From: Candidatus Hadarchaeum sp.
Lineage (GTDB): Archaea; Hadarchaeota; Hadarchaeia; Hadarchaeales; Hadarchaeaceae
Length of the DNA stretch: 64,000 bases
Direction of reading: 5' to 3'
Assembly: GCA_020725055.1 (NCBI GenBank)
Contig: DYFS01000001.1
Span: forward strand, 275-64,274
Shown: in pieces, positions 1 to 64,000 of the stretch
Numbering within the stretch: position 1 is the first letter of the stretch
Layout of the letters: every line of letters begins with the position of its first letter
Program-made: the position numbers and the translations under genes
Notes under the pieces: generated by a model
Database searches by the model: none
The model's input: only the letters and a program-made list of their open reading frames with translations
What the model was told of the DNA's origin: nothing

Positions 1-11
1 CGGCGGGTAGC

Positions 12-542
12 TTACCCCGCTACCGTAGTAACTTTTGGCTCTGTGGGCTTTAAGGCTTTGCGCAGCCAACCGCCCAAAACCGCGCCCAACCCGACGACCA
101 CAACGATCAAAACCGCCCAGAGAAGCGTGGTCCCGCACAACGACAGGAGGAACTCGCCATGCCCAACTGGCCGGCCTACCTTCTTTGCGATCACGCCGAT
201 GATTTCCTCAAGACTATGCGTGAAAATATCGTGGCCTGCCGGGATGAAAAGGGGGTTTAGCGTGAGAAGTACTCCCGCCAGGCCACCAGCCCGCAGGTGC
301 ACCCCCCAGCCACTTACCTCACGGGAGAGCAGGTAGCCGGTGAGGATACCGCCAAAAAGGAAGGCGAGGATGCCAGCCCCCAACAAAACCCAGCACCCGA
401 TGCCGAAAAAGAAGCCGTAGAGCACCGGCCGCATGCAGCGCCGATTGAGCCTCCGGAGTAGCAAAAACAGGAGCATGCAGATGAGCGCGACCGAGAACGC
501 GGTGTACGCGGCGCGGAAGGTGAGTTCATCCATCGGATTCAC
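12..542 (-). CDS. hypothetical integral membrane protein
   Basis: 176-aa ORF with several hydrophobic helices (LICMLLFLLL, GILAFLFGGILTGYLL); no recognisable family. Confidence 0.35.
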   Translation of the reverse strand: MNPMDELTFRAAYTAFSVALICMLLFLLLRRLNRRCMRPVLYGFFFGIGCWVLLGAGILAFLFGGILTGYLLSREVSGWGVHLRAGGLAGVLLTLNPLFIPAGHDIFTHSLEEIIGVIAKKVGRPVGHGEFLLSLCGTTLLWAVLIVVVVGLGAVLGGWLRKALKPTEPKVTTVAG

Positions 543-611
543 TGTGTCCCAAGGGTTAAAACAACTTACGTTTTAGCAAAATTACTCATAGGAATATTTT
601 TAGTCGAAAAA

Positions 612-619
612 TATAAATA
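612..619 (+). promoter_or_regulatory. TATA-box-like element TATAAATA upstream of the hcy-synthase operon; GGAGGTG SD-like at 640-646
   Basis: AT-rich stretch 560-650 in GC-rich DNA; TATAAATA about 33 nt upstream of the GTG start at 652. Confidence 0.3.
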
Positions 620-651
620 GCGATGAAAACCCTTTACATCGAGGTGGGAGC

Positions 652-2160
652 GTGGTGACCAAGACTTACGAGGGGATTAACCAGCGCATCCGCGAGGGCG
701 AGGCGGTCGTCGTCACAGCTGAGGAGTTCGTTGAGATCGCGCGCGAGCGGGGCGCCAAGCGGGCCGCGAAGGAGGTCGACGTCGTCACCACAGGCACCTT
801 CGGGGCGATGTGCAGCTCGGGCGCCTTCTTGAACTTCGGGCATGCAGACCCGCCTATCAAGCTCGGTGGGGGGGAGATCTACCTGAACGACGTACCTGCT
901 TATACGGGGCTGGCCGCCGTTGACACGTACATCGGCGTGACCTCACTTTCGACCACCAAGGGCATGGAGTACGGAGGCGGGCACGTCATCGAAGACCTCG
1001 TGCGCGGCAAGGAAATCACGCTGCGAGGAAGCGGGTATGGCACCGACTGTTACCCACGCAAAGAGATAGAAACCACCATCACCATCCACGATCTAAACCA
1101 AGCGGTGCTGTGCAGCCCGCGGAACGCGTACCAGCGCTACAACGCAGCGACGAACTCACGCGATGAAACCCTCTTCACCTACATGGGCACGCTTCTGCCG
1201 AACTTCGGCAACGTCACCTTCTCCGGGGCGGGGGTCTTGAGCCCGCTTGGCAGGGATCCGAACTACGAGACCATCGGCGTTGGGGCTCGGATTTTCTTAG
1301 GGGGGGCGCAGGGCTACATCGGTTGGGAGGGCACCCAGCACAATCCCACCAAGGGCTTCGGCACGGTGCTTGTGATAGGCGACCTCAAGGAGATGGATCC
1401 GCGCTACCTGCGAGGCTGCACCATCCACCGCTACGGCACCTCGCTCTACATCGGCTTGGGCATCCCGATCCCGCTACTTAACGAGCGGATCGCAGAGGCG
1501 GCTGCGGTTGGTGAAGAGCAGATAAAGGTGAACCTGCTCGACTACGGCGCGCCCCGGCGGGATAGGCCGGTGGTGCGGGAGGTCACCTACGCGGAGCTCA
1601 GGTCGGGCAAGGTTGAGGTCCACGGGAGGGAGGTGCCGACCAGCCCCCTCAGCAGTTTCAAGCTCTCGCGCGAGGTAGCGCAGAAGCTGAAGGAGTGGAT
1701 CCAGCGCGGCGAGTTCTTCCTCAGCGCGCCCGTCGAGTTGCTATCTCGCGACTCCGCGTTCAAACCGATGAAGCAGATTGCAGAGGTGCCGCTCGTGAGG
1801 GAGATCATGACAAAACCTGTGATAACCGGACTGCCCGACGAACCGATCGCGCGTGCCGCTAAAATATTCGCCGAGCACAACTTTGACCACCTGCCCATCA
1901 CAGACAAGCAGGAAAAGCTCTTGGGTATTGTCACCTCTTGGGATGTCGCCATAGCCACCGGCACGAAGAAGAAGAAACTCTCAGAAATCATGACGAAGAA
2001 GGTGGTTGTCGCGAATGAGGACGAGCCGGTCGATGCCGTGGCGAGGAGGCTGCAGCAACATGGTATCTCCGGGCTGCCGGTTACAAACACAAAGGGCGAA
2101 GTCGTGGGGATAGTCACCACGGAAGATATTTCAAAACTTGTCGGGAGGCGAAGGAAATGA
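652..2160 (+). CDS. L-aspartate-semialdehyde sulfurtransferase / homocysteine biosynthesis protein (COG1900 domain + tandem CBS domains; MA1821/MJ0100 family)
   Basis: 502 aa. N-terminal DUF39/COG1900 region (TTGTFGAMCSSGAFLNFGH, GGGHVIEDL). C-terminal two CBS-like repeats (ITGLPDEPIARAAKIFAEHNFDHLPI; VVVANEDEPVDAVARRLQQHGISGLPV). Stop overlaps next gene start (ATGA at 2157-2160). Confidence 0.75.
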   Translation: MVTKTYEGINQRIREGEAVVVTAEEFVEIARERGAKRAAKEVDVVTTGTFGAMCSSGAFLNFGHADPPIKLGGGEIYLNDVPAYTGLAAVDTYIGVTSLSTTKGMEYGGGHVIEDLVRGKEITLRGSGYGTDCYPRKEIETTITIHDLNQAVLCSPRNAYQRYNAATNSRDETLFTYMGTLLPNFGNVTFSGAGVLSPLGRDPNYETIGVGARIFLGGAQGYIGWEGTQHNPTKGFGTVLVIGDLKEMDPRYLRGCTIHRYGTSLYIGLGIPIPLLNERIAEAAAVGEEQIKVNLLDYGAPRRDRPVVREVTYAELRSGKVEVHGREVPTSPLSSFKLSREVAQKLKEWIQRGEFFLSAPVELLSRDSAFKPMKQIAEVPLVREIMTKPVITGLPDEPIARAAKIFAEHNFDHLPITDKQEKLLGIVTSWDVAIATGTKKKKLSEIMTKKVVVANEDEPVDAVARRLQQHGISGLPVTNTKGEVVGIVTTEDISKLVGRRRK

Positions 2161-2558
2161 CGGCTAAGCTACTGCTGAGGTACTCGCCAGAGGCGCTGGA
2201 CAAGCCGATTTTGGCGAGGGTAATAAGGCAAACGAGTGCCGAGATAAATATCTTGCATGCCGAGCTCGACGCCACGAAGGGCGAAATCCTAGTAGGTGTC
2301 GAAGCCCCGCCAGCCGAGATTGAAAAATTGATGTACCTGCTCAAGAAAAACGGCATCGATGCAAAAAAACTCGAGCGGGCAGTCGAGCTCGACGAGAACA
2401 GCTGCTTAGATTGCGGTGCGTGCCTCTCGCTATGCCCGACGGGGGCGCTGCACACTAAAAAAGATTATTCGGTGAGGCTTGACGAGGACAAATGTATACT
2501 CTGCGAGGTGTGCATCCCGGCGTGCCCGGTGAGGGCGATAAAGATTACTAAATTTTGA
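2157..2558 (+). CDS. NIL-domain 2x[4Fe-4S] ferredoxin, partner of the hcy-synthase (MA1822/MJ0099 family)
   Basis: 133 aa. N-terminal NIL-type domain (SAEINILHAELD). C-terminal two CxxCxxCxxxCP motifs (CLDCGACLSLCP, CILCEVCIPACP). Translationally coupled to upstream gene. Confidence 0.75.
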   Translation: MTAKLLLRYSPEALDKPILARVIRQTSAEINILHAELDATKGEILVGVEAPPAEIEKLMYLLKKNGIDAKKLERAVELDENSCLDCGACLSLCPTGALHTKKDYSVRLDEDKCILCEVCIPACPVRAIKITKF

Positions 2559-2603
2559 CTTCAGCAACTCACCTTTTTATGGCGCCAAACGTGCAATTAC
2601 TTA

Positions 2604-3827
2604 GTGGTTGTGGGGTATACGATGCCAAAGATCCCAAAAGAAAAACTTGAAAAATATCTCCACTTGCATCGAGAGTTCACGGGAAAATTCATCAACCTCC
2701 ACCCGATCCAGCGGGGCGGCATCCTCACGGAAGCTGCGAGGAAAGCCATAGTCGAATTTGGAGACGGTTACTCGACGTGCGATTGGTGCCCACCGAAGAC
2801 GCCGAGGCTCGACATGATCGAGCGCCCCCCGATTGCCCAGTTCATGGCTGATCTCGCGACCTTCTTGGGTATGGATGTCGCACGGGTCGTGACCCGCTGC
2901 AGGGAGGCGAAATTCATAGCTTTCGCTATGCTCGGCAAACCGGGCGACACCGTGGTCGTCGACAGCCTAGCGCATTATTCAACGTATACGGCGGCGGAGT
3001 TGGCGGGGCTGAATGTAAAGGAGGTCCCCCACGGAGACTACCCAGAATTTAAAGTCGGCTTGAACGCCTACGCCGACAAGATAGAGGAAGTAAAAAAGGA
3101 AACAGGAAAGCTCCCGGCGGTAGTTGTTCTCACCCACGTCGACTACCTTTACGGCAATTTAAACGACGCTGCTGTCGTCGGCAAGATATGTAAAAAGTAC
3201 GGGGTGCCGTTCTTGCTCAACGCCGCGTACACTGCAGGCGTGATGCCGATCGACGGCAAAAAGCTGGGCGCAGATATCATCGTGAGCAGCGGGCACAAGA
3301 GCTGGGCTGCGAGCGCACCGACGGGCATCTTGGCGATGAAGGAAGATATTGCCGGCGATGTTCTCAAGCGGTCAAAAATCGTCGGGGACTTGAGCGGGCG
3401 CAAGTTCGCGGCGAAGGAGTACGCCCTGCTCGGCTGCACGGTCATGGGGGCGCCCCTCATCACCCTCATGGCATCTTTTCCGCATGTAGTGGAGCGAGTC
3501 GAGCACTGGCAGGAAGAGGTCGAAAAGGCGAGGTACTTGGTCAAGCTGATCGAGCGGATCGAGGGGACCCGGCAGCTCGGCATCAAGCCAAAACAGCACA
3601 CGTTGATCCACATGGAATCCGATGGGCTCCATAAGGTTTCTGAAACGCACAAGCGCAGGGGTTTCTTCCTGTACGATGAGCTTAGGGAGAGAAATATCGT
3701 GGGGATTCAAGCGGGCCTGACGAAGCACTTCAAGCTCAACACCTATGGCCTGAGTTTAAATCAAGTAAAAACCGTGGCGAAGGCATTCGAAGAGATAGCC
3801 AAAAAATACGGGTTAAAAGTTGGGTGA
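2604..3827 (+). CDS. pscS: O-phospho-L-seryl-tRNA(Cys):Cys-tRNA synthase SepCysS (PLP-dependent)
   Basis: 407 aa. N-terminus PKIPKEKLEKY..FINLHPIQRGGILTEAARKA..FGDGYSTCDWC is typical of SepCysS. PLP-lysine context SSGHKSWAASAPTG. Alternative start at ATG 2622 (MPKIP). Confidence 0.7.
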   Translation: MVVGYTMPKIPKEKLEKYLHLHREFTGKFINLHPIQRGGILTEAARKAIVEFGDGYSTCDWCPPKTPRLDMIERPPIAQFMADLATFLGMDVARVVTRCREAKFIAFAMLGKPGDTVVVDSLAHYSTYTAAELAGLNVKEVPHGDYPEFKVGLNAYADKIEEVKKETGKLPAVVVLTHVDYLYGNLNDAAVVGKICKKYGVPFLLNAAYTAGVMPIDGKKLGADIIVSSGHKSWAASAPTGILAMKEDIAGDVLKRSKIVGDLSGRKFAAKEYALLGCTVMGAPLITLMASFPHVVERVEHWQEEVEKARYLVKLIERIEGTRQLGIKPKQHTLIHMESDGLHKVSETHKRRGFFLYDELRERNIVGIQAGLTKHFKLNTYGLSLNQVKTVAKAFEEIAKKYGLKVG

Positions 3828-4575
3828 GCTGATGGCAAGGCGGCGCAGCCCTAGCGCGTTGAAGATAAGAAACCTGAGCGTTGAAATCGCCGGTAAAAAG
3901 GTGCTGGATGGGGTCGACCTAGAGGTGCTGAGGGGAGAGATCCACGTTCTGTTCGGTCCAAACGGGTCTGGAAAAACATCGCTGATGATGTCCATCTTGG
4001 GTTTTCCGAGCTACCGCATCCTATCGGGCGAAATTCTGCTTAATGGTACCGACATCACTAACATGTCGATAAACGAGCGCGTGAAACTTGGCATCGGCAT
4101 AGCTTTTCAAAGTTCCCCGACAATACGGGGCGTTAAATTGGGCGACGTCTTGCGCCACCTCGCCGGGAGTAAAATTGACGGGGCGAAGATGGCTGGGGCT
4201 GTTAACCTCGATGCGGAGTTTTTGAACAGGGATTTGAACGTTGGATTTTCTGGAGGCGAACTCAGGCGATCGGAGGTTTTGCAGGTACTCGTGCAGCGGC
4301 CGAGTTTCGCGATATTCGACGAGCCCGATTCTGGGGTGGATGTCGAGAACTTAGAGGTGGTCGGCGGCGCGATCAATAACTTGCTCAAGAAGCGGTCGGG
4401 GCTTTTGATAACGCACCAAGGCTACATCCTGCGGTATGTGGAGGCTGATAAAGCGCACGTGATGCTTAACGGGAGAATCGTCTGTTCTGGAATACCCACC
4501 AAGATTCTCAGCCAGATAATGAAAAGGGGCTACAAGTGGTGTGAAAAATGTCCAAAAGCAAGGAGACCGCACTAA
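3820..4575 (+). CDS. sufC: Fe-S cluster assembly ATPase SufC
   Basis: 251 aa. Walker A GPNGSGKTS, ABC signature FSGGELRRSEVLQ, Walker B/D-loop AIFDEPDSGVD, H-loop ITHQ. Overlaps SepCysS end by 8 nt. Confidence 0.85.
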   Translation: MGELMARRRSPSALKIRNLSVEIAGKKVLDGVDLEVLRGEIHVLFGPNGSGKTSLMMSILGFPSYRILSGEILLNGTDITNMSINERVKLGIGIAFQSSPTIRGVKLGDVLRHLAGSKIDGAKMAGAVNLDAEFLNRDLNVGFSGGELRRSEVLQVLVQRPSFAIFDEPDSGVDVENLEVVGGAINNLLKKRSGLLITHQGYILRYVEADKAHVMLNGRIVCSGIPTKILSQIMKRGYKWCEKCPKARRPH

Positions 4576-5771
4576 AGGCAAAGGGGAAGCCGGCTGCCCT
4601 CGGCCCCGATCTCGATGTTGGGAGATTCACGAGGGATGCTAAAACGTGGGGCTATTGTCCTGTCTCGTCCCTCCCCGAAGACATCGCTCGGAGATCGCTG
4701 GCCGTTGGTGTTAGGGCCGACGAGGGAGAGAGGGCCGGCACGTATTTCCAGATAGACCATTCAACAGTTTTTCAAAAAATTCAAAAAAAGTTTGAGGGAA
4801 AAACCGAGATAATGAGCACCAAAGACGCGCTTGAAAAATACGACTGGATGGAGGATTACTGGTGGAAAGTCGTCTCCGCTGATGCAGACAAATACACCGC
4901 CTTGGCCGAGCTGGAGTGGGACCGCGGCTATTTCATCAGGGCGCTCGAGGGGCAAAAAATCACGTTGCCGCTGCAGGCATGCCTTTTCATCTCGAAGGAT
5001 AACCTAGACCAAAACGTCCATAATGTTATAATCGCCGAGCCGAATTCGGAGATCCAAATAATAACGGGCTGCACCGTCCATCCAAACGTCCAGCGCGGGC
5101 TGCATGTTGGGATTTCCGAGTTTTTCATAAAAGAATGGGCAAAACTCACATTCACCATGATCCACAACTGGGCCCAAAATTTCGATGTCCGCCCACGAAC
5201 CGGGGCGCTCGTTGAGGATAACGCCACATTCGTGACTAACTACGTTTGCCTGAATCCTGTGAAGAGCCTCCAGATGTATCCAGTCGCTTATTGCAAGGGG
5301 GAAAATTCAAGGGCAAGATTTACCTCTATTTTATACGGGGCCGGGGATTCCTACCTAGATGTTGGCTCTAAAACAGTTCTCCAGGGAACTGGAAGCAGGG
5401 CAGAAGTCATCGCCCGCGCTATCGCTCTTGACCGCGCGCGGATCTATAGCCGCGGCCTTCTAGTCGGAGAGAAAGAGGATACTAAAGCGCACCTTGAGTG
5501 CAGGGGTCTTTTACTTTCAGATGATGCATTCATCCACGCGATTCCCGAACTTACCGCGAAGGTGCAGGGTACAGAGCTCTCACACGAAGCTGCGGTCGGC
5601 AAGATAGCAGAGGAACAAATCCAATACTTGATGGCAAGGGGATTTTCAGAGCTCGAAGCCCAGTCGCTGATCGTTAGGGGATTTATGGACGTGGGCATTC
5701 TTGGGCTGCCCAAAGCGTTAGAAACTGAGATCAAACGAATAGTCGATACGACGGCTGCCGCTGCTATTTAG
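4548..5771 (+). CDS. sufB: Fe-S cluster assembly scaffold SufB/SufD-family protein
   Basis: 407 aa. Length and position right after sufC (28-nt overlap) are typical of archaeal SufBD. Ends with TAG stop at 5769-5771. Confidence 0.75.
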   Translation: MSKSKETALKAKGKPAALGPDLDVGRFTRDAKTWGYCPVSSLPEDIARRSLAVGVRADEGERAGTYFQIDHSTVFQKIQKKFEGKTEIMSTKDALEKYDWMEDYWWKVVSADADKYTALAELEWDRGYFIRALEGQKITLPLQACLFISKDNLDQNVHNVIIAEPNSEIQIITGCTVHPNVQRGLHVGISEFFIKEWAKLTFTMIHNWAQNFDVRPRTGALVEDNATFVTNYVCLNPVKSLQMYPVAYCKGENSRARFTSILYGAGDSYLDVGSKTVLQGTGSRAEVIARAIALDRARIYSRGLLVGEKEDTKAHLECRGLLLSDDAFIHAIPELTAKVQGTELSHEAAVGKIAEEQIQYLMARGFSELEAQSLIVRGFMDVGILGLPKALETEIKRIVDTTAAAAI

Positions 5772-5776
5772 ATGGT

Positions 5777-5852
5777 TGGAGCCGGGGGCCGGATTTGAAC
5801 CGGCGAATAACGGGTCTGCAGCCCATCGCCTTAACCGCTAGGCTACCCCGGC
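5777..5852 (-). tRNA. tRNA-Cys (GCA), no intron, CCA encoded
   Basis: Minus-strand read GCCGGGGTAGCCTAGCGGTTAAGGCGATGGGCTGCAGACCCGTTATTCGCCGGTTCAAATCCGGCCCCCGGCTCCA. Cloverleaf complete. Anticodon loop CUGCAGA. Discriminator U73 (Cys identity element). Confidence 0.85.
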
Positions 5853-6064
5853 ACAACTCAACTTTGGGGCTTCAAAATTAAATACCTGTGCCTTTACCGC
5901 AACCTGCGGCCATCACGCTGACAGGACCACCTAAGCTTCACAGCACAATCGGTGCAATAAACGCAGCCGCATTTAGCGCACTCCGTCATACGCATGGTAA
6001 CCGGACGTCTGCCGCAAACAGTGCACATGTTGTATTTCTGTGCGGATAACAACACGCCCACACC

Positions 6065-6856
6065 TCACGCTCGCCCAAGCATTCGGATGGCTTCATCCGC
6101 TGCCTTGCGGCCGCTCAATAACATGCCTCCAAATATCGGACCCATGCGGGGCGACCCGAATACCGCGTTCGCTGCCATGCCCGCAACGATGAGGTTTGGA
6201 TAAATCTCCCGAGTATTGTTCAAAATTTCAGTTTCACCGACTGCCGCCCACATGGGTTTCTCCCCGACAACACCTCCAGTTTGGGTCGGGAACTTTGCCC
6301 TTGGTATCTTCCGCTGGACAATCCGCGCCACCTCTGAGTCATGCCCAGTTGCATCGATCACAACCTTCGCCTGGATGCTGACGGGGTCGACGTGCAAACG
6401 CGCCATCTCGACTGCCCCCCAATTAACAACGACGCCCGCTATCCTATCATTCTCCCGTATCATGACATCTTCAACACCTAATCCTACTACAACTTTTGCA
6501 CCCGCATCTATCGCAGCCGCTGTGCATTTCGATACGGTTTCAGCAGAATCTGCCACGTAGTAGCCATCGCTAGTCTGCTCCAGCCTGACGCCAACCTCAT
6601 CAAGAATCCCCTTCGCCGCGTCCTGAATCACTATGCGCGGAAAGAGGATGCCGCCGCCCCACATGCCCCCCCCAACATGAAGGTTGCGCTCGAAAACCGC
6701 GACTTTGACGCCAGCTTTCGCCAGGTAGCGAGCGGCGGTCACGCCCGCCGGCCCAGCTCCGGCAATTGCGACATCTAGATTAACCATGTCCAAAAAATCT
6801 TGAAGAAAACGCTCCACTACCGCAGCCGTGACCTTTGTGTCCTCAATTTTAGCCAT
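6065..6856 (-). CDS. thi4: thiamine thiazole synthase Thi4 (archaeal sulfide-dependent type)
   Basis: 263 aa from ATG at 6854-6856 (MAKIEDTKVT..). FAD dinucleotide fold DVAIAGAGPAGVTAARYLAKAGVKVAVFERN..GGGMWGGG. Longer ORF back to 6919 is probably N-terminal over-extension. Confidence 0.8.
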   Translation of the reverse strand: MAKIEDTKVTAAVVERFLQDFLDMVNLDVAIAGAGPAGVTAARYLAKAGVKVAVFERNLHVGGGMWGGGILFPRIVIQDAAKGILDEVGVRLEQTSDGYYVADSAETVSKCTAAAIDAGAKVVVGLGVEDVMIRENDRIAGVVVNWGAVEMARLHVDPVSIQAKVVIDATGHDSEVARIVQRKIPRAKFPTQTGGVVGEKPMWAAVGETEILNNTREIYPNLIVAGMAANAVFGSPRMGPIFGGMLLSGRKAADEAIRMLGRA

Positions 6857-6899
6857 GGTATCCCTTTGAATAGCTCTCGTGTTGTTCATAAAAGTTGTG

Positions 6900-7781
6900 C
6901 TAGGGTTTATTCGCGCCACCCATGCGATATCCGCGAGGATCTAGCTCTGCCCGTGTGTAACCGAACCTCTCCAAAACCGCGCAAATTTTGCCCTCAAGCT
7001 TTCTAGCTCTTGGCAACTCATTCTTTCCGACTTCCACTCTCGCAAAATCGCCGTGGTCGCGCACCCGCACGACGCGGAAACCGAGCGAGCGCAGGAACTC
7101 CTCGCCCCTAGCTATCCGTTGTAGCTTTCTTCGCGTGATTTTTTGACCAAACGGTACCCTCGATGCAAGACACGGGTTCGCTGGCTTGTCGGCGTTCGGC
7201 AGACCGAGCCGCACAGCGAGCTCCCTCACATCTTCCTTTGTCATCCCCGCGAGTGCGAGGGGGCTCAAAACGTTAAATTCTTCTACCGCACGCAACCCCG
7301 GTCGGAAATCCAAAAAATCATCACGATTTGTCCCGTCAAAGATCTTTTTGAAGCCGAGTTTTTCGCGGACATTATTGAGCTTTCTCAGAAGTTCGCTCTT
7401 GCAATAATAACATCGCTCGGCGGGGTTCTTTGTGAAGTTCTCGTCCTCGAGCTCATCCGTGTTTATGATTATGTGCTTGATTCCCACTTGCCCAGCAACT
7501 TTTTTTGCAACTACGATTTCTCCGGGGGGATATGTTGGGGAGATGGCCGTAACTGCAGCCACGTTGTCCCCCAGAACTTCTCGAGAAATGGCACAGACTA
7601 CCGATGAATCGACGCCGCCAGAGAGAGCTATCACAGCGCTTTCGCAGCCTTGGATTATTGACTTGAGGCGCGCGAGTTTTTTGTCAATCAAGCTACCACC
7701 GCTGCATTCTTTTATGTATTTCGCTAAATATTGGATTGTCGGAGCTGCTGATATGCCTGAATTGATCTCGGAACGCTTCAC
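6900..7781 (-). CDS. PP-loop ATP pyrophosphatase, LarE-like sulfur transferase family (TIGR00268)
   Basis: 293 aa. PP-loop SGGVDSS. Conserved CYYCK and PCLASR cysteine motifs typical of LarE/ThiI-like sulfur insertases. True start may be an internal TTG near 7692, which would remove the 29-nt divergent overlap with the next gene. Confidence 0.65.
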   Translation of the reverse strand: MKRSEINSGISAAPTIQYLAKYIKECSGGSLIDKKLARLKSIIQGCESAVIALSGGVDSSVVCAISREVLGDNVAAVTAISPTYPPGEIVVAKKVAGQVGIKHIIINTDELEDENFTKNPAERCYYCKSELLRKLNNVREKLGFKKIFDGTNRDDFLDFRPGLRAVEEFNVLSPLALAGMTKEDVRELAVRLGLPNADKPANPCLASRVPFGQKITRRKLQRIARGEEFLRSLGFRVVRVRDHGDFARVEVGKNELPRARKLEGKICAVLERFGYTRAELDPRGYRMGGANKP

Positions 7782-8493
7782 TTACAAAGAGACGGACGCG
7801 CTGATCAAAGCAGATAACCGAAGCGCCATCGAGGCGGCGAAGAAATCGTTGCTCGAACACCGCAACTCCCTCGAGCGCTACATCGTGCGCAACCCCATTT
7901 TTATGACAACCCTAGAACCGATTGAGGCCGATGCCGATGCACCGAGGGTTGCGGTGATGATGGCCGAGGCAGCTGCAACGGTTGGCGTTGGCCCCATGGC
8001 TGCAGTCGCTGGAACACTCGCCCAGCTCGCTGTCGAGGGTGCAGTCACCGCGGGGGCAAAAAACATCGTGGTCGAAAACGGCGGGGACATCTTCATTCAT
8101 GGAAATCGCCCGTACACCGTCGCAATCCACGCGGGTGGAAGCCCGCTCTCGAACAAGCTCGCTCTCGAGATAGATGCGGCCAGACTACCTCTTGCCGTTT
8201 GCACGAGCTCGGCGACGATTGGGCCTTCGCTGAGTTTTGGTGAGGCCGATGCGGTGACCGTGCTCGCAAAATCAGGGGCGCTGGCGGATGCTGCCTCTAC
8301 TGCAATTTGTAACGAAACGCGGGGGGGGCCAGAAGATGGAATCAAGGCTGGTCTGCGGCGTGCGACGGCAGTACGCGGTTTGGGCGCGGTCCTCATCATC
8401 TACAAAAAATATGTTGGCAGCTGTGGCGACATGCCAAAAATTGTAATCGCCGATAAGCTAAGCGAAGAACTCATCAAACGTGTTCAACTTTGA
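7753..8493 (+). CDS. putative UPF0280 family protein (ApbE-like superfamily, COG2122?)
   Basis: 246 aa from ATG 7753 (MPELISERF..). Gly/Ala-rich core GPMAAVAGTLAQLAVEGAVTAGAKNIVVENGGDIFIHG. Upstream part of the 353-aa track ORF lies antisense to the LarE-like gene and is spurious. Family assignment is from memory, not verifiable here. Confidence 0.5.
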   Translation: MPELISERFTYKETDALIKADNRSAIEAAKKSLLEHRNSLERYIVRNPIFMTTLEPIEADADAPRVAVMMAEAAATVGVGPMAAVAGTLAQLAVEGAVTAGAKNIVVENGGDIFIHGNRPYTVAIHAGGSPLSNKLALEIDAARLPLAVCTSSATIGPSLSFGEADAVTVLAKSGALADAASTAICNETRGGPEDGIKAGLRRATAVRGLGAVLIIYKKYVGSCGDMPKIVIADKLSEELIKRVQL

Positions 8494-8494
8494 G

Positions 8495-8587
8495 TGGTGG
8501 GCCCGGAGGGATTTGAACCCTCGACCTCCCGGTGTCTGCCAACTAGGCTATCAGCCGAGCGCGCTAGCCAAGCTGCGCCACGGGCCC
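8495..8587 (-). tRNA. tRNA-Ile (GAU) with 15-nt canonical intron (37/38), CCA encoded
   Basis: GGGCCCG TG GCGC AGCTTGGCTA GCGC G CUCGG CUGAUA [GCCTAGTTGGCAGAC] A CCGGG AGGUC GAGGG UUCAAAU CCCUC CGGGCCC A CCA. 93 nt. Confidence 0.7.
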
Positions 8588-8760
8588 CAAAAACAATTTT
8601 GCGCGTTGGATGTTTTAAGTTTTCTTGATAACTCGTTGTATCCCGCATAAATTGATGAAACACGAAACACTTTATAAACCACCAGTACCTTCCAATCGCA
8701 AGAGTTAAACTTAATCTCCGTAAAAATTTAGGGAATAACTCTCTCGAATTTTGGGATTTT

Positions 8761-9120
8761 TTATCGCCTTTTTTGATTCTTTTTAGCCAATTTGGAATCT
8801 TGCCTCCGCTGGCAAGATATAGAGCGTCTAACATTCCGAGAAATAACATGAAAAACGAAAAGTGTGAGGTAGCCGAGCGCAGGTAGCCCGCTCAGCGCCG
8901 AGAGGCGGTACGCGACCGCAGCCATCAAAGTCATCACGCAAATACCGACGCGTTGCCCGAAGTTTTTGACCGAGATTGAAAATGTGAGGAAAGAAATCAG
9001 AGTGATGATGAGGATGGGGAAGAAGTTTTTGAACGCGGCTGAGATTTTAGAGCGGTAGACGGTTACCCCCAAAGACAACCCGAGAGTAGTTTTCATCTGG
9101 GTAAGCGTGCTCCTCCACAT
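8761..9120 (-). CDS. hypothetical small membrane protein
   Basis: 119-aa ORF with 3 hydrophobic helices, in AT-richer DNA next to tRNA-Ile; no family recognised. Confidence 0.3.
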   Translation of the reverse strand: MWRSTLTQMKTTLGLSLGVTVYRSKISAAFKNFFPILIITLISFLTFSISVKNFGQRVGICVMTLMAAVAYRLSALSGLPALGYLTLFVFHVISRNVRRSISCQRRQDSKLAKKNQKRR

Positions 9121-9124
9121 ACAA

Positions 9125-9391
9125 TCAGAAGCCCTTTACACCCCAGCCCGCGACCTTCGACTTTGGATCGAGCCCGCTCTCCTCGTTATCAGACTCAAAC
9201 ACGAGCTGCGAAGTACCGCGCTGCTTGCCCTCAAGCTCGACAGTCAAGAAGTGCTCGTCTAATGGAAAACCCCTGAAATCGAAGGATCCCGCGTAAACGC
9301 CCTTTACCCGGTACTCTATGTAATCCTCGGTGGGGCGCTCCTCCCCCCTTATGAGCTCCATCCTCGTCGGAGTTCCCCTCAAAAATTCCAC
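9125..9391 (-). CDS. hypothetical protein
   Basis: 88-aa acidic ORF directly upstream of 8761-9120 on the same strand; no family recognised. Confidence 0.25.
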   Translation of the reverse strand: MEFLRGTPTRMELIRGEERPTEDYIEYRVKGVYAGSFDFRGFPLDEHFLTVELEGKQRGTSQLVFESDNEESGLDPKSKVAGWGVKGF

Positions 9392-9487
9392 GTTCGGCCT
9401 TATTTCGCGGTATTTGAACCAGATGTAAAGTAAAACTTAAAAAAAGAATTTAAAGCTCAAAAAAATATCAGGAAAGGGGATGGAAAA

Positions 9488-9751
9488 GTGGTTGAGTGGG
9501 GGTGGGTAATCATAGCGGCACTCGGGATATTCTGCGGTATGCTGGTCGGCGGCTCAATTTTGCTTGGGATAGGGGCGGTGATTTTCATCGGGTCGTTCTG
9601 GGCAGCAGAAGTCGGCTGGCCGCTGAAAGTAAGCGGATTGGTTCCATCCTTCACCGGGATAGCGTTGATAGCTAGCTACTTGGTGCTTAGACCGAAGAAG
9701 CAAGGCATTAGGGGTTCTGGCAGATGCCTATCGTCGAGATCCGTGATTTGA
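9488..9751 (+). CDS. hypothetical small membrane protein upstream of ABC transporter
   Basis: 87 aa, two hydrophobic helices (VIIAALGIFCGMLVGGSILLGIGAVIFIGSFW); overlaps the ABC ATPase start. Confidence 0.3.
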   Translation: MVEWGWVIIAALGIFCGMLVGGSILLGIGAVIFIGSFWAAEVGWPLKVSGLVPSFTGIALIASYLVLRPKKQGIRGSGRCLSSRSVI

Positions 9752-10656
9752 GCAAAACATTCAACGGCCGCAAGGCGGTCGATCGTTTAAATTTGACGAT
9801 TGAGGAGGGCGAGCTATTCGGCTTGCTCGGCCCCAACGGCGCCGGGAAGAGCACGACTGTGGCGATGCTCTCAACAGTTCTACAGCCGACGGATGGCACC
9901 GCGATCGTTAGCGGTCACGATATCCGAAAGCGGCCAAAGGAGGTTCGGGAGATAATCGGGGTCGTGACCCAAGATGTGGGGCTGTACGATGATTTAACCG
10001 CGGCTGAGAATTTAGCCTACTTTGGTAAGCTACACGGCGTTGAGGGGGGCAAGCTCCGCAAACGAGTTAACAAGATATTAGATATTGTGCAACTCAAGGA
10101 TCGCACCAAGAGCCGCGTCAAGACCTTTTCTGGTGGCATGAAACACCGCCTCAACCTCGCGGTCGGGCTGATCCACAAACCAGAGATATTATTCCTCGAC
10201 GAACCTACCGCCGGCTTGGACCCTGCGGCGAGGCTATCGGTTTGGGAGCTGATCAAGGGGTTTCAAGCCGAAGGTACCACGATCCTGCTCACGACCCATT
10301 ACATGGAGGAAGCGGATTACCTCTGCGATCGTGTCGCAATCATGGACCAAGGCAAAATCGTTGCCCTCGGCACACCGGCGGAGCTCAAGCGCTCGATAGG
10401 AAAACTCGAGGTGATTGAGGTGAAAGCAAGGGCGCCGAAGAAGCTCGTCGCCAAGTTACGCAAAATACGTAAGGTTGAGAAAGCTGAGATCACGTCAGAA
10501 GGGTTAAGAGTGCTCACCCCCGCAGCGGACGCGGTGCTCAGTCAGGTGGTGAAATCACTGGCAGACGAAGGTGTACACATGGATTCGCTGAACATCATCC
10601 AACCGACGCTTGAGGATGTGTTTATCAAGCTGACGGGACGGGCGCTGAGGGATTGA
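9724..10656 (+). CDS. ABC transporter ATP-binding protein (ABC-2 / drug-export type)
   Basis: 310 aa. Walker A GPNGAGKST, signature FSGGMKHRLNLAVG, Walker B ILFLDEPTAGLD, H-loop LTTHYMEEA. Confidence 0.85.
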   Translation: MPIVEIRDLSKTFNGRKAVDRLNLTIEEGELFGLLGPNGAGKSTTVAMLSTVLQPTDGTAIVSGHDIRKRPKEVREIIGVVTQDVGLYDDLTAAENLAYFGKLHGVEGGKLRKRVNKILDIVQLKDRTKSRVKTFSGGMKHRLNLAVGLIHKPEILFLDEPTAGLDPAARLSVWELIKGFQAEGTTILLTTHYMEEADYLCDRVAIMDQGKIVALGTPAELKRSIGKLEVIEVKARAPKKLVAKLRKIRKVEKAEITSEGLRVLTPAADAVLSQVVKSLADEGVHMDSLNIIQPTLEDVFIKLTGRALRD

Positions 10657-10657
10657 G

Positions 10658-11704
10658 ATGAAGTTCTTGACGTGCGCAGCTAAGGACCTGCGGTTGTTCA
10701 CCAGAGATCGGACTGGGTTGTTTTTCACATTCCTCTTCCCATTCCTGCTGATAGGTATCTTCGGCCTCATCTTTGGCGCTGGCTACCGTTTGCCCGACTT
10801 GCACGTTGCGCAGGAGGACAACGGCCAGCTTGCCAACCTCTACGTCTCAACGCTTGAAAACGTCTTCAAAATCCACAAGGTCGAAAACGCTGAAGCCGCC
10901 GAGCAAAACGTGCGCAACGGGCTGGCGGTGGTCGGGTTAGTTATCCCGGAAAACTTCAGCCGGGGTGGAAAAGTCCGCCTCTTCTATGACCCCGCAAAAG
11001 GCGACATAGCGATCAGCATGAAGGCCACGATTGAGAGCGTCACCCAGCGCTTTTGGGCGGGTGGTGAGTCGCCGGTCGAGAGCCAATCGGTGGTGGGCAG
11101 GGAGATCCACGCGATGCAGCATTTCGTGCCGGGGTGGTCGATAATGTTCATTTTGATGACGGCGGGGATAGGCATTGCCAGCACCATCGTCGTTGAGCGC
11201 AAGTCGGGAGCATTCAAACGTAATCTGCTGGCGCCGATTCGCAGGGGGAGTTTCCTCGGGGGGCACGTTTTCTCCGCCTTTGTGATCGGCTGCCTGCAGC
11301 TCGCCGTTTACTTCGCTTTTGGGATCCTCGTGTTCGGAATGCCGGTTTATGGTAGCCCTCTGCTCGTTGCCCTGATCGGCGCTCTAGTCGTGTTCTTCGG
11401 GGTTGGTCTGGGTCTGCTCGTATCGTCATTCGCCCGAACTACTGATGCCGCGTCTTCAGCGGTGTGGGCGGTGATAATGCCGATGAGCGCACTCGGCGGG
11501 CTGTGGTGGGCCAAGGAGATGATGCCCGCGTGGATGCAGAGCATATCGAACGTTTTGCCGACGACGCACGCAATGGACTCCTTCCGTGCCGTCATCATGC
11601 GCGGTGAGGGTTTGGCAGCAATCGCGCCGTCCCTAGCTGTGCTCGCGGGGTTCACTATTGTGGTCCTTGCGCTGGCGCTCAAGCTTTTCAGGTGGGAGGA
11701 GTAA
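10658..11704 (+). CDS. ABC-2 type transporter permease
   Basis: 348 aa, 6 predicted TM helices, immediately downstream of the ATPase (1-nt gap). Confidence 0.75.
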   Translation: MKFLTCAAKDLRLFTRDRTGLFFTFLFPFLLIGIFGLIFGAGYRLPDLHVAQEDNGQLANLYVSTLENVFKIHKVENAEAAEQNVRNGLAVVGLVIPENFSRGGKVRLFYDPAKGDIAISMKATIESVTQRFWAGGESPVESQSVVGREIHAMQHFVPGWSIMFILMTAGIGIASTIVVERKSGAFKRNLLAPIRRGSFLGGHVFSAFVIGCLQLAVYFAFGILVFGMPVYGSPLLVALIGALVVFFGVGLGLLVSSFARTTDAASSAVWAVIMPMSALGGLWWAKEMMPAWMQSISNVLPTTHAMDSFRAVIMRGEGLAAIAPSLAVLAGFTIVVLALALKLFRWEE

Positions 11705-11705
11705 G

Positions 11706-11793
11706 TGGTGGACCGGGCGGGATTTGAACCCGCGCCCTCTCGCTGTTTCGGTTGCCATGCGAAGCGAGTGCGCTGCCGCTGCGCTACCGGCCC
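11706..11793 (-). tRNA. tRNA-Ala (CGC) with 13-nt canonical intron, CCA encoded
   Basis: GGGCCGG UA GCGC AGCGGCA GCGC A CUCGC UUCGCA [TGGCAACCGAAAC] A GCGAG AGGGC GCGGG UUCAAAU CCCGC CCGGUCC A CCA. G3:U70 Ala identity pair present. Confidence 0.7.
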
Positions 11794-11962
11794 CGTTTTC
11801 TACTGTGGTTTAACTCTCATTTAACACTTGTTGGAGTTTTAATGATTTTATGTAGCCTGCACCCGCCATTATAGAATAGGTCCATATACGGGCCAAAAAG
11901 CACGCCGAAAGTAATATAGTTTATGAGGGTGATGGTCAAGCAGAGCGAAAGGAGGCTGGAAA

Positions 11963-12190
11963 ATGGAAGCGATTGTGTGCATCCGCACCGAGCCAGGCAA
12001 AGCGCTGAAAATCGTCGAAACCGTCAAGAAGGTGCCGGGGGTCAAGGTGGCGTTTGCGACAACGGGAAGGTTTGACATCATCGCCCGCGTCGAAGCGGTT
12101 GATCTCAAGGCGCTGGGCGAGACAGTCGTCGGAAGGATTCAGACCATAGGCGGGGTCAAAAACACCGAGACGTCCCTAATCGTTGCGTGA
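11963..12190 (+). CDS. stand-alone Lrp/AsnC-type ligand-binding (RAM) domain protein
   Basis: 75 aa. Beta-alpha-beta-beta-alpha-beta pattern (VKVAFATTGRFDIIARVEAVDLKAL..VKNTETSLIV) typical of AsnC C-terminal domains. Confidence 0.5.
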   Translation: MEAIVCIRTEPGKALKIVETVKKVPGVKVAFATTGRFDIIARVEAVDLKALGETVVGRIQTIGGVKNTETSLIVA

Positions 12191-12235
12191 GCACGGCTTA
12201 TAAGTCAACGAGGGGAAAAACTCAACGGTGCTCGT

Positions 12236-13189
12236 GTGGCTACCCTTAGGAAGGTCTGCGTATCGGCTGGGGGGAACCTTTACAGAGCCGACCACCCGGA
12301 GCTGCCGAAGAACACCTACATCACCTGTATGCCCCAAGCGCACAAAATCCTCTACGACCCGATCGTCTACGGCACGAAGCTCCGCAGACGCGCGCTCGAG
12401 TGCAGCAAGGCATTCCTCAAAATCGCCCTAAACACGGTCCCCGGCTTCAAGAGGCTCGGCTCGAGGGAAATAAGTGAGATCGTCGTGCTGCGCGGCAGCT
12501 TGGGCTACCAGTTCAACACAGCTTTCGAGCAGCTTTTCAACCGCTACCTGCCCCAATGCTTCGTCGGGGCGAGGCGTTTCAGGATATCGAAGGATGAATT
12601 CGGCGCGGATATCTATTACACGAATTTTGAGGCACTGCCGGAAAACGGGTTCCTCTTCACGGGTGACACCATTGCGACCGGGGCATCGCTCGGCCAGACC
12701 CTCTCTGTGACACGCAGTGAACTCAGGGAGCGCGACTACGGTGTGCAGAAGCTGCTTGTTTTCAGCATCGCTGCTTCGTTCAACGGTTGCGCGCGCTTGC
12801 TCGAGTGGGAGGAGCGCTTTCGGGAGTGGTGGCCCGACTTTGACATCCACCTGTTCGTCGCGGAGGCGCTGTTCGGCCTAGCGGACAATGGCACTGATCT
12901 CCTTTTCCGACGCGAGGGCGAGGCGATCGTACCTCAGGAAACAAAAAGGCGCGTGGAGCAACTCTACGGCGATTACGAAACGGGCTTCTTGCCTGGCAAC
13001 ATGTGCGCTATTTTTGACTGGGGCGACCGCAATTTCAAACCCGAACGCCACCTCGAGGACGTGGTCAAGTTTGCCAGAGGCTCTATGAAAGCCGCGAGGG
13101 ATTCCACGTCCAAAGAGGTTCTGAACAGAATCTCGCGGGATGCGAAGCTCGCGCTCAAGCGGCTCAATCAACCGTTGATCAAACGGTAG
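12236..13189 (+). CDS. hypothetical protein, possible phosphoribosyltransferase-like core
   Basis: 317-aa ORF in coding-like GC context. Segment GFLFTGDTIATGASLGQTL resembles a type-I PRTase PRPP-binding loop; otherwise unrecognised. Confidence 0.35.
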   Translation: MATLRKVCVSAGGNLYRADHPELPKNTYITCMPQAHKILYDPIVYGTKLRRRALECSKAFLKIALNTVPGFKRLGSREISEIVVLRGSLGYQFNTAFEQLFNRYLPQCFVGARRFRISKDEFGADIYYTNFEALPENGFLFTGDTIATGASLGQTLSVTRSELRERDYGVQKLLVFSIAASFNGCARLLEWEERFREWWPDFDIHLFVAEALFGLADNGTDLLFRREGEAIVPQETKRRVEQLYGDYETGFLPGNMCAIFDWGDRNFKPERHLEDVVKFARGSMKAARDSTSKEVLNRISRDAKLALKRLNQPLIKR

Positions 13190-13230
13190 GTACCTCGCAC
13201 TTCTCGGGTGCCTTAAATGGGCTTTTGGCT

Positions 13231-13938
13231 TTAGAGGAATCTCTCCACCCCAACCATCTTCGGGAGTTCAACTGTTGTGATCTTTCCACTCGCCGGCAGA
13301 GAGACATTCATCACCAAGGTTCTTCCGAATCGCTCCTCGAGCTTGGTTGCCTTGTGTCCGTGTCCGTGGAACCAAACATCAGGCTGCCTGCGCCTGATTA
13401 CCTCCTCCAACCGCCGGCACGCCATCTCTGGTATTACCCCCTCGCTCTCCCCAACGAGCGTTTCGTAGGTCGGGGCGTAGTGCGTCAGTACTACTTTCAC
13501 ATTCGCCTCAAGCCCGGAAAGCAGGGAATCGATTGTCTCCGCGCGCTTCTTGTAGATTTGCCATATCCCCTTGACGTGGGTGCGCTGCCAAAAAGTCGGG
13601 CGGTCGAGCGATCCTCTAGAACCAACGATGCCCACCCTCAGCCCCCCAAACTCCATGGTCGTCGCTTGGTCCTCGAGCCACGTGATTTCGGGCGCAAGGT
13701 ACCTCCCTCTATCCTGCTCGAACTCCTCGTTCCCGAAGCACGCCAAAATCGAACCTTCGTAGCTTTCTCGGATCGCAGATATCACGCTCGGCAACTGCTC
13801 GAAATCGTTTTTTAGGACGAGATCCCCAGCTATCAAGAAAAGATCGCACCTCCCCACTTTCGCCAACGCATCTTTAAATAATTCTAAATACTTTGGAGAG
13901 TGGACATCCGCCACCGCTGCTACTTGCATCAGCTGCAC
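13231..13938 (-). CDS. calcineurin-like metallophosphoesterase
   Basis: 235 aa. Motifs AAVADVHS, IAGDLV, GNEE, THYAP, FHGHGHKA match metallophosphatase motifs I-V. Confidence 0.7.
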   Translation of the reverse strand: MQLMQVAAVADVHSPKYLELFKDALAKVGRCDLFLIAGDLVLKNDFEQLPSVISAIRESYEGSILACFGNEEFEQDRGRYLAPEITWLEDQATTMEFGGLRVGIVGSRGSLDRPTFWQRTHVKGIWQIYKKRAETIDSLLSGLEANVKVVLTHYAPTYETLVGESEGVIPEMACRRLEEVIRRRQPDVWFHGHGHKATKLEERFGRTLVMNVSLPASGKITTVELPKMVGVERFL

Positions 13939-14031
13939 CTAAAAGAGGTTTTTCCCTTAGGTTAATAACCCTAAAGTGGCCGGTTCGAGATATTTTTAGT
14001 CTCCAGAAATCATTTGTAATGCTGGTACCGG

Positions 14032-16719
14032 GTGAAACCCATGGAGGTAACTAAGGATTATGACCCACTCGAGGTCGAGCCAAGGTGGCAGCAAAGGTGG
14101 GGAGAGCTGGACATATATCGATTCAGGCGTGAAGACACAAAAACGCCGACTTACGTGATCGATACCCCTCCCCCATACCCATCGGGCGAGTTTCACATGG
14201 GTACCGCGCTGAACTGGACGTACTTCGACATCGCCGCACGCTACAAGCGCATGCGAGGATTTAACGTGTTATTTCCACAAGGCTGGGACTGTCATGGTTT
14301 GCCGACGGAGGTTCAGGTCGAAAAGCGCTACGGCATCCGAAAGGGCGACCTCCCACCCGAGCGATTCCGCGAGCTCTGCATCAAGTTAACCGAGGAGAAC
14401 ATCGCCCACATGCGGGAGGAAATAAAGTCACTCGGTTTCTCCATCGACTGGTCGACCGAGTACCGGACGATGGATCCGAGCTACTACAGCAAAACCCAGC
14501 TTTCGTTCGTGCGACTTTACAAAAAAGGCCTCATCTACCGAGGCGAACACCCTGTCAACTGGTGCCCCCGCTGCGAGACGGCGATAGCTGATGCAGAGGT
14601 GGAGTACGACGAGCGGGAAAGCTCCCTCAGCTACATCAAGTTCAAGATACATGGGGAAGATGATCTCCTAACAATCGCCACCACCCGTCCCGAGTACCTT
14701 CACGCCTGTGTCGTCGTAGCCGTTCACCCGGATGATGAACGTTATAAAAAATACGTCGGAAAGAAACTCGAGGTGCCTCTTTTCAACCAAGTCGTTGGTA
14801 TCATCGAGGATCACGAAGTCGACCCGCAGTTCGGCACGGGTGTGGTGATGATATGCACGTACGGTGACAAGACTGACGTGCGCTGGGTCAAGCGCCACAA
14901 GCTGCCGGTGGTGAAAGCCATCGATGAGCGAGGGCGCATGACCGAGGCCGCCGGAAAGTACGTGGGACTCACCCTCGTTGAATGCAAGGGACAGGTGGTT
15001 GAGGACCTGCGCGAGGCCGGGCTTCTCGAAAAACAGGAGAGACTCGTGCAGAGCGTCGGTACGTGCTGGCGGTGTAAAACGCCCGTTGAAATCCTGACGA
15101 AAAAACAGTGGTTCATGCGCGTGCTGGATTTGAAAGATGAGGTAATCGAAGGTGCAAAGCGCGCGCGCTGGGTTCCTGATTACATGCGAGATCGCCTGAT
15201 AACCTGGGCCGAATCCATGGACTGGGACTGGGTGATCTCGAGGCAGAGGATATTCGCAACACCGATCCCGGTCTGGTACTGCCCGAGGTGCAATTCGCCG
15301 GTGATAGCGGAGGAGGACCAGCTTCCAGTCAACCCAGTAATGGATAAGCCGCCCGTCGACAAGTGCCAGAAGTGTGGCAACGACGAATTCATACCGGAAA
15401 CCGATGTTCTCGACACGTGGATGGACAGCTCGCTCACGATACTCGCCCACGCCGGCTGGCCTGAGCTGGACAAGCGGCTCTTCCCCGCTGACCTCCAGCC
15501 CAACGGAACCGATATCATCAGGACGTGGGATTATTACCTGCTCGTTCGCAGCCTTGCGCTCGCTGGTGAGGCCCCGTACAAGACCGTGCTCATCAACGGC
15601 ATGGTCTTCGGCGAGGACGGCCGCAAGATGTCGAAGTCGCTCGGCAACTACGTCGATACCATGAAGGCGCGTGAAAGGTACGGCGTGGATGCTCTCAGAC
15701 AGTGGGCGGCGATAGGTGCTTCAACAGGTTCAGACGTGCCTTTCGCTTGGAAGGATGTCGAATTCGGCTACAAGTTCATGCGCAAGTTTTGGAACGCCGC
15801 GCGGTTTGCGGGCTCGCACTTCCGAGGTTTCGACGTCGCTGGCGCAGATCTGGCCGAGCTTGGGTTCAGGCCAACCGACCGGTGGATCCTAAGTAGGCTG
15901 AACCGCCTGGTGAACGAGGTCACCGCGTACCTCGAGGACTTTCAGTTTAACCGCGCGCTGATCGCGATTCAAACCTTCATATGGCACGAGTTCTGCGATA
16001 TGTACATCGAGGAGGCCAAGTACCGCCTCTACGGTGGCGACCCAACCGCAGATGCCGCGCGCTACATGCTTTACCACACCATCCTCACCGCGACGAAGCT
16101 GCTCGCGCCGTTCATACCGCACTTCTCCGAGGAGGTTTACCGCACATATTTCGCGGAAAACTACCCATACCCAAGCGTCCACGTCTCGGACTGGCCGGTT
16201 GCAGACGAGCAACTCATAGACGAGGCCGCGGAGGGGCTCGGTGAACTCACAAACTTGGTGGTTGGCGCAATCCGCCAGTTCAAGTCCGAGCGCAGGATGG
16301 CCCTAAGCGCTGAGCTGCCAGCGGTTGAGGTGTACGCGGCAGACAGAAAGAACGCGCGGCTGCTGGCCCAAGTTGGTGAAGACATCCGCGGCACCATAAG
16401 GGTGAGGGAGTTCAACGTGGTGACCGAGAAGCCGAAAGTCGTTGAACGCATCCTAGCGGTGGAGCCGAACCTCGCGAGGCTCGGGCCCCGTCTGCGCGGT
16501 GATACAAGGCTAGTCGTTCGGGCCCTCGAGGAGGCGGATCCAGAGGCAGTCGCCCAGGAGCTGGCAGGGGGGAGCGTGACCCTCGCCGTTAGCGGGAAGA
16601 GGTTCAAGCTCGATCAAGAGGATGTGAGAATCATAAAAGAAACATCGAGCGCTGGACGTAAGGTTGAGGTTATAGATATCACGGTTCCTGCGCTGGCAAT
16701 CTTGATCACGATGCCCTAG
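14032..16719 (+). CDS. valS: valyl-tRNA synthetase (class I, editing domain)
   Basis: 895 aa. PPPYPSGEFHMGTA (HIGH-type), KMSKSLGN. Length fits archaeal ValRS rather than IleRS or LeuRS. Ends with TAG stop. Confidence 0.75.
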   Translation: MKPMEVTKDYDPLEVEPRWQQRWGELDIYRFRREDTKTPTYVIDTPPPYPSGEFHMGTALNWTYFDIAARYKRMRGFNVLFPQGWDCHGLPTEVQVEKRYGIRKGDLPPERFRELCIKLTEENIAHMREEIKSLGFSIDWSTEYRTMDPSYYSKTQLSFVRLYKKGLIYRGEHPVNWCPRCETAIADAEVEYDERESSLSYIKFKIHGEDDLLTIATTRPEYLHACVVVAVHPDDERYKKYVGKKLEVPLFNQVVGIIEDHEVDPQFGTGVVMICTYGDKTDVRWVKRHKLPVVKAIDERGRMTEAAGKYVGLTLVECKGQVVEDLREAGLLEKQERLVQSVGTCWRCKTPVEILTKKQWFMRVLDLKDEVIEGAKRARWVPDYMRDRLITWAESMDWDWVISRQRIFATPIPVWYCPRCNSPVIAEEDQLPVNPVMDKPPVDKCQKCGNDEFIPETDVLDTWMDSSLTILAHAGWPELDKRLFPADLQPNGTDIIRTWDYYLLVRSLALAGEAPYKTVLINGMVFGEDGRKMSKSLGNYVDTMKARERYGVDALRQWAAIGASTGSDVPFAWKDVEFGYKFMRKFWNAARFAGSHFRGFDVAGADLAELGFRPTDRWILSRLNRLVNEVTAYLEDFQFNRALIAIQTFIWHEFCDMYIEEAKYRLYGGDPTADAARYMLYHTILTATKLLAPFIPHFSEEVYRTYFAENYPYPSVHVSDWPVADEQLIDEAAEGLGELTNLVVGAIRQFKSERRMALSAELPAVEVYAADRKNARLLAQVGEDIRGTIRVREFNVVTEKPKVVERILAVEPNLARLGPRLRGDTRLVVRALEEADPEAVAQELAGGSVTLAVSGKRFKLDQEDVRIIKETSSAGRKVEVIDITVPALAILITMP

Positions 16720-16943
16720 GAAGTTCCCCTCACCACATTCAGGATGATGAGCAACACAAAAAACACGATAAACATCCCGAGCATTAGAAACCTCGCGCGC
16801 GCCGCCTGTTTTTGAGACCGCTTAAACATCTCCTCGCAAGCGGGTGAGCAGAAGAACTTGTCCAGCTCAACTGGCTTCCCGCAAACCACACAGTGCTTAT
16901 GATCCTCGACCACGTCTTTCCCTCGGCACGACGGTAGTTCCAC
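16716..16943 (-). CDS. small zinc-ribbon membrane protein
   Basis: 75 aa. CVVCGKP..CSPAC motif followed by one C-terminal TM helix. Overlaps pyrH 3' end in another frame. Confidence 0.35.
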   Translation of the reverse strand: MELPSCRGKDVVEDHKHCVVCGKPVELDKFFCSPACEEMFKRSQKQAARARFLMLGMFIVFFVLLIILNVVRGTS

Positions 16944-17604
16944 TGTGCCCCGCGCCCCCTAAAATCTTTTGGAGGCGGTGCACCTCCTGCCTCCCGAGCA
17001 CCAGGGTCTTGATGCCTGAGCGGTCGATTATCTTGGCGCCGATTGGGTCTATTATCGCGGTTACCCCCGGCTTCATTTTGACTCCCGCCACCAACTCCAA
17101 CAGCTGCCGCGAGGTCATCGCTTCAAATTTTTTCGCACTTGGGTCAAGCTTGGGGTCTGCGGTGTAGACTCCATCAACATCCGTGAAGAAGACCAGCAAA
17201 TCAGACCTGCTTGCGTCGGCGAGCCCCGCTGCCACAGCATCTGTGGTGTGTCCAGGCACGGTGCCACCCATCACCGGGATCTTGCCGCGCAGCATCGCTC
17301 GAGTTGCCCCATCAAAAGTTGTAATCGGATTCAGTTCAGCCAGCTCGCCGAGGGCCGCGATCAGCAGGCGGGCATTCAGACGTGTGGCGTCTATGCCGAT
17401 TGTGTCACAATACGCGTGCGTCGCTTTGAGCTCACGCGCGGCTCCGATGTACCTGCGAGCGGTCCTGCCCCCACCTACCACAACGAGGAGCTCGTGCCGC
17501 CTAGCCTTGAGCTCGCGGAGAACCCTCGCCGTCTCGCGGATGCAATCCACGTCTGGCAAATCTGGCGCTAGGATCGAGCCACCGAAGCACAGCGTCACCC
17601 TCAT
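16897..17604 (-). CDS. pyrH: UMP kinase (archaeal PyrH)
   Basis: 235 aa amino-acid kinase fold. VTLCFGGSIL, LLVVVGGG..ARRYI, MGGTVPGHTTDAVAA. Confidence 0.8.
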   Translation of the reverse strand: MRVTLCFGGSILAPDLPDVDCIRETARVLRELKARRHELLVVVGGGRTARRYIGAARELKATHAYCDTIGIDATRLNARLLIAALGELAELNPITTFDGATRAMLRGKIPVMGGTVPGHTTDAVAAGLADASRSDLLVFFTDVDGVYTADPKLDPSAKKFEAMTSRQLLELVAGVKMKPGVTAIIDPIGAKIIDRSGIKTLVLGRQEVHRLQKILGGAGHSGTTVVPRERRGRGS

Positions 17605-17640
17605 CCAACCGCCAATGCCACGTGGGGCGGCACGCTATTA

Positions 17641-18927
17641 ATGTTCACGGTCGAATATTGGGTGGCGAGTCAAATGAGTGAGGAGAGCCGCAAGCGATAC
17701 CAGTTCAAGCGGTTGCTCGATGACCTAGCGAGCAAGCGCGGGCGAGGGACTGAGCTCATCTCGGTCTACATCACCCCAGATTTCGAGCTCGTGAAAGTGA
17801 TGCAGCAGCTGCGCGATGAACAGGGCACCGCAGCCAACATAAAATCGAAGACCACCCGCAAGAACGTGCTCGGGGCGCTCGAGCGGGTAATCCAGTTCCT
17901 CCGCGTATACATCGCGGAGCACCGCCGCCCGCCGGCTCACGGGATGGCTATATTCTGCGGCAACGTTGCCGGGCGCGAGGATGTCTCTGACATCCAGCTT
18001 TACTGGGTCGAGCCCCCTGAGCCGATAACCGTGCGGATGTACCGGTGCAACCAAGAATTCATGCTCAGGCCGCTTCGAGAGATGCTCCAGGTCAAAGAGA
18101 CCATCGGCTTGCTCACGCTAGATAGGCGTGAGGCGACGTTGGCGACACTCCGAGGCAAGCACATCGAAATACTGAGGAGACTGACCTCCGGCATCCCCGG
18201 TAAACACAGCAAGGGCGGCCAGTCCGCGCGGCGGTTTGAGCGTTTGATAGAGATCGCCGCCCACGAGTACATGAAAAGGGTTGCCGAAGCCGCCAACGAG
18301 ATTTTCTCCCAGGTGCCCGACCTGCGCGCAATCATCGTAGGGGGGCCGGGACCAACGAAGGAGGAGTTCCTGAAAAGCGAGCTTCTCTACGACAGCGTTA
18401 GGAAGAAGGTGGCTGCCTCGCTCGACACCGGCTACACGGATGAGTACGGCGTCCGGGAGCTAGTCGATAAAGCAGGGGAAGTCCTCGCCGACCTAGACAT
18501 CGCCAAGGAAAAAGCGCTTATACAGCGGTTCATGACCGAGCTCGTCGCAGGAAAGGGGCTTGTCGCTTACGGGGAGCGCGAGGTTCGGGAGCAATTTGAG
18601 CGGGGGGCGGTTGAGCTTCTGCTGATCTCCGAAGCCCTTCGGCGCATCAGGTGTACGGCCCGCTGCCAGATGTGTGAACACGATGTGTTAGAAACCACCG
18701 AGGACCTCGAAGCGTACAAGAAGCAACTCGCAACCAAGACATGCCAGAAGTGCGGCGAGGCGAAACTGGTACTGGTCGAGAGCAAGGATTTGGTGCAGGA
18801 GCTCATCGAGCTTGCGGACAAATTTGGCGCTAGAGTTGAGTTTGTATCAACTGAAACCGATGAAGGGAAGCAGCTTTTGATAGCGTTCAAGGGGCTCGCG
18901 GCGCTCCTCAGGTTTAGGCCCGCGTAA
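17641..18927 (+). CDS. prf1: peptide chain release factor aRF1
   Basis: 428 aa. Universal GGQ motif (KHSKGGQSARRFERL). NIKS-like decoding region TAANIKSKTTRKN. C-terminal zinc ribbon CTARCQMCEH..CQKCG. Confidence 0.85.
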   Translation: MFTVEYWVASQMSEESRKRYQFKRLLDDLASKRGRGTELISVYITPDFELVKVMQQLRDEQGTAANIKSKTTRKNVLGALERVIQFLRVYIAEHRRPPAHGMAIFCGNVAGREDVSDIQLYWVEPPEPITVRMYRCNQEFMLRPLREMLQVKETIGLLTLDRREATLATLRGKHIEILRRLTSGIPGKHSKGGQSARRFERLIEIAAHEYMKRVAEAANEIFSQVPDLRAIIVGGPGPTKEEFLKSELLYDSVRKKVAASLDTGYTDEYGVRELVDKAGEVLADLDIAKEKALIQRFMTELVAGKGLVAYGEREVREQFERGAVELLLISEALRRIRCTARCQMCEHDVLETTEDLEAYKKQLATKTCQKCGEAKLVLVESKDLVQELIELADKFGARVEFVSTETDEGKQLLIAFKGLAALLRFRPA

Positions 18928-19000
18928 AATCGCTCGAAAACTTTCGGATCCAAGCCTAGCTGAACTCTCAGTCAAAAGGTTCAGAACGGCACGCTTGAGC

Positions 19001-20260
19001 TCAAGTGCCCATCCGCCAAGATTTCATGTATCTGATTTGCTCCCAAGTTGGCCTTTCGAGTTCCACACCGATTGACTTGAGCTTGAGCTCGGCCACCCTT
19101 CGATCAATCTCTGGCGGCACGTCGTAGACCCAGTTTTCCAGTTCCCCCCTATGCCTCGCAAGGTACTCGACGCTGAGTGCCTGCAACGCGAAGCTCATGT
19201 CCATTATTTCCATCGGGTGTCCGAGTGAACGCCTGCCCGCGAGGTTAACCAAGCGCCCCTCCGCGAGCAGGTGAATCCGCCTACCATCCCTGAGCTGGAA
19301 CTCCTCGACATCCTCAAGCACCTCCCTGCGCTTGGTCGCGAGCCTCGCCAGCCCCTCGATATCGATTTCCACGTTGAAGTGGCCCGCGTTGCACAAGATC
19401 GCGCCATCCTTCATCCGCCGAATGTGCTCCCCGCGGATGGCGTTGATGTTGCCGGTAGCAGTTATAAAAATATCGCCGACGCGGGCGGCATCGTTCATCC
19501 TCGCGACCCTGAATCCATCCATCACCGCTTCCAGCGCCTTAATCGGGTCAGTTTCGACGACGGTCACGATTGCCCCAAGCCCCCTCACCCGCGAGGCGAT
19601 CCCGCGGCCGACGAATCCATAGCCGACAACAACCACATCCTTGCCAGCTACCAGGGTGTTCGTGATGCCCATTATCGCCTGCAGCGTCGACTCGGCCGTG
19701 CCGAAGCGGTTGTCGAACAGGCGTTTTGCTGGAGAGTCGTTTACCGCAATCACCGGGAATTTGAGGGCCCCCTCACTCGCCATCCGCCTCAGCCGGTTGA
19801 CCCCGGTGGTCGTCTCCTCGGACGCTCCCCGAATGCTCTTGAGAAGCTCCGTGCGTTTGGTATGGGTGAGAAATATGAGGTCTGCGCCATCATCTATCAA
19901 GATATCCGGTTTGTGGTCGAGTACGCGGTTGAGGTTGGAGTAGTACTCACGCGTCGTCTCCCCTCGCCACGCGTAGACGTTTATGCCATCCTTCGCGAGG
20001 GCAGCCGCTACGTCGTCCTTCGTGGACAGCGGATTGCAGCTTGTTATCGCCACCTCGGCACCACTAGCCGTAAGCGTTCGCGCGAGTGCTGCTGTCTTCG
20101 CCTCGACGTGCAGCGCCGCCCCCACTGTCAGCCCTTTGAACGGCTCCGTGCGTGCGAACTCCTTGCGAACTGCCGCGAGCACCGGCATGTGCCGCTCGAC
20201 CCACTCGATGGCGCGCTTGCCTTGGGGCGCGAGCTTGATGTCTTTGACCTTGTAAGTCAT
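19001..20260 (-). CDS. ahcY: adenosylhomocysteinase family protein (SAHH, or S-inosylhomocysteine hydrolase in archaeal pathway)
   Basis: 419 aa. NAD Rossmann VVVGYGFVGRGIASRVRGLGA. SAHH core motifs (HVEAKTAALARTL, SCNPLSTKDDVAAAL). 4-nt overlap with upstream deaminase gene. Confidence 0.85.
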   Translation of the reverse strand: MTYKVKDIKLAPQGKRAIEWVERHMPVLAAVRKEFARTEPFKGLTVGAALHVEAKTAALARTLTASGAEVAITSCNPLSTKDDVAAALAKDGINVYAWRGETTREYYSNLNRVLDHKPDILIDDGADLIFLTHTKRTELLKSIRGASEETTTGVNRLRRMASEGALKFPVIAVNDSPAKRLFDNRFGTAESTLQAIMGITNTLVAGKDVVVVGYGFVGRGIASRVRGLGAIVTVVETDPIKALEAVMDGFRVARMNDAARVGDIFITATGNINAIRGEHIRRMKDGAILCNAGHFNVEIDIEGLARLATKRREVLEDVEEFQLRDGRRIHLLAEGRLVNLAGRRSLGHPMEIMDMSFALQALSVEYLARHRGELENWVYDVPPEIDRRVAELKLKSIGVELERPTWEQIRYMKSWRMGT

Positions 20261-21567
20261 TTAGCGGCCCTCCACTCTGTTATTAAATCATCTGACGTTC
20301 TCTGCGCGCGCTCTAAAACTTTGTCTTCATCAAGCGTTAGCACCCTGCGCCCCCGCATCAAAATTTTTCCATCTGCGATTGTTGTATTGACATCGCTGCC
20401 CACCGCGCTGTAGACAAGATGAGAGGTCACATTATGCAACGGCGCGAGATGGGGCTTTTTGAGACCAACGAGGATGATATCTGCCTTTTTATTCGCTTCA
20501 AGCGATCCGATTTTATCTTGGAGACCAAGAGCAATTGCGCCGTTTATTGTCGCCATCTCGAGAACCGATTGCGCTGGCATGACGGTGGGATCAAATTTAT
20601 GGACCTTGTTGAGCAGTGCGGCAAATTTCATCTCTTTGAACATGTCGAGAGAGTTATTTGAAGCTGCTCCATCGGTGCCAAGCGCTACTGGGATACCGAC
20701 CTTTAGCATCTCGGGCACGGGCGATACCCCGCACGCAATTTTCATGTTACTTACTGGATTGTGGACTGGCTTGACCCCTCTTGTGCGTATGGTTGTAATC
20801 TCTTCTCGAGTCAGGTGGACACAGTGTGCTGCCAATACTTCGGGCCCCAGGAATCTGATTGAATCCAAGTGTTCAACTGGGCGCTTGCCATACCTTTTAG
20901 TTATCTCCTCAACTTCCCACTTGGTCTCGGCAATGTGGGTGTGAATCCCGACCTTGTACTTTTTTGCTAACTCCTTCACTTGCGACAAGCACTCGGGTGA
21001 GCATGTGTACGGGGCATGTGGGCCAAACATGGTCAAAATTCGACCGTCTGCTATGCCGTGGCAAGTTTTGACCAGTTTTTCCCCTGCTTTGAGTTCAGAC
21101 TCTCGCTTTTTGATGTCGCCCTTTTCGATAATGCCATAAGATAACACTCCCCTAATGCCAGATCGTTCGACGGCTTCGGCAACGTTTTCCATAAAGAAAT
21201 ATTGGTCGGCGAAACACGTAGCCCCTGATTTTATCATCTCCAAACAGCCCAGCAAAGCGCCTGCGTATACGCGTTCACCTGTTAGGTTTTTCTCCAACGG
21301 CCAAATCTTGGTTTCGAGCCACGGCTTTAATTCCATATCATCTGCAACACCACGTAACAAGGTCATTGATAGGTGAGTATGTGCGTTGACGAGACCCGGT
21401 AAAACCACCTTGCCTCGGGCATCGATTACAACATCGGCTTTTTCTTTGACGTCCTTGCCGACCGCGATGATTTTGTCTCCCTCGATTGCCACCGAGCCGC
21501 GCTCAAAAATGCGGCGTTTGGGATCCATTGTAATTACATATCCGTCTTTGATGACGACATCCACCAA
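20257..21567 (-). CDS. mtaD: amidohydrolase, 5-methylthioadenosine/S-adenosylhomocysteine (or 5'-deoxyadenosine) deaminase MtaD/DadD family
   Basis: 436 aa. LPGLVNAHTHLSMTLLRG metal-binding HxH motif plus downstream His/Asp ligands typical of the MtaD/TRZ-ATZ family. Confidence 0.75.
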   Translation of the reverse strand: MVDVVIKDGYVITMDPKRRIFERGSVAIEGDKIIAVGKDVKEKADVVIDARGKVVLPGLVNAHTHLSMTLLRGVADDMELKPWLETKIWPLEKNLTGERVYAGALLGCLEMIKSGATCFADQYFFMENVAEAVERSGIRGVLSYGIIEKGDIKKRESELKAGEKLVKTCHGIADGRILTMFGPHAPYTCSPECLSQVKELAKKYKVGIHTHIAETKWEVEEITKRYGKRPVEHLDSIRFLGPEVLAAHCVHLTREEITTIRTRGVKPVHNPVSNMKIACGVSPVPEMLKVGIPVALGTDGAASNNSLDMFKEMKFAALLNKVHKFDPTVMPAQSVLEMATINGAIALGLQDKIGSLEANKKADIILVGLKKPHLAPLHNVTSHLVYSAVGSDVNTTIADGKILMRGRRVLTLDEDKVLERAQRTSDDLITEWRAAK

Positions 21568-21576
21568 CTTTCCACC

Positions 21577-22089
21577 TTAGCTTTTGAGCGCCTTCACTAT
21601 AGCGCGACCGAACTCCCTCGCGGCTGCCGGACCATCCGCGGTTATAATCTTGCCATCTACTACCACTGGCTTAGCTACGTATTTGGCACCTTTGCTCTCG
21701 ATCCTTCCAATGAGATTGCCGTTCCAGACCGTTGCTTGCTTTCCTTTTAGCACGCCAGCATTTGCCAAAGTGATCGGGGCAATGCATATCGCGCACGTGA
21801 CCTTGCCCTTCTTGAAAGCCTCGCTCGCTATCGAGAGCGCTCGGTTGTCGTTGAAATAAATTGACGAACCGGAGCCACCGACGAAGACCACCGAATCGTA
21901 ATCATCAACCTTCACTTGATCGAGCTTGATGTCTGGTGTGACGGTTGCGCCAAGCATCCCGCGCGCTGGTGTTGTTTTTATGCTAGCTATTGTTATGCTC
22001 GCCCCAGCTCGCTCCAACTCCTCCCTCGTGTGAAGGAGCTCCTCGTCCCTGAAGTCCTGTGGGGCGATTATCATCAACACTTTTTTCAA
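21577..22089 (-). CDS. DJ-1/PfpI family protein (intracellular protease/amidase)
   Basis: 170 aa. Nucleophile-elbow context AICIAPITLANAGVL, DSVVFVGGSG. Confidence 0.7.
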   Translation of the reverse strand: MKKVLMIIAPQDFRDEELLHTREELERAGASITIASIKTTPARGMLGATVTPDIKLDQVKVDDYDSVVFVGGSGSSIYFNDNRALSIASEAFKKGKVTCAICIAPITLANAGVLKGKQATVWNGNLIGRIESKGAKYVAKPVVVDGKIITADGPAAAREFGRAIVKALKS

Positions 22090-22147
22090 ATTTTCCCCCT
22101 AATTACTAAAAGAAAGCGCTCTTAATAAAGCTGAGAACTAGGTTGAC

Positions 22148-22155
22148 TTTTAAAT
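22148..22155 (+). promoter_or_regulatory. TATA-box-like TTTTAAAT upstream of metG
   Basis: 31-38 nt upstream of ATG 22186, in an AT-rich intergenic region. Confidence 0.35.
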
Positions 22156-22185
22156 CTCAACTACCTTAAAGAAGAAGGGTAAAAC

Positions 22186-23997
22186 ATGGCAAAGTTCTAC
22201 ATCACCACCCCAATTTACTACATCAACGCGGTGCCCCACATCGGGCACGCGTACACAACCGTGGTAGCCGATGTACTAGCGCGGTGGCACCGCCTGCGCG
22301 GGGACGAGGTTTTCTTCCTCACCGGGCTGGACGAGAACTCGGTGAAGACGGTCGAAGCAGCCGGGGAGCAGGATTTCGAGGACATCCAGGCCTACGCTGA
22401 CTCGATGGCGGAGATGTGGGTTGGGGCTTGGAGGCTCTTCAACATAAGCTACGACGACTTCATCCGAACTACCCAAGAGCGTCACAGCCGGAACGTGAGG
22501 GAGTTCTTCAAGCGAATACAAGGGCGCGAGGACATCTACAAGGGAACTTACGAGGGGCTTTACTGCGAGGGCTGCGAGGCCTACGTTACAGAGGATGAGC
22601 TGGTCGATGGAAAATGCCCCCTCCACCAAAGGGAACCCAAGCTAATCAAGGAGGAAAACTATTTCTTCAAGCTCTCCAAGTACCGGGACCGGATCTTGAA
22701 GCACATCGAGGCAAACCCGGGGTTCATCCAGCCCGAAGCGCGGAGGAACGAGGTACTCAGTTTCCTCAGAAGGGGTCTTAAAGACGTTAGCATCTCCCGC
22801 CCGGGGCTCGAATGGGGGATAAAGGTCCCCGGTGATTCCACGCAAACCGTGTGGGTTTGGTTTGACGCCCTCATAAACTACATGCTTCCACGCGACTACT
22901 GGCCGGCGGATGCACACCTCATCGCGAAGGATATCCTGCGCTTCCACTGCGTGGTGTGGCCCGGGATGCTGCTTTCGGCGGGCTACGAGCTACCCAGACA
23001 GATTTTCGCACACGGATTTCTCACAGTCAATGGGCAGAAAATCAGCAAATCGCTCGGCAACGTTATCGACCCGGCTTACCTAATCGAGAAGTACTCCGCC
23101 GATGTGGTACGCTACTTCCTAATCCGCGAGGTTTCTTTCGGCCAAGACGGCGATTTCTCAGAGGAGAAACTGCGCACCAGACTGAACGACGAGCTCGCAG
23201 ATGTGCTCGGGAATTTTGTGCACCGGGTGCTTACATTCATCCAAACTAGGTTTGGTGGCAAGGTGCCGGGCGGAAAAATAGATGAGGAGCTTGAGGCCGA
23301 GCTGTGCGGGCGGGTCGAGGAAATCGAGAAGCTACTGGACGACTTGGAGGTCACGCAGGCGCTCGAGAGGATAATTGCCATCGCGGGGCGTGGGAACGAG
23401 TACTTCCAATCGCATAGACCTTGGGAAGCCGTGAAGTCGGGCCCCCCAAAGGCAGCGGACTGCCTCCTCAACTGCATCAACATCGTGAAGACGTTGTGCG
23501 TGACGCTTCAGCCGTTCATGCCCTCCACGTGTGAAAAGTTGGCCGAACAGCTCAACCTGAGGATAACGAGCTGGGGGCAGGCAAAAAAATTTGACATCAA
23601 AGCCGGGCACCCCGTACAGAAACCAGTGATTCTTTTCAAAAAACTTCAGACTCAAAACCCCTCGCGGCAGGAGGGGCTCGTCTCGATCGAGGATTTTAAC
23701 AAGCTGGACATCCGCATCGGGAACGTGGTGAATGCCGAAAGCATCCCGGGCTCTAAAAAACTGCTGAAGCTAGAGGTAGAACTCGCCGGAGAGCGCCGCG
23801 TAGCCGTGGCTGGAGTCGCGGAGCATTATCCACCAAAGGAGCTCATCGGGAAGCAGGTTGTGGTGGTAGTAAACCTCGAGCCGGTGAGGCTGGCCGGTAT
23901 AAAATCCGAGTGCATGCTCCTCGCCGCGGTCGATGGAATGAAAATTTCATTGCTGAGTGTCGACAAACCCGTGAAGCTAGGGACAAAGGTGGAGTAA
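22186..23997 (+). CDS. metG: methionyl-tRNA synthetase with C-terminal tRNA-binding (EMAP/Trbp111-like) domain
   Basis: 603 aa. HIGH motif NAVPHIGHAYT. Zn knuckle CEGCEAY..CPLH. KISKSLGN. C-terminal OB domain (DIRIGNVVNAE..LKLEVELAGERRVAVAGV). Confidence 0.9.
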   Translation: MAKFYITTPIYYINAVPHIGHAYTTVVADVLARWHRLRGDEVFFLTGLDENSVKTVEAAGEQDFEDIQAYADSMAEMWVGAWRLFNISYDDFIRTTQERHSRNVREFFKRIQGREDIYKGTYEGLYCEGCEAYVTEDELVDGKCPLHQREPKLIKEENYFFKLSKYRDRILKHIEANPGFIQPEARRNEVLSFLRRGLKDVSISRPGLEWGIKVPGDSTQTVWVWFDALINYMLPRDYWPADAHLIAKDILRFHCVVWPGMLLSAGYELPRQIFAHGFLTVNGQKISKSLGNVIDPAYLIEKYSADVVRYFLIREVSFGQDGDFSEEKLRTRLNDELADVLGNFVHRVLTFIQTRFGGKVPGGKIDEELEAELCGRVEEIEKLLDDLEVTQALERIIAIAGRGNEYFQSHRPWEAVKSGPPKAADCLLNCINIVKTLCVTLQPFMPSTCEKLAEQLNLRITSWGQAKKFDIKAGHPVQKPVILFKKLQTQNPSRQEGLVSIEDFNKLDIRIGNVVNAESIPGSKKLLKLEVELAGERRVAVAGVAEHYPPKELIGKQVVVVVNLEPVRLAGIKSECMLLAAVDGMKISLLSVDKPVKLGTKVE

Positions 23998-24632
23998 TGC
24001 TCTTTTTTGACCTCCACGTGCACACCTCCGGCTCCCACGACGGATTCTGCACCGTCGCCCAAGCAATCCGGGCTGCAAAAGCTAGGGGCATGCGCGGCAT
24101 TGCCATCGCCGACCACAACTCCGTTTCCGCCCTCGCCGAAATCCCAAAATTTGGGGGGGAGGATTTCTTGATTATCCCCGGTATTGAGGTCTCGAGCAGG
24201 GACGGGCACATCTTGGGCTTGGGGATAAGCGAGATGATCCCTAGGGGGCGATCGGCCGCGGAAACCACCGACGCGATAAAGGAGCGCGGCGGCGTCGCGG
24301 TGGCACCTCACCCATTCAGCCCAGCTAGGAAAACTGGAGTGGTGTTAAAAGCCACGTTCGACGCGGTTGAGGCTTTCAACTCGCACGCGTACTTTTTGAG
24401 CAACAAACTCGCCAAAAAATTTGCGGAGCAAAATCGCATACCGATGACAGCTGGCTCTGACGCCCATTTCCCGGATGAGGTTGGCCTAGCTTATGTTGGG
24501 GTCACCTGTGAGCCAACGCTCGACGAGGTGCTGAAAGCGGTAACTCGTGGGGAAACTGTTATTTTTGGGCGCATGTTGCCGCTCCCCCGCTACATCTGGA
24601 GGAGCATCTACAAGTTCGTTCGTAAGCACTAA
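23997..24632 (+). CDS. PHP-domain metal-dependent phosphoesterase
   Basis: 211 aa from ATG overlapping the metG stop (TAATG). LHVHTSGSHDG, IADHNS, APHPF. The track ORF start at 23910 is an upstream extension inside metG. Confidence 0.65.
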   Translation: MLFFDLHVHTSGSHDGFCTVAQAIRAAKARGMRGIAIADHNSVSALAEIPKFGGEDFLIIPGIEVSSRDGHILGLGISEMIPRGRSAAETTDAIKERGGVAVAPHPFSPARKTGVVLKATFDAVEAFNSHAYFLSNKLAKKFAEQNRIPMTAGSDAHFPDEVGLAYVGVTCEPTLDEVLKAVTRGETVIFGRMLPLPRYIWRSIYKFVRKH

Positions 24633-25720
24633 ACATAGTTCAATCCCAGGTCGGGGAGAGCCCTCACCACTCTGTTAGAAGGCTCCCCTCGCCTGCGTAT
24701 CCCCCCATCAGAGGCTGAGCCGAGTAGGTGGGAGGAGCGTACGCCGTTAACGAGGAGGATTACGCGGATTGCATCACCCAAACCTGGGTCTACCCTTGCC
24801 CCCCAGATCACTTGGGCGTCCGCGTGAACCCGCGTGCTGATGAAATCGCCTATCTGGTGCGCCTCGGAGATCGTCATGTTCGAGCCGCCAGAGATGTGCA
24901 CGAGCACCCCCTTCGCGTCCGAGTAATCGACGTCACCGAGCAGCGGGCAGGAAACCGCCTGCTGGATGGCCTTCGCGGCGCGGTCTTTCGCGTTTGACTC
25001 ACCAATTCCTACCATCGCCAAGTTGCCGCCACCAAACACCGCCTTGATGTCCGCGAAATCGAGATTGATCATGCTCGGCAACATTATCGTTTCAGTTATC
25101 CCCTTCACCATCCGCGCGAGGACTTCGTCGGCCACGTTGAATGCATCTTCAATCGGCAGATCCGGAACTAGTGCCACCATCCGGTTGTTGTCGACCACGA
25201 CCGTTGAGTCGGTGTTCTCGCGCAACTCCTCAAGCCCTTCCTTCGCCTTTTGGATTCGCGCCTTTTCCATCTTGAACGGCGTGGTCACCACACCAATGGT
25301 GAGAGCGCCCTGCTCCCCCGCGAACCTCGCTACAACCGGGGCGCCCCCAGTACCGGTGCCGCCGCCCAAACCACATGTCACGAAAACTAAGCTCGTCCCG
25401 TTGAATAACTTCTTGAAAGCGGGTTTTGCCTCCGCAGCGGCCTGTCTACCGATTTCAACGTTGCCTCCGGTCCCAAGGCCCCTCGTCAGGTCGTAGCCGA
25501 TGAGGATCTTGTTCGCAACGTTGGTACACTCGAGGTGCGTTTTGTCCGTGTTCACAGCAACCAGCTCCGCGCCTGAAATCCCAATCGAGGCGAGGCGGTT
25601 CACCGTGTTACAGCCCGCGCCACCAACCCCAACGACGAGGATTCGGGCAGGAGCGGTCGAGAACTCCTGCCTCCTTGTCACCTCCGAGTGCTCAAGAGCA
25701 GATTTGATGATCCTCTCCAA
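24629..25720 (-). CDS. ftsZ: cell division GTPase FtsZ
   Basis: 363 aa. Tubulin signature GLGGGTGTGGAPVVA. GVGGAGCNTVNRL. T7 loop region NLDFADI. Confidence 0.9.
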   Translation of the reverse strand: MERIIKSALEHSEVTRRQEFSTAPARILVVGVGGAGCNTVNRLASIGISGAELVAVNTDKTHLECTNVANKILIGYDLTRGLGTGGNVEIGRQAAAEAKPAFKKLFNGTSLVFVTCGLGGGTGTGGAPVVARFAGEQGALTIGVVTTPFKMEKARIQKAKEGLEELRENTDSTVVVDNNRMVALVPDLPIEDAFNVADEVLARMVKGITETIMLPSMINLDFADIKAVFGGGNLAMVGIGESNAKDRAAKAIQQAVSCPLLGDVDYSDAKGVLVHISGGSNMTISEAHQIGDFISTRVHADAQVIWGARVDPGLGDAIRVILLVNGVRSSHLLGSASDGGIRRRGEPSNRVVRALPDLGLNYV

Positions 25721-25942
25721 CTAACCCACTTCCATTTTTTTGGGCACGTAGCCCTTGCCCGCAGCTTCTTTGCGCTGTTTTTCCCACTCCTTCATCTTCT
25801 CGATGTTCGCGTTGAACCACTCCTGCAAAATAGTGCGGACGACCTCGCTCCGCGTGTTGCCCTTGACGCCAAGCAAGTCGTCTATTATCTTTAGCGGTAC
25901 ACCGTCGACGAAAACTCGGATTTCAGCTTTTTTCTGAGCCAT
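25721..25942 (-). CDS. ribbon-helix-helix (CopG-like) small DNA-binding protein
   Basis: 73 aa. N-terminal beta-strand + two helices (EIRVFVDGVPLKIIDDLLGVKGNTRSEVVRTILQEW). Directly upstream of ftsZ on the same strand. Confidence 0.45.
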   Translation of the reverse strand: MAQKKAEIRVFVDGVPLKIIDDLLGVKGNTRSEVVRTILQEWFNANIEKMKEWEKQRKEAAGKGYVPKKMEVG

Positions 25943-26131
25943 CGGTCAGCCTCCTTCAAACTTACTGCAAAATGTCATTTTACTGTAGGGTATTTAAAGC
26001 TTCTCTTTTGGGGGGGCGGTGTTCAAATAAGCGTTGGCCCCGGCCCGCACATCTCGCGGTTTTCGTAGTTAGTAATGACACTACTAACTATAAAAATCAT
26101 CCCGGGTGGCGGGCAGCGGCAAAATTGAACA

Positions 26132-26917
26132 TCATCCTTTCAGGGAGAGCGGATTTTGAAACTCAAACTCGAAGGCGATGCTTTCCTTTGTTTCTCCGCT
26201 CCGAATCTCGTGTAGCGCCTCGCTCGCTAGGTGCGCTGCCTCCTCCGCAGTCCTGCCACCGCCAACACCAGCTTTGAGCCTGACGCCGAGTGCTTGTTCA
26301 ACATCCTCAATCGCTGTGCGAAGCCCCTCCTCGCTGAGACCGTTTGATGGAGCCATGAAATTGTCCCCGCCAGTGTAGAAGACCAAAGCGTTTCGCTTCA
26401 GCAGAGCCGACATCAGCGCTAAGTGGATTCGTTGGAGTAGGAGGTGGGTATCGTAGACTGGTTCGCTATCCGTGATCAAAGCCGAGTGGTTCACATCCAT
26501 GTGTGCGACCTGAACCCAGTCTTCGTCCGACCCGCCCACGCAGGCTCCCATCAGCACGCCCCTCCGTTCGGCCGACCTGCTTCCCCCCGCTCGCTGAAGG
26601 GCCAAGGTTGCCCGGATTTGCGCTTCGTAAGGGGTTTGAGCCGCGCCGACGCCCATGCTCACGGTGACCGGGAACCTCTCGTTGATCGCCTGCTGGATGA
26701 TGCGGTGTTCATCGAGCGAGATGCCGTTGGTAACCGCCAGCATGTTGTCGAACCTAGTTGGGAAGATGAGCCCTTTGCGTGAACCGAATTGTCGTTCGAG
26801 CTCGGTGAAAAGCTCCGCCTGTAAAATCTGGAGCTCCGCCTCCCGGCGCGGCTCCGGCGTGATCGTCCATGGGCCGTAGTTGTCTATCTGAATCAACGTC
26901 AGCTGTATTTTCTTCAT
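26132..26917 (-). CDS. arfA: GTP cyclohydrolase III (ArfA, FAPy-forming)
   Basis: 261 aa. N-terminal LTLIQIDNYGPWT is the hallmark of archaeal GTP cyclohydrolase III. Confidence 0.7.
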   Translation of the reverse strand: MKKIQLTLIQIDNYGPWTITPEPRREAELQILQAELFTELERQFGSRKGLIFPTRFDNMLAVTNGISLDEHRIIQQAINERFPVTVSMGVGAAQTPYEAQIRATLALQRAGGSRSAERRGVLMGACVGGSDEDWVQVAHMDVNHSALITDSEPVYDTHLLLQRIHLALMSALLKRNALVFYTGGDNFMAPSNGLSEEGLRTAIEDVEQALGVRLKAGVGGGRTAEEAAHLASEALHEIRSGETKESIAFEFEFQNPLSLKG

Positions 26918-26962
26918 GGTACCTCATTTTATTGCCTAATCGCATAAATAAAAGTTGATAGC

Positions 26963-28237
26963 ATGCGCGTGTATTGTGAAACCTACGGGTGCACGGCAAA
27001 CCGGGGCGACACGGAGCTGATGCTGGGGCAGCTCGCAACCGCTGGGCACGAGGTGGTCTCGAACCTGGCTGAAGCGGATACCGTTATCATCAACACCTGC
27101 GCCGTTAAGGGGACGACCTACCGAAAGATGCTGCGCCGCTTGAAGGAGCTCCGGAACTCAGACGGGAAGCATGTGGTCGTGGCCGGGTGCCTGCCGCTCA
27201 TCGACCCGGCGTCGGTTGAACGGGTTGGAACCTTCGCTGGAGTCATCTCGTGCAAATCGGTGGGTGCGGTAGCAGAGGTTTTCGAGCGGGTGGTGCGTGG
27301 GGAGCAAAACGTTCGAAGGCTCGAACCAGCGCCTTGCGAGAAGCCGGCTATGCCAAAGCTCCGCTCGGGTAAGGTGAGCGCAGCGGTGGCGATTTGCGAG
27401 GGCTGTACCTCGAACTGCAGCTACTGCTCGGTTAGGCTTGCGCGGGGGAGTCTCCACAGCTTCAGCTTCCAATCAATTCTTGATGAGGTAAAGGCCGCGA
27501 TCGATGCCGGCTATCGCGAGATTCTGCTCACGGCCCAAGATACCGCCGCGTATGGTCTGGACGCTGGGACTAACCTGCCGGAATTGCTCAACTCGATTAG
27601 CTCGCTTGGGGGGAAGTTTAAAGTCCGCGTTGGGATGATGAACCCAAAAAACGTGAAATTGCTCATGCCCGAGCTCCTGGGTGCTTGCGAGAGCGAGAAG
27701 GTCTACAAATTCCTGCATCTCCCCGTTCAGAGCGGTGATGATGGGGTTCTCGGGACGATGCGACGGGGATACACTGCGGACGAATTTTTGAACATCGTTA
27801 AAGCCTTCAGAAAACGCTTCGCCGACCTCTACTTAGCCACCGATGTGATCGTCGGCTTTCCCGGCGAGGGTGAGCGGGAGTTTGCACACACGTGTGAAGT
27901 GATTGAAAAAGTAAAACCAGACAAAGTGAACCTCACGCGCTTCTCGCCAATGCCAGGCACGGATGCCGCGCGGATGCCCCGAGTGGATGGGCGCGAGGTG
28001 GCTAGGCGTTCAAGGTTGCTAAGCGCTCGCTGCCGCGCGATAGGGCATGAACAAAATAAACGTTATGTTGGGCTGGTCACATGGGGATTGGTAACTGAGC
28101 CTGGGGAGAAGGGTGGCTGCGTGGTGAGGCTCCAAAACTGCAAGCCAGTCATAGTAGACAACGTTGAGCTCGGTGAATTCGTCAACCTAAGGATAATCGA
28201 AGCTCGCCCGACCTACCTCCTTGGGGTGAGAGAATGA
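26963..28237 (+). CDS. radical SAM methylthiotransferase, MiaB-like (archaeal e-MtaB type) with TRAM domain
   Basis: 424 aa. N-terminal MTTase cysteine triad (YGCTAN..NTCAV..GCL). Radical SAM CEGCTSNCSYC. C-terminal TRAM-like beta domain. Confidence 0.8.
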   Translation: MRVYCETYGCTANRGDTELMLGQLATAGHEVVSNLAEADTVIINTCAVKGTTYRKMLRRLKELRNSDGKHVVVAGCLPLIDPASVERVGTFAGVISCKSVGAVAEVFERVVRGEQNVRRLEPAPCEKPAMPKLRSGKVSAAVAICEGCTSNCSYCSVRLARGSLHSFSFQSILDEVKAAIDAGYREILLTAQDTAAYGLDAGTNLPELLNSISSLGGKFKVRVGMMNPKNVKLLMPELLGACESEKVYKFLHLPVQSGDDGVLGTMRRGYTADEFLNIVKAFRKRFADLYLATDVIVGFPGEGEREFAHTCEVIEKVKPDKVNLTRFSPMPGTDAARMPRVDGREVARRSRLLSARCRAIGHEQNKRYVGLVTWGLVTEPGEKGGCVVRLQNCKPVIVDNVELGEFVNLRIIEARPTYLLGVRE

Positions 28238-29601
28238 AGGTGCCGTGTGCCCTCGCCATCGGGGGGTCGGACTCAGGTGGCGGTGCAGGGATCCAGGCCG
28301 ATCTCAAAACCTTCGCGGCGCTCGGCGTCCACGGGCTCTGCGTCGTGACCGCTGTTACAGCCCAAAATACCAGAGGTGTTAACGCGACTTTCGAGCTGCC
28401 GCCGGAGTTTGTAACTAAGCAGCTCAACACCGTCATGCGCGACTTCGACGTCAAGTGGGCAAAAACGGGGATGCTGAGCAACGCGGGCATCATTCGGGCG
28501 GTGGAGCTGGGGACAAAGCACCACGGGCTTCGCCTTATCGTTGATCCAGTGATGGCCGCTGCCACCGGTGCTCCGCTCTTGCGTGAGGATGCCATCGGGG
28601 CGCTCACCAAGTTGCTGGCGCGCGCTGAACTTGTTACCCCGAATGTGCCTGAGGCCGAGAGGCTCTCCGGTATAAAAATCAGAACAAAAACCGGCATGCG
28701 AAAAGCCGCTCGTGCAATCGCGAGATTAGGCCCACGTGTCGTTCTCATAAAGGGAGGGCATCTCAAGGGGCGAGAAACCACGGATTTGCTCTACGCCAAG
28801 GGGAAGTTCACCGAGCTCAGGGGGCCCCGCATAACCGCTGGGCCAACCCACGGCACCGGCTGCTCGTTTGCATCTGCGATAACCGCAGAACTCGCAAAAG
28901 GTGCAGGCCTCCGAACGGCAATCTGTAGGGCTAGAGAATTTATCTCCCAGGGGATCAAAAATCGTCTCGAGGTTGGGAAAGGCCTGCCAATCGTTGGGCC
29001 CGCAGGCATGCCGCCACCAAAGGTCGAACAAAGCGAGATTCATAGAGAAGTTTGGGAAGCCGCCAAGTTACTAGCTGCAGAACCGCGTTTTACCAAACTG
29101 CTACCTGAAGTGGGGTCAAACATCGCGATGGCATTTCCCCGCGCCAAAACAACATCAGAGGTGGTTGGTCTGTCCGGTCGCATCATCAAAGTAGGTCGGC
29201 ACCCATTCTTACCCGGCCCTCCCGCGCTGGGCGGATCCAAACACGTCGCAAACATCGTTTTAACAGCGATGCGTTACGACCCAAAAATTCGTGCTGCACT
29301 GAACATCCGGTTTTCGGACAAAATTGTGCGCAGGTGCCGCGGACTCGGGCTCCGGGTGGTTGAGTTTGACCGCTCCAAAGAACCGCGAGGGGTTAAGACG
29401 ATGGTTTGGGGCACCGAGCAAGCGATAAAAAAAGCCGGAGGGGTGCCAGATGTTATCTTCGATCGGGGCGCTAGGGGGAAGGAACCCATGGTGAGACTAC
29501 TCGGCCCATCTGCGATCCGCGTGGCGAAACTCGCGTTGGGAATAGCTGGGCCAGATAACCGCTCAGCGATTAGGATTGTACTGCCGCACGAAGCTTTATA
29601 G
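28234..29601 (+). CDS. thiDN: bifunctional ThiD-ThiN: HMP(-P) kinase / thiamine-phosphate synthase (archaeal ThiDN)
   Basis: 455 aa. ThiD ribokinase-like N-half (ALAIGGSDSGGGAGIQADLKTF, GPTHGTGCSFASAI). About 190-aa C-terminal extension consistent with ThiN domain. Confidence 0.7.
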   Translation: MKVPCALAIGGSDSGGGAGIQADLKTFAALGVHGLCVVTAVTAQNTRGVNATFELPPEFVTKQLNTVMRDFDVKWAKTGMLSNAGIIRAVELGTKHHGLRLIVDPVMAAATGAPLLREDAIGALTKLLARAELVTPNVPEAERLSGIKIRTKTGMRKAARAIARLGPRVVLIKGGHLKGRETTDLLYAKGKFTELRGPRITAGPTHGTGCSFASAITAELAKGAGLRTAICRAREFISQGIKNRLEVGKGLPIVGPAGMPPPKVEQSEIHREVWEAAKLLAAEPRFTKLLPEVGSNIAMAFPRAKTTSEVVGLSGRIIKVGRHPFLPGPPALGGSKHVANIVLTAMRYDPKIRAALNIRFSDKIVRRCRGLGLRVVEFDRSKEPRGVKTMVWGTEQAIKKAGGVPDVIFDRGARGKEPMVRLLGPSAIRVAKLALGIAGPDNRSAIRIVLPHEAL

Positions 29602-29635
29602 GTTGGTGCGCAAGAGCCAAGCAGATAGGGAGTAA

Positions 29636-29833
29636 ATGGGGAGGATAAGCCCTACTCATGTAAAGCGCGCGGCCAAGCAGCTACTCGAGCGCTACCCGGA
29701 TAGGTTCTCCGCCAGCTACAAGCAGAACCGCAAGGCGCTCGACGAACTCGCGGCCATCGAGAGCCGCCCGCTCCGAAACAAAATAGCTGGTTATTTAACT
29801 ACCTTGCTCAAACAAAAAGCGAGGGAGGTGTGA
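29636..29833 (+). CDS. rps17e: 30S ribosomal protein S17e
   Basis: 65 aa. MGRISPTHVKRAAKQLLERYPDRF is the conserved S17e N-terminus. Confidence 0.8.
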   Translation: MGRISPTHVKRAAKQLLERYPDRFSASYKQNRKALDELAAIESRPLRNKIAGYLTTLLKQKAREV

Positions 29834-30012
29834 CCACGCCACCGATCGTGGACCTAAAGAAGTGCAAGGGTGCCGGTGCGTGCGTTGGGGTCTGCCCTGC
29901 AAATGTCCTCGAGGTGAAGGGTAAAAAAGTAGCAGTGGTGAACCCGGACGCGTGCCTTGAGTGCCGAGCCTGCGAAGCGGTTTGCCCGAATGGTGCAATA
30001 AGCTTCCCGTAA
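29830..30012 (+). CDS. 2x[4Fe-4S] ferredoxin
   Basis: 60 aa. Two CxxCxxCxxxCP motifs (CKGAGACVGVCP, CLECRACEAVCP). 4-nt overlap with S17e gene. Confidence 0.7.
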   Translation: MTTPPIVDLKKCKGAGACVGVCPANVLEVKGKKVAVVNPDACLECRACEAVCPNGAISFP

Positions 30013-30214
30013 AAAGTTTTTGCACCCATTTATTTTAATATCATTTTTCCGTTGGGCTAAACTCGAGAGGGTCGATTCTCTTGATGATGCCTACTTTGTC
30101 GAGCTCCTTGTTTGCCGAGAGAATCTCGCCCGCAATTGCGATACCACCTACGATCAAAACAACCCAACAAACAAAAATTTGCCATGCATACGGCCTGCCC
30201 CAAATTCGCCTAGC

Positions 30215-33270
<3,056 letters not shown>

Positions 33271-33374
33271 ATCTCTGAACCCAGCTTGCGCTAGGACAGA
33301 CCTATGCATGGCAATCATCTTGCGATGACCGCAATATCGCCCTTCGCTCGTGAATTTACTCACGAGCTGCACGA

Positions 33375-33449
33375 TGGTGGACCCGCCGGGACTCGAACCC
33401 GGGACCTTCGGCTTGCAAAGCCGACGCTCTACCACTGAGCTACGGGCCC
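33375..33449 (-). tRNA. tRNA-Ala (UGC) in 16S-23S spacer, CCA encoded
   Basis: GGGCCCGUAGCUCAGUGGUAGAGCGUCGGCUUUGCAAGCCGAAGGUCCCGGGUUCGAGUCCCGGCGGGUCCACCA. G3:U70 present. Confidence 0.9.
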
Positions 33450-33478
33450 TCCGAGGGTTCGGTACCCCAAACTTCAAA

Positions 33479-34957
<1,479 letters not shown>

Positions 34958-35217
34958 AAGTCGCAAGCTAAATTGCGGGGTACCGAACCTATCTCGGACC
35001 CGAGCTCTTCCGGTTGCCCGGCTTGTTCCGGTCCACATTGGTTTATCCACACCAAGAATACAATCCTTCATCGCGGGGCCATGCGCGCTTTGCCCCAAAC
35101 TCGGATCGACGCCGTTCACACTGCAGTGTGGACATCTAATGTTCTAAAGGTTATACTACTTAAGATTTTCTTTTCACGTAAAAACCCTGAATTGAGCTTG
35201 ATTTGGATGAAAAAGGG

Positions 35218-35315
35218 GCCAAGGCCGGGATTTCCGTCAAGATGTATCCTCTTGAATTCGAACCCGGGTCACGGGATCCACAGTCCCGGATGTTAACCAC
35301 TACACTACCTTGGCC
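35218..35315 (-). tRNA. tRNA-His (GUG) with about 26-nt non-canonical intron in the T-loop/T-stem junction
   Basis: G(-1) GCCAAGG UA GUGU AGUGGUUA ACAU C CGGGA CUGUGGA UCCCG UGAC CCGGG UUCGAAU [TCAAGAGGATACATCTTGACGGAAAT] CCCGG CCUUGGC C. Intron holds inverted repeat TCAAGA/TCTTGA. G-1 and C73 His identity elements present. Confidence 0.65.
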
Positions 35316-35376
35316 ACGTTTAAACTTCGACTTGAGTCTATTTAGGTTTTGATGCCTAAGTAAAAATGTCAAACGT

Positions 35377-36726
35377 TTGTCAAAACCAAAGGAGATTCGT
35401 TTGTCCAGCCGAATCAAGTGGCTTAGCGACATCATCCCGCCTGAGCAAGTCGGTGAACTTACTGCGCTCAACAGAATCAAAGTGGCTCGAACGCCTTCGG
35501 GCTCCCTCTGCCTGCTGTGCAAGGGCGGGCGGATGCTCTGCGGCAAGCTGAGGTGCCCGATAATCGCGAAGGCCCAAGCTATTGCGAAGTCGAGCCGCCT
35601 AATTATCTCGGAAAGCGTTGAGGGGTCAACTCCACCAGGGGTGTTCGTGGGGCACGTCGGTTATCCAAAAGTGTACATCGGCCCCATGGTCCCCCCATAC
35701 TTCGGTGATACGGAGATACTCGATACCCCAGAGCTCTGGATCGGGAAAACCATCGACGACGTCATCGATTACCGCTTCTCCCTAATCAGGGGGAAAACCC
35801 TCGCGAGTGTTTTCGATGCTCGAACTGGCGGGAAGCTACTCGATGTGCTCCAGGAGCTCGCGATGGGCACTCACCCGGTCGACTCGGAGGCCCAATTCAC
35901 GAGGAGGCCCAGAGGGGTGATCAGCTTGAGCGAGGATACCCAGCCATTTGGGCCCGCCGCCCCCTTGAGGTCTTTCAAAGTTGCTGATGTCGACGTTGAT
36001 CAAAGGATTGAGCGCGCATTTTACGATCGCGACCTGAAGGCATCGGATGCAGTGGTGGAGCTGTACGAAAAAGGGGTACTGGTGACCAGAATCCAACGTG
36101 CCTTCAGCCTCGGGATGTTCGGCTCCGCAGCCAAGCGGAAGCTCGTCCCGACGCGCTGGAGCATAACCGCGGTCGACAGCGCCCTCTCGCTCAACCTCAT
36201 CGACCGCATCAAGCAGCACGACACAATCGACGAATACCGCGTGTACTCCTTCAAAAACTTAGATAATTACTACGTCGCCATCCTGATGCCCGAGCAGTGG
36301 AGCTTCGAGTGGATTGAAGCGTGGTTCCCGGGCACGACATGGAACCCGGACGAGCGAGCCGCTGCCCCAGCGATGATGGGGGACTTCGAGCCCTACTGGG
36401 GGCGGATGACCTATCCAGACGTGGGGGGGTGTTACTACGCTTGCAGGCTGGCGGTGGCTGAGCGGCTGAACCGGGAGCGGAGGCAGGCCTCGGCGCTCGT
36501 GCTTCGAGAGATCCACCCGGGTTACATCTTGCCCGTAGGGGTCTGGGGCGTGAGGGAAAGCGTGCGGGCCGCGATGCGGACGGAGCCGCAGAGGTTTGAC
36601 AACTTTCATGCTGCGCTGGATTGTGCGATGACGAAACTCACCATCCCGCTCAAAAAATGGATTGAAGCGAGCGAACTTCTGAAACGCGCTCTATTTCAGA
36701 AAAAAATCACGGAGTTCGCCCCATGA
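35377..36726 (+). CDS. nreA: Nre-family putative DNA repair protein (COG1602; DUF650/DUF651)
   Basis: 449 aa. N-terminal C-x2-C-x5-C-x4-C zinc cluster (CLLCKGGRMLCGKLRCP) and overall length match archaeal Nre proteins. Stop overlaps next gene start (ATGA 36723-36726). Confidence 0.6.
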   Translation: MSKPKEIRLSSRIKWLSDIIPPEQVGELTALNRIKVARTPSGSLCLLCKGGRMLCGKLRCPIIAKAQAIAKSSRLIISESVEGSTPPGVFVGHVGYPKVYIGPMVPPYFGDTEILDTPELWIGKTIDDVIDYRFSLIRGKTLASVFDARTGGKLLDVLQELAMGTHPVDSEAQFTRRPRGVISLSEDTQPFGPAAPLRSFKVADVDVDQRIERAFYDRDLKASDAVVELYEKGVLVTRIQRAFSLGMFGSAAKRKLVPTRWSITAVDSALSLNLIDRIKQHDTIDEYRVYSFKNLDNYYVAILMPEQWSFEWIEAWFPGTTWNPDERAAAPAMMGDFEPYWGRMTYPDVGGCYYACRLAVAERLNRERRQASALVLREIHPGYILPVGVWGVRESVRAAMRTEPQRFDNFHAALDCAMTKLTIPLKKWIEASELLKRALFQKKITEFAP

Positions 36727-37556
36727 GCGTCGAGTATTCATCCATCACCTGCAAAACTGCCCTCTCCACCAGCAAGTTGCCGGGCCTTCGGTATTCTTTG
36801 AACCCGTATACGGGTTGCGAGCACGGCTGCGTTTACTGCTACAGCCCCTCGGTCCTTGGGAACAGGGAGTTCGCGCTCAAGTGGGGCAGTTTCGTGAAGG
36901 CCAAACGAAACTTGCCCGAAGTCTTGGGTCGGGAGCTGAACCGAAAACCACGGGGGGTGGTTGGTGTGAGCACGGTCACGGATCCCTACCAGCCCGCCGA
37001 AGCCAAGCTCGAACTGACGAGGCAGTGCCTCGAGCTTCTCTCGCGACGAGATTTTCCCGTTTCGATCCAAACGAAATCAAGCTTGGTTTTGCGGGACGCT
37101 GACCTCATCAAGCAGGGAAGCTTCGACGTCGGGGTGACGATAACAACTATGGACAGGGAGCTCGCGGAAAAAATCGAGCCAAGGGCCTCCCCCCCCGATG
37201 CTAGGGCCAGCGCGCTTGAGGGGCTCTCGTCGCGTGGCGTCGAAACGTGGGTTTTCTTGGGACCGTTGATACCTGAGGTAAACGATGGCAAGGAAAGCAT
37301 CAGGCGCGTGGTCGAGGTCGCAAAACGGACCGGGAGCAAGCTCATCTATGACAAACTCAACCTCAAGCGGTGGGTCCCAGAGAGGCTTACCCCCATCCTC
37401 GACCGGGAGCGACCTGGGCTCGCCGAGCGGCTGCCAGCCCGGATAAGCCAGAGGGGCGGGCGTTGGCGCGCGACTTGCTCGACCGTAGAAGTGATTTGCC
37501 GCGAACTCGGGGTACGCTGCGAGCCGGCATTCCCCAGCTGGCCGAGCGCCGCTTGA
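36723..37556 (+). CDS. radical SAM protein, spore-photoproduct-lyase-like 'DNA repair photolyase' family (COG1533)
   Basis: 277 aa. Radical SAM cluster motif CEHGCVYC near N-terminus. Partial TIM-barrel-like layout (VTDPYQP, FLGPLIP) typical of SplB-like enzymes. Confidence 0.65.
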   Translation: MSVEYSSITCKTALSTSKLPGLRYSLNPYTGCEHGCVYCYSPSVLGNREFALKWGSFVKAKRNLPEVLGRELNRKPRGVVGVSTVTDPYQPAEAKLELTRQCLELLSRRDFPVSIQTKSSLVLRDADLIKQGSFDVGVTITTMDRELAEKIEPRASPPDARASALEGLSSRGVETWVFLGPLIPEVNDGKESIRRVVEVAKRTGSKLIYDKLNLKRWVPERLTPILDRERPGLAERLPARISQRGGRWRATCSTVEVICRELGVRCEPAFPSWPSAA

Positions 37557-37651
37557 CTACCCGGAAACATGTAATAATTTTTTGAAATGGTGCGGGGGAA
37601 TAGGTTTATACTACCGTTTGAATCTACCGAAACTGTCCCCGCCGCCGAACA

Positions 37652-38068
37652 TCATTTGCCGGTGCCGAGGACCTCTAACATCTGGCCTACGGTCACTGTT
37701 TTGATCCCTCTAAACCCCTTTAACGAGAGCAGATGTTTATCTCCGGATACTATGTAATCCGCCCTGCCGTCGTGGGCTGCCCTCAACACCACATCGTCGT
37801 CGGGGTCTTCCTCGATTACTTTGAACCGGGATCTGATCTTGACTATGGTGGCGATGCTTCCAACGATCCTCAGGAAGGCTATTGTGTCATCCTCATTAAC
37901 GTATCTCCTTATCATCGGGTCGTCTGTAATTTCAAGGAACTCTTCTAGGATGTCTCTGGAAGTGACCACCTGAATTTTCTTCCTCGCAAGTTCGAAGATA
38001 AGCTCTCTTGGCTTTCCGGATTTAATTAGAGCGGACACTAGGACGTTTGTATCGAGAACAACTTTCAT
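37652..38068 (-). CDS. vapC: PIN-domain ribonuclease, VapC-like toxin
   Basis: 138 aa. MKVVLDTNVLVSAL with conserved Asp6. Later acidic residues (DDDVVLRAAHDGRADYIVSGDKHL) typical of PIN. Confidence 0.7.
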   Translation of the reverse strand: MKVVLDTNVLVSALIKSGKPRELIFELARKKIQVVTSRDILEEFLEITDDPMIRRYVNEDDTIAFLRIVGSIATIVKIRSRFKVIEEDPDDDVVLRAAHDGRADYIVSGDKHLLSLKGFRGIKTVTVGQMLEVLGTGK

Positions 38069-38081
38069 CCCACGACCTTCA

Positions 38082-38363
38082 CTAAGAAGTCTTCGCCCTA
38101 TGTTTCTGGATTATTGCCTCTATCTCTTCATTAGTCAGTTCACCGTACTTTGCGATTTTAACGTCGACTCTTTTGTAAACACCTTCCAGCTCTTTCGCCA
38201 CGTTAGGCACCTCTAACTTCTTCATTATCACCGCATCCTGATAACCGTACACGAGAAACTTTGTTTTTGGCCCGATGCCTAACTTCCTCCTTATTGCTTT
38301 AGGTATCACTACCTGCCCCTTGCTACTGAGAACAGCCACATCTGGTTTCTCGTAACGTTTCAT
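38082..38363 (-). CDS. vapB: AbrB/MazE/SpoVT-type antitoxin (VapB-like)
   Basis: 93 aa. Looped-hinge-helix core VLSSKGQVVIPKAIRRKLGI. 13-nt gap to the downstream PIN gene on the same strand. Confidence 0.65.
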   Translation of the reverse strand: MKRYEKPDVAVLSSKGQVVIPKAIRRKLGIGPKTKFLVYGYQDAVIMKKLEVPNVAKELEGVYKRVDVKIAKYGELTNEEIEAIIQKHRAKTS

Positions 38364-38437
38364 GGAACCACATATTTAGTTCTTACTTTCTTACTTATAA
38401 AAGTTTGGGCCGGTTTGAATTTGAGCGTTAATCGTAT

Positions 38438-38525
38438 TGGTGCGGGGGGAGAGATTCGAACTCTCGAAGGCCTTCGCCACGGGGTTCTAAGCCCCGCTCC
38501 TTAGACCAGGCTCGGACACCCCCGC
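38438..38525 (-). tRNA. tRNA-Leu (UAG), long variable arm, CCA encoded
   Basis: GCGGGGGUGUCCGAGCCUGGUCUAAGGAGCGGGGCUUAGAACCCCGUGGCGAAGGCCUUCGAGAGUUCGAAUCUCUCCCCCCGCACCA. Confidence 0.8.
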
Positions 38526-38564
38526 CCGAACAGATTTTGTTGCCGAGAGATAAAACTACCACAT

Positions 38565-39743
38565 TTATGGGAACTCTTCCTCTTCCCAAGCGGGGGATAC
38601 AGCAGTTTTCCACTCGTCTTCGAGCTCCGCCAGCCCCCACCCGTAGATGGTCTGGAGGGCCGCCAGGAAGTTTTCGCTGACGTAGAGCTGCTTGAACTTT
38701 GTGATTCCGTATCTATCGATTAGGAACTTGACGAACGAGCCAGATTGCTTGTAAGCCGCAAGCTGATCTTGCTTGAACCAGTTTTCCCCAAGCAATGAGG
38801 CCAGCGGGACATATCTATCAAGGAAGATGAGTTCAGCAACTGTTTTGTCGTGGTTATCGCTAGACTGGTCGAGAGCAACCGCAATCCCTTCACCAAGCAG
38901 CGTTTCCGACGGCTCACCGAGGGTGTGGTAAGGTATCACGTGGGTCGCCTCGTGGCCAACGCTCTGCCGTTCTTGTCTAGAAGCGTAGAGGACGTGACAC
39001 TCGTTATCTTCTGCCATCGCGAAGCCATAGGGCCTCCTCGTCATTCTGTACAGGATGTTCTCCGATGGGTACAGGTAATAGTCGACTTTTCCGTGGTAGC
39101 TGACTTCAATGGTACGCGTGATGTTATCGAACCCGGACTCGTGCTCGAAAACAATGGTATCGATGTCGCGGGCGGCGTTTGAATTCGAGTAGTAGTAAAA
39201 GGTGAAGTGCGCGCTACTCCTCCTCGACCACTGAGCGTATGGGATTACCCCTTCCAAATTAGAAATCCTGAAGCTGGAAACCATGTTTTCAAGTATGGGT
39301 GCCATCTGATTGAAATCGTCGGATGGAACTTCCGTGTAAATCGCGTAGCCGAAGCGGTGGAGGACCGTCCCCACCAAGGTCCCCTAAATGGTGCGCCGCC
39401 GTATGTGAAGGAGTAATCCACCCTCATGTCCGGCTCTCCTGAAAGCGTGTATGTGTTCTCCGGAAGCCTCTGGAAATTTTGGTAGTGTCTCCCCAAGATG
39501 GAAAGGACCTCTGACGCCATTCCGGAGACCGTCCTTGCTTTCACGAAGGGGGACCACGACGAGCAGGTTGCTGTCCTTGCGGAAATGAATCTCGTCACCA
39601 CTCTGCCTAACCGTCCAAGCAGCAGGGTAGCTCATCGACCAGTCGTTGTTCGTGCGTGTGTACGTCTTCCATCCGCTGGGTACTTCTGTAGGCGCGGGGC
39701 CCCTCAGAAGAAGGTAACCTCCACCCAAAGCGGCGACGACCAC
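38565..39743 (-). pseudogene. secreted/membrane-anchored HExxH zinc metallopeptidase-like gene interrupted by an in-frame TAG (39384-39386)
   Basis: N-terminal piece 39387-39743 (TM helix VVAALGGGYLLL) and C-terminal piece 38565-39377 (VGHEATHVIPYH) are in the same frame, separated only by TAG + 2 codons. No canonical ATG start. Local GC about 50%. Confidence 0.45.
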
Positions 39744-39813
39744 GATTGCAACGACCAGAGTTAGAATCGCTTTTTTTAACAGGTACCCAAAATGTTAGGC
39801 TATGTGAATCACA

Positions 39814-40029
39814 TTACCAGACCTTGCCGGGTTTCTTTGCCCCGAATACTGAAGCACGCTGCACCATGTGTTCGAACCTCACCTGCTTCTTGACCTTCTT
39901 GTAACAGTTTTTGCAGTACCACTTTCCGAGCGTGTGTTTCGCGCACGCGCGGTGGAGCTCGGCGCCGCAGCTCGAGCACTTCACCACCGGCGGGGAGAGC
40001 GGCTTGTTGCACGTTGGGCAATCCGGCAT
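39814..40029 (-). CDS. small zinc-ribbon protein
   Basis: 71 aa, basic. CPTCNK..CSSCGAE..C..CKNC cysteine pairs. Confidence 0.35.
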   Translation of the reverse strand: MPDCPTCNKPLSPPVVKCSSCGAELHRACAKHTLGKWYCKNCYKKVKKQVRFEHMVQRASVFGAKKPGKVW

Positions 40030-40094
40030 TTTGTCACCTGTGAATCCCCACAGTTACCTAAAATGCAAAAAAAGACGGGCCCTGAAGCCCTTTT

Positions 40095-40475
40095 TTAGGG
40101 CCCGCCTGCCCTCGATTTCTTCACCGCATACGCCACGATAACCCCGATGATGGATATCACGCCCGCTGCAAGCGTGGTCCAGAGAGTCCAGTGGGACGCC
40201 ACCCTTAAAGCTTCCACGCTTAAAACGAGCAAGCTTATCCCGCAAACGACTGAAACGCTGAGAACGGGGAAAGCGGCTTCTAGGACGGGGATCGAGATGG
40301 CCCCCAGCGAAGCGGCGAACGAGAGCACCGCGCTGCAGCCCATCATCAGCGCAATAACTACCAAGGTGGCGCTATGAGCCGCTGACCCAGCGATGAGAGT
40401 GAGCAGCGCAGCAAGCCCCAAGAAAATCGCCGGCGTACTCAGGATATTCCAGGCGGTGATCGGTTTCCTTTGCAC
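40095..40475 (-). CDS. hypothetical membrane protein (4 TM)
   Basis: 126 aa, almost entirely hydrophobic helices. Confidence 0.35.
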   Translation of the reverse strand: MQRKPITAWNILSTPAIFLGLAALLTLIAGSAAHSATLVVIALMMGCSAVLSFAASLGAISIPVLEAAFPVLSVSVVCGISLLVLSVEALRVASHWTLWTTLAAGVISIIGVIVAYAVKKSRAGGP

Positions 40476-40576
40476 TTCTCCACCTCCAAGTTTGGTTGAT
40501 GGTCGGGCTATTTAAAACGTGGGGTTAAGCCCCTGCCCCAATTCAATGAGCTTGGGGGGCATCTTAAGTAATCCTG

Positions 40577-40685
40577 TGGTGCCCCGGGCGGGATTTGAAC
40601 CCGCGTCGCGGCCTTTCTTCGTCTGATACCCGAAAGGGCCGTATGATTTCGGCGCTTGCGCTTGACCGGTCTACACCACCGGGGC
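40577..40685 (-). tRNA. tRNA-Glu (UUC) with two introns: non-canonical in D-loop (about 14-16 nt) and canonical 37/38 (16 nt)
   Basis: GCCCCGG UG GUGUAGACCGG[TCAAGCGCAAGCGCCG]AAAUCAU A CGGCC CUUUCG [GGTATCAGACGAAGAA] A GGCCG CGAC GCGGG UUCAAAU CCCGC CCGGGGC A CCA. Spliced form closely matches canonical archaeal tRNA-Glu. Confidence 0.6.
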
Positions 40686-40946
40686 CCAATACCTCTTATG
40701 CTTTGAATTATTAAATCCAATTTCTTTGAAATATTTCTCGAGTACAGATTTTTTCGCTATATAGGTTTGTGGGGTACCCTTGCCCGTCCATTTGGCAAGT
40801 CTGAAACCTAGTATCTCCATCGCTAAAGCGAATGTCTTCCGTAAATTTGGGATACTACTGCTAAACCATATGTAGGGATAATTTCTGCCGGTAATCGGAC
40901 AAACTGAACCATCCGTATCTACGAGACCGCGGACACAAGCTTTCAT
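40671..40946 (-). mobile_element. LAGLIDADG homing-endonuclease remnant (single C-terminal-type domain, 91 aa)
   Basis: Motif GLVDTDGSV plus downstream KKS..YFKEIGFNNSKHKRY typical of LAGLIDADG domains. AT-rich. Too short for a functional two-domain enzyme. 3' end overlaps the tRNA-Glu 5' end. Confidence 0.5.
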
Positions 40947-41191
40947 GTATTTAGATCAAGTTAGGGCCCAACAAATTAAATACACAAATCTGCAGATAGA
41001 AAATGTCAACACCATCGGCGATTCTGCTACTGTAACGTGGTGAGCGACCATCACAAGCGCAGCGAATCCAACGGGTGTGCAACAACGCATAACGACTCCT
41101 TTTGTCAGAGAGGGCGGCGTGTGGAAGTTAAACGAGATATAGCGGGCGCTGACGAAAAATCTCCACTCTTTTTTACGCAATTTACCAAAAA

Positions 41192-41283
41192 GTGGTGGGC
41201 CCGAAGGGATTTGAACCCTCGACCGTCCGGTTTCCCAGACTTGCCTATGAGCCGGATGCTCTGACCTGGCTGAGCTACGGGCC
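41192..41283 (-). tRNA. tRNA with CAU anticodon (elongator Met, or more likely tRNA-Ile2) with 14-nt canonical intron
   Basis: GGGCCCG UA GCUC AGCCAGGUCA GAGC A UCCGG CUCAUA [GGCAAGTCTGGGAA] A CCGGA CGGUC GAGGG UUCAAAU CCCUU CGGGCCC A CCA. Acceptor and T-arm nearly identical to tRNA-Ile(GAU) at 8495-8587. Confidence 0.65.
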
Positions 41284-41327
41284 CTCACCTAACTATTGTC
41301 AAGAGGAGCTATATTTTTTTCTTTGCT

Positions 41328-42380
41328 TTGATGAAAAAGGGTGCATACTCAAAATTAAAAGGGGCCCGCACCAGATGTTTGAAAGGTGAAACCTTGGCTG
41401 TAAAGATTCTCGCGCACGGTGATGCGGATGGGATTTGCGCGGCCGCGATAGCCAAGGCGCGATTTCCAGAAGCCGAAATCTGGTTCACCCGCCCGATAAC
41501 TCTGCTCAACGACCTTCAGGGCGTTCAGCCCGGGAGCGCCGTTGTCATCTTGGACGTTGCGATCAGCGAGAGCCATAAGACGCAGATCTTCCAGCGCATG
41601 AAGGAGCTGGCGAAAGGGGATGAGGTTATCTACATTGATCATCACCCCCTGCCCCCTGGCACTTTGAGGAACGATGTCCCGGCGACGCACCTATCACACA
41701 TGATAGGGGCCAGCGCCTCGGAGCTGACCTTCAAGCTTTTTCAGCCGGGCATCAACCCCGACTTAGACCGTGTGGCTCTTTGGGGGGCGATCGCCGACTA
41801 CGCCGAGGAAACCGAATTAGTCCGGGATGGTATGAGCAAGTACGACCGCCGCACGATCTACATGGAAGCGGGCCTGCTGAGCCAGGCACTCGGCGATGCC
41901 GCTGGCGACTACCACTACAAGCGGGACGTCGTGTTGAAACTGGCGCAGGGCATGCCGCCATCTGAGATACATGAAATCGTCGAGCGCGCGGTTAAAGCGA
42001 CGAAGCGCGAATGGGAGACTTGGCGCTACGTGAAGGAGCACGTCACCAAAGAGGGCAACCTCGCGATCGTTTACGACTTGCCCTCTGGTAGCCTTGGGAA
42101 GGCGGCCATGTACGCCCTCGGTGTCACTGGCGCAGACGTCGGCGTGTGTACGCGCGTGGCTGAAAAAGAAGTTGACATGAGCGCGAGGCGACGTGCTGGC
42201 GTGAACATCGACCTGAACACCCTACTCCGCCACATCACCGCCCGCCTCGGTGGTTCGGGCGGCGGACACGAGGGGGCAGCCGGTGCTTCAATCCCCACCG
42301 AGCTATCTGAAAAATTTATGGATGCACTCAGGAAAGAAATCTCGCCTGTGATAAGCAGGGACGCGCATTTGAAGAGGTAG
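41328..42380 (+). CDS. DHH-family phosphoesterase (NrnA/RecJ-like core)
   Basis: 350 aa. DHH motifs ILAHGDADGICAAAI, VVILDVAISE, IYIDHHP. DHHA1-like C-terminal GGGHEGAAGASI. Confidence 0.7.
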   Translation: MMKKGAYSKLKGARTRCLKGETLAVKILAHGDADGICAAAIAKARFPEAEIWFTRPITLLNDLQGVQPGSAVVILDVAISESHKTQIFQRMKELAKGDEVIYIDHHPLPPGTLRNDVPATHLSHMIGASASELTFKLFQPGINPDLDRVALWGAIADYAEETELVRDGMSKYDRRTIYMEAGLLSQALGDAAGDYHYKRDVVLKLAQGMPPSEIHEIVERAVKATKREWETWRYVKEHVTKEGNLAIVYDLPSGSLGKAAMYALGVTGADVGVCTRVAEKEVDMSARRRAGVNIDLNTLLRHITARLGGSGGGHEGAAGASIPTELSEKFMDALRKEISPVISRDAHLKR

Positions 42381-43385
42381 TCAAAGCAGCTCCACTTCCC
42401 TGCCCTTCCCCATTGCCTTGGCCTTTTTGTACACAACCCAGTCAGTGGCGATGTCTTGAACGGCGAGGCCGGTCGAATCAAAAACCGTTATCTCGTCGCG
42501 CGAGGTGCGGCCCGGCTTCTCCTTCGTAACTATCTCACCGATGTCGGCGTATATGTCGCCGTGGGAGATGGCTCCCTTTGAGAGCGGGACATTTACCTCC
42601 CCGCCGTGTATCGCCTGTTCCACATCGTCGACTACAACTTTCGCGCGCAGCAGGATTTTTGGATCGAGTTCCTGTTTGCCTGGCGCATCGGCACCGATGG
42701 CGTTGATGTGCATGCCTTCGGAAACCCAGTCGTTCATGAGGATTGGTTTTCTGGCCGGAGTAACGGTCACAACCACATCCGCGCCTTCGACAGCTCCCCT
42801 TGCTTTTTTGGCCACCTTTACATCCGCGCCAAGTTTCTCGCTCATCTCCTCGGCGTAATGTTCCGCCTTCTTTGCCAACAGGTCATTGACCCTGACCTCT
42901 TCGATCCTGAGCACCTCGTTCAGGGCGAGCAGCTGGGTCCTAGCCTGAACCCCCGCCCCGAGCATGGCAACAACGCGAGAATCCTTCCGCGCTAGATACT
43001 TCGTCGCAACGGCACCGGCAGCGCCCGTCCTCACGTTGGTTATCCAAGTTCCATCCATGATAGTGAGCGGGGCGCCAGTCTTCGGGTCCAAAAGCAAGAT
43101 GGTTGCCATCACCGTGGGCAGGCCGTGCTCTTTTGGATTCCTGGGGTGAGCGTTGACGATCTTTACCCCCGCCGCACCCATCTCTTCCAGGTAGGCTGGC
43201 ATCACCCTGAAGTCTCCATCATGACCCTTGAAGTAAATGTAAGATTTGGGAGGCATTTGGACCTTGCCGAGCCCCTTTGCGCGGAACGCCTCCTCGACGG
43301 CTTCTATGGCCTCGCGCATCGAGACGAGCCCCTCGACCTCAGTCTTCGAGAGCAGTAGCACCTTCAAATCAACACCATCAATCAC
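42381..43385 (-). CDS. ornithine cyclodeaminase/mu-crystallin family protein (archaeal alanine dehydrogenase type)
   Basis: 334 aa. Rossmann VAMLGAGVQARTQLLAL. OCD_Mu_crystallin family layout. Confidence 0.7.
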   Translation of the reverse strand: MIDGVDLKVLLLSKTEVEGLVSMREAIEAVEEAFRAKGLGKVQMPPKSYIYFKGHDGDFRVMPAYLEEMGAAGVKIVNAHPRNPKEHGLPTVMATILLLDPKTGAPLTIMDGTWITNVRTGAAGAVATKYLARKDSRVVAMLGAGVQARTQLLALNEVLRIEEVRVNDLLAKKAEHYAEEMSEKLGADVKVAKKARGAVEGADVVVTVTPARKPILMNDWVSEGMHINAIGADAPGKQELDPKILLRAKVVVDDVEQAIHGGEVNVPLSKGAISHGDIYADIGEIVTKEKPGRTSRDEITVFDSTGLAVQDIATDWVVYKKAKAMGKGREVELL

Positions 43386-43425
43386 TAGGAAACTGATGCC
43401 TTGAATTTTTCTGTTTTGAAGTTAG

Positions 43426-43621
43426 TGGCGCCGGGGAGAGGAATGCCGACCAACGGACTTGACCCGCTGATTCTCGAACCTCTGACCGCTCGGTCGCTGT
43501 AAGCGAGCATGTCGTTCAGCTTGTTGAGGTTCGCTCTTCATCCATGCCCACGTTTAACAGCCGAGCGCGTTCGGCAGGTTCAGCGTTAGCTGTTACCTAC
43601 TACCTGCTGCGCCACCCCGGC
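43426..43621 (-). tRNA. tRNA-Asn (GUU) with three introns (D-loop about 32 nt, anticodon 37/38 about 60 nt, T-loop about 30 nt)
   Basis: GCCGGGG UG GCGC AGCAGGUA [GTAGGTAACAGCTAACGCTGAACCTGCCGAAC] GCGC U CUCGG CUGUUA [AACGTGGGCATGGATGAAGAGCGAACCTCAACAAGCTGAACGACATGCTCGCTTACAGCG] A CCGAG CGGUC AGAGG UUCGA..[about 30 nt]..AUU CCUCU CCCCGGC G CCA. Exon parts rebuild a canonical tRNA-Asn including G73. Confidence 0.55.
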
Positions 43622-43796
43622 ACCATAGGATAATATCCCAACTGTTTTCATATAAGATATTTCTCCACATGTCTGTATTATTGAATCCTATCTTGTGAAT
43701 CCATTTTTTTTAAATTTTGTACTCTGGCAACTTCCAGCTTCCAGCTCCGCTTTCCAGCCCGTTTATACTGGGTAATAACGTGCAGAAATTACGGAC

Positions 43797-44906
43797 TCAT
43801 TTGAGGCCGATGAACTCCTTGCCCTCGGCCTCCTTGAGCTTCGCTGGCAGGTACTCCTTCACCACATAGGGTAGGCCGTACTTCGCGAAAGCCTGCTGCT
43901 CTGCCTTCTTCCCCAGCTCGAGCATGCGCTTGATCTCGCCCTGCCAGAACTCGGTGTTGTAGCGCGGGTCCTTCTGCAGCTGCTTCAGGCGGGCGATGTC
44001 GAGCTCGCGCAGCTTGTCGGTCGGCAGCTTGTAGTTGATTATGTCGCTCGCGGTGACGCCGATGTACTTCGCGTCTGGCACAGCGAGCTCGTGGTTGATG
44101 TACGCGAGCTTCGCGCTTCCCGAAATTATCACCATGCCTATGTGGAAGCCGAACGGGTCGCCGTCAGCGAAAAGGTAGACTGGCATGCCGAACTCGTCGT
44201 GCACGCGCTTCAGGAAACGCCGGGTCGCGCGGGCAGCCTGTCCCTTGAGCCCCACGACTAGCGCGTCGAACGTCTTCCAAGCGCGCTCTTGGACGAACCT
44301 GTGATACATACCCATTGTCTCGATCGCGATCACGCGTTTGGCCTTGCACTTCAGTAACTCCACATCGTCGATCGTCGGCGGGATGGTGTACCCTCCGCGG
44401 CCGGCCTTCGTCGCGTCTATGACCGCGTTATCCTCCTTAACAACGAGCTCCCCATAGACCGCGGCCCCATCTTCCTCCGGCACAAGACCGAGATCCTCGC
44501 GCTTGACCCCGAACATCGCCTCGAGGTCCTCAAGGACGACGTCGGACTCCCCTTGGTCGCTGAAAGGCCCGGAGTCCCAGCCCTCCGCGGTGTAGTACAT
44601 CTCCCGCAGCGTCGCGAACTTGTTGGTCTCGATGAGCTCCTTGCAGAAATCCGCGACGCATATCGTCTGGGCGATTTTCTTCACTTGCTTGATGTTCGCC
44701 GCAGAGCGAATGCCGTACTTGTTGCCGAGCACGAAGTAGCGGTTCTTCTCGTCGTAGAAGATGTTCGACGTGCTCCGCGAGGGCACCTTCAGCCTAGGCG
44801 GCCGCACCTCCGAGATGTCCTTAATCACCTCGGCGCCGAATGTCATGAGGCTTTTTTCAGCCTTCTTCTGGCGTTTCTTTTCCCCCACCAACTTTGACAC
44901 CTGCAA
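43797..44906 (-). CDS. top6A: DNA topoisomerase VI subunit A (Spo11-like)
   Basis: 369 aa. Winged-helix/5Y-CAP and Toprim regions ([13 protein letters not shown] with DxD-like acidic cluster). Confidence 0.8.
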
Positions 44907-46449
44907 CTTTTTCTATGAGCTTGCCGACGTCGGGCACCTCGGTCCCGGCCAGGTGCGCGGCTTTTCTAGCGATCACCGGCAGGTACTGCTCGAATATCCC
45001 CGCGCGCTGCTGTTTCTCTTTTGTGCGGATCTTCCTGTATAAATAGTGCCTCAGCTCCCGCGCTACATCCATGATCGCGCTTCGTATCTCGGCGAAAACC
45101 TCCGGCTCGTCGGCGATCGACTGTTTGCCCGCCGAGGTGTACGGCACGTATGCGGAAACGACGTTGACGAAGAGCGTCACGGGGGCTGTGGCTATGTCGA
45201 CGCCGTACCTGCGCCAGTCGATGCTCCTCACCGCCGCGGTTATCGCACACCCGCCCTGGTCGAAAATCAGCGGGGCGCGGTTCGCAAACCTTATCAGGTC
45301 CAAACCGCCCGTTTCCGCCCCCTCACCTTCAGCCTCCCCCTCCACGCTCTTTCCAGCCGAGCCGCCGAACGCCACGCCAGCCTCGACGATGAACGGCAAC
45401 CCGCCGCGGTACACTTTCGGCGGGCGGGTCGACGCGCAGACGAACTCCGGCTTGAGGATCTGCCGCATGCCGCTCTCGATGTCCGCTGCCCCAATCTGGC
45501 GGAGCCCCTCGGTTGGGGGGGCCATGAATTTGATTTGCTTGAAGGTCGAGACTATTTTTTCGGCATCTTCCCAGGTGAGCCCCGATGGCCTTTTGTTCAT
45601 GTCGACGCCCGAGAGCTTTCTGATCTCCTCCACCTTGCCCTTGGTCACGCGGGAGAGCTCGGCGACCAAAAATCCGGCGATGGTCCTGCTCTTCGTGTGC
45701 TTCGCGAGCACCAGCAGGTCGTCAGACATGATACCCCACGGGTGGATGGGCATCGACTTGGGCCGCTCGGGAACCTTGTCCGTCGCCCGCTCGAAAACCG
45801 TCAGGGTGCCGTCCGGCTCGACGAAACCGATTTGGGCGTGCGGGTTCGCGATTGCAGTCATGCGCAGGTAATTGAAAGGCCCGTAGCGTGAGCGGATGTA
45901 GGTGACGTCCTTCACCTCGAGCTCAACCCTCGTCCCACGCCAGTCGCCATTCGATTTCTCTTTGTCCAGGATCTTGCCCTCGTTTTTGTCCACATCAATC
46001 ATGACCTCTGCCTGAACTATCTCGCCGTTTCCAACCGACGTGGTGACCCTCGCTGGCTTCCCGCTCGTCATTTGCGCGAACATCACCCCTCCCGAAATCC
46101 CGATGCCCTGCTGCCCCCGCTGCTGCATGTGACGGTGGAGCTTCGTTCCTGCGAGCATCTTGCCGAACACGTCAGGGATGTACTCCTCAGGGATGCCAGA
46201 AGCGTTGTCCTCGATTACTGCCTTGAAGTGCTCTGGACTGTCGTTCGCGCGCTTAATCGCGACGAAGATGTTGGGGAGAACGCCCGACTCCTCCGCAGCG
46301 TCGATGCTGTTCGTTACCCCCTCGTGGATAACCGTGGTCAGTGATCTTATTTTGCCGGTGTACCCTAGCATCGCTGCATTTCTGCGGAAAAATTCGCTGA
46401 CACTGTGCTCCCTAAACTCTTTAAACAGCTCTGATGCAATTGTTTTCAT
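44857..46449 (-). CDS. top6B: DNA topoisomerase VI subunit B (GHKL ATPase)
   Basis: 530 aa. Bergerat-fold motifs ([22 protein letters not shown]). Transducer domain. 50-nt overlap with top6A. Confidence 0.85.
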
Positions 46450-46613
46450 ATTTTTCAGCCTTTCTAATGTTTGTTTTATGTCTTAAGATTTATTTTTCCT
46501 TTTTTATTTGAAATTTAGTCTAATTCTCCTTTTTTCTATTTTTGTCCCGATTTAATTAATGATTTCTGTATTTAAATAGTTTTGGCCCCCTATTTTGATG
46601 TTTTGCCAACCCC
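46450..46613 (-). promoter_or_regulatory. AT-rich intergenic region, likely promoter of the top6BA operon (TTTAAATA at 46572-46579)
   Basis: 164 nt at roughly 30% GC between genes that are otherwise near 60% GC. Contains TATA-like and T-tract elements. Confidence 0.3.
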
Positions 46614-47186
46614 CTAGCGTTTCCAAATTTCTATTTCCTTTTTCTTCAGCTCCCGCCGCTTGCGCTCCAAAAATCTGTAAACCGCAGAGTGTGGGCTGCC
46701 GCCGAGCAGCATCCCCACCGCCTCCCGCGCCACAGCGAGTTGCTCGGGCGCCCCTACCAGCGCGATGTTTTTGCCGTACACCGACACGTTCGCCCCTGTA
46801 GTCTCCTCGATTATGCGCCTGGCCTTGCCCCCCTTGCCTATCACGCGCCCCTTGAGCCTGGCGATCGCGCGCTCCGAGCGGCCCGCGAAGTCTGTGATGT
46901 CGATTATCTCGAGGTAGTTGCCCTCCTCGAATAGGCGAAAGGCGCGTTCAGCGCTGAAGCCGCGGGCGATCGCGTTCAAAACGTCCCTAGCTTGAAGCAC
47001 CCCCAGTGGATCCTCGCCAGGCTTGATCACCGCTTCACCCGTCTCGCTGTCGAGGGTTATCTTGGTCTTCGTCCTGCGCTCGATTTCCCGCTTGACCTCC
47101 CCAACAGGACCGATTGCAACGCCCACGCGCTCTTTGGGCAGCCTCAGATGCTCCATACCACCGCACCGATCAAGAGCGATCCTCAA
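46614..47186 (-). CDS. KH-domain RNA-binding protein (archaeal Dim2/Pno1-like)
   Basis: 190 aa. Two KH GxxG loops (IGPVGEV.., VIGKGGKARRIIEE). Confidence 0.65.
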   Translation of the reverse strand: MRIALDRCGGMEHLRLPKERVGVAIGPVGEVKREIERRTKTKITLDSETGEAVIKPGEDPLGVLQARDVLNAIARGFSAERAFRLFEEGNYLEIIDITDFAGRSERAIARLKGRVIGKGGKARRIIEETTGANVSVYGKNIALVGAPEQLAVAREAVGMLLGGSPHSAVYRFLERKRRELKKKEIEIWKR

Positions 47187-47751
47187 ACACCCTGCTTATC
47201 GAGGGCTCCAGTTTGCCCGAGTACTTCCCCTTGATGTCATCGTACCCCCGCCGCGCCGCGCGGTCCATGGTGTAGAAGAGCAACTGGCAGATGCGCATCC
47301 CCGGGTAGAGCCTTACCGGTGAGGGGTTCATGTTCAGTATCTCTAAGGTCACAGGGAACGGTGCCTTCACCCCTGAGCCCGGGTTGACATGGCCCGAGGA
47401 GATGTGGATAAACACACCCATCCGCGCCACCGACGAGCGCCCCTCGATCGCCCCTACCAAATCCTTCGGCACCGCGATTTTCTCCAAAGTCACGCCGAGC
47501 ACGAGCTGCCCTGACTTGATGATGAACGGCTTCCCCTTCGTGTCGATGAGCCCGGTGTTTTTTTCAATCGATTTCTTGTCGAACGGATCCACGGATTTTG
47601 TGGCTTTGAAGACCCTGAACTTGCTCCCCAAGCGCAAGTCGATTTGGCTCGGGCCTATGAGCTTTTCATCAAATGGGTTGACCAAGATTCGGCCCTGCCT
47701 TATGTACTCGCGGATTTGCTCGCCCGAAAGAACTGCCATGAACCCATCCAA
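47170..47751 (-). CDS. dcd: dCTP deaminase (dUTPase superfamily)
   Basis: 193 aa. GRSSVARMG, ISSGHVNPG, RICQLLF motifs. Confidence 0.7.
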   Translation of the reverse strand: MDGFMAVLSGEQIREYIRQGRILVNPFDEKLIGPSQIDLRLGSKFRVFKATKSVDPFDKKSIEKNTGLIDTKGKPFIIKSGQLVLGVTLEKIAVPKDLVGAIEGRSSVARMGVFIHISSGHVNPGSGVKAPFPVTLEILNMNPSPVRLYPGMRICQLLFYTMDRAARRGYDDIKGKYSGKLEPSISRVFEDRS

Positions 47752-47792
47752 ACCTCAGTTACTTATCCCAACAAAAATGTTGTGGTGGTGGC

Positions 47793-48569
47793 TCATTCAC
47801 CTTTTATATCCGAAAATAGCTCGATTGGTTCTCCCGTCTCCACCCCGAGCTTCTTGAAGTAGCGCGTGAGTTTTGTCAGGTCGCGCATGAGCAGGTCGTT
47901 CGCCATCGGGTTTGCGATATCCGTTGCCATTGAAAAATCTATGAGCACAGGCTCCGGCCCGACCAAGACGTTGTACTCGCTCAAGTCCGCGTGCACGAGC
48001 TTGGCCTTCTTGTAAAGCGCTTTGACCGCGTCCAACAGCTTCTCGAACGCTTGCTTTGGCTTTTTCGGCCGGCAGTCCTTCATCCTAGGGTACGATACCC
48101 CGTCCTCGCCAACGAACTCCATCACCAACACATTATTTTCAAAATCTATCGGCCTGGGGACGCTGACACCGGCCTCGTAAGCGCGCTGTAAGTTCTTGAA
48201 CTCTCGGGAAGTCCAAGTGTATATGATGCGCCTTCGGTCGCGGTGAAATGTCCTGAAGCGGGGATCACCGACCAAATAGCGGTACATGGTTTTGAAATCG
48301 GATGTGGCGAGGCGGTAGATCTTGACCGCCACGTAATTCCCCTGCTTATCAAGAGCGCAGAATATGTTTGCCTCTTTGCCAGTGCTAACCGCGCCGTAAA
48401 GCGTCTCGAATATGCCCCGGTTGACCATGTGATACAGGGTGAGCAGGGTGGGGTGGTCGAAAACGTCTGCCAGTATCTTGTATGCCTCGGAGTCCTTTTC
48501 CAACCGCTCAATTTTTCGCCGCTCGAGCTTACGCAAAAGCGCCTCAAAATCCGCGGCCAAGCGAGCCAC
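47793..48569 (-). CDS. rio1: RIO-type serine/threonine protein kinase (Rio1)
   Basis: 258 aa. ATP-binding STGKEANIF, VAVKIYR. Catalytic loop LVHADLSEYNVLV. DFSMA metal-binding loop. Confidence 0.8.
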   Translation of the reverse strand: MARLAADFEALLRKLERRKIERLEKDSEAYKILADVFDHPTLLTLYHMVNRGIFETLYGAVSTGKEANIFCALDKQGNYVAVKIYRLATSDFKTMYRYLVGDPRFRTFHRDRRRIIYTWTSREFKNLQRAYEAGVSVPRPIDFENNVLVMEFVGEDGVSYPRMKDCRPKKPKQAFEKLLDAVKALYKKAKLVHADLSEYNVLVGPEPVLIDFSMATDIANPMANDLLMRDLTKLTRYFKKLGVETGEPIELFSDIKGE

Positions 48570-48884
48570 CTAAGGCCAAAGCCCCTTTTTCTCCAACCAA
48601 TAAAGCTGAGTTCGAGTGTAGCGGTAAACTATGTCCCCTTTCTCGTTGCTCTGCACTTCCCAGGGGCGGACGATCACTACGTCGTTTTCCCGCACCCATA
48701 GCCGCTTCCGGATTTTTCCGGGGATCCTGCACATTCGAACGTGCCCATCCTTGCACCGCACGCGCAGGTGGTCGAACCCCGACATCTGCTCGACGATGCC
48801 GAAAATCTCCCCCTTCCGAGGCACCTTCAACCGCTCGAGCTCTTCCTCTTCCGGCATCACGCGCCCCCGAGCTTTCGATCCCAA
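48570..48884 (-). CDS. eif1a: translation initiation factor aIF-1A (eIF1A)
   Basis: 104 aa. OB fold HLRVRCKDGHVRMCRIPGKIRKRLWVRENDVVIVRPW. Confidence 0.85.
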   Translation of the reverse strand: MGSKARGRVMPEEEELERLKVPRKGEIFGIVEQMSGFDHLRVRCKDGHVRMCRIPGKIRKRLWVRENDVVIVRPWEVQSNEKGDIVYRYTRTQLYWLEKKGLWP

Positions 48885-50371
48885 AGCAGGCGGTTCACGC
48901 CGTTCAGCATCGCCTGCACACTCGCCATGATGATGTCACCGCTCGTCCCGCGCGCAGTGACAATGCGCTTGCCGTCGGTGAGCTTGACCACGACATCCAC
49001 GAGTGCGTCGGTGCCACCAGAGATTGCGTCGACGTGATACTCCTGCAGCCTTATGTTGGACATGCCCTCGACGACCTTTCGGATTGCGTTCATCGCTGCA
49101 TCGACCGGACCGACGCCAAGGCCGGATTCGGTCACCTTCTTCTCGCCGAACTTCAACCTCACCGAGGCGGTTGGGGTGACCCTGCTCCCGCTGATGACAG
49201 TGAGCTCATCCAGCTTGACTATCTCCTCGAGGGTGCGGCCCATCACCGCGTCGACGATCGCCCGCCACTCGGTGTCGGTGACCTGCTTGCCCCGGTCCCC
49301 TAACCTCTTTATCTGCTCGAATATCTCCTGCACCTGTCCCTTCGTCGGCTCGAGACCGATGCGCTTGAGCTCGCTCTCGATCGCGTGCGTGCCGACGTGC
49401 TTACCGAATATCAGCCTGCGGTGGTGCCCAACCACCTCTGGAGAAATCGGCTCGTAGGTCGGAGGGTACGCTAGAACGCCGTGGGTGTGGATGCCCGCCT
49501 CGTGTGAAAACGCGTTCTCCCCCACGATCGCCTTCGTTAGGGGCACGGGCATCCCGGTGTGGCGCTCGACCAGGCGGGACACCCCATACATTTTTTCTAG
49601 CTTGATGTTGGTTTGGAAACCGTAGAGGTGCATCAGCGCGAGAACGACCTCCTCTAGGGCGGCGTTGCCAGCGCGCTCCCCGAGCCCATTCACGGTGACA
49701 TGGATCTCTTGGGCGCCCGCTTGGACAGCCGCGACGGTATTCGTCGTCGCCATGCCAAAATCATCGTGACAGTGCACCGCTATCTGGGCTTTGATATCTT
49801 TAACTAAATCCATGAAGAGTTCGCGCATCCGCTCGGGCGTTGCCACCCCCACGGTGTCACAGACGCAGAGGCGCTGCGCTCCCTCTTTTAGCCCCGCCAG
49901 GAAGAGCTCTTTCATAAAAGCTGGGTCGGCGCGCGTGGCGTCCTCCGCCGACAGCTCAACCACCAAACCGTGATCGAGTGCGTACCGAACCGCGCCCAAC
50001 GCCATCTCTTTGACCTGCTCGCGCGTCTTCCTGAGCTTATGCTGTATATGGATGTCTGAAACGGGCACGACTAGATGGACGCTATCCACGCCGCACGCTA
50101 GGGCAGCATCGATGTCCACGGGCAGGGCGCGGGTGAAGCTACATATCTCAGCCCTCAACCCGGCATCTGCTATTAACTTCATCGCCCTCCGCTCGCCCTC
50201 CGAGGTTATCGCCGCCCCAGCCTCGATCACATCCACTCCAAACTCGTCAAGCGCCCTGGCTATCTCGAGCTTTTGCTCTGGGGCAAGCGCCACCCCCGGC
50301 GTCTGTTCGCCATCGCGCAAAGTCGTGTCCAAAACCCTTATCCCGCGCTTTGTCATTTTTAGCCTCATCAA
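48857..50371 (-). CDS. 2-isopropylmalate synthase / (R)-citramalate synthase family protein (LeuA/CimA paralog 1)
   Basis: 504 aa. [16 protein letters not shown] and [18 protein letters not shown] motifs. C-terminal LeuA-dimer regulatory domain. Confidence 0.8.
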
Positions 50372-50419
50372 GCTCTATGGCAGATTAGCTATTTAACATT
50401 CTGTAACAAACCCTGTTCG

Positions 50420-51979
50420 GTGGGTTGCTTGCAGAAGGAGGTTTTTGTCAGCGAGTTCATCGAGCGGGTGAGCAAGGAGCTCAAGCTGCCGAAGCGGATC
50501 AGGATCTTCGACACGACGCTCCGGGACGGGGAGCAAACCCCTGGGGTTTCACTCACCCCGGATCAAAAAATCCTCATCGCCCGCCAGCTCGATAAGCTGG
50601 GCGTTGACACCATCGAAGCGGGTTTTCCGATGGTCTCGGAGGGGGAGCGCAAGGCCATCAAAGCCATAGCCGGGGCTGGGCTGGATGCGGAAATCTGCGC
50701 CCTCGCCCGCTGCGTCAAGGAGGATATAGACGCTGCGCTCGACTGCGACGTCGATTGCGTTCACATCTTCATCGCCACCTCGGACATCCACCTCAAGCAC
50801 AAGCTGAAGCTCTCGAGGGAGGAGGCCCTGGCGCGGGCGGTTGAGTGGGTCGAGTACGCTAAGAAGCACGGCGTCGTGGTTGAATTTTCGGCCGAGGATG
50901 CGACGCGGACGAATCTCGAGTTCTTAAAGCAGGTTTACCAAGCCGTGGTGAAAGCGGGGGCCAACAGGATAAACGTCCCTGACACCGTCGGTTGCATAAC
51001 GCCCCGCGGGATGAACTACCTCATAAGCCAGCTGAAGCAAGCCGTGCGCGTGCCGATAAGCGTCCACTGCCACAACGACTTCGGGCTCGCGGTCTCGAAC
51101 TCGCTCGCGGGGGTCGAGGCGGGGGCTGAGCAGGTGCACGTCACGGTTAACGGGCTTGGGGAGCGGGCGGGGAATGCGTCGCTCGAGGAAGCGGTCATGG
51201 GGCTGCGCGCCCTATACGGGGTGAAGCCCCGGATCAAAACCGAGCTGCTCGTTGAGACCTCCGATTTGGTGGAGAGGCTCACGGGGGTGATGGTTCCACC
51301 GAACAAGGCGATTGTCGGGGACAACGCGTTCGCGCACGAGGCTGGCATCCACGTGCACGGCGTGCTTGAGTTCGCCGGCACTTACGAGCCCCTTTCGCCG
51401 GAGCTCGTCGGGCATCACCGCCGCCTGGTGCTCGGCAAACACGCGGGCGCCAGATCGGTGAATGAGCAACTCAAGGACTTAGGTGTGGAGGTCGGCAAGG
51501 AACAGCTGCTCGAGATCACGAAGCGCGTCAAGGAGCTCGGTGACAAGGGCAAGGTGGTGACCGACACAGACCTCCGGGCGATCGCGGAAAGTGTGCTGGG
51601 CACCCTGCCACCCGAGGAGAAGGTGGTCGAGCTGAAGGAGATCACCGTGCTCACCGGAAGCACTGTGACACCGACGGCCTCCGTGCGCGTTACCGTTCGG
51701 GGGGGGGAGCGGGCCGGTTCTGGGACTGGAGTCGGGCCGGTGGATGCGGCGATAAACGCGATCCGCAACGTGATGAAGGAGATCTCAGCACTCAGGCTAA
51801 AGGAGTACCACCTGGACGCCATCACGGGCGGTAGCGATGCGCTGGCCGAGGTGACGGTTAAGCTCGAGGATGATAAAGGCAACCTCTACATCGCGAAGGG
51901 CGTGCGAGAGGACGTTGTTATCGCAAGCGTTGACGCTATGATTAATGGGATTAACCGGTACTTCGCGGGGCGGAAATAG
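50420..51979 (+). CDS. 2-isopropylmalate synthase / (R)-citramalate synthase family protein (LeuA/CimA paralog 2)
   Basis: 519 aa (start probably GTG or downstream). [29 protein letters not shown]-terminal regulatory domain. Divergent from paralog 1. Confidence 0.8.
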   Translation: MGCLQKEVFVSEFIERVSKELKLPKRIRIFDTTLRDGEQTPGVSLTPDQKILIARQLDKLGVDTIEAGFPMVSEGERKAIKAIAGAGLDAEICALARCVKEDIDAALDCDVDCVHIFIATSDIHLKHKLKLSREEALARAVEWVEYAKKHGVVVEFSAEDATRTNLEFLKQVYQAVVKAGANRINVPDTVGCITPRGMNYLISQLKQAVRVPISVHCHNDFGLAVSNSLAGVEAGAEQVHVTVNGLGERAGNASLEEAVMGLRALYGVKPRIKTELLVETSDLVERLTGVMVPPNKAIVGDNAFAHEAGIHVHGVLEFAGTYEPLSPELVGHHRRLVLGKHAGARSVNEQLKDLGVEVGKEQLLEITKRVKELGDKGKVVTDTDLRAIAESVLGTLPPEEKVVELKEITVLTGSTVTPTASVRVTVRGGERAGSGTGVGPVDAAINAIRNVMKEISALRLKEYHLDAITGGSDALAEVTVKLEDDKGNLYIAKGVREDVVIASVDAMINGINRYFAGRK

Positions 51980-52212
51980 GATCAGCTTTTTAGCACCCAC
52001 TATTTAAGCGTTGTGAGTCGGGCAAACGTTCGCTACCGCCGAGCTGTTTTCTCTTGTTTTCTAGCCGCGCCTACGGAGGCCTATAGAAGCGAGAAGAGGA
52101 CATCCCCCCGTCCGCGCGCGCCAATTTGTGGACATGGGGGTGTCCGCCAAATAACGCATGAAAAGTAATTTTGGATGTGGAGACATCCGTGCACGGGTGT
52201 GAAGCGATTAAC

Positions 52213-53340
52213 TCACAATTTCTTTGCTTTCGCTGCAACCGCATCCCCAACATCGGAAGTGCCCGATCTACCGCCCAAATCATAAGTTCTGACTTTGCCC
52301 TCTTTGAGGACCTCAGCAACTGCCTGCTCGACTTTGTCAGCCGCTTCCCGCTCACCGAGGTGCTCGAGCATCATTTGCCCGGCCAAAATCGTCGCGAGAG
52401 GGTTCGCCACGTTCTTGCCAGCGTGCTTAGGCGCCGAGCCGTGGATGGGCTCGAACATGCTTACGCCATCGGGGTTGATGTTGCCCCCCGGCGCTAGCCC
52501 AAGGCCACCTTGGATCATCGCCCCGAGGTCTGTGATGATGTCGCCGAACATGTTGGGCGTGACGACGACTTGGTACCACTCCGGATTCTTCACGAACCAC
52601 ATCGTTATCGCGTCGACGAAAGCAAACTCCGTCTCGATTTCCGGGTAGTCCCTCGCCACCAGCTCGAAGACCTCCCGCCATAGGCTGTAGGCGTGTGTCA
52701 GCACGTTCGCCTTGTCCACCGAAGTCACGCGGCGCCTGCCCTTCCTCCGCGCGAGCTCGAAAGCGTAGCGTATAACGCGCTCCGATCCCTTCCGGCTGAT
52801 GACCCCTATCTGGTATGCTACCTCACCCCGGTCGACATCTATGTCTAGGCCGAACTTCGCCTCGTAGATCGAGCGGACGACCCCCAGCTCGGCCCTCGAG
52901 CGGCCCTTTGCCCGCCCGCCGATTGCGACGTAAAAATCCTCGGTGTTTTCGCGCACGACGTAGAAGTTCACGTGCTCCGGGCCTTTTCCCGCCAGTGGGC
53001 AGCGGACCCCGGGGTAGAGCTTGACCGGGCGGAGGTTTATGTACTGCTCGAAGTAAAACCGCAGCTTCAACAGCACGCCCTGCTCCAGCACGCCGGTTGG
53101 CACCCGGGGGTCGCCGAGCGCCCCGAGGTAAATCGCGTCCATCTCAGCCAGCTGATCGAGGCCCCCCTGCGGCACGAGCTCGCCCGTTTTCAGGTAATGC
53201 CCCGCCCCATAGGGGAAGTTGATGAACTCGAACTCAAGGCCCGGTGTGGCTTCAGCCGCAGCTTCCAGAACTTTTACCCCCTCGCGGATTACTTCCGGCC
53301 CTATCCCGTCGCCAGGTATCACGGCGATTTTGTGCCTCAC
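52213..53340 (-). CDS. leuB: 3-isopropylmalate dehydrogenase
   Basis: 375 aa from GTG 53338-53340 ([17 protein letters not shown]). Isocitrate/IPM dehydrogenase signature [25 protein letters not shown]. Confidence 0.8.
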
Positions 53341-53409
53341 GCGATCACCTATTTGTTCCAGACAAATCACTTTAAATTTCACTAAATTAAATGCTTCGGC
53401 AGTGGTTGG

Positions 53410-53985
53410 GTGGAGCAACGCCAGAAGATCAGGTTAAACAATTGTTTATCCTACCTCGTGAGCGGGGTACTGATTTTCTGCTTCGTGCTCGTGCTCGTGC
53501 TCGTCGTGTTGCCCCAGCTTCCGAATTACCCGAACGAACCGGGGGAGCGGAGGTTGTTCGTTTCCACTTGGAATTTCGCGTGCACGCTCATGTGGGTAAC
53601 GGTCCTCCGCATCCAGGTATTCAACGAGTTATCCGATCTCGCCAAGCAAAAGGGATTCAAGCGCAGCGTGACCCCGTGGGTGAAGTTCTGGTTTGGCGCC
53701 TCGATTTTCATTGGCTCTGCAACTGTAACCTACGTGCTAAACAGTTTTGCCGCGGAGCCTCTGGGAAGCTCGACGTACGCGGATGTTTTAACTATCATTT
53801 CGGTTGTAAACTGGATTGCGCTGGTTGCCCTTTCCGCCCTGCTCTTCCTCTCGAGGGAGAAATGTTCAAAAAAAGCATTGCCCGATGTGAGGCGAGCTCT
53901 TTCTGCGCACAGGTTGCTCCTCGCGCCAACCTCTTTGCTTTTCTTCCTCTCCGCGTTTCTGTTTCCGATATTCTTTCTACTTTAG
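53410..53985 (+). CDS. hypothetical membrane protein encoded antisense within the ilv-leu operon
   Basis: 191 aa, 4-5 hydrophobic helices. Occupies a 640-nt gap between leuB and leuD that has no minus-strand ORF. Contains (GTGCTC)n codon repeat VLVLVLVV. Confidence 0.35.
53485..53508 (+). repeat. hexanucleotide microsatellite (GTGCTC)3-4
   Basis: cgtgctcgtgctcgtgctcgtcgtg inside ORF 53410-53985. Confidence 0.5.
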
Positions 53986-54468
53986 GAAGGTGCGGTGCTT
54001 CTTCAAGTACTGCAGCAGGCCCCCGGCGCGGATTATCGCGAGGACGAATCTGGGTAACGGCTCGGCTTTGAATGTTTCGCCAGTGGTCAAATTGCGCACC
54101 ACGCCTTTTTTAAAATCGACTCCAACTCGATCACCGCGGCTGAATCTCTTGCTCACACCCGCGCACGTCAAGACTGGCAACCCTTGGTTAATTGCGTTAC
54201 GGTAAAAAATCCTGGCAAAAGACTCGGCCACGACCGCCGAGATGCCGGCCGCCTTCAAAGCGATCGGCGCGTGTTCACGGCTCGAGCCGCACCCGAAGTT
54301 CTTACCAGCGATGATGATGTCGCCCCCGCGCACTTTTCTCGCGAACTCCGGAGCTGCGCCTTCCATCGCGTGCTTTGCGAGCTCGCGGGGTTCTCGCTTC
54401 GCCAAATAGCGCCCGGGGATTATCGCATCCGTGCTGATGTCGTCGCCAAAAACCCATACTCGCGCCAT
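53977..54468 (-). CDS. leuD: 3-isopropylmalate dehydratase small subunit
   Basis: 163 aa from ATG 54466-54468 (MARVWVFGDDISTDAIIPGRYL). Swivel domain. Start overlaps leuC stop. Confidence 0.85.
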   Translation of the reverse strand: MARVWVFGDDISTDAIIPGRYLAKREPRELAKHAMEGAAPEFARKVRGGDIIIAGKNFGCGSSREHAPIALKAAGISAVVAESFARIFYRNAINQGLPVLTCAGVSKRFSRGDRVGVDFKKGVVRNLTTGETFKAEPLPRFVLAIIRAGGLLQYLKKHRTFLK

Positions 54469-55724
54469 CACACATCCCTCGGGTCTGTTATCTTCCCCTT
54501 GAGCGCCGAGGCTGCAACGGTCGCGGGAGAAGCCAGGTATATCTCGGCTTCGGGGCTGCCCTGCCTGCCCCGGAAGTTGCGGTTTGAGGATGAAATGCAA
54601 ATTTCCCCTGGGGCGAGGATGCCTATGTGCCCACCCATGCAGGCCGCACAGGAAGGCGACTCCACGAGCACACCGGCCTCAACAAAGGTCTTCAGAACCC
54701 CGCGGCTGAGCGCTTCCAGATAAACTTCGCGGGAAGCTGGCACAACCAGCATACGCACGCGCTTCGAAACGCGCTTTCCTTTCAAAATTTTTGCGGCATC
54801 TATGAGATCTTCAAGCCTGCCATTCGTGCAGCTGCCCAAAAATGCCTGGTCAACTTCAACCCCATCCACCTCCCGCACCGCGCCAACCTTGTCTACGCTG
54901 TGCGGACACGCCACTTGCGGCTCGAGTCTCGCAGCATCGTACGAGAGCTCTTCTGCATACGCGGCGTCCCGATCGCTGTGAACCGGCTTGTAAGATCCTC
55001 TCGCCCTGCCCGCGAGCCACCGTTTCGTCAGCTCATCCGGCGGGACGATCGCTGCCTTGGCCCCCATCTCCACACCCATGTTACACACCGTCATCCTTCC
55101 GGCTACGCTGATGCCTCGCATCCCCTTGCCCGCAAATTCCACCGAGCGATAGGTCGCACCATCCGCGCCGACATCCCCTATTATCCGCAGGATGAGGTCC
55201 TTTGACGCCACCCGTTGTTTGAGCCTCCCCTCGACCGAAATTTTCACGCTCTCCGGCACACGAAACCAGAGCCCCCCCGTGGCAAGAACGGCGGCCATGT
55301 CAGTTGAGCCTATCCCCGTTGCAAAACATCCGAGCGCACCATAGGTACACGTGTGCGAATCTGCCCCAACTATGAGGCGCCCTGGTAAAGCGAAGCCCCG
55401 TTCGGGCAAGACCTCGTGACATATACCTTCGTTCACATCGTAAAAATTTGGGATGCGCTGCTCGGCGACAAATTTTCTGAGTTCAACGTGATCGCGAGCC
55501 GCCTCTATCGAAGTCGCCGGGGCCTGGTGATCGAACACCACGACAACCCGCTTAGGATCCCAAACTTTTTTAACACCTAACCCGCGCAAAGCGTCGACGG
55601 TGAGCGGGGCGGTGATATCGTTGACCATCGCCACATCGATCCCGGCTTCAACGATTTCTCCTGGCGCCACATGCTTTTTTCCCGATGCCCTGGCCAAAAT
55701 TTTTTCAGCTATTGTCATACCCAT
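54468..55724 (-). CDS. leuC: 3-isopropylmalate dehydratase large subunit (aconitase family)
   Basis: 418 aa from MGMTIAEKILARASG. Fe-S ligands in ..GSCTNGRLED.. and ..CAACMGGH.. Confidence 0.85.
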   Translation of the reverse strand: MGMTIAEKILARASGKKHVAPGEIVEAGIDVAMVNDITAPLTVDALRGLGVKKVWDPKRVVVVFDHQAPATSIEAARDHVELRKFVAEQRIPNFYDVNEGICHEVLPERGFALPGRLIVGADSHTCTYGALGCFATGIGSTDMAAVLATGGLWFRVPESVKISVEGRLKQRVASKDLILRIIGDVGADGATYRSVEFAGKGMRGISVAGRMTVCNMGVEMGAKAAIVPPDELTKRWLAGRARGSYKPVHSDRDAAYAEELSYDAARLEPQVACPHSVDKVGAVREVDGVEVDQAFLGSCTNGRLEDLIDAAKILKGKRVSKRVRMLVVPASREVYLEALSRGVLKTFVEAGVLVESPSCAACMGGHIGILAPGEICISSSNRNFRGRQGSPEAEIYLASPATVAASALKGKITDPRDV

Positions 55725-55728
55725 GCGA

Positions 55729-57387
55729 TCACCGGCGGATCGCCCCTTCGGCCGCCGAGCTGACCGTGCGTGAATAAAGCGATAGGTATCCCTTTTTGAC
55801 GCGGGGCTCGGGTGGCTTGAACTTGGCAAGCCTAGCTTTAATTTCGGCGTCCGGCACCAACAGATCCACCCTGCGGCGCCTGATGTCGACCAGGATTTTG
55901 TCCCCCTCTCGCACGGCGGCTATAGGGCCACCATCCGCGGCTTCCGGGCAAACGTGCCCGACGCAGGCACCGCGGGTTCCCCCCGAGAACCTACCATCGG
56001 TGACGAGCGCAACCGAGTCGCCGAGACCCATACCCATGATCGCGGCTGTCGGGGCGAGCATCTCGCGCATCCCCGGCCCGCCCTTCGGCCCCTCGTACCG
56101 AATCACCACCACGTCGCCCCGTTTGACCCGTTTGCTTAAAATCGCTTTGACCGCGTCCTCCTCGCAATCGAACACGCGCACCGGGCCGCGGTGGCGCAGC
56201 ATACGGGGGGCGACGCCGGCGTACTTGACGACCGCACCCTTTGGGGCGAGGTTACCGTACAGGATCGATATGCTGCCCTCGCGGTGATGCGGCCTGGTGA
56301 GCGGTCTTACAATCTCGGGGCCGGGGGGCCTCACGAACTTCAGGTTATCGCGAACCCTGCGCCCGGTGACCGTGAGCGGGCTCCCCCTTATCAGCTTGCC
56401 CAACCGCTTCATCACCGCGGGCACCCCCCCGGCGCGCTCCAGGTCGAGCATCACATGCTTCCCGCTTGGCCGCAGATTACATATGTTTGGCGTCCGCCTG
56501 CTCAAGCGATCGAAGACATCAAGGCACAGCTTCACCCCTACCTCACGGGCGATCGCCGGCAGGTGCAGCACGGTGTTGGTAGAACCACCGAGCGCGAGGT
56601 CGACGATCACCGCGTTTTCGAAAGCTGCGCGCGTCATTATGTCGCTCGGCCTTATCCAGCGGCGGAGCAGCTCCACCGCCTGCCTGCCCGTCTGCCTGGC
56701 TAGCCTCACCTTCTTCGCGTCGACAGCGTGAGCTGTTCCCACGCCGGGCAGAGACATGCCGAGCGCCTCGGTCAGGCACGCCATAGTATTTGCGGTGAAG
56801 AGGCCGGCGCACGAACCGCACCCCGGGCAGCAGCGATCCTCTATCTCCTTCGCCTCACGCTCACTGAGCTTGCCCGCTTTCACAGCCCCCACCGCCTCAA
56901 ACGCGCTTATCACGTCTAGAGGCTGCCCTCGCCACTCGCCGGGCATCATCGGACCACCCGTGAGCACGATTGCCGGGATATCCACACGTCCGAGGGCCAT
57001 GAGCATGCCTGGCACGATTTTGTCGCAGCTCGCGATCGCCACGACCGCATCGAAGCGGTGGGCCTCAAGCATTAGCTCTAAGCTATCTGCAATCACCTCG
57101 CGCGAGGGCAGGGAAAAGCACATCCCGCGCGTCCCCATCGCTATGCCGTCACATATGCCGATGGTGTTGAACTCGAGGGGCGTCGCACCCGCCGCACGGA
57201 TGCCGCTCGCCACCTCGCGCGCGAGCTCGCTTAGGTGCAGGTGGCCTGGCACAACTTGGTTGTAAGAATTCGCGACAGCCACAAGCGGGCGCTCGATGTC
57301 GGCGTCGGTCAAACCATCAGCTTTCAGGAGGGCACGGCGCGGCAGACCCTCCAATCCAGCGACAACCTCTCGGCTGCGAAGCTTCAT
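55729..57387 (-). CDS. ilvD: dihydroxy-acid dehydratase
   Basis: 552 aa. ILVD/EDD signatures ([48 protein letters not shown]). Confidence 0.9.
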
Positions 57388-58318
57388 CGGCCCTGCCTCC
57401 GAGAAGGCTTCGGCGTGGAGTATATTTAGCTTTATGACGTGGGAGTTCTTTTTTGGCGATGTGAAAATCGATGGTGAGGTATTAGGGATTTGTACCCTAA
57501 TTTGTACCCATAAGTTTTTTCAAAAGATTGTTGGATTTATTGAATACTCTTAAATACGGTTTTCGATCTTTTGAAGACATTCCAAGGTGAATTCCAAATC
57601 GGCCCCGTAAAACATCCCCACAACATTGAAATTACCTTTTCTGAACAAGGCCCAATAACCCTCACCTTCTTGGTAAGAACGTTTGTGAACGTGGGAGCCA
57701 TCCCCGACTACGGGATGCTCCATATTTTCTCCTAGCTTGCCTTTCTCGATCAATTTGGAGATAAGGAATTCGGTTTCATTTTTTGCCCCTGTTGCCGAAG
57801 CAAACCTATGCGCTTCTAGCGTTACCAGCGATTTTCATAACTTAAATTCTGAAAGAAACCCGTTTCGAATCCCCAGCTATTAAGCGAATCTAGGCATTGG
57901 CATAAATTAGATAGCTTAATGAAAAAGGGTTCATTTAGAGCTTTTTTTGTGGAAAATGAGGCTAAATCTAGCTCCTTTTGGTTAAGTGATGTAAACTAGT
58001 ACAATACCCGAATCCAACGCTTCTTTTTCATTCATTTCTAAGCCCCAGGCGAGCCCTTTTGCCACTTTCTCAGAAGACATTTCAACTTCCCTCACAATCG
58101 CCCATCCCGGGGGTAAATCCCCGGGAGTTAGAAGACCTCTCGTGGATGCTTTGTAACCGTTTTTGGTGGGAAAATAAAAACGGCGATCGCTACAACGACC
58201 GCAATGCATATCGCTAAAGCCGCGATCGTGATCTTTTTCATATCATCCCACCTTCTCCATCTCTAGATACAGATATTGTCCGATGAACTCGGGTTGACGT
58301 AATTTCCGAATTTGTTTT
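57388..58318. other. AT-rich (about 42% GC) 0.9-kb insert between ilvD and ilvC with only short ORFs
   Basis: Compositional break inside an otherwise contiguous ilvBNC-ilvD-leuCD-leuB minus-strand operon. Short ORFs at 57550-57753 and 57982-58209, and a 37-codon ORF near 58130-58243 with a signal/TM-like N-terminus. Confidence 0.5.
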
Positions 58319-59305
58319 TTACTTCTCTATGCCCGCCCACTTCCGAAGGTCCCTGCCAACCTTCTCGATGAGGTGCTTCTTAGCCTCCTCGCGCATCCGC
58401 TTCAGCTTCGGGATGCCGCGCTGGCTCTCCGCCACCCACTCGCGCGCGAAGGCGCCGCTTCGCACGTCCGCCAAAATCTTCTTCATTGCCTCCCTAGCGC
58501 GCTTGTCGATGATCACTGGGCCCCGCGTCCTGCCGCCATACTCAGCGGTGTTGCTCACGGCCGCCATCATGCCCTCGATACCGTGCTCGTAGACGAGGTC
58601 GATGATGAGCTTAAGCTCGTTCAGGCACTCGAAGTACACGACCTCGGTCTGGTAGCCCGCCTCAACGAGCGTTTCGAACCCAGCTTTTATCAGCTCTGAG
58701 ATCCCGCCAACGAGGACAACCTGCTCGCCGAAGAGGTCCGTCTCGACCTCCTCTTTGAAGGTAGTCTCGATCACCCCGACGCGCGTAAGCCCCACGCCCT
58801 TCGCCATTGCTAGCGCGATGTACTTTGCTTGGCCGCTCGCATCCTGAGCAACAGCGAGTATCCCTGGGGTTCCAGAGCCCTTCTGGTACATGCGCCTCAG
58901 AATCGCTCCCGGCGCTTTCGGGGCTATCATTATCACGTCCACACCCTTTGGGGGCACGATTTGCTTGAAGTGGATGTTGAAGCCATGGCTGAAACACAGC
59001 ACCTTGCCGCGCTCCATCGCGGGTGCGACGTGCTCCCGGTAGACCTGCCCCTGGTACTCGTCCGGGATGAGCATGTGCACGATGTCGCCGCGCTTCGCCG
59101 CCTCCGGGATATCAACTACTTCAAAACCATCCTTCACCGCCTGTTCATAGCTGGCGTCTTTTATGCTCCCAATCATCACCTTGCACCCGGAGTCACGCAG
59201 GTTGTTTGCCTGCGCATGCCCCTGGTTGCCGTAGCCGATTATCGCTATGGTTTTCCCCTTGAGGACACCTATGTCGGCATCCCGGTCGTAGTAGATTTTC
59301 GCCAT
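58319..59305 (-). CDS. ilvC: ketol-acid reductoisomerase
   Basis: 328 aa. NADPH fold [25 protein letters not shown] core. Confidence 0.9.
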
Positions 59306-59309
59306 ACCG

Positions 59310-59801
59310 TCACCTATCTTTGGCCGTTCTCCGCCCTAAATACACTTGCCCGGAGCGAGCCGTTTCCTGCAGGATATCTGGGCCTAAGGCCTTAACAACG
59401 TTTTCGATGTCTTCGTGGACGCCGCTGAGCTCCGCTACCAGGACGTTGCCCCTCGACTCCAGCACCCGCCCGCCGGCCTTCTCGATCCGGCGTACGACAT
59501 CCCACATCTTTTCATCGCTCAAGCGCTTCGTCCTTAGCAGCGCGACCTCGCGGACGATGCTCGCCTCGGGATCGATGACCTCGGCATCCACGACCTGCGT
59601 CAGGCGGGAGAGCACGTGATGCAGGTGCTCAGCCATGTGGTCGTCCGCCTTGAACATGAGGATGATGCGAGCCAACCCGGTGGGCTCAATCCCAACTGTG
59701 ATCGAGTCTATGTTGATTTGCCTGCGCGTGAAGTCCCGCGAGATCCGCATCATCACGCCGGGCGAGTTCTCGCAGAGCACCGAGAAAATCCTCGTTTTCA
59801 T
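59310..59801 (-). CDS. ilvN: acetolactate synthase small (regulatory) subunit
   Basis: 163 aa. N-terminal ACT domain [33 protein letters not shown]. Confidence 0.85.
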
Positions 59802-59809
59802 GCGCCCAC

Positions 59810-61489
59810 CTAGGTCAGCATCTGGTCGAGCCGCCCGCCAGCCGGAACCATTGGCAGCACGTGCTCGTCCGGGTCTATGGGTATATCGAGCACCACGGGT
59901 TTGCCGCAGCGCAGCGCCTCCCGGAGCTTTGGGGCTACCTCGCCCGGCCTCGTCACCCGGTCGCCGTATGCACCGTAAGCTTCAGCGAGCTTCACGAAGT
60001 CCGGTACCATTCCTAGGTCAACGGCTGAGCGGCGCTTCTGGTAGAAAAGATCCTGCCACTGCTTGACCATGCCCAGGAAACGGTTGTTCAGGATGCAGAC
60101 CACGACGTTTATCTCGTTCTCCACAACCGTCGCCAGCTCTTGGGAATTCATGAGGAAGCTACCGTCTCCGGCGATATCCACAACATCGCACTCGGGGCGG
60201 GCGACCTTCGCCCCCATCGCCGCGGGGAAGCCGAAACCCATCGTGCCCAAGCCACCGGAGGAGATGAAGTGCCTCGGTTTTTTTACAACGTAGTAGTGCG
60301 CCGCCCACATCTGGCACTGCCCAACCTCGGTCACGACTATCGCGTCGCCACCGAGCACGCTCATTATCTCCTTGATCACGCGCTGGGGTTTCATCGGCAC
60401 CTCGTCGTAGTCCATGCGCGGGCTGAGCTCCTTGCTGAGTTTTTCGATGCGCGTTAGCCATTCGCTCGGCCTGCCGCGCTTCGCCCTGGCGCGGAGACCC
60501 TCAAGCACCGCCGCGAGCGCCCGTTTGGCGTCCGAGAGAATCGGCACGTCCACGCGGACGTTCTTGCCTATCTCAACCTTGTCGATATCGATGTGGATTA
60601 TCTTGGCTTTTGGGGCGAAGTGCTTCACATCCCCAGTGGCGCGGTCATCAAAGCGCACCCCGACGCCGAGCAACACGTCGCAGTCCGTGACCGCAAGGTT
60701 CGCAACCATACGGCCGTGCATGCCGATCATGCCGAGCGCGAGCGGGTGATCCTCGGGGATTGCCCCCTTCCCCATCAGCGAGGTGACCACCGGCGCACCG
60801 AGTAGCTCGGCCAGGGCCACGAGTTCGGCCGAAGCTGAGGAGGAAATGGCACCGCCGCCCGCGTACATCAGCGGCCTCTTAGCTTTGGCGAGCAAATCGA
60901 CCGCCTCTAGCACCCTCGCTAGATCCAGCTCGAACACCGTCGGCTTCACGTACTCCACGCGTGCTGGTATCTCGACATCAGCTTTGTCGGCCTGCATGTC
61001 CTTAGGGAGGTCCACGTGCACCGGCCCCTGCCTGCCGGTTGTGGCAATCTTAAACGCGAGCTTGACGATGTGCGGAATCTCAGCCACGCTCCTCACGATG
61101 AAGTTGTGTTTGGCTATCGGGAGCATGACGCTCAGCATATCGGCCTCTTGGAAGGCATCTGCCCCGATCAGCTTGCTCGGTACCTGGCCGCTCATCGCAA
61201 CCACCGGTGAGCTGTCCATGTAGGCGTTGAGGATGCCGGTGACGAGGTTTGTTGCCCCTGGCCCCGAGGTGGTCAGACAGACCCCTGGCTTGCCGGACGC
61301 GCGGGCGTAGCCGTCGGCGGCGTGCGCGGCTCCCTGCTCATGCCGCACCAAGATGTGCTTGATGCCTGGATCATCGTACAACACATCGTAGAGCGGCAGA
61401 ACCGCTCCACCAGGCAAGCCGAAGATGTGCTTGACATCCTCTACGCGAAGGGACTCAACCAGCGCCTTCGCGCCGGTTAGCTCGACCAC
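59810..61489 (-). CDS. ilvB: acetolactate synthase large subunit (ThDP-dependent)
   Basis: 559 aa. ThDP motif DIAGDGSFLMNSQELATV..N. FAD region. Confidence 0.9.
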   Translation of the reverse strand: MVELTGAKALVESLRVEDVKHIFGLPGGAVLPLYDVLYDDPGIKHILVRHEQGAAHAADGYARASGKPGVCLTTSGPGATNLVTGILNAYMDSSPVVAMSGQVPSKLIGADAFQEADMLSVMLPIAKHNFIVRSVAEIPHIVKLAFKIATTGRQGPVHVDLPKDMQADKADVEIPARVEYVKPTVFELDLARVLEAVDLLAKAKRPLMYAGGGAISSSASAELVALAELLGAPVVTSLMGKGAIPEDHPLALGMIGMHGRMVANLAVTDCDVLLGVGVRFDDRATGDVKHFAPKAKIIHIDIDKVEIGKNVRVDVPILSDAKRALAAVLEGLRARAKRGRPSEWLTRIEKLSKELSPRMDYDEVPMKPQRVIKEIMSVLGGDAIVVTEVGQCQMWAAHYYVVKKPRHFISSGGLGTMGFGFPAAMGAKVARPECDVVDIAGDGSFLMNSQELATVVENEINVVVCILNNRFLGMVKQWQDLFYQKRRSAVDLGMVPDFVKLAEAYGAYGDRVTRPGEVAPKLREALRCGKPVVLDIPIDPDEHVLPMVPAGGRLDQMLT

Positions 61490-61513
61490 TTACAACACCA
61501 ACGGCTAATTTGG

Positions 61514-62308
61514 TCAACGTTCTTTTATACCCGCTGGCAAGCGCGCTAGCACCGAAACCCTGAATTTCCGCCGCCCACCGCGCTCGCGCCCGATGAGCTT
61601 CGCCGTCTCGCTGATCTCCGCATTAAACCCCTTCTTCAACACCTCCGCCATCCCCCTTGCCAAGCTCAGGGAGCTGACGTAAAAATCGAGCCCCTCAGGC
61701 CTCTCCTCAATTTTTGAGATGAAAATCGAGCGATCGCTCGCGCTCACCTCACCCGCACGGGCCTCAAGCATTTTCCTTATCCAGGTGATTTCGCCCTTTG
61801 GTAGCCTCTCCTCGCCCCTTACCTGCAAAATCGCCTCGTAATAACCGGCGCTGATGAGGCTGCAAACATCACACGTGGTTTGCTTGAGCTCGATGGTGAC
61901 CAGCGCTCGGTCGACGCTCGGCTCTGTCTGTAGTTCATGGATTTTCCCGCGCGCGTGGATTTCAACGAGGGCCTCCCGCGCGGCCGGTTTCACCTCGAGA
62001 CGCAGCTCGACCCCCTTTGCCTCCCCCACGCGGGTGAACTGCAGGCCCTCGCTGGTGAGCTTTGCGAGGCGCAGGGCTTGGTACACCGCCGCTTTCGCCG
62101 CCTCCGAGCTTGTGGCCCCCGTGACGCTAGGCACCTGCCACCTATTCCCGTTCAGGTACGAACCGCACCTCTTGCACACGCTCACATCGGTTTTCTGGGG
62201 GGCGCGAATCAAACGGTGCTCGCTCGCAAAGCATCTTTGGCATAGCCCTTGGATGAGCGGGCCTTTCTCCGCCTCGAGCGCGCCGCACCTGTAGCAAAAG
62301 CGCCGCAT
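61514..62308 (-). CDS. nmd3: archaeal NMD3-like protein (60S export adaptor homolog)
   Basis: 264 aa. N-terminal 2x CxxC zinc knuckles (CYRCG..CQRC..CKRCGSY) followed by NMD3 OB-like region. Confidence 0.65.
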   Translation of the reverse strand: MRRFCYRCGALEAEKGPLIQGLCQRCFASEHRLIRAPQKTDVSVCKRCGSYLNGNRWQVPSVTGATSSEAAKAAVYQALRLAKLTSEGLQFTRVGEAKGVELRLEVKPAAREALVEIHARGKIHELQTEPSVDRALVTIELKQTTCDVCSLISAGYYEAILQVRGEERLPKGEITWIRKMLEARAGEVSASDRSIFISKIEERPEGLDFYVSSLSLARGMAEVLKKGFNAEISETAKLIGRERGGRRKFRVSVLARLPAGIKER

Positions 62309-62360
62309 TTAACCACACTAAAATATGCTCGGCGGCTTAAAAGTCGGTTGCTCTTAAATC

Positions 62361-62416
62361 TCGGACTGGAGAGTTCGGACTGGGGAGTCCGGACTGGGGG
62401 GTCCGAACTGGGGTGT
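62361..62416 (+). repeat. four tandem 14-nt direct repeats (consensus TCGGACTGGGGAGT) in divergent promoter region
   Basis: tcggactggagagt tcggactggggagt ccggactggggggt ccgaactggggtgt, immediately 5' of CTTTATAAA (62422-62430) and ATG 62462. Confidence 0.8.
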
Positions 62417-62421
62417 TCTTT

Positions 62422-62430
62422 CTTTATAAA
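62422..62430 (+). promoter_or_regulatory. TATA-box-like CTTTATAAA for HTH gene
   Basis: 32-40 nt upstream of ATG 62462. Confidence 0.35.
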
Positions 62431-62461
62431 CCCCCTTCACCCAAAGCATCGGCGGGAAGAG

Positions 62462-62827
62462 ATGGATGAAATGTTTGAGCATCTTTGTGAGCACTTGAGC
62501 AGGGACGCGAGGCACGAACTCGTTGGATTGCTGCTCGAAAAGCTCGGCGCTACGACAAAACTTGCGGCAGAACTTGAAATTACCGAAAGAGCAGTTAGAA
62601 AGTGGATGCTGCGCTTGACCCACCCATCGAACATGCACCTTCAGTTGATTCTCAAGCTGGCACTTCAACTCGATAGGCAGCGGACTAACGAGATTGTCGG
62701 GCAAGACCTTTTGGATTTCTCGAATGCCGTCAAACCCACGCTCGAAAACACGCTGCCACATCCAGCAGGGGAAATCCATCAACCTATATCCAGACCATCT
62801 GCGCATGAGGTACGTTCCGAATCCTGA
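62462..62827 (+). CDS. small helix-turn-helix domain protein
   Basis: 121 aa from MDEMFEH. Helix-turn-helix-like segment TTKLAAELEITERAVRKWM. Longer upstream ORF portion covers the repeat array and is unlikely to be coding. Competes with antisense ORF 62354-62833, judged less protein-like. Confidence 0.4.
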   Translation: MDEMFEHLCEHLSRDARHELVGLLLEKLGATTKLAAELEITERAVRKWMLRLTHPSNMHLQLILKLALQLDRQRTNEIVGQDLLDFSNAVKPTLENTLPHPAGEIHQPISRPSAHEVRSES

Positions 62828-63074
62828 CAACATTTGCTGGGTCTATAAAGCCGGCCTTGATCGCGTGCTCAACGATTGAGCCGACGAGGTTCGCCACCGT
62901 GGCCTCCCGGAGCGCGGCTATGCAATCCCCGATGCTTGCCTCCCCACCGCCGTAGAAACCCTCGTCGATCTTCAACCTGAACTCACCTTGCCTGAACTCC
63001 TTTCCGAGTAACTTGGCATCGCAAATCGCAACGAGTACTTTTCCCCGCGTCCGCACTACCCTTAGCAACGGCAT
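62784..63074 (-). CDS. hypothetical small conserved archaeal protein (DUF424-like?)
   Basis: About 96 aa from MPLLRVVRTRGKVLVAICDAKLLGKEF. 4-nt gap to aIF2-beta upstream. Family assignment tentative. Confidence 0.35.
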   Translation of the reverse strand: MPLLRVVRTRGKVLVAICDAKLLGKEFRQGEFRLKIDEGFYGGGEASIGDCIAALREATVANLVGSIVEHAIKAGFIDPANVVRIRNVPHAQMVWI

Positions 63075-63075
63075 C

Positions 63076-63483
63076 TCACACGCTCCGCACCGAAGCGCGG
63101 GCACCGCACGCCTCACAGCGCAACATGTAGACGCGCTCTTTCCTGACGAGCTTGGTGTCTGGGCCCCCGCACTCGCGGCAGGTGACGAACTCCTCGACGT
63201 AGCGCTTTACCCGGTCGTCGATGACCCCCTTCGTGAATTTTCCTTGGAAGACGGCTTGGTGGCCATCGATGTTTCCAGCCGCGCCAAGCTCGCGCAACAG
63301 GTACTTCATCATGTGCTCCGGCTCGCGGTTCAGGGCGCTCGCTATCCCCTTGAAATTTCGCAGTGTGGTGCGGTTGCCGATGATGATCGCCTCAGCCTCT
63401 GGGATTTGGAACCTGCCCTTCTCGAAGACCGCTTTTGGTATTTGCTCCAAGGCGCGATCGAGCTGCCTTTCGTAATCCTCCAA
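63076..63483 (-). CDS. eif2b: translation initiation factor aIF-2 beta subunit
   Basis: 135 aa. Conserved core NFKGIASALNREPEHMMKYLLRELGAAG. C-terminal C4 zinc ribbon CRECGGPDT..CEACGA. Confidence 0.85.
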   Translation of the reverse strand: MEDYERQLDRALEQIPKAVFEKGRFQIPEAEAIIIGNRTTLRNFKGIASALNREPEHMMKYLLRELGAAGNIDGHQAVFQGKFTKGVIDDRVKRYVEEFVTCRECGGPDTKLVRKERVYMLRCEACGARASVRSV

Positions 63484-63487
63484 CCGC

Positions 63488-63985
63488 TCACCCCAAACGC
63501 CTGAACCTGCCCACGCGCGGCTCGAATATCTCGCCGCCTGCTATCAACACGCACAGTGCGTCGTCGACAAGATTTTGTCCGAGGTTCAGCTCCGCGGAGA
63601 TATCCGTCGGCGAAACCCCATCGCCCTTGTCGAGCTTGTCGAATGCGAGCAGCACCTTTTTCTTGACCTCGTCGGGCACCTCTGGCAGCGGCTCCTCCAA
63701 CTCCCCTTCCTCACCCTCGATTCGCTCGACGAGCACCTGCTGCTGTGGCACCTCTAGCTCAAGCCTCCTGACCTCGAACTCGGCTTTTCTAAATTGTGGC
63801 CGCTTGCCCTCCTTGAAAAGCTGCTTTCGCGTGCGGAGCACCTCGAGCTCCCGCACGACTTCCCAATTCGGATCTTCAACTTTAACGACGATGTCCGGAA
63901 CGAGGTATATCTCGCCCCCGTACTCACGGACGCGCCCAATCACGTCAACGAGATCCCCGACGTTTATGCCCGCTACCCTGGGCAC
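63488..63985 (-). CDS. OB-fold + winged-helix protein, RPA32-like (possibly N-terminally truncated by window edge)
   Basis: 165 aa. OB-fold end INVGDLVDVIGRVREYGGEIYLVPDIVVKV. Acidic linker. C-terminal wH (GVSPTDISAELNLGQNLVDDALCVLIAGGEIFEP). Confidence 0.4.
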   Translation of the reverse strand: MPRVAGINVGDLVDVIGRVREYGGEIYLVPDIVVKVEDPNWEVVRELEVLRTRKQLFKEGKRPQFRKAEFEVRRLELEVPQQQVLVERIEGEEGELEEPLPEVPDEVKKKVLLAFDKLDKGDGVSPTDISAELNLGQNLVDDALCVLIAGGEIFEPRVGRFRRLG

Positions 63986-64000
63986 GTCTTGGCGCCATGC

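Follow-up and report, generated by a model that had tools for sequence, protein, structure and literature searches.

The window analysed here, a 64-kb stretch of DNA, comes from a subsurface archaeon of the Hadarchaeales that is no classical methanogen. Between positions 652 and 5771 it carries five genes on the same strand, which encode, in order, a HcyBio-CBS protein, a NIL-ferredoxin, SepCysS, SufC and SufB. The first two make up the L-aspartate-semialdehyde sulfurtransferase (COG1900a-CBS plus NIL-ferredoxin), and the last two are a pair of the minimal archaeal SMS type. An initial annotation had proposed five co-directional, tightly packed ORFs, with a COG1900 protein first, a 407-aa SepCysS third, and SufC and SufB(D) as an Fe-S core. 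All five ORFs lie where it placed them, and family profile searches bear out each identity. The extent of the operon is a different matter: the five genes stand as described, but the sulfur island continues past SufB to 8493 with Thi4, a LarE-like PP-loop enzyme and a COG2122/MA1715-type protein. Of the ten ORFs that follow one another between 652 and 8493, nine belong to sulfur-handling families and the tenth, of 55 aa, is without a family, and most linkages among these genes are seen again in related genomes; thus, the clustering exceeds chance. Three further samples have contigs with the five genes in identical order (L002, L166 and L168; 79-100% protein identity), and the arrangement is therefore no assembly artefact. 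A TATA-box-like A/T-rich element read from the plus strand, AAAAATATAAATA (607..619), lies about 38 nt upstream of the HcyBio start as a putative operon promoter, and is followed by a Shine-Dalgarno-like motif, GAGGTGGGAG (641-650, plus strand).

The first gene (652..2160, plus strand) encodes the large subunit of the sulfurtransferase, of the MA1821/MJ0100 type. It matches the HcyBio family PF01837 over the whole profile (1-349 of 349; 478.3 bits against a gathering threshold of 26.2, E=1.6e-143) and has two CBS stretches at residues 380-497, the COG1900a architecture described in PMC12068725. An identity as MMP16/COG1900d (CoM synthase) was ruled out by the C-terminal CBS pair, the lack of an inserted ferredoxin, and a score of 155.5 with the MMP16 model TIGR03287 (methan_mark_16), for which the cut-off is 363.95. 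All 28 homologues compared retain C54 and C133, which correspond, by position and motif rather than by direct alignment, to MA1821 Cys54, which is essential, and Cys131. The second gene (2157..2558, plus strand) overlaps the first by 4 nt and encodes an MA1822-type protein with an N-terminal NIL domain (PF09383, 34.9 bits against 24) and two Fer4 matches (2x[4Fe-4S]); in relatives, it always lies directly downstream of HcyBio. Judged by their families and residues, the two proteins most likely use aspartate semialdehyde and reduced sulfur to make homocysteine.

In Methanosarcina acetivorans, the L-ASST set comprises MA1821 (COG1900a-CBS), MA1822 (NIL-ferredoxin) and MA1715 (COG2122), and the same three families have been demonstrated genetically in Desulfovibrio (PMC5764234, PMC12068725). 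The window shares with this set the three families, the domain architecture, Cys54 and the second conserved cysteine, and the association with SepCysS. It differs in its Hadarchaeales host, in joining the genes to SepCysS and SufCB in one row, and in the position of COG2122, which lies 5 kb downstream, beyond a minus-strand block.

The SepCysS (O-phosphoseryl-tRNA:Cys-tRNA synthase) gene occupies 2622..3827 on the plus strand, with its stop codon at 3825-3827; the ORF opens with GTG at 2604, but the N-termini of homologues support ATG 2622 (MPKIPKE...). Its profile scores are far above the cut-offs (TIGR02539, 520 bits against 365.25; NF006810, 571 against 301). SepSecS can be rejected, since TIGR03531 reaches only 15.9 against 224.85, and so can a cysteine desulfurase, the best such model scoring 52 bits. 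Annotated archaeal SepCysS proteins share 54-95% identity with the protein. Alignment with the Methanocaldococcus jannaschii structure 3wkr (E=1.8e-120) places the PLP lysine and three cysteines in the motifs DGYSxCDxC, SGHKS and LGCT (equivalents of M. jannaschii Cys64, Cys67 and Cys272), and all 90 homologues compared keep K232, C59, C62 and C278. The enzyme most likely converts Sep-tRNA-Cys to Cys-tRNA-Cys.

Which partners accompany SepCysS? No SepRS is encoded within the 64-kb window, where a 603-aa ORF proved to be MetRS; SepRS is reported to be common in Hadesarchaea (PMC5424206). Neither SepCysE nor a split SepCysSn was found before SepCysS. The 63-nt spacer between the NIL-ferredoxin gene and ATG 2622 is too short for an ORF, in agreement with the earlier remark that no SepCysE-like ORF lies between the genes, and the SepCysS N-terminus is only about 16 aa longer than the TIGR02539 model. 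Membership of the SepRS-SepCysS-SepCysE transsulfursome of class I methanogens can thus be rejected. The clade VII SepCysS loci that Mukai et al. (2017, PMC5424206) described in MSBL1/Hadesarchaea and methanogens likewise lack full-length SepCysE. The window differs from these loci in showing no tRNA-Thr-ED gene and in having SufC/SufB directly after SepCysS, which the text of PMC5424206 does not mention.

The SufC/SmsC ABC-type ATPase gene (3832..4575, plus strand) could start at TTG 3820, where the ORF opens and overlaps SepCysS by 8 nt, or at ATG 3832, 4 nt beyond SepCysS; ATG 3832, which has the Shine-Dalgarno-like motif GGGTGA, is the more likely start. The protein matches SufC in the PDB (2d2e, E=5.8e-51) and MJ0035 SmsC (119 bits), and TIGR01978 is its best-scoring family, although at 207.4 it falls below the naming cut-off of 212.8. 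In the numbering of the 251-aa form, its C-terminal cysteine triad consists of C222 and C241-x-x-C244, and 67-73 of the 76 homologues share it. Its WCEKC motif aligns with the M. jannaschii SmsC cluster ligands C239-G-K-C242, and the third cysteine (RIVCSG) lies in the C-terminal region, six alignment columns from M. jannaschii C218. The SufB/SmsB-type scaffold subunit (4548..5771, plus strand; stop at 5769-5771), whose gene overlaps that of SufC by 28 nt, has the SUFBD core (PF01458, 150.9 bits) and matches PDB 4dn7 (E=3.6e-108) and MJ0034 (74 bits). Among NCBIfam models the SmsB 'exception' model NF052511 scores best (229.8 against 650), and SufB TIGR01980 gives 190 against 346. C145, C175 and C318 are invariant in 76/76 homologues.

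Besides SufC and SufB, no SufD, SufS, SufE, SufA, SufU or class-V desulfurase was found within the window, and no cysteine desulfurase at all is encoded in the 64 kb. A bacterial SUF system (SufBC2D with SufSE) was rejected on the lack of a SufD paralogue and a SufS/SufE donor. The SMS uses sulfide, and its cluster is carried on the C-terminal cysteines of SmsC (PMC12192291). The window resembles the SMS of M. jannaschii (MJ0035/MJ0034; PMC12192291) and of other archaea (PMC12442378) in its two-gene SufC-SufB make-up without SufD/S/E/A/U, in the ATPase C-terminal CxxC at the ligand columns, and in the absence of a nearby desulfurase, which is consistent with sulfide use. By contrast, its SufB is a long 407-aa form closest to 4dn7 (MJ0034 has 316 aa), its third SufC cysteine is shifted, its scores stay below the SmsB and SufC cut-offs of NCBIfam, and the pair is embedded in an amino-acid biosynthesis operon. 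SufC and SufB are most likely the organism's minimal SMS-type scaffold, assembling [4Fe-4S] clusters from iron and sulfide.

Convergent with SufB is the tRNA-Cys(GCA) gene (5777..5852, minus strand; ARAGORN, Rfam 67 bits, fold), the encoded CCA end of which lies 5 nt from the SufB stop. It has a canonical cloverleaf with the GCA anticodon, G37, the discriminator U73 and a genomic CCA; GCA, G37 and U73 are presumably identity elements of the tRNA-Cys substrate of SepRS/SepCysS, as in studies of M. jannaschii tRNA-Cys. As had been claimed, it is the only tRNA-Cys of the window: an ambiguous ARAGORN call at 11706-11793 turned out to be tRNA-Ala(CGC) with an intron. A TATA-like A/T-rich stretch (5873-5886) lies about 21-34 nt upstream of the tRNA. 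Between the tRNA and Thi4, a 55-aa cysteine-rich, zinc-ribbon-like ORF (5894..6061, minus strand) matches no family, was not called by JGI and is at most weakly similar to sequences elsewhere (E=0.003 at best); it may not be a real gene.

Three further sulfur genes complete the island. The Thi4-family thiazole synthase (6065..6856, minus strand; ORF extending to 6919) matches PF01946 (277.6 bits) and the 'sulfide-dependent ADP-thiazole synthase' model TIGR00292 (319 against 148). It lacks the conserved active-site cysteine, its sole cysteine not being conserved, and therefore falls outside the 'suicide' class that is central to bioRxiv 10.1101/2025.09.23.678117. That study described Thi4 neighbourhoods rich in sulfur-relay genes, and the window is similar in placing Thi4 by LarE and HcyBio-type genes; it has no DUF6775, which in its relatives, together with ThiI-like and ThiS/ThiF genes, also lies beside Thi4. 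The LarE-like PP-loop ATP-dependent sulfur transferase (6900..7691, minus strand; ORF extending to 7781; TIGR00268, 295.9 bits against 150) has a CxxC (C124, C127) and C204 invariant in 6/6 homologues. The COG2122/UPF0280 ApbE-like protein of the MA1715 type (7753..8493, plus strand) scores full-length but just below the cut-offs of the PRK04334 models (NF003324, 248.8 against 275; NF003321, 238.8 against 262), as do copies inside operons, and 26.2 against 25.6 with PF02424 ApbE. Aligned end to end with the in-operon copy of L011 it shows 41% identity, its C150 is invariant in 33/33, and it is displaced from the usual place directly after the NIL-ferredoxin. Rauch and colleagues linked COG2122 with the DUF39 pathway by comparative genomics, and Rauch suggested that SepCysS may be served by it as well (PMC5764234). 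The sulfide-based reading of the locus put forward at the outset is strengthened by having COG2122, a cysteine-less Thi4 and SMS-type SufCB as neighbours.

How is this neighbourhood organised in relatives? More than 160 related loci were compared, including 80 species-level SepCysS loci and 80 SufB-anchored loci. The conserved partners of SepCysS are HcyBio, NIL-ferredoxin, COG2122, and a SAMP/MoaD-like protein (Ubl) with a ThiF-type E1; the typical Hadarchaeales order is HcyBio-NILFd-COG2122-Ubl-E1-SepCysS (e.g., L011, L027). The window keeps the order and orientation of the HcyBio, NIL-ferredoxin and SepCysS orthologues (66-80% identity), but neither Ubl nor E1 occurs anywhere in its 64 kb, COG2122 lies apart, and SufCB is added at the end of the row. 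Hadarchaeales loci repeatedly contain the same gene set in varying orders. L027 reads SufC-SufB...tRNA-Cys(-)-ThiI-like-Thi4(-)-HcyBio-NILFd-COG2122-Ubl/E1-SepCysS, and L102 reads SufC-SufB-tRNA-Cys(-)-ThiI-like-DUF6775(-)-Thi4(-)-LarE(-). Such orders indicate that the convergent SufB/tRNA-Cys pair predates the SepCysS-SufC junction. The junction sequence is homologous in the window, L115, L166-168, L003 and L086/87, which points to a single origin of this junction in the window's sublineage. Counting other orientations, SepCysS-SufCB proximity has at least three origins (the window clade; L004/L117/L118; M. voltae L170), hinting at something more specific than generic co-regulation.

The locus is no new system but a lineage-specific reshuffle of a known sulfur-gene neighbourhood, and the association of homocysteine genes, SepCysS and tRNA-Cys was already known. 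Probably, a sulfur-assimilation neighbourhood conserved throughout the Hadarchaeales was compacted in this one lineage, and sulfur-inserting enzymes that depend on Fe-S clusters would be expressed together with the Fe-S scaffold. Rearrangement would have produced one co-directional, partly translationally coupled gene row, with each gene keeping the established job of its own family. Fe-S dependence or Fe-S-type cysteine patterns are found close to the scaffold in the NIL-ferredoxin, SepCysS and the three-cysteine LarE-like enzyme, which makes co-expression of scaffold and clients in one sulfide-fed regulon the most economical rationale. That the genes are co-transcribed, that the Fe-S enzymes are clients of the scaffold and that all draw their sulfur from sulfide are inferences. 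The tight SepCysS-SmsCB coupling is apparently unreported in the literature searched, while its ingredients and their association are known.

Is the SepCysS-SufCB adjacency meaningless, a by-product of recombination at a tRNA-bearing region that leaves two or three transcription units? This is unlikely, though gene order does differ among relatives with 90-95% (L166, L169) and 87% (L003) SepCysS identity. In L166, all that is left of tRNA-Cys beyond SufB is a 15-nt 3' stretch, followed by unrelated DNA with CRISPR-like repeats, and in L169 a LAGLIDADG gene adjoins tRNA-Cys. A T5 run (2574-2578) in the A/T-rich NIL-ferredoxin/SepCysS spacer also fits, and may mark a transcription stop or restart, hence two units. 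However, the same sulfur genes stay grouped in every permutation, which speaks for selective pressure to keep them close, and the 4-nt spacing and overlaps of SepCysS, SufC and SufB imply co-translation. Chance would place a given gene within 2 kb of SepCysS in about 0.2 of 80 genomes of about 1.5 Mb each; two independent cases and M. voltae are seen.

The initial annotation had suggested that Suf proteins may relay sulfur to SepCysS. In a fuller form of this idea, SufC/SufB (SmsCB) would be a dedicated relay for SepCysS, and perhaps L-ASST, replacing the Ubl/E1/COG2122 module of relatives and passing sulfide or cluster-derived sulfur straight to the PLP-bound dehydroalanyl-tRNA intermediate; we regard both the relay and this route as improbable. 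The 4-nt gap, with a Shine-Dalgarno-like motif within the SepCysS 3' end, is in its favour, as are the loss of Ubl/E1 from the 64 kb and displacement of COG2122 in a clade with SmsCB directly downstream. The slot beside SepCysS holds alternative sulfur-mobilising modules, namely COG2122 with Ubl and E1 in most loci and a SufS-family desulfurase in L169, and the proximity arose independently in L004/L117/L118 and M. voltae. Comparative support is nevertheless slight: within 2 kb of SepCysS, SufB occurs in 2/80 species-level loci and the ThiF-type E1 in 46/80, COG2122 is a neighbour in 29/80, and SepCysS lies within 6 kb in 5/80 SufB-anchored loci, about 70/80 having none in that range. L003, L086 and L087 retain Ubl::E1 and COG2122 alongside SmsCB, so there is no simple substitution, and the SmsCB functions found in the literature are all Fe-S cluster assembly and transfer (PMC12192291, PMC13066941). 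Mukai 2017 (PMC5424206) describes SepCysS as an Fe-S protein and implicates its three conserved cysteines in forming the cluster and a persulfide, which offers a simpler reason for co-expression with the scaffold.

That the SepCysS homologue is instead a PLP-dependent sulfur transferase for Fe-S assembly, a SufS stand-in with no role in tRNA-dependent cysteine synthesis, is highly implausible: it occupies the SufS slot of bacterial suf operons relative to SufCB, belongs to the same fold-type I/class V superfamily and has no SepRS within 64 kb, but its profile scores and identity to annotated SepCysS, the linkage to tRNA-Cys here and (co-directionally) in about 25 Methanomethylicia loci, and the reported frequency of SepRS in Hadesarchaea all speak against it.

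Upstream of the island, a 176-aa multi-pass membrane protein (12..542, minus strand) has no Pfam or NCBIfam match. Its homologues adjoin SufCB, Asd or HcyBio in L003, L095, L097, L166 and L169, the order in L095 and L097 being membrane protein(-)-SufC-SufB with Asd close by, and the protein is a conserved neighbour of the sulfur region in Hadarchaeales.

What do the five genes at the head of the cluster encode? The open reading frames of the initial annotation were all recovered in place, and its assignment of the first to the COG1900/HcyBio family and of the third to SepCysS is borne out by HMM searches. The first product (652-2160, +) contains a full-length HcyBio domain (478 bits) and two CBS domains in Pfam; a TIGR03287 score of 155 against a cut-off of 364, together with the CBS pair, rules out MMP16/CoM synthase. 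The second (2157-2558, +) carries a NIL domain and two 4Fe-4S motifs, and the third reaches 520 bits with TIGR02539 (cut-off 365). SepSecS (15.9 bits) and cysteine desulfurases (at most 52 bits) are ruled out for this 407-aa protein, which can be aligned over its whole length to M. jannaschii SepCysS (3wkr, E=1.8e-120), the PLP lysine and the three cysteines falling in register, and whose closest named relatives are Hadesarchaea/Hadarchaeales MAGs (79-87% identity). SufC is the top match of the fourth gene (207 bits, cut-off 213), and SmsB/SufB that of the fifth (PF01458, 151 bits; closest solved structure 4dn7, E=3.6e-108). At the SufC C-terminus, a C-E-K-C motif aligns with C239/C242, the residues that ligate the [4Fe-4S] cluster in M. 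jannaschii SmsC, and a third cysteine is nearby; such C-terminal cluster-ligating cysteines are a hallmark of SMS-type SmsC (PMC12192291). This triad is found in 67-73 of 76 SufC homologues, and HcyBio C54/C133, SepCysS C59/C62/C278/K232, and SufB C145/C175/C318 are invariant across the homologues collected.

The genes are tightly spaced. HcyBio and NIL-ferredoxin overlap by 4 nt. The SepCysS frame (+) opens at GTG 2604 and stops at 3825-3827, but because homologues begin MPKIPKE..., the likely start is ATG 2622, leaving a spacer of 63 nt after the NIL-ferredoxin gene. SufC (3832-4575, +) starts with an ATG 4 nt past the SepCysS stop and is preceded, within the SepCysS 3' end, by a Shine-Dalgarno-like GGGTGA; SufB (+) begins at 4548, overlapping SufC by 28 nt, and stops at 5769-5771. 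Promoter and terminator signals were read by eye, since the host is archaeal and the sigma-70 scanner bacterial. A TATA-like element, AAAAATATAAATA, at 607-619, about 38 nt 5' of HcyBio, is a putative promoter. We infer co-transcription of the whole row; a T5 run in the spacer before SepCysS leaves room for two transcription units. The tRNA-Cys(GCA) gene (5777-5852, -) lies on the opposite strand at the end of the row and is the only one in the window, as had been noted. Its encoded CCA end is 5 nt from the SufB stop, G37 and U73 are present in its canonical cloverleaf fold, and an A/T-rich element is apparently its own. An assembly chimera is ruled out by the same gene order in L002, L166, and L168, related loci from other samples (handles of this form denote loci or contigs in the gene-order comparison).

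The row is part of a larger sulfur island, in which nine of the ten successive ORFs between 652 and 8493 come from sulfur-handling families. On the minus strand, a Thi4 without a conserved cysteine (TIGR00292 'sulfide-dependent', 319 bits) is flanked by the gene of a PP-loop sulfur transferase resembling LarE (296 bits, minus strand) and by a small Cys-rich ORF. The three invariant cysteines of the LarE-like enzyme presumably mark the cluster-dependent type of LarE. The small ORF (5894-6061, -), between Thi4 and tRNA-Cys, is unverified; it would encode 55 residues with eight cysteines in CxxC-type pairs, has no family or JGI gene call, resembles other sequences only weakly (E at least 0.003), and is conserved only in identical contigs. 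Beyond the minus-strand block lies a probable COG2122/UPF0280 ApbE-like gene (7753-8493, +). The homocysteine/sulfide-assimilation set has COG2122 (MA1715) as its third component (PMC5764234, PMC12068725). The window protein, which may or may not be a separate paralogue, and the copies found within operons match the same PRK04334 models, with a slightly different best sub-model.

Which genes accompany SepCysS elsewhere? In a comparison of 80 SepCysS-anchored loci, one genome per species, the typical Hadarchaeales order is HcyBio, NIL-ferredoxin, COG2122, a SAMP1/MoaD-like ubiquitin-like protein (Ubl) ending in GG, a ThiF/MoeB-type E1, and SepCysS, often with Thi4, a ThiI-like PP-loop protein, DUF6775, and tRNA-Cys just upstream. 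Within 2 kb of SepCysS, an E1 gene is present at 46 of the 80 loci, COG2122 and NIL-ferredoxin at 29 each, and SufB at two. In about 25 Methanomethylicia loci, SepCysS has a co-directional tRNA-Cys some 190 nt upstream, and the E1 gene is divergent from it. A Methanococcales contig has the order ThiF-MoaE-COG2122...SepCysS. Ubl (C-terminal GG) and E1 stand directly beside SepCysS in Hadarchaeales, Methanomethylicia, Archaeoglobi, an Asgard MAG, and Methanococcales: as separate genes at L011 (8974-9255 and 9292-9993), fused at L003 (7193-8221), and at the further loci L033-L064, L017/19/24, L077, L080, and L171. This adjacency suggests a protein-thiocarboxylate sulfur donor for SepCysS, for L-ASST (the L-aspartate-semialdehyde sulfurtransferase formed by HcyBio and NIL-ferredoxin), or for both. 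The window itself has neither Ubl nor E1.

In the reverse comparison, of 80 SufB-anchored loci from metagenome contigs, about 70 carry SufCB but lack SepCysS within 6 kb. The order SepCysS-SufC-SufB is confined to the sublineage of the window (L086, L087, and L115, plus the genome L003), and a second group (L004, L117, L118) has SufC-SufB-SepCysS or a convergent arrangement. The DNA of the SepCysS/SufC junction can be aligned among the window, L115, L166-168, L003, and L086/87, which indicates a single origin. In Methanococcus voltae (L170, JANUCR010000007.1, 6001-10664; locus tags from PMC8516115), SepCysS and SufCB are 1.5 kb apart on opposite strands, in the order SepCysS(+), FAD-binding protein(-), SufB(-), SufC(-). 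This is a distant and independent case of proximity, in convergent orientation.

Close relatives differ in what they keep. The window's five-gene row is shared by L166 and L168 (SepCysS 95%), and the full row HcyBio-NILFd-COG2122-Ubl::E1-SepCysS-SufC-SufB is found in L003, L086, and L087 (87-89%). At L169 (SepCysS 91%), HcyBio and NIL-ferredoxin are followed by a SufS-family cysteine desulfurase at 3510-4715 (TIGR01979, 479.7 bits against a cut-off of 475.1) and then SepCysS; SufCB is absent from this locus, and SufS is a sulfur-mobilising module of a third kind in the SepCysS-adjacent slot. Further Hadarchaeales loci (L027, L095, L097, L102) carry SufCB near tRNA-Cys, ThiI-like, Thi4, LarE, and Asd genes, but without SepCysS, and the convergent SufB/tRNA-Cys pair is therefore older than the SepCysS/SufC junction. 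Taken together, these arrangements indicate a sulfur gene set that has been repeatedly reshuffled yet kept together.

The tRNA-Cys end of the row also varies. After SufB in L166 (5344-5873), the tRNA gene is reduced to its last 15 nt (TGGAGCCGGGGGCC...), followed by unrelated DNA in which a 30-nt repeat (CAGGGAGTTCCCACTAGGTAGCGTTGAAAC) occurs twice at a spacing of 65 nt, resembling the beginning of a CRISPR array; the remnant suggests that the 3' end of the tRNA has undergone integration or recombination and may be a recombination hot spot. In L169, the next genes after SepCysS are an intron-containing tRNA-Cys(-), a LAGLIDADG gene, and Thi4(-). The intron of this tRNA-Cys(GCA) (6533-6660, -) is about 20 nt long and follows position 37, and ARAGORN in bacterial mode missed the gene; the homing-endonuclease-like LAGLIDADG gene (6645-7370) immediately adjoins it. 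L167 (212-1975) encodes a SepCysS protein identical to that of L166. The gene caller found no HcyBio or NIL-ferredoxin upstream of it and tblastn recovers only pieces (470 aa and 84 aa), suggesting a pseudogene with a frameshift or a misassembly.

How might the products work together? L-ASST converts aspartate semialdehyde and reduced sulfur to homocysteine, with proposed regulation through its CBS and NIL domains (PMC12068725, PMC5764234). SepCysS makes Cys-tRNA-Cys from Sep-tRNA-Cys by way of a PLP-bound dehydroalanyl intermediate and is reported to be an Fe-S protein, with conserved cysteines implicated in persulfide and cluster formation (PMC5424206), and SmsCB assembles [4Fe-4S] clusters from sulfide, not cysteine (PMC12192291). 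The most economical reading of the locus is a sulfide-fed regulon, in which an Fe-S scaffold would be co-expressed with sulfur-inserting enzymes that need clusters; its clients would be NIL-ferredoxin, SepCysS, and probably the 3-Cys LarE-like enzyme.

An unlikely alternative is a swappable 'sulfur-donor slot' beside SepCysS, filled by Ubl and E1 (with COG2122) in most lineages, by SufS in one close relative, and by SmsCB alone in the window's lineage. The sulfur donor for tRNA-dependent cysteine synthesis would thus be lineage-specific, a protein thiocarboxylate in most lineages, with SmsCB doubling as the route of sulfide delivery to SepCysS and L-ASST in that of the window. A dedicated sulfur relay from SufCB to SepCysS, proposed in the initial annotation, has a low probability. 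The apparent exchange of modules beside SepCysS would fit such a relay, as would the tight SepCysS-SufC coupling and three independent SepCysS-SufCB juxtapositions, but the two genes are rarely close (2/80, and 5/80 in the reverse direction), so that conservation lends it no support, and a relay becomes superfluous once SepCysS is seen as an Fe-S client itself. The initial observation is confirmed, and its interpretation holds in part.

Clusters of this kind are known. Homocysteine genes co-occur with SepCysS (Mukai 2017, PMC5424206), and clade VII SepCysS genes of Hadesarchaea/MSBL1 are found alongside tRNA-Cys and 'a few sulfur metabolism genes' (PMC5424206). According to PMC5764234, Rauch and colleagues used comparative genomics to tie COG2122 to the pathway and proposed a role with SepCysS. 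Thi4 clusters with LarE, HcyBio, and ThiS/ThiF genes, and DUF6775 is reported beside Thi4 genes in general (bioRxiv 10.1101/2025.09.23.678117). In the openly searchable literature, an operon joining SepCysS with SufCB is undescribed, the two papers that name both making no such claim, and SepCysS is not mentioned together with ThiF or MoeB; the text of the Mukai 2017 supplement does not mention ThiF, MoeB, MoaD, SufB, or COG1900. What appears new here is the coupling of SepCysS to SmsCB with loss of Ubl/E1, which carries the SMS system over into an operon for amino-acid biosynthesis. The window places a methanogen-type gene set for sulfide-fed synthesis of cysteine, homocysteine, and Fe-S clusters, in unusually compact form, in a non-methanogenic subsurface archaeon of the Hadarchaeales. 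The locus overturns no current view. The locus and its relatives amount to a natural experiment, in which one HcyBio-NILFd-...-SepCysS frame is combined with differing sulfur modules (Ubl+E1+COG2122, SufS, SmsCB, and combinations), and these give defined sets of proteins for co-expression and testing. Of most use is the comparative pattern round SepCysS, which offers concrete candidates for the long-sought sulfur donor.

The window, which matches JGI metagenome contig Ga0246235_100167, also includes an archaeal rRNA operon, and its remainder holds housekeeping genes, including those for MetRS, AdoHcy hydrolase, FtsZ, topoisomerase VI, and ilv/leu. SepRS, CysRS, SepCysE, ThiF, MoaD, and cysteine desulfurase were not found within the 64 kb, and the lack of a SepCysE-like ORF reported between the five genes extends to the whole window. 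The sole ORF of a size fitting SepRS (22186-23997) is MetRS, and 14032-16719 is a class-I Ile/Val/Leu-type synthetase. AdoHcy hydrolase (19001-20260), an amidohydrolase as large as an MTA/SAH deaminase (20257-21567), and MetRS form a loose methionine-related neighbourhood 13-18 kb from the homocysteine genes. DUF6775, a probable metallopeptidase, is absent from the window and lies beside Thi4 in several Hadarchaeales, at L003 (2725-3660, -), L020, L030, L073, and L102. At the window's edge, 12-542 (-) encodes a 176-aa multi-pass membrane protein without a family, whose homologues repeatedly flank SufCB, Asd, or HcyBio in Hadarchaeales (L003, L095, L097, L166, L169); it is a tentative candidate for sulfur or iron handling.

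Among the other tRNA genes, the ARAGORN call 'tRNA-???' with the four-base anticodon 'cgca' at 11706-11793 (-) is ruled out as a second tRNA-Cys: it is a tRNA-Ala(CGC) that has G3:U70 and, at the canonical 37/38 site, a 13-nt intron. A 106-nt Rfam tRNA match at 40580-40685 (-; 41.8 bits), absent from the ARAGORN calls, is probably another intron-containing tRNA, and the over-long calls for tRNA-Ile (8495-8587) and tRNA-Gly (41193-41284) would also fit introns.

Follow-up and report, generated by a model that had tools for sequence, protein, structure and literature searches.

The DNA analysed here, referred to as the window, is a stretch of 64,000 nt (64 kb) from a contig of an uncultured archaeon of the Hadarchaeota. 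Its plus strand carries an Nre-family gene followed by a gene for a radical SAM protein of 277 amino acid residues, and the two genes overlap. The Nre gene, recognised by the Pfam domains Nre_N and Nre_C, extends from 35401 to 36726 and is the only one of its family within the window. When the reading frame is opened mechanically at TTG 35377, a protein of 449 residues is obtained, and from TTG 35401 one of 441 residues. Since the public gene call on the same contig has 441 residues, TTG 35401 is probably the start and not TTG 35377. A Shine-Dalgarno-like AAGGAG, which may function in initiation, lies 6 nt ahead of TTG 35401 (35389..35394, plus strand). The second gene (36723..37556, plus strand) was assigned with Pfam, NCBIfam, AlphaFold and Foldseek as a COG1533-type radical SAM gene resembling spore photoproduct lyase (SPL). 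Both open reading frames lie where the first-pass annotation had placed them, and the ATGA that it had described, in which the stop codon of the first gene overlaps the start codon of the second, was read at 36723-36726 on the plus strand. A GGAG within the 3' end of the Nre gene, 8 nt before the ATG, is the putative ribosome binding site of the radical SAM gene (36711..36714, plus strand). As judged from the letters, the two genes are translationally coupled through the ATGA. An oligo-T run located 22 nt past the radical SAM stop codon (37578..37583, plus strand) is a candidate archaeal terminator and probably ends a two-gene operon.

The Nre protein matches both family domains over their whole extent, with scores that exceed the gathering cut-offs. 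Nre_N (PF04894) scored 332.7 bits against a cut-off of 25 (E = 2.8e-99, profile positions 1-270 of 270) and Nre_C (PF04895) scored 136.6 bits against a cut-off of 27 (E = 3.8e-40, positions 1-110 of 110). The protein is therefore a member of the Nre family (COG1602). W7 and L8 in its N-terminal extension are invariant among close homologues. In the alignments a Cys4 motif, C37-x2-C40-x6-C47-x4-C52-P (35509..35556, plus strand), appears as a putative metal site, for Zn or Fe-S. Its cysteines are invariant in alignment A1, and in the diverse alignment A3 their conservation is 90% or higher; AlphaFold models this segment with low confidence. Such an N-terminal motif occurs in many, not all, Nre proteins. 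The first-pass annotation had spoken of a Zn-cysteine cluster; the conserved Cys4 motif stands, whereas the metal does not, the literature allowing either Zn or Fe-S.

The C-terminus of Nre ends in a PIP-like box, QKKITEFA, at residues 433-440 of 441 (36697..36720, plus strand), which is a putative PCNA-binding motif. The pattern Q-[RK]-[RK]-[ILM]-x-[DE]-[FY] was found at the C-terminus of nearly all 76 Nre proteins of the subfamily, with Q433 invariant. NreA of A. fulgidus binds PCNA in the yeast two-hybrid system (PMC4929162, PMC7776575), and by analogy with this protein and with H. volcanii NreA the box would bind PCNA. Both proteins of the pair are basic, with predicted pI values of 8.8 and 9.4. 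About 80 residues of Nre are invariant, many of them acidic or aromatic, and this composition may suggest an enzyme rather than an adaptor. A Foldseek search with the Nre model returned no significant structural relatives (best E 8e-3, TM at most 0.17), so that a DNA-handling role of Nre is one that we infer.

Haloferax volcanii NreA (HVO_0734) is the only Nre with genetic data. It shares the Nre_N and Nre_C architecture and the C-terminal PIP motif with the Nre of the window, but its N-terminus is without the Cys4 site and a SplB-like neighbour has not been reported for it, whereas the Nre of the window has both. Deletion of nreA in H. volcanii leads to a sensitivity to mitomycin C. This phenotype shows epistasis with uvrABC, is dependent on the PCNA-binding motif and is damage-specific, with no growth defect (PMC4929162, PMC7776575). 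The view that Nre is tied to repair by genomic context only, as expressed in the first-pass annotation, is outdated by these genetics. Against the haloarchaeal NreA equivalog NF041387 the Nre of the window scored 237.6 bits, below the cut-off of 700. All of the other non-halophile Nre proteins that were scored come out alike (214-295 bits), so this model does not discriminate subfamilies. At the depth examined, the tree of the Nre family is star-like.

The second protein matched Radical_SAM (PF04055) with 51.6 bits against a cut-off of 29.5 (E = 1.7e-13). The cluster motif C32-x3-C36-x-Y38-C39-Y40 (36816..36842, plus strand) combines the [4Fe-4S]/SAM site with the tyrosine pair of the SPL type and is invariant in 43 Nre-linked homologues. 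With the CxxxCxxC motif and the core domain, the protein is a member of the radical SAM superfamily, and by its sequence it is an intact radical SAM enzyme. In the AlphaFold model (pLDDT 85) it folds into a partial TIM barrel, to which many radical SAM structures are similar. The top match in NCBIfam was PA0069 (NF033668; E = 2.9e-49, 167.9 bits against a cut-off of 360), followed by Rv2578c (NF038135; E = 2.3e-34, 118.9 bits against 430). With both scores below the curated cut-offs, the protein is related to the two families and a member of neither. Its close homologues are named 'DNA repair photolyase' (JGI) and, in one case, 'SPL family radical SAM protein' (NCBI). No NCBIfam or Pfam match to the RNR activase, QueE or PFL-activating enzyme families was found at E <= 0.01. 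The assignment to COG1533 and the SPL relatives, made beforehand from the letters, is borne out by the nearest HMMs and by the nearest fold, that of SPL, and the protein is not an RNR activase or QueE.

PA0069 and Rv2578c represent the bacterial COG1533 SplB-like proteins, which have the best HMM similarity, are also uncharacterised and are also located near repair genes. Bacterial SplB-like radical SAM genes sit in SOS/repair neighbourhoods (Aravind et al. 2013, PMC3765255). Their partners are ImuB-C, DUF4130 or UDG, whereas the partner of the Nre-linked protein is the archaea-specific Nre. An auxiliary Fe-S cluster was considered for the radical SAM protein. C10, C259 and C266 are invariant in Hadarchaeota and 44-79% conserved across the linked homologues, which makes a conserved second cluster unlikely, and this candidate was rejected. 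At 79% and 84%, respectively, C10 and C102 are only partly conserved across these homologues.

The closest solved fold of the Nre-linked protein is SPL of Geobacillus thermodenitrificans (4FHC-4FHG), with the same partial TIM barrel at about 13-20% sequence identity. The top six PDB matches in Foldseek were all SPL (4fhg, 4fhc, 4k9r, 4rh0, 4fhe, 4fhf), with E values of 5e-9 to 1e-7 and TM scores of 0.65-0.68. Comparison by hhalign with an SPL sequence that was stitched together from a frameshifted Ectobacillus locus gave a probability of 95% (E 9e-9). The cluster loop GCEHGCVYCY aligns to GCMGHCHYCY of SPL (C90-x3-C94-x-Y96-C97-Y98). Y38 and Y40, the equivalents of Tyr96 and Tyr98 of SPL that flank the third cluster cysteine, are invariant in the 43 linked homologues. 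K118, which hhalign places at the SAM-binding K174 of SPL, is conserved. The E152-P153 motif is also conserved, E-P-x-x-S/T-P being common to SPL, and S195 of SPL aligns to T139 (hhalign).

The fourth cysteine of SPL, the H donor, is C140 in Geobacillus and C141 in B. subtilis, with an alternative Clostridium cysteine (C77) at the S76 position. C140 aligns to K75 by hhalign and to T84 by motif alignment, S76 aligns to K18, and at neither position was a cysteine found among the 43 linked homologues. The base-binding R193 of SPL aligns to G137 (hhalign), with no equivalent arginine. The C-terminal beta-hairpin by which SPL flips DNA (R304/Y305) does not occur in the AlphaFold model, where residues 212-262 are wholly helical; here the predicted structure is the sole basis, the C-terminal part of the hhalign alignment being of low confidence. 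SPL is longer at the N-terminus, with about 58 residues that are missing from the Nre-linked protein, and it has no Nre partner, whereas the latter does. The Pfam SPL model PF20903 gave 11.3 bits against a cut-off of 27, with a match limited to the cluster loop (residues 15-50), and phmmer against SPL of the PDB gave E = 0.6. The radical SAM protein is distantly homologous to SPL and therefore SPL-like, not an SPL. Without the fourth cysteine, R193 and the hairpin, SPL-type chemistry cannot be assumed for it.

An archaeal Nre gene that adjoins, and sometimes overlaps, a SplB-like gene was described in 2016 (Giroux & MacNeill 2016, Mol Microbiol; MacNeill 2016, Curr Genet, PMC4929162). The NreB/SplB-like pair has the same adjacency or overlap as the present pair, which lies in the genome of an uncultured member of the Hadarchaeota. 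An adjoining or overlapping SplB-like radical SAM gene, one mark of NreB, is found here in the form of the ATGA overlap. NreB is also marked by being the second Nre paralogue of a genome with an NreA and by grouping with NreB of A. fulgidus, and the Nre of the window is a candidate NreB. The PIP of NreB was described as 'less clear-cut', whereas in the linked Nre subfamily the Qxx[ILM]xx[FY] box is clear. The locus is a further instance of the archaeal pairing of Nre with a SplB-like radical SAM protein known since 2016. Speculation that the pair repairs crosslinks within or between strands, other than the spore photoproduct (SP), also dates from that year (PMC4929162), so the candidate repair module of the first-pass annotation is not a new idea. 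As that annotation had stated, no activity has been demonstrated for either protein; the literature reports no biochemical activity for the Nre proteins or for the SplB-like proteins of archaea.

How far the pairing is conserved was analysed in two scans. In the genome scan, which comprised loci with an Nre 45-78% identical to that of the window, a radical SAM gene was located at most 4 kb from Nre in 44 of 76 informative loci. The radical SAM gene was directly downstream and on the same strand in 42 of these 44. Among the 42, the genes overlap in 17 (nine by exactly 4 nt) and are 0-25 bp apart in 13 others. In the metagenome scan, 11 of 24 loci were linked when Nre was at least 42% identical to that of the window, and 1 of 38 for more distant Nre proteins. 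When both scans were pooled, the link was present at 55 of 100 informative loci, which represent several archaeal phyla, compared with 1 of 38 for the distant ones (Fisher p = 1.3e-9). The pairing is confined to one Nre subfamily and is not due to chance. The lineages with the pair are Hadarchaeota, Thermoplasmatota/Methanomassiliicoccales, Methanoperedens, some Nitrososphaeria and Bathyarchaeia, and DPANN.

Across the related Nre loci, no neighbour other than the radical SAM gene is conserved. In the reverse look-up, Nre was found directly upstream of all three radical SAM homologues, and the remaining neighbours were all different. The pairwise distances of the Nre proteins and of the radical SAM proteins are correlated (r = 0.76). 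The pair is still kept where, among the related loci, a NUDIX gene is inserted between the two genes. A shared pathway, as proposed in the first-pass annotation, is supported, since the pairing persists in numerous archaeal lineages and none of the other neighbours does. The neighbourhood survey that had been set beforehand as a possible refutation found the co-occurrence conserved. The observation made there was confirmed and its interpretation overall was partly supported.

About half of the subfamily loci are without a radical SAM neighbour. Since H. volcanii NreA in addition acts with UvrABC, Nre is independent of the radical SAM enzyme. The Nre alignment contains no columns that separate linked from unlinked Nre proteins, and hence no interface signature is visible. 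Oxygen was considered as the cause of link loss and rejected: it fits the Nitrososphaerales/Thaumarchaeota, where no locus is linked, but not the anaerobic Bathyarchaeia with 3 of 23 linked.

The best explanation as a whole is that a PCNA-docked Nre and its radical SAM partner act together on a DNA lesion other than SP, and we regard it as about evenly poised between right and wrong. Docked on PCNA at an intermediate of replication or repair, Nre would handle the DNA and bring in the radical SAM partner. A 5'-deoxyadenosyl radical from the partner would then abstract an H atom from the lesion, most plausibly a bulky adduct or a crosslink within or between strands, and the damage would be reversed or made processable. 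A DNA and PCNA context for repair is suggested by the conserved PIP-like box, the published NreA data, the basic nature of the proteins and the repair neighbours, as Rad50/Mre11 and FEN1 genes adjoin Nre at some related loci. Going further, the hairpin, the base-binding arginine and the H-donor cysteine might have been lost because Nre supplies them in trans, and the pair might be a PCNA-tethered machine that reverses crosslinks during replication. This extension is speculative and we expect it to be wrong rather than right.

The pair could instead modify or process nucleic acid, by a radical-based modification of DNA or RNA bases at the fork or by the clearing of a replication-blocking structure. 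RNA-modifying radical SAM enzymes have similar cores, and MiaB was among the Foldseek matches of the radical SAM protein. SPL-like enzymes are reported to be involved in phage thymidine hypermodification (PMC8989533), and the related bacterial SplB-like systems 'might modify thymines' (Aravind and colleagues, PMC3765255). However, loss of NreA results in mitomycin C sensitivity without a growth defect, and the Rad50/Mre11, FEN1 and NUDIX neighbours belong to repair or replication. Near the related loci surveyed, neither methyltransferase genes nor other genes for modification were found, and no defence system was matched. We consider such a modification function unlikely.

Another explanation makes Nre itself the target of the radical SAM enzyme, which as an activase or maturase would provide Nre with a radical or a post-translational modification; Nre then would be the catalyst on DNA. 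The model is the PFL-activating enzyme, which installs a radical on pyruvate formate-lyase. The radical SAM core of this enzyme is small and comparable in size, and the enzyme was the runner-up after SPL in Foldseek (3c8f, TM 0.57, E 1e-6). The radical SAM protein is small and is without the DNA hairpin and the H-donor cysteine of SPL, and enzyme/activase pairs typically show tight translational coupling. In addition, the motif G342-G343-C344-Y345 is invariant within the Nre subfamily. C344 is, however, not conserved in the wider family, as only G343 and Y345 are conserved in A3. Nre works without the partner in Haloferax, and the partner is absent at half of the subfamily loci. The PFL-activating enzyme acts on a glycyl-radical enzyme, whereas the Hadarchaeota locus has no such partner. 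No activase family was matched in NCBIfam or Pfam, and SPL is clearly nearer by fold and profile. We therefore find the activase explanation quite improbable.

A true SPL orthologue that repairs 5-thyminyl-5,6-dihydrothymine would agree with the best structural match, the database names and the conserved tyrosine pair and SAM-binding residues, but it is hardly credible and was rejected on the PF20903 score, with the weak phmmer match, and on the missing fourth cysteine, R193 and hairpin, the N-terminal residues being absent as well and the literature giving no evidence of spore photoproduct in archaea. It is just as hard to believe that the two genes adjoin by genomic accident or as a relic and are functionally unconnected today: an 'evolutionary relict' was raised by MacNeill (PMC4929162) and would fit the unlinked half of the loci and the lack of an interface signature, but order, strand and overlaps of 1-4 nt are kept across several phyla while the other neighbours are reshuffled, the linkage is restricted to one Nre subfamily (p = 1e-9), and the pair is retained even with the NUDIX gene in between.

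To our knowledge, Nre is among the most widespread archaea-specific PCNA-binding proteins that are still without known biochemistry. If the preferred mechanism of a PCNA-docked Nre with a radical SAM partner is true, it would be a route of DNA repair by radical chemistry that is tied to the sliding clamp. If Nre indeed supplies the lost elements in trans, the pair, in mostly anaerobic archaea, would be the first case of DNA repair by radicals beyond bacterial spores, and also the first one coupled to the replisome. The question has been in print since 2016, and the present survey sharpens rather than opens it. The link is seen in one Nre subfamily, whose PIP box is good; the pairing persists from phylum to phylum amid a changing context; and the partner enzyme is without exactly those elements by which SPL handles DNA autonomously and quenches radicals. 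Complex formation and non-SP lesions are thereby indicated as the subject, and the Methanomassiliicoccales, Methanoperedens and relatives of the Methanosarcinales, and Thermoplasmata are candidate lineages for study.

The pair had been described as lying immediately downstream of the rRNA operon and upstream of a toxin-antitoxin module. Both are present. The PIN/MazE toxin-antitoxin pair was confirmed at 37652..38363 on the minus strand, and the PIN toxin gene, ending at 37652, is the next gene after the pair and convergent to it. The rRNA operon (30229..34956) is divergent and located on the opposite strand, so that it is not upstream of the pair within one transcript. Neither adjacency is kept at any of the related Nre loci compared; the rRNA and toxin-antitoxin context was therefore rejected as part of the system, and these neighbours are incidental to the pair. 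A defence-system reading was likewise rejected, as PADLOC gave no match. Between the rRNA operon and the pair lies an intron-containing tRNA-His gene that had not been called earlier.

The Nre gene was found on the plus strand with a longest reading frame at 35377..36726, matching the Pfam domains Nre_N (2.8e-99) and Nre_C (3.8e-40) over their full profiles. It is followed by a reading frame for a protein of 277 residues at 36723..37556 (+) that matched Pfam Radical_SAM. The ATG of the radical SAM gene overlaps the Nre stop codon TGA in an ATGA at 36723-36726, with GGAG 8 nt upstream. Both reading frames and their overlap are present as claimed in the first-pass annotation. Since the public gene call for Nre on the same contig has 441 residues (JGI 3300029892, Ga0246235_100167), the TTG at 35401, which has AAGGAG 6 nt upstream, is the most likely start rather than the longest-frame TTG at 35377. 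A run of six T residues 3' of the radical SAM stop codon and the convergent orientation of the next gene argue for a two-gene operon, its expression signals being predicted from the sequence. We are highly confident of the identity of the parts, an Nre protein and a radical SAM protein resembling spore photoproduct lyase (SPL).

To survey the co-occurrence of the two families, as had been proposed, a diverse Nre alignment was built from a full-library search that found 1166 Nre cluster representatives. This was used as query in a genome scan with one genome per GTDB species, from which the best 80 loci were taken, with Nre proteins 45-78% identical to that of the window. A close homologue of the 277-residue protein was encoded within 4 kb of Nre in 44 loci, 32 were without and 4 were cut off too early to score. 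The radical SAM gene was located directly downstream of Nre on the same strand in 42 of the 44 linked loci, overlapping it in 17 (nine by exactly 4 nt) and following after an approximate gap of 0-25 bp in 13 more, with start codons assigned heuristically. Grouped by recorded taxon name, the linked loci among the informative ones were 5/6 in Hadarchaeota, 22/22 in Thermoplasmata, Methanomassiliicoccales and "Methanobacteriota", 5/5 in Methanoperedens/Methanosarcinales, 4/5 in "Nitrososphaeria", 2/3 in DPANN (in a divergent arrangement), 3/23 in Bathyarchaeia and 0/5 in Nitrososphaerales/Thaumarchaeota.

The rest of the family was sampled by a metagenome scan centred on P0356, a distant Nre protein annotated by NCBI as Archaeoglobi 'NreA'. 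Linkage was observed in 11 of 24 loci where Nre was at least 42% identical to the window protein and in 1 of 38 informative loci below 42%. When both scans were pooled, the pairing was present in 55/100 loci with Nre close to that of the window versus 1/38 with distant Nre (Fisher p = 1.3e-9). All-against-all clustering of the neighbouring ORFs returned the radical SAM gene as the only widely conserved neighbour of Nre. In the reverse look-up, Nre was immediately upstream of 3/3 radical SAM homologues on long contigs, and the other neighbours were unrelated. The pairwise distances of the two proteins correlated (r = 0.76), which is weak evidence because both also follow the species phylogeny. 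We conclude from the pooled scans, the clustering and the look-up that the link is real, old and confined to one Nre subfamily. In a neighbour-joining tree of this subfamily the linkage is patchy among clades, which fits an ancestral link that was lost repeatedly. One unlinked Nre group (loci L032, L036, L050, L108, L139, L159 and L163) has linked nearest relatives. Compared with the Methanoperedens-type Nre, six members show ~62-65% identity and L050 is almost the same protein; one member, L032, was binned as Hadarchaeota. Either a second paralogue of Nre or the mis-binning of a contig could account for this.

The AlphaFold model of the 277-residue protein was good (pLDDT 85). Its best six matches among solved structures were all SPL (E 5e-9 to 1e-7, TM 0.65-0.68), followed by the PFL-activating enzyme. 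The closest NCBIfam families were PA0069 and Rv2578c, which are of the COG1533 type, with scores under the cut-off of each. The family membership proposed earlier holds. The sequence similarity to SPL was marginal (phmmer E 0.6). For a residue comparison, the defining residues of SPL were taken from PMC3467042 and an SPL sequence was rebuilt from a frameshifted locus of Ectobacillus funiculus (GCA_039536045.1, L083 1802..2844). In this locus frameshifts divide splB into three ORFs (51, 70 and 146 residues), either by assembly errors or as a pseudogene. The rebuilt SPL aligned to a profile of 43 Nre-linked homologues with an hhalign probability of 95% (E 9e-9, 248 columns, 20% identity). The cluster cysteines C90/C94/C97 are kept, as are K174, which binds the SAM carboxylate (K118 in the window protein), and the E-P-x-x-S/T-P motif (E152-P153). 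Y96 and Y98 correspond to the invariant Y38 and Y40, and S195 to T139. The remaining cysteines are 44-84% conserved among linked homologues, making a second cluster unlikely. The radical SAM machinery of the protein is predicted to be catalytically intact, and its homology to SPL, as a protein of the COG1533 type, is genuine but distant.

No cysteine is present at the hydrogen-donor position C140 (K75, or T84 by motif) or at S76, the Clostridium Cys position (K18). The base-binding R193 is replaced by G137, the N-terminal ~58 residues are missing, and instead of the C-terminal beta-hairpin (R304/Y305) the AlphaFold model predicts residues 212-262 to be helical. A true SPL is unlikely, as the donor cysteine and R193 are absent, no hairpin is predicted and the Pfam SPL model gave the protein 11.3 bits (cut-off 27). 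The protein is not an SPL orthologue, and it lacks the elements by which SPL handles DNA and quenches radicals.

The Nre protein has a compact C-x2-C-x6-C-x4-C-P motif at its N-terminus and ends with QKKITEFA. A Q-[RK]-[RK]-[ILM]-x-[DE]-[FY] box terminates nearly all 76 subfamily members, linked or unlinked, and in the subfamily alignment no columns were found that separate linked from unlinked Nre. Conservation in the subfamily reaches at least 97% at about 80 residues, many of them acidic, basic or tryptophan, which suggests that Nre may be an enzyme and not a passive adaptor. Searches of solved structures by sequence, profile and Foldseek found none resembling Nre.

The first-pass annotation held that Nre is tied to repair by genomic context only. 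This is wrong, since Archaeoglobus fulgidus NreA binds PCNA and loss of nreA sensitises Haloferax volcanii to mitomycin C, a phenotype that is epistatic with uvrABC and needs the PCNA-interacting (PIP) motif (PMC4929162; PMC7776575). Purification of Nre proteins was tried without success (PMC4929162; PMC7776575), and no later functional study of Nre was found in the literature searched. The candidate two-component repair module stands as a pairing but is not new. It had already been described that nreB adjoins, and sometimes overlaps, an SplB-like gene in a number of archaea, that no spore photoproduct (SP) is known in archaea, and, as a speculation, that archaeal SplB-like enzymes act in the repair of other crosslinks, either intra- or interstrand (MacNeill 2016, PMC4929162). 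Bacterial SplB-like genes also sit inside SOS and repair operons (PMC3765255). Our analysis adds the quantified subfamily-specific linkage, a well-defined PIP box in the Nre proteins that are linked and the residue-level differences from SPL.

In related loci, other DNA-metabolism genes were found beside Nre. Rad50-like/Mre11-like genes directly adjoin it in five Thaumarchaeota/Nitrososphaerales loci (e.g. L016 610..2643, L021 2650..3900) and FEN1 in five Bathyarchaeia loci (e.g. L013 2798..3832), all without the radical SAM gene. These ties of Nre to DNA replication and repair are lineage-specific. A three-gene arrangement, with a gene for a NUDIX hydrolase (~140-150 residues, Pfam NUDIX 4.7e-24) between Nre and radical SAM, occurs in one clade of Thermoplasmata (L049 4887..5320; L057 and L063 5215..5650; L066 5266..5700; L158 1491..1860), and 8 Bathyarchaeia loci also have a NUDIX gene at a distance of a few kb from Nre. 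These neighbours and the basic character of both Nre and the radical SAM protein fit a role in DNA metabolism. The chances are about even that both proteins act jointly on a DNA lesion other than SP. Nre, tethered to PCNA via its C-terminal box, would handle the DNA and work with the co-translated SPL-like enzyme, which would abstract a hydrogen atom from the lesion. Alternatively, the radical SAM enzyme may be an activase acting on Nre, or the pair may modify nucleic acid instead of repairing it; specific evidence counts against both, as it does against the adjacency being a relic and the enzyme a true SPL.

The pair had been placed next to an rRNA operon and a toxin-antitoxin module. Both are present, but the rRNA operon (16S, tRNA-Ala, 23S; 30229..34956) runs opposite to the pair, and an uncalled tRNA-His(GUG) at about 35214..35314 (-) lies between the 16S rRNA 5' end and Nre (Rfam 24.1 bits, cut-off 29). 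The PIN_3 toxin (138 residues, 6.8e-18) and MazE/AbrB-type antitoxin (93 residues, 2.3e-07) at 37652..38363 (-) are convergent, just past the operon. Since neither the rRNA operon nor this module was found adjoining Nre in any related locus examined, both are incidental neighbours. Beyond the toxin-antitoxin pair follow a tRNA-Leu and a peptidase-MA-like gene, which are not conserved beside Nre in related loci. The tRNA-His has a ~25-nt insertion in the T-arm region that is probably a non-canonical intron; ARAGORN misses the gene as it stands and calls tRNA-His when 23-28 nt are deleted. Elsewhere, a 106-nt tRNA detected by Rfam at 40580..40685 (-) was absent from the ARAGORN output, and for a tRNA at 11706..11793 (-) ARAGORN gave no definite identity and an 'anticodon' of four bases (cgca). 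These two are probably archaeal tRNAs with introns.

Follow-up and report, generated by a model that had tools for sequence, protein, structure and literature searches.

A tRNA-Asn(GUU) gene very probably split by three introns in a Hadesarchaeon, and the presence and absence of introns amongst its orthologues

The tRNA-Pro(UGG) gene of Pyrobaculum islandicum, a member of the Thermoproteales, contains three introns at positions 25/26, 37/38 and 56/57 (Sugahara et al. 2007/2008, summarised in PMC4090602), and the documented positions of non-canonical introns include 22/23 and 59/60 (PMC4090602). Kaneta et al. 2018 linked heavy tRNA gene disruption with the Hadesarchaea, a phylum within the kingdom Methanobacteriati, and surveyed Hadesarchaea archaeon YNP_N21 (see Figure 7 in PMC5829648), with the Hadesarchaeal splicing endonuclease EndA reported as alpha4 with an L3 insert (PMC5829648). 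A structural study of archaeal splicing endonucleases from 2025 makes no mention of the Hadesarchaea.

Here we describe a minus-strand locus at positions 43426-43621 of a 64-kb stretch of Hadesarchaeal DNA (this whole stretch of 64,000 nucleotides is referred to as the window) which we consider very likely to be a genuine and functional tRNA-Asn(GUU) gene of four exons and three introns, whose transcript would be cleaved by EndA, ligated and aminoacylated. This identification is based on the exon and intron anatomy of the locus, a bulge-helix-bulge (BHB) at every junction, exon conservation, synteny, compensatory evolution, and the presence or absence of the inserts amongst relatives. The gene joins an already documented kind, as non-canonical introns at 22/23 and 59/60, three-intron genes and Hadesarchaeal tRNA gene disruption are all known. 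It resembles the multi-intron tRNA genes of the Thermoproteales, such as the P. islandicum tRNA-Pro gene, in having one canonical plus two non-canonical introns, in the short length of these introns (~15-60 nt) and their BHB or relaxed BHB motifs, and in the gain and loss of introns between close relatives. In contrast to those genes, the host is not a crenarchaeon but a Hadesarchaeon, and the Thermoproteales EndA is of the (alpha-beta)2 type with a Crenarchaea-specific loop, whereas an alpha4 enzyme with an L3 insert is reported for the Hadesarchaea (PMC5829648). Unlike what the 'transposition' model for the Thermoproteales proposes, there is no sign here of intron copies shared between sites beyond a short 3' segment which is forced by BHB pairing.

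The YNP_N21 survey provides a direct precedent from the same phylum, but it gives proportions for one genome and, in the sections of PMC5829648 used here, describes neither this gene nor the four-site intron series, K-turn-like canonical intron and leader repeat reported below. The original prediction had regarded the locus as unusual for a lineage that looked euryarchaeal; the three introns were indeed found, but the argument from an unexpected lineage carries less weight than was claimed for it because the host is a Hadesarchaeon, for which tRNA gene disruption has already been reported (PMC5829648).

The features of the locus and its immediate neighbourhood are as follows.

43600..43621, minus strand: exon 1, tRNA positions 1-22 (acceptor 5' strand GCCGGGG, U8, G9, D-stem 5' strand GCGC, D-loop AGCAGGUA, and G22), conserved in 12 orthologues
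43570..43599, minus strand: intron 1, 30 nt, position 22/23, UAGGUAACAGCUAACGCUGAACCUGCCGAA, placed by its BHB fold and by comparison of the site with orthologues
43555..43569, minus strand: exon 2, positions 23-37 (CGC G CUCGG CUGUUA, with the anticodon GUU and A37)
43495..43554, minus strand: intron 2, 60 nt, canonical position 37/38, with a strict BHB; found in all 15 orthologues found, at 55-62 nt
43473..43494, minus strand: exon 3, positions 38-59 (A38, CCGAG, variable loop CGGUC, T-stem 5' strand AGAGG, and UUCGAG)
43443..43472, minus strand: intron 3, 30 nt, position 59/60, AAUCAGCGGGUCAAGUCCGUUGGUCGGCAU, placed by its BHB fold and by its presence or absence amongst orthologues
43429..43442, minus strand: exon 4, positions 60-73 (U60, T-stem 3' strand CCUCU, acceptor 3' strand CCCCGGC, and the discriminator G73)
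43426..43428, minus strand: encoded CCA end, read from the sequence
43650..43656, minus strand: candidate TATA-like promoter cTTATATg, ~29-35 nt upstream of tRNA position 1, of putative function
42381-43385, minus strand: ornithine cyclodeaminase/mu-crystallin family gene, an ORF flanking the tRNA-Asn gap
43797-44906, minus strand: topoisomerase VI subunit A (Topo VI-A) gene, the ORF on the other flank of the gap, followed by subunit B

The locus sits in the gap of ~410 nt which separates these two minus-strand ORFs (an exact-sequence lookup returned no record for the ornithine cyclodeaminase family protein, probably owing to a different start codon). Read along the minus strand from 43621 it comprises GCCGGGG UG GCGC AGCAGGUAG, 30 nt of intron, CGC G CUCGG CUGUUA, 60 nt of intron, A CCGAG CGGUC AGAGG UUCGAG, 30 nt of intron, and U CCUCU CCCCGGC G CCA, in which exon 1 is parsed as GCCGGGG-UG-GCGC-AGCAGGUA-G before intron 1 begins. 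The exon parts had been listed correctly in the original prediction, except that one C (genomic GCGCUCGG) was assigned both to the 3' strand of the D-stem, GCGC, and to the anticodon stem, CUCGG. Intron 1 is placed at 22/23 because this gives a consistent parse, with G22 supplied by exon 1 and C23-G24-C25-G26 by exon 2; the first insert is 30 nt long and not ~32 nt as proposed, and although it does fall within the D-arm, it lies at the edge between D-loop and D-stem and not inside the D-loop. The other two inserts have the predicted lengths of 60 and 30 nt and the predicted locations, the second at the canonical 37/38 site with a strict BHB at shift 0 (see below), and the third in the T-loop, at 59/60, in the same BHB register.

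Without the three inserts, the locus provides a 73-nt tRNA body plus the encoded CCA, or 76 nt in all. This spliced sequence is called as tRNA-Asn(gtt) by ARAGORN, has a cloverleaf as its minimum free energy (MFE) structure (-38.3 kcal/mol), and matches those orthologues that lack the inserts, which together bear out the prediction of a minus-strand tRNA-Asn(GUU) with three introns. It is a standard class I cloverleaf with G34-U35-U36 in a 7-nt anticodon loop flanked by U33 and A37, the discriminator G73, and the residues U8, A14, G18G19, G53, U54U55C56, the UUCG sequence, A58 and C61; the mature T-loop is UUCGAGU, which the third intron interrupts at 59/60. Of 13 orthologues, 12 encode the CCA end, the exception being L025 with CTT, and TTTATA/TTATAT-type elements are located 30-40 nt upstream in most orthologues. 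We note that all other tRNA genes in the window for which the 3' end was read also encode CCA (…CACCA).

We propose that the TATA-like promoter probably drives the synthesis of a precursor of ~200 nt, in which the last few nucleotides of each insert would pair with exon sequence to form a BHB having two 3-nt bulges and a four-position helix. Each bulge would then be cleaved by EndA behind its second nucleotide, giving six cuts in all, and ligation of the exons by an RNA ligase, which in archaea is of the RtcB type, would yield a 76-nt tRNA with CCA already encoded. No EndA gene was found in the 64-kb window by tblastn with an approximate Methanocaldococcus jannaschii query, the sole hit (E = 0.53) being inside a class I aminoacyl-tRNA synthetase ORF.

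We assessed the junctions using a single register taken from the canonical archaeal intron, in which the central helix (H) pairs four exon nucleotides with four intron nucleotides, each set ending 2 nt short of its splice site (5' and 3', respectively), and the cut sites follow the second nucleotide of each 3-nt bulge. BHB-like structures, as would be expected from the original prediction, are present at all three junctions. That of intron 2 is strict, with H formed by CUGU/ACAG (4/4 pairs), bulges UA|A and CG|A, and an outer helix which is the anticodon stem extended to 7 bp. In intron 1, the pairs G18-C49, G19-C48 and U20-G47 and an A17.G50 mismatch make up H, which lies between bulges AG|U and AA|C, and AGGU/ACCU and CAGC/GCUG form the inner helix. 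Intron 3 has the pairs U55-G, C56-G and G57-C and a U54.C mismatch in H, with AG|A and AU|U as bulges, an inner helix of 10 bp, and the T-stem serving as outer helix. The motifs at 22/23 and 59/60 are classed as relaxed because only 3/4 central-helix pairs are formed, with the mismatch (A.G and U.C, respectively) next to the 3' bulge.

The quality of the observed central and inner helices was matched by shuffled introns in 23, 260 and 180 of 20000 cases for the three junctions (0.1-1.3%), and when the splice sites were slid from -6 to +6, shift 0 was best for both 37/38 and 59/60. All three BHBs are compatible within one precursor at -74.2 kcal/mol compared with an unconstrained MFE of -80.8 kcal/mol, and the T-loop BHB helix is not formed in the unconstrained MFE structure of the whole precursor. 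The three inserts have the BHB geometry and the tRNA-restoring property of archaeal introns spliced by EndA, by which they would be removed enzymatically.

For intron 1 the slide also found a competing strict BHB with 4/4 pairs 2 nt upstream (shift -2), and the same gene could be read with this intron cut at 20/21, giving H as GCAG/CUGC, bulges GU|A and CG|A, and A22 opposite C13 in the product. By eye, L034 permits GCAG/CUGC as well and L025 permits 3/4 of the pairs. We nevertheless judge this register to be unlikely, as G19 and U20 of its first bulge can pair with C44 and A43 to make a continuous 6-bp helix in which the 5' bulge is lost, its inner helix is just 2 bp, and its product has a C13.A22 mismatch and a non-cloverleaf MFE structure at -34.5 kcal/mol versus -38.3 kcal/mol. 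In addition, the RNAfold MFE structure of the precursor takes the 22/23 register rather than that of 20/21, and all orthologues without intron 1 pair G22 with C13, which is contrary to a cut at 20/21.

These orthologues were found by using Topo VI-A as an anchor in a genome collection, which gave 43 loci, nearly all from Hadesarchaea/Hadarchaeota metagenome-assembled genomes, the best match being 86% identical. The same tRNA-Asn gene lies directly downstream of Topo VI-A in 12 of the 43 loci, making 13 Hadesarchaeal genomes with the window, and there is no tRNA-Asn gene at the 31 more distant Hadesarchaeal Topo VI-A loci, where matches to GGCTGTTA are coding sequence. A metagenome scan with a 16-nt intron motif returned mostly chance matches, but at least two further orthologues, L087 and L108, were present among the matches listed; both are metagenome contigs on which the gene again follows Topo VI-A directly. 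The length of intron (nt) at the four sites 8/9, 22/23, 37/38 and 59/60 is given here for each allele.

Window: 0/30/60/30
L034: 0/31/60/30
L001, L002 and L087: 0/0/60/0 (canonical intron only)
L003: 0/0/60/27
L025: 0/28/60/0
L008: 17/0/60/0
L030 and L031: 19/0/59/0
L033: 19/0/55/0
L036: 20/0/62/0
L012 and L017: 17/0/60/24
L108: a 20-nt intron at 8/9 plus the canonical intron

L025 and L034 also have an intron at 22/23, with an inner helix of different sequence, but L001, L002, L003 and others do not. The intron at 59/60 is found in L003, L012, L017 and L034 and is absent from L001, L002, L008, L025 and others, in which the T-loop is an uninterrupted TTCGAGT. Wherever a non-canonical intron is missing, the orthologue reads exactly as the predicted spliced product does (e.g. 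AGGTAG-AGT and TTCGAG-TCCTC). The splice boundaries can be regarded as fixed since two independent lines of evidence, the BHB geometry and the gap-free orthologues, agree. Removal of the introns at the BHB-defined sites yields a 76-nt sequence called as Asn(gtt) by ARAGORN in 13/13 cases (the window plus 12 orthologues).

The one BHB register fits all 28 junctions except that of the L034 canonical intron, where a 4-nt 3' bulge falls outside the strict register; elsewhere H has 4/4 or 3/4 pairs (4/4 for the 59/60 intron in L012 and L017 and also for the 8/9 introns) and the bulges are 3 nt. Inner helices are 2-10 bp in the non-canonical introns and differ in sequence between species (there are few sequences per non-canonical site) and 0-10 bp in the canonical intron, which often lacks a contiguous one, and the outer helices are tRNA stems.

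The failure of standard tRNA finders to call the locus would be expected of a decaying tRNA-Asn pseudogene disrupted by insertions, with a functional intron-free copy elsewhere, and another tRNA-Asn gene may exist in the genome beyond the 64-kb window, within which no second one was found by ARAGORN, Rfam or a T-arm scan. However, the mean identity amongst orthologues is ~94% for the exons compared with 57-72% for the introns, and every variable stem position is compensatory (10-25 as GC/GU, 12-23 as GC/UA, 28-42 as UA/CG, and 49-65 as AU/GC), with the pairs 12-23 (G12 with C23) and 49-65 covarying across introns. The inserts also occur at the same four sites across species and have kept BHB geometry despite sequence divergence, synteny of the gene extends to 13 genomes with no fully intron-free allele amongst the orthologues found, and both the encoded CCA and the TATA-like element are retained. 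The exon conservation and compensatory stem changes exclude a decaying pseudogene for practical purposes, and we hold this explanation to be very improbable.

It is also conceivable that the locus encodes a different structured RNA, such as SRP RNA, RNase P RNA or a standalone box C/D sRNA, with a coincidental likeness to tRNA-Asn. The whole precursor folds only modestly better than shuffled sequences (z = -2.3), and the middle 60 nt resemble a box C/D K-turn hairpin, but searches of 43300-43750 against Rfam gave no hit to any family, SRP RNA and RNase P RNA included, at the gathering threshold or even at E<=10, which removes an alternative raised alongside the original prediction. The unspliced locus also received no call from ARAGORN with the several intron and threshold options tried. 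As a cloverleaf with the Asn anticodon and G73 is recovered in 13 genomes once the variably present segments are removed, we give a coincidental likeness hardly any credence.

A neighbour-joining tree built from Topo VI-A as a single gene, and without support values, places the window with L001 and L002, both of which have the canonical intron only. The window nevertheless has all three introns and the GCGC D-stem in common with L034, which is distant in this tree. The intron sequences of the window and L034 are partly similar, with 73% identity for the 59/60 intron. To explain this conflict between intron occupancy and the tree, either precise intron losses must have recurred or the tRNA gene must have been transferred or converted.

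The resemblance of the canonical intron to a K-turn hairpin involves the following elements.

43503..43551, minus strand: conserved hairpin in intron 2, with its terminal stem formed by 43543-43551 / 43503-43511
43535-43542, minus strand: box C-like RAUGAAGA, invariant or nearly so in the orthologue alignment
43526-43534, minus strand: conserved GCGAACCUC, invariant or nearly so in the alignment
43512-43515, minus strand: box D-like ACGA, invariant or nearly so in the alignment

The hairpin is kept in 12 orthologues with a terminal stem of 7-10 bp, in which 96% of cells are paired and 5/7 pairs show compensatory double changes, a covariation score reached by 0/500 shuffles; no Rfam match was found for it. 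The loop opens with an invariant RAUGAAGA and closes with ACGAC, where AUGAAGA matches 6/7 positions of the box C consensus RUGAUGA and ACGA keeps only the GA of the box D sequence CUGA. By its geometry, this arrangement could adopt a box C/D K-turn layout, with a 3-nt bulge followed by tandem G.A pairs adjoining the stem.

The most conserved segment of the loop, CGARCCUC, is complementary to positions 50-57 of the T-arm of its own tRNA, and the complementarity reaches position 49 in the three genomes having G49. It should be noted that an 8-bp match to the T-arm occurs in 4% of shuffles when limited to Watson-Crick pairs and in 19-36% when G.U is allowed, and is not significant; no better target was found among the rRNAs and tRNAs of the window. 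There is a precedent for a guide in such a location in the box C/D RNA of the euryarchaeal pre-tRNA-Trp intron (Clouet d'Orval et al. 2001, Singh et al. 2004, cited in PMC4090602), which is alike in being a long 37/38 intron with a terminal stem, box C- and D-like elements, and a segment complementary to its own tRNA. It differs in that the boxes are degenerate here (AUGAAGA and ACGA), no C'/D' pair is visible, and the complement of T-arm positions 50-57 has no nucleotide at an upstream distance of 5 nt from a D or D' box; membership of this group is not supported. CGARCCUC starts 2 nt after box C with no D/D'-like box at the required distance, and the segment upstream of ACGA is not conserved.

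We do not class the canonical intron as a box C/D guide because the match is not unusual, no conserved C'/D' boxes were found in the alignment of this intron, and the N+5 rule fits no position. For the same lack of a D' box at the right distance and of a significant match, we rejected as unsupported a role for it as a 2'-O-methylation guide for the T-arm (e.g. Cm56).

The fourth intron site, 8/9, is occupied in relatives by introns of 17-20 nt which use acceptor nucleotides 3-6 to form H as CGGG/CCCG. The alleles concerned are as follows.

L008, 5187-5351: allele with an 8/9 intron
L030, 4963-5128: allele with an 8/9 intron
L031, L033, L036, L012, L017 and L108: further alleles with an 8/9 intron

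The 5' leader contains a second copy of GCCGGGG, located 3 nt before tRNA position 1, in 8/8 alleles with the 8/9 intron and 0/7 of those without it. RNAfold predictions that include the leader pair this copy with the 3' acceptor strand and leave the genuine 5' strand to build the 8/9 BHB. The advantage of this conformer is 7.0, 7.5 and 3.3 kcal/mol in L008, L030 and L033, respectively, and 0.5-0.7 kcal/mol in L036 and L012, whereas without the leader the true acceptor stem prevails and the 8/9 BHB is absent. The co-occurrence and the predicted folds suggest that the leader copy may act as a decoy which makes the acceptor-proximal intron spliceable in these relatives, though this does not concern the allele in the window. 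We also considered whether the tRNA starts at the upstream GCCGGGG copy in the 8/9 alleles, and rejected this because, by eye, no BHB is available at the splice sites that would be needed.

A broader reading would combine the four-site series of intron gain and loss in an alpha4-type EndA lineage with the leader decoy and a K-turn RNP formed on the canonical intron that contacts the T-arm of its own tRNA, and this we put forward only tentatively, as being rather doubtful in its entirety. The allele in the window has the K-turn-like canonical intron and not the leader copy, and we found no description of either device in the literature searched.

Nine tRNA genes were seen in the 64-kb window and introns are present in 6/9 of these. 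Several intron-bearing genes other than tRNA-Asn, together with the rRNA operon, are listed here.

40580-40685, minus strand: tRNA-Glu(UUC) with two introns, found by Rfam (41.8 bits) and missed by ARAGORN
41193-41284, minus strand: tRNA-Met(CAT) with a 14-nt canonical intron, which ARAGORN had labelled tRNA-Gly(tcc)
8495-8587, minus strand: tRNA-Ile(GAT) with a 15-nt canonical intron
11706-11793, minus strand: tRNA with a 16-nt canonical intron
30229-34956, minus strand: archaeal rRNA operon of 16S, tRNA-Ala(TGC) and 23S, which is ordinary

The tRNA-Glu gene has a D-loop intron of 15 nt (AGCGCAAGCGCCGAA, H CGGU/GCCG, 4/4) and a canonical intron of 16 nt (H CUUU/GAAG, 4/4), and after splicing in silico it is called as tRNA-Glu(ttc) by ARAGORN. 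A scan of the window found no further hidden tRNA genes with an intact T-arm, and Rfam reported no 5S rRNA in the window adjoining the rRNA operon. These other intron-bearing tRNA genes support the general picture of Hadesarchaeal tRNA gene disruption.

The tRNA-Asn gene exposes a blind spot in annotation, as ARAGORN and Rfam both fail on the unspliced locus. Routine annotation would miss the gene, and a genome annotated in this way would appear to be without tRNA-Asn, which matters for estimates of genome completeness and for tRNA inventories of uncultured archaea. The locus also provides a concrete case of heavy fragmentation of tRNA genes outside the Crenarchaeota, with a cross-check in 13 genomes, and it fits the published idea that EndA loop insertions, and not subunit architecture, track the proliferation of introns. 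The four-site series within one syntenic gene makes a handy system for following the gain and precise loss of archaeal tRNA introns.
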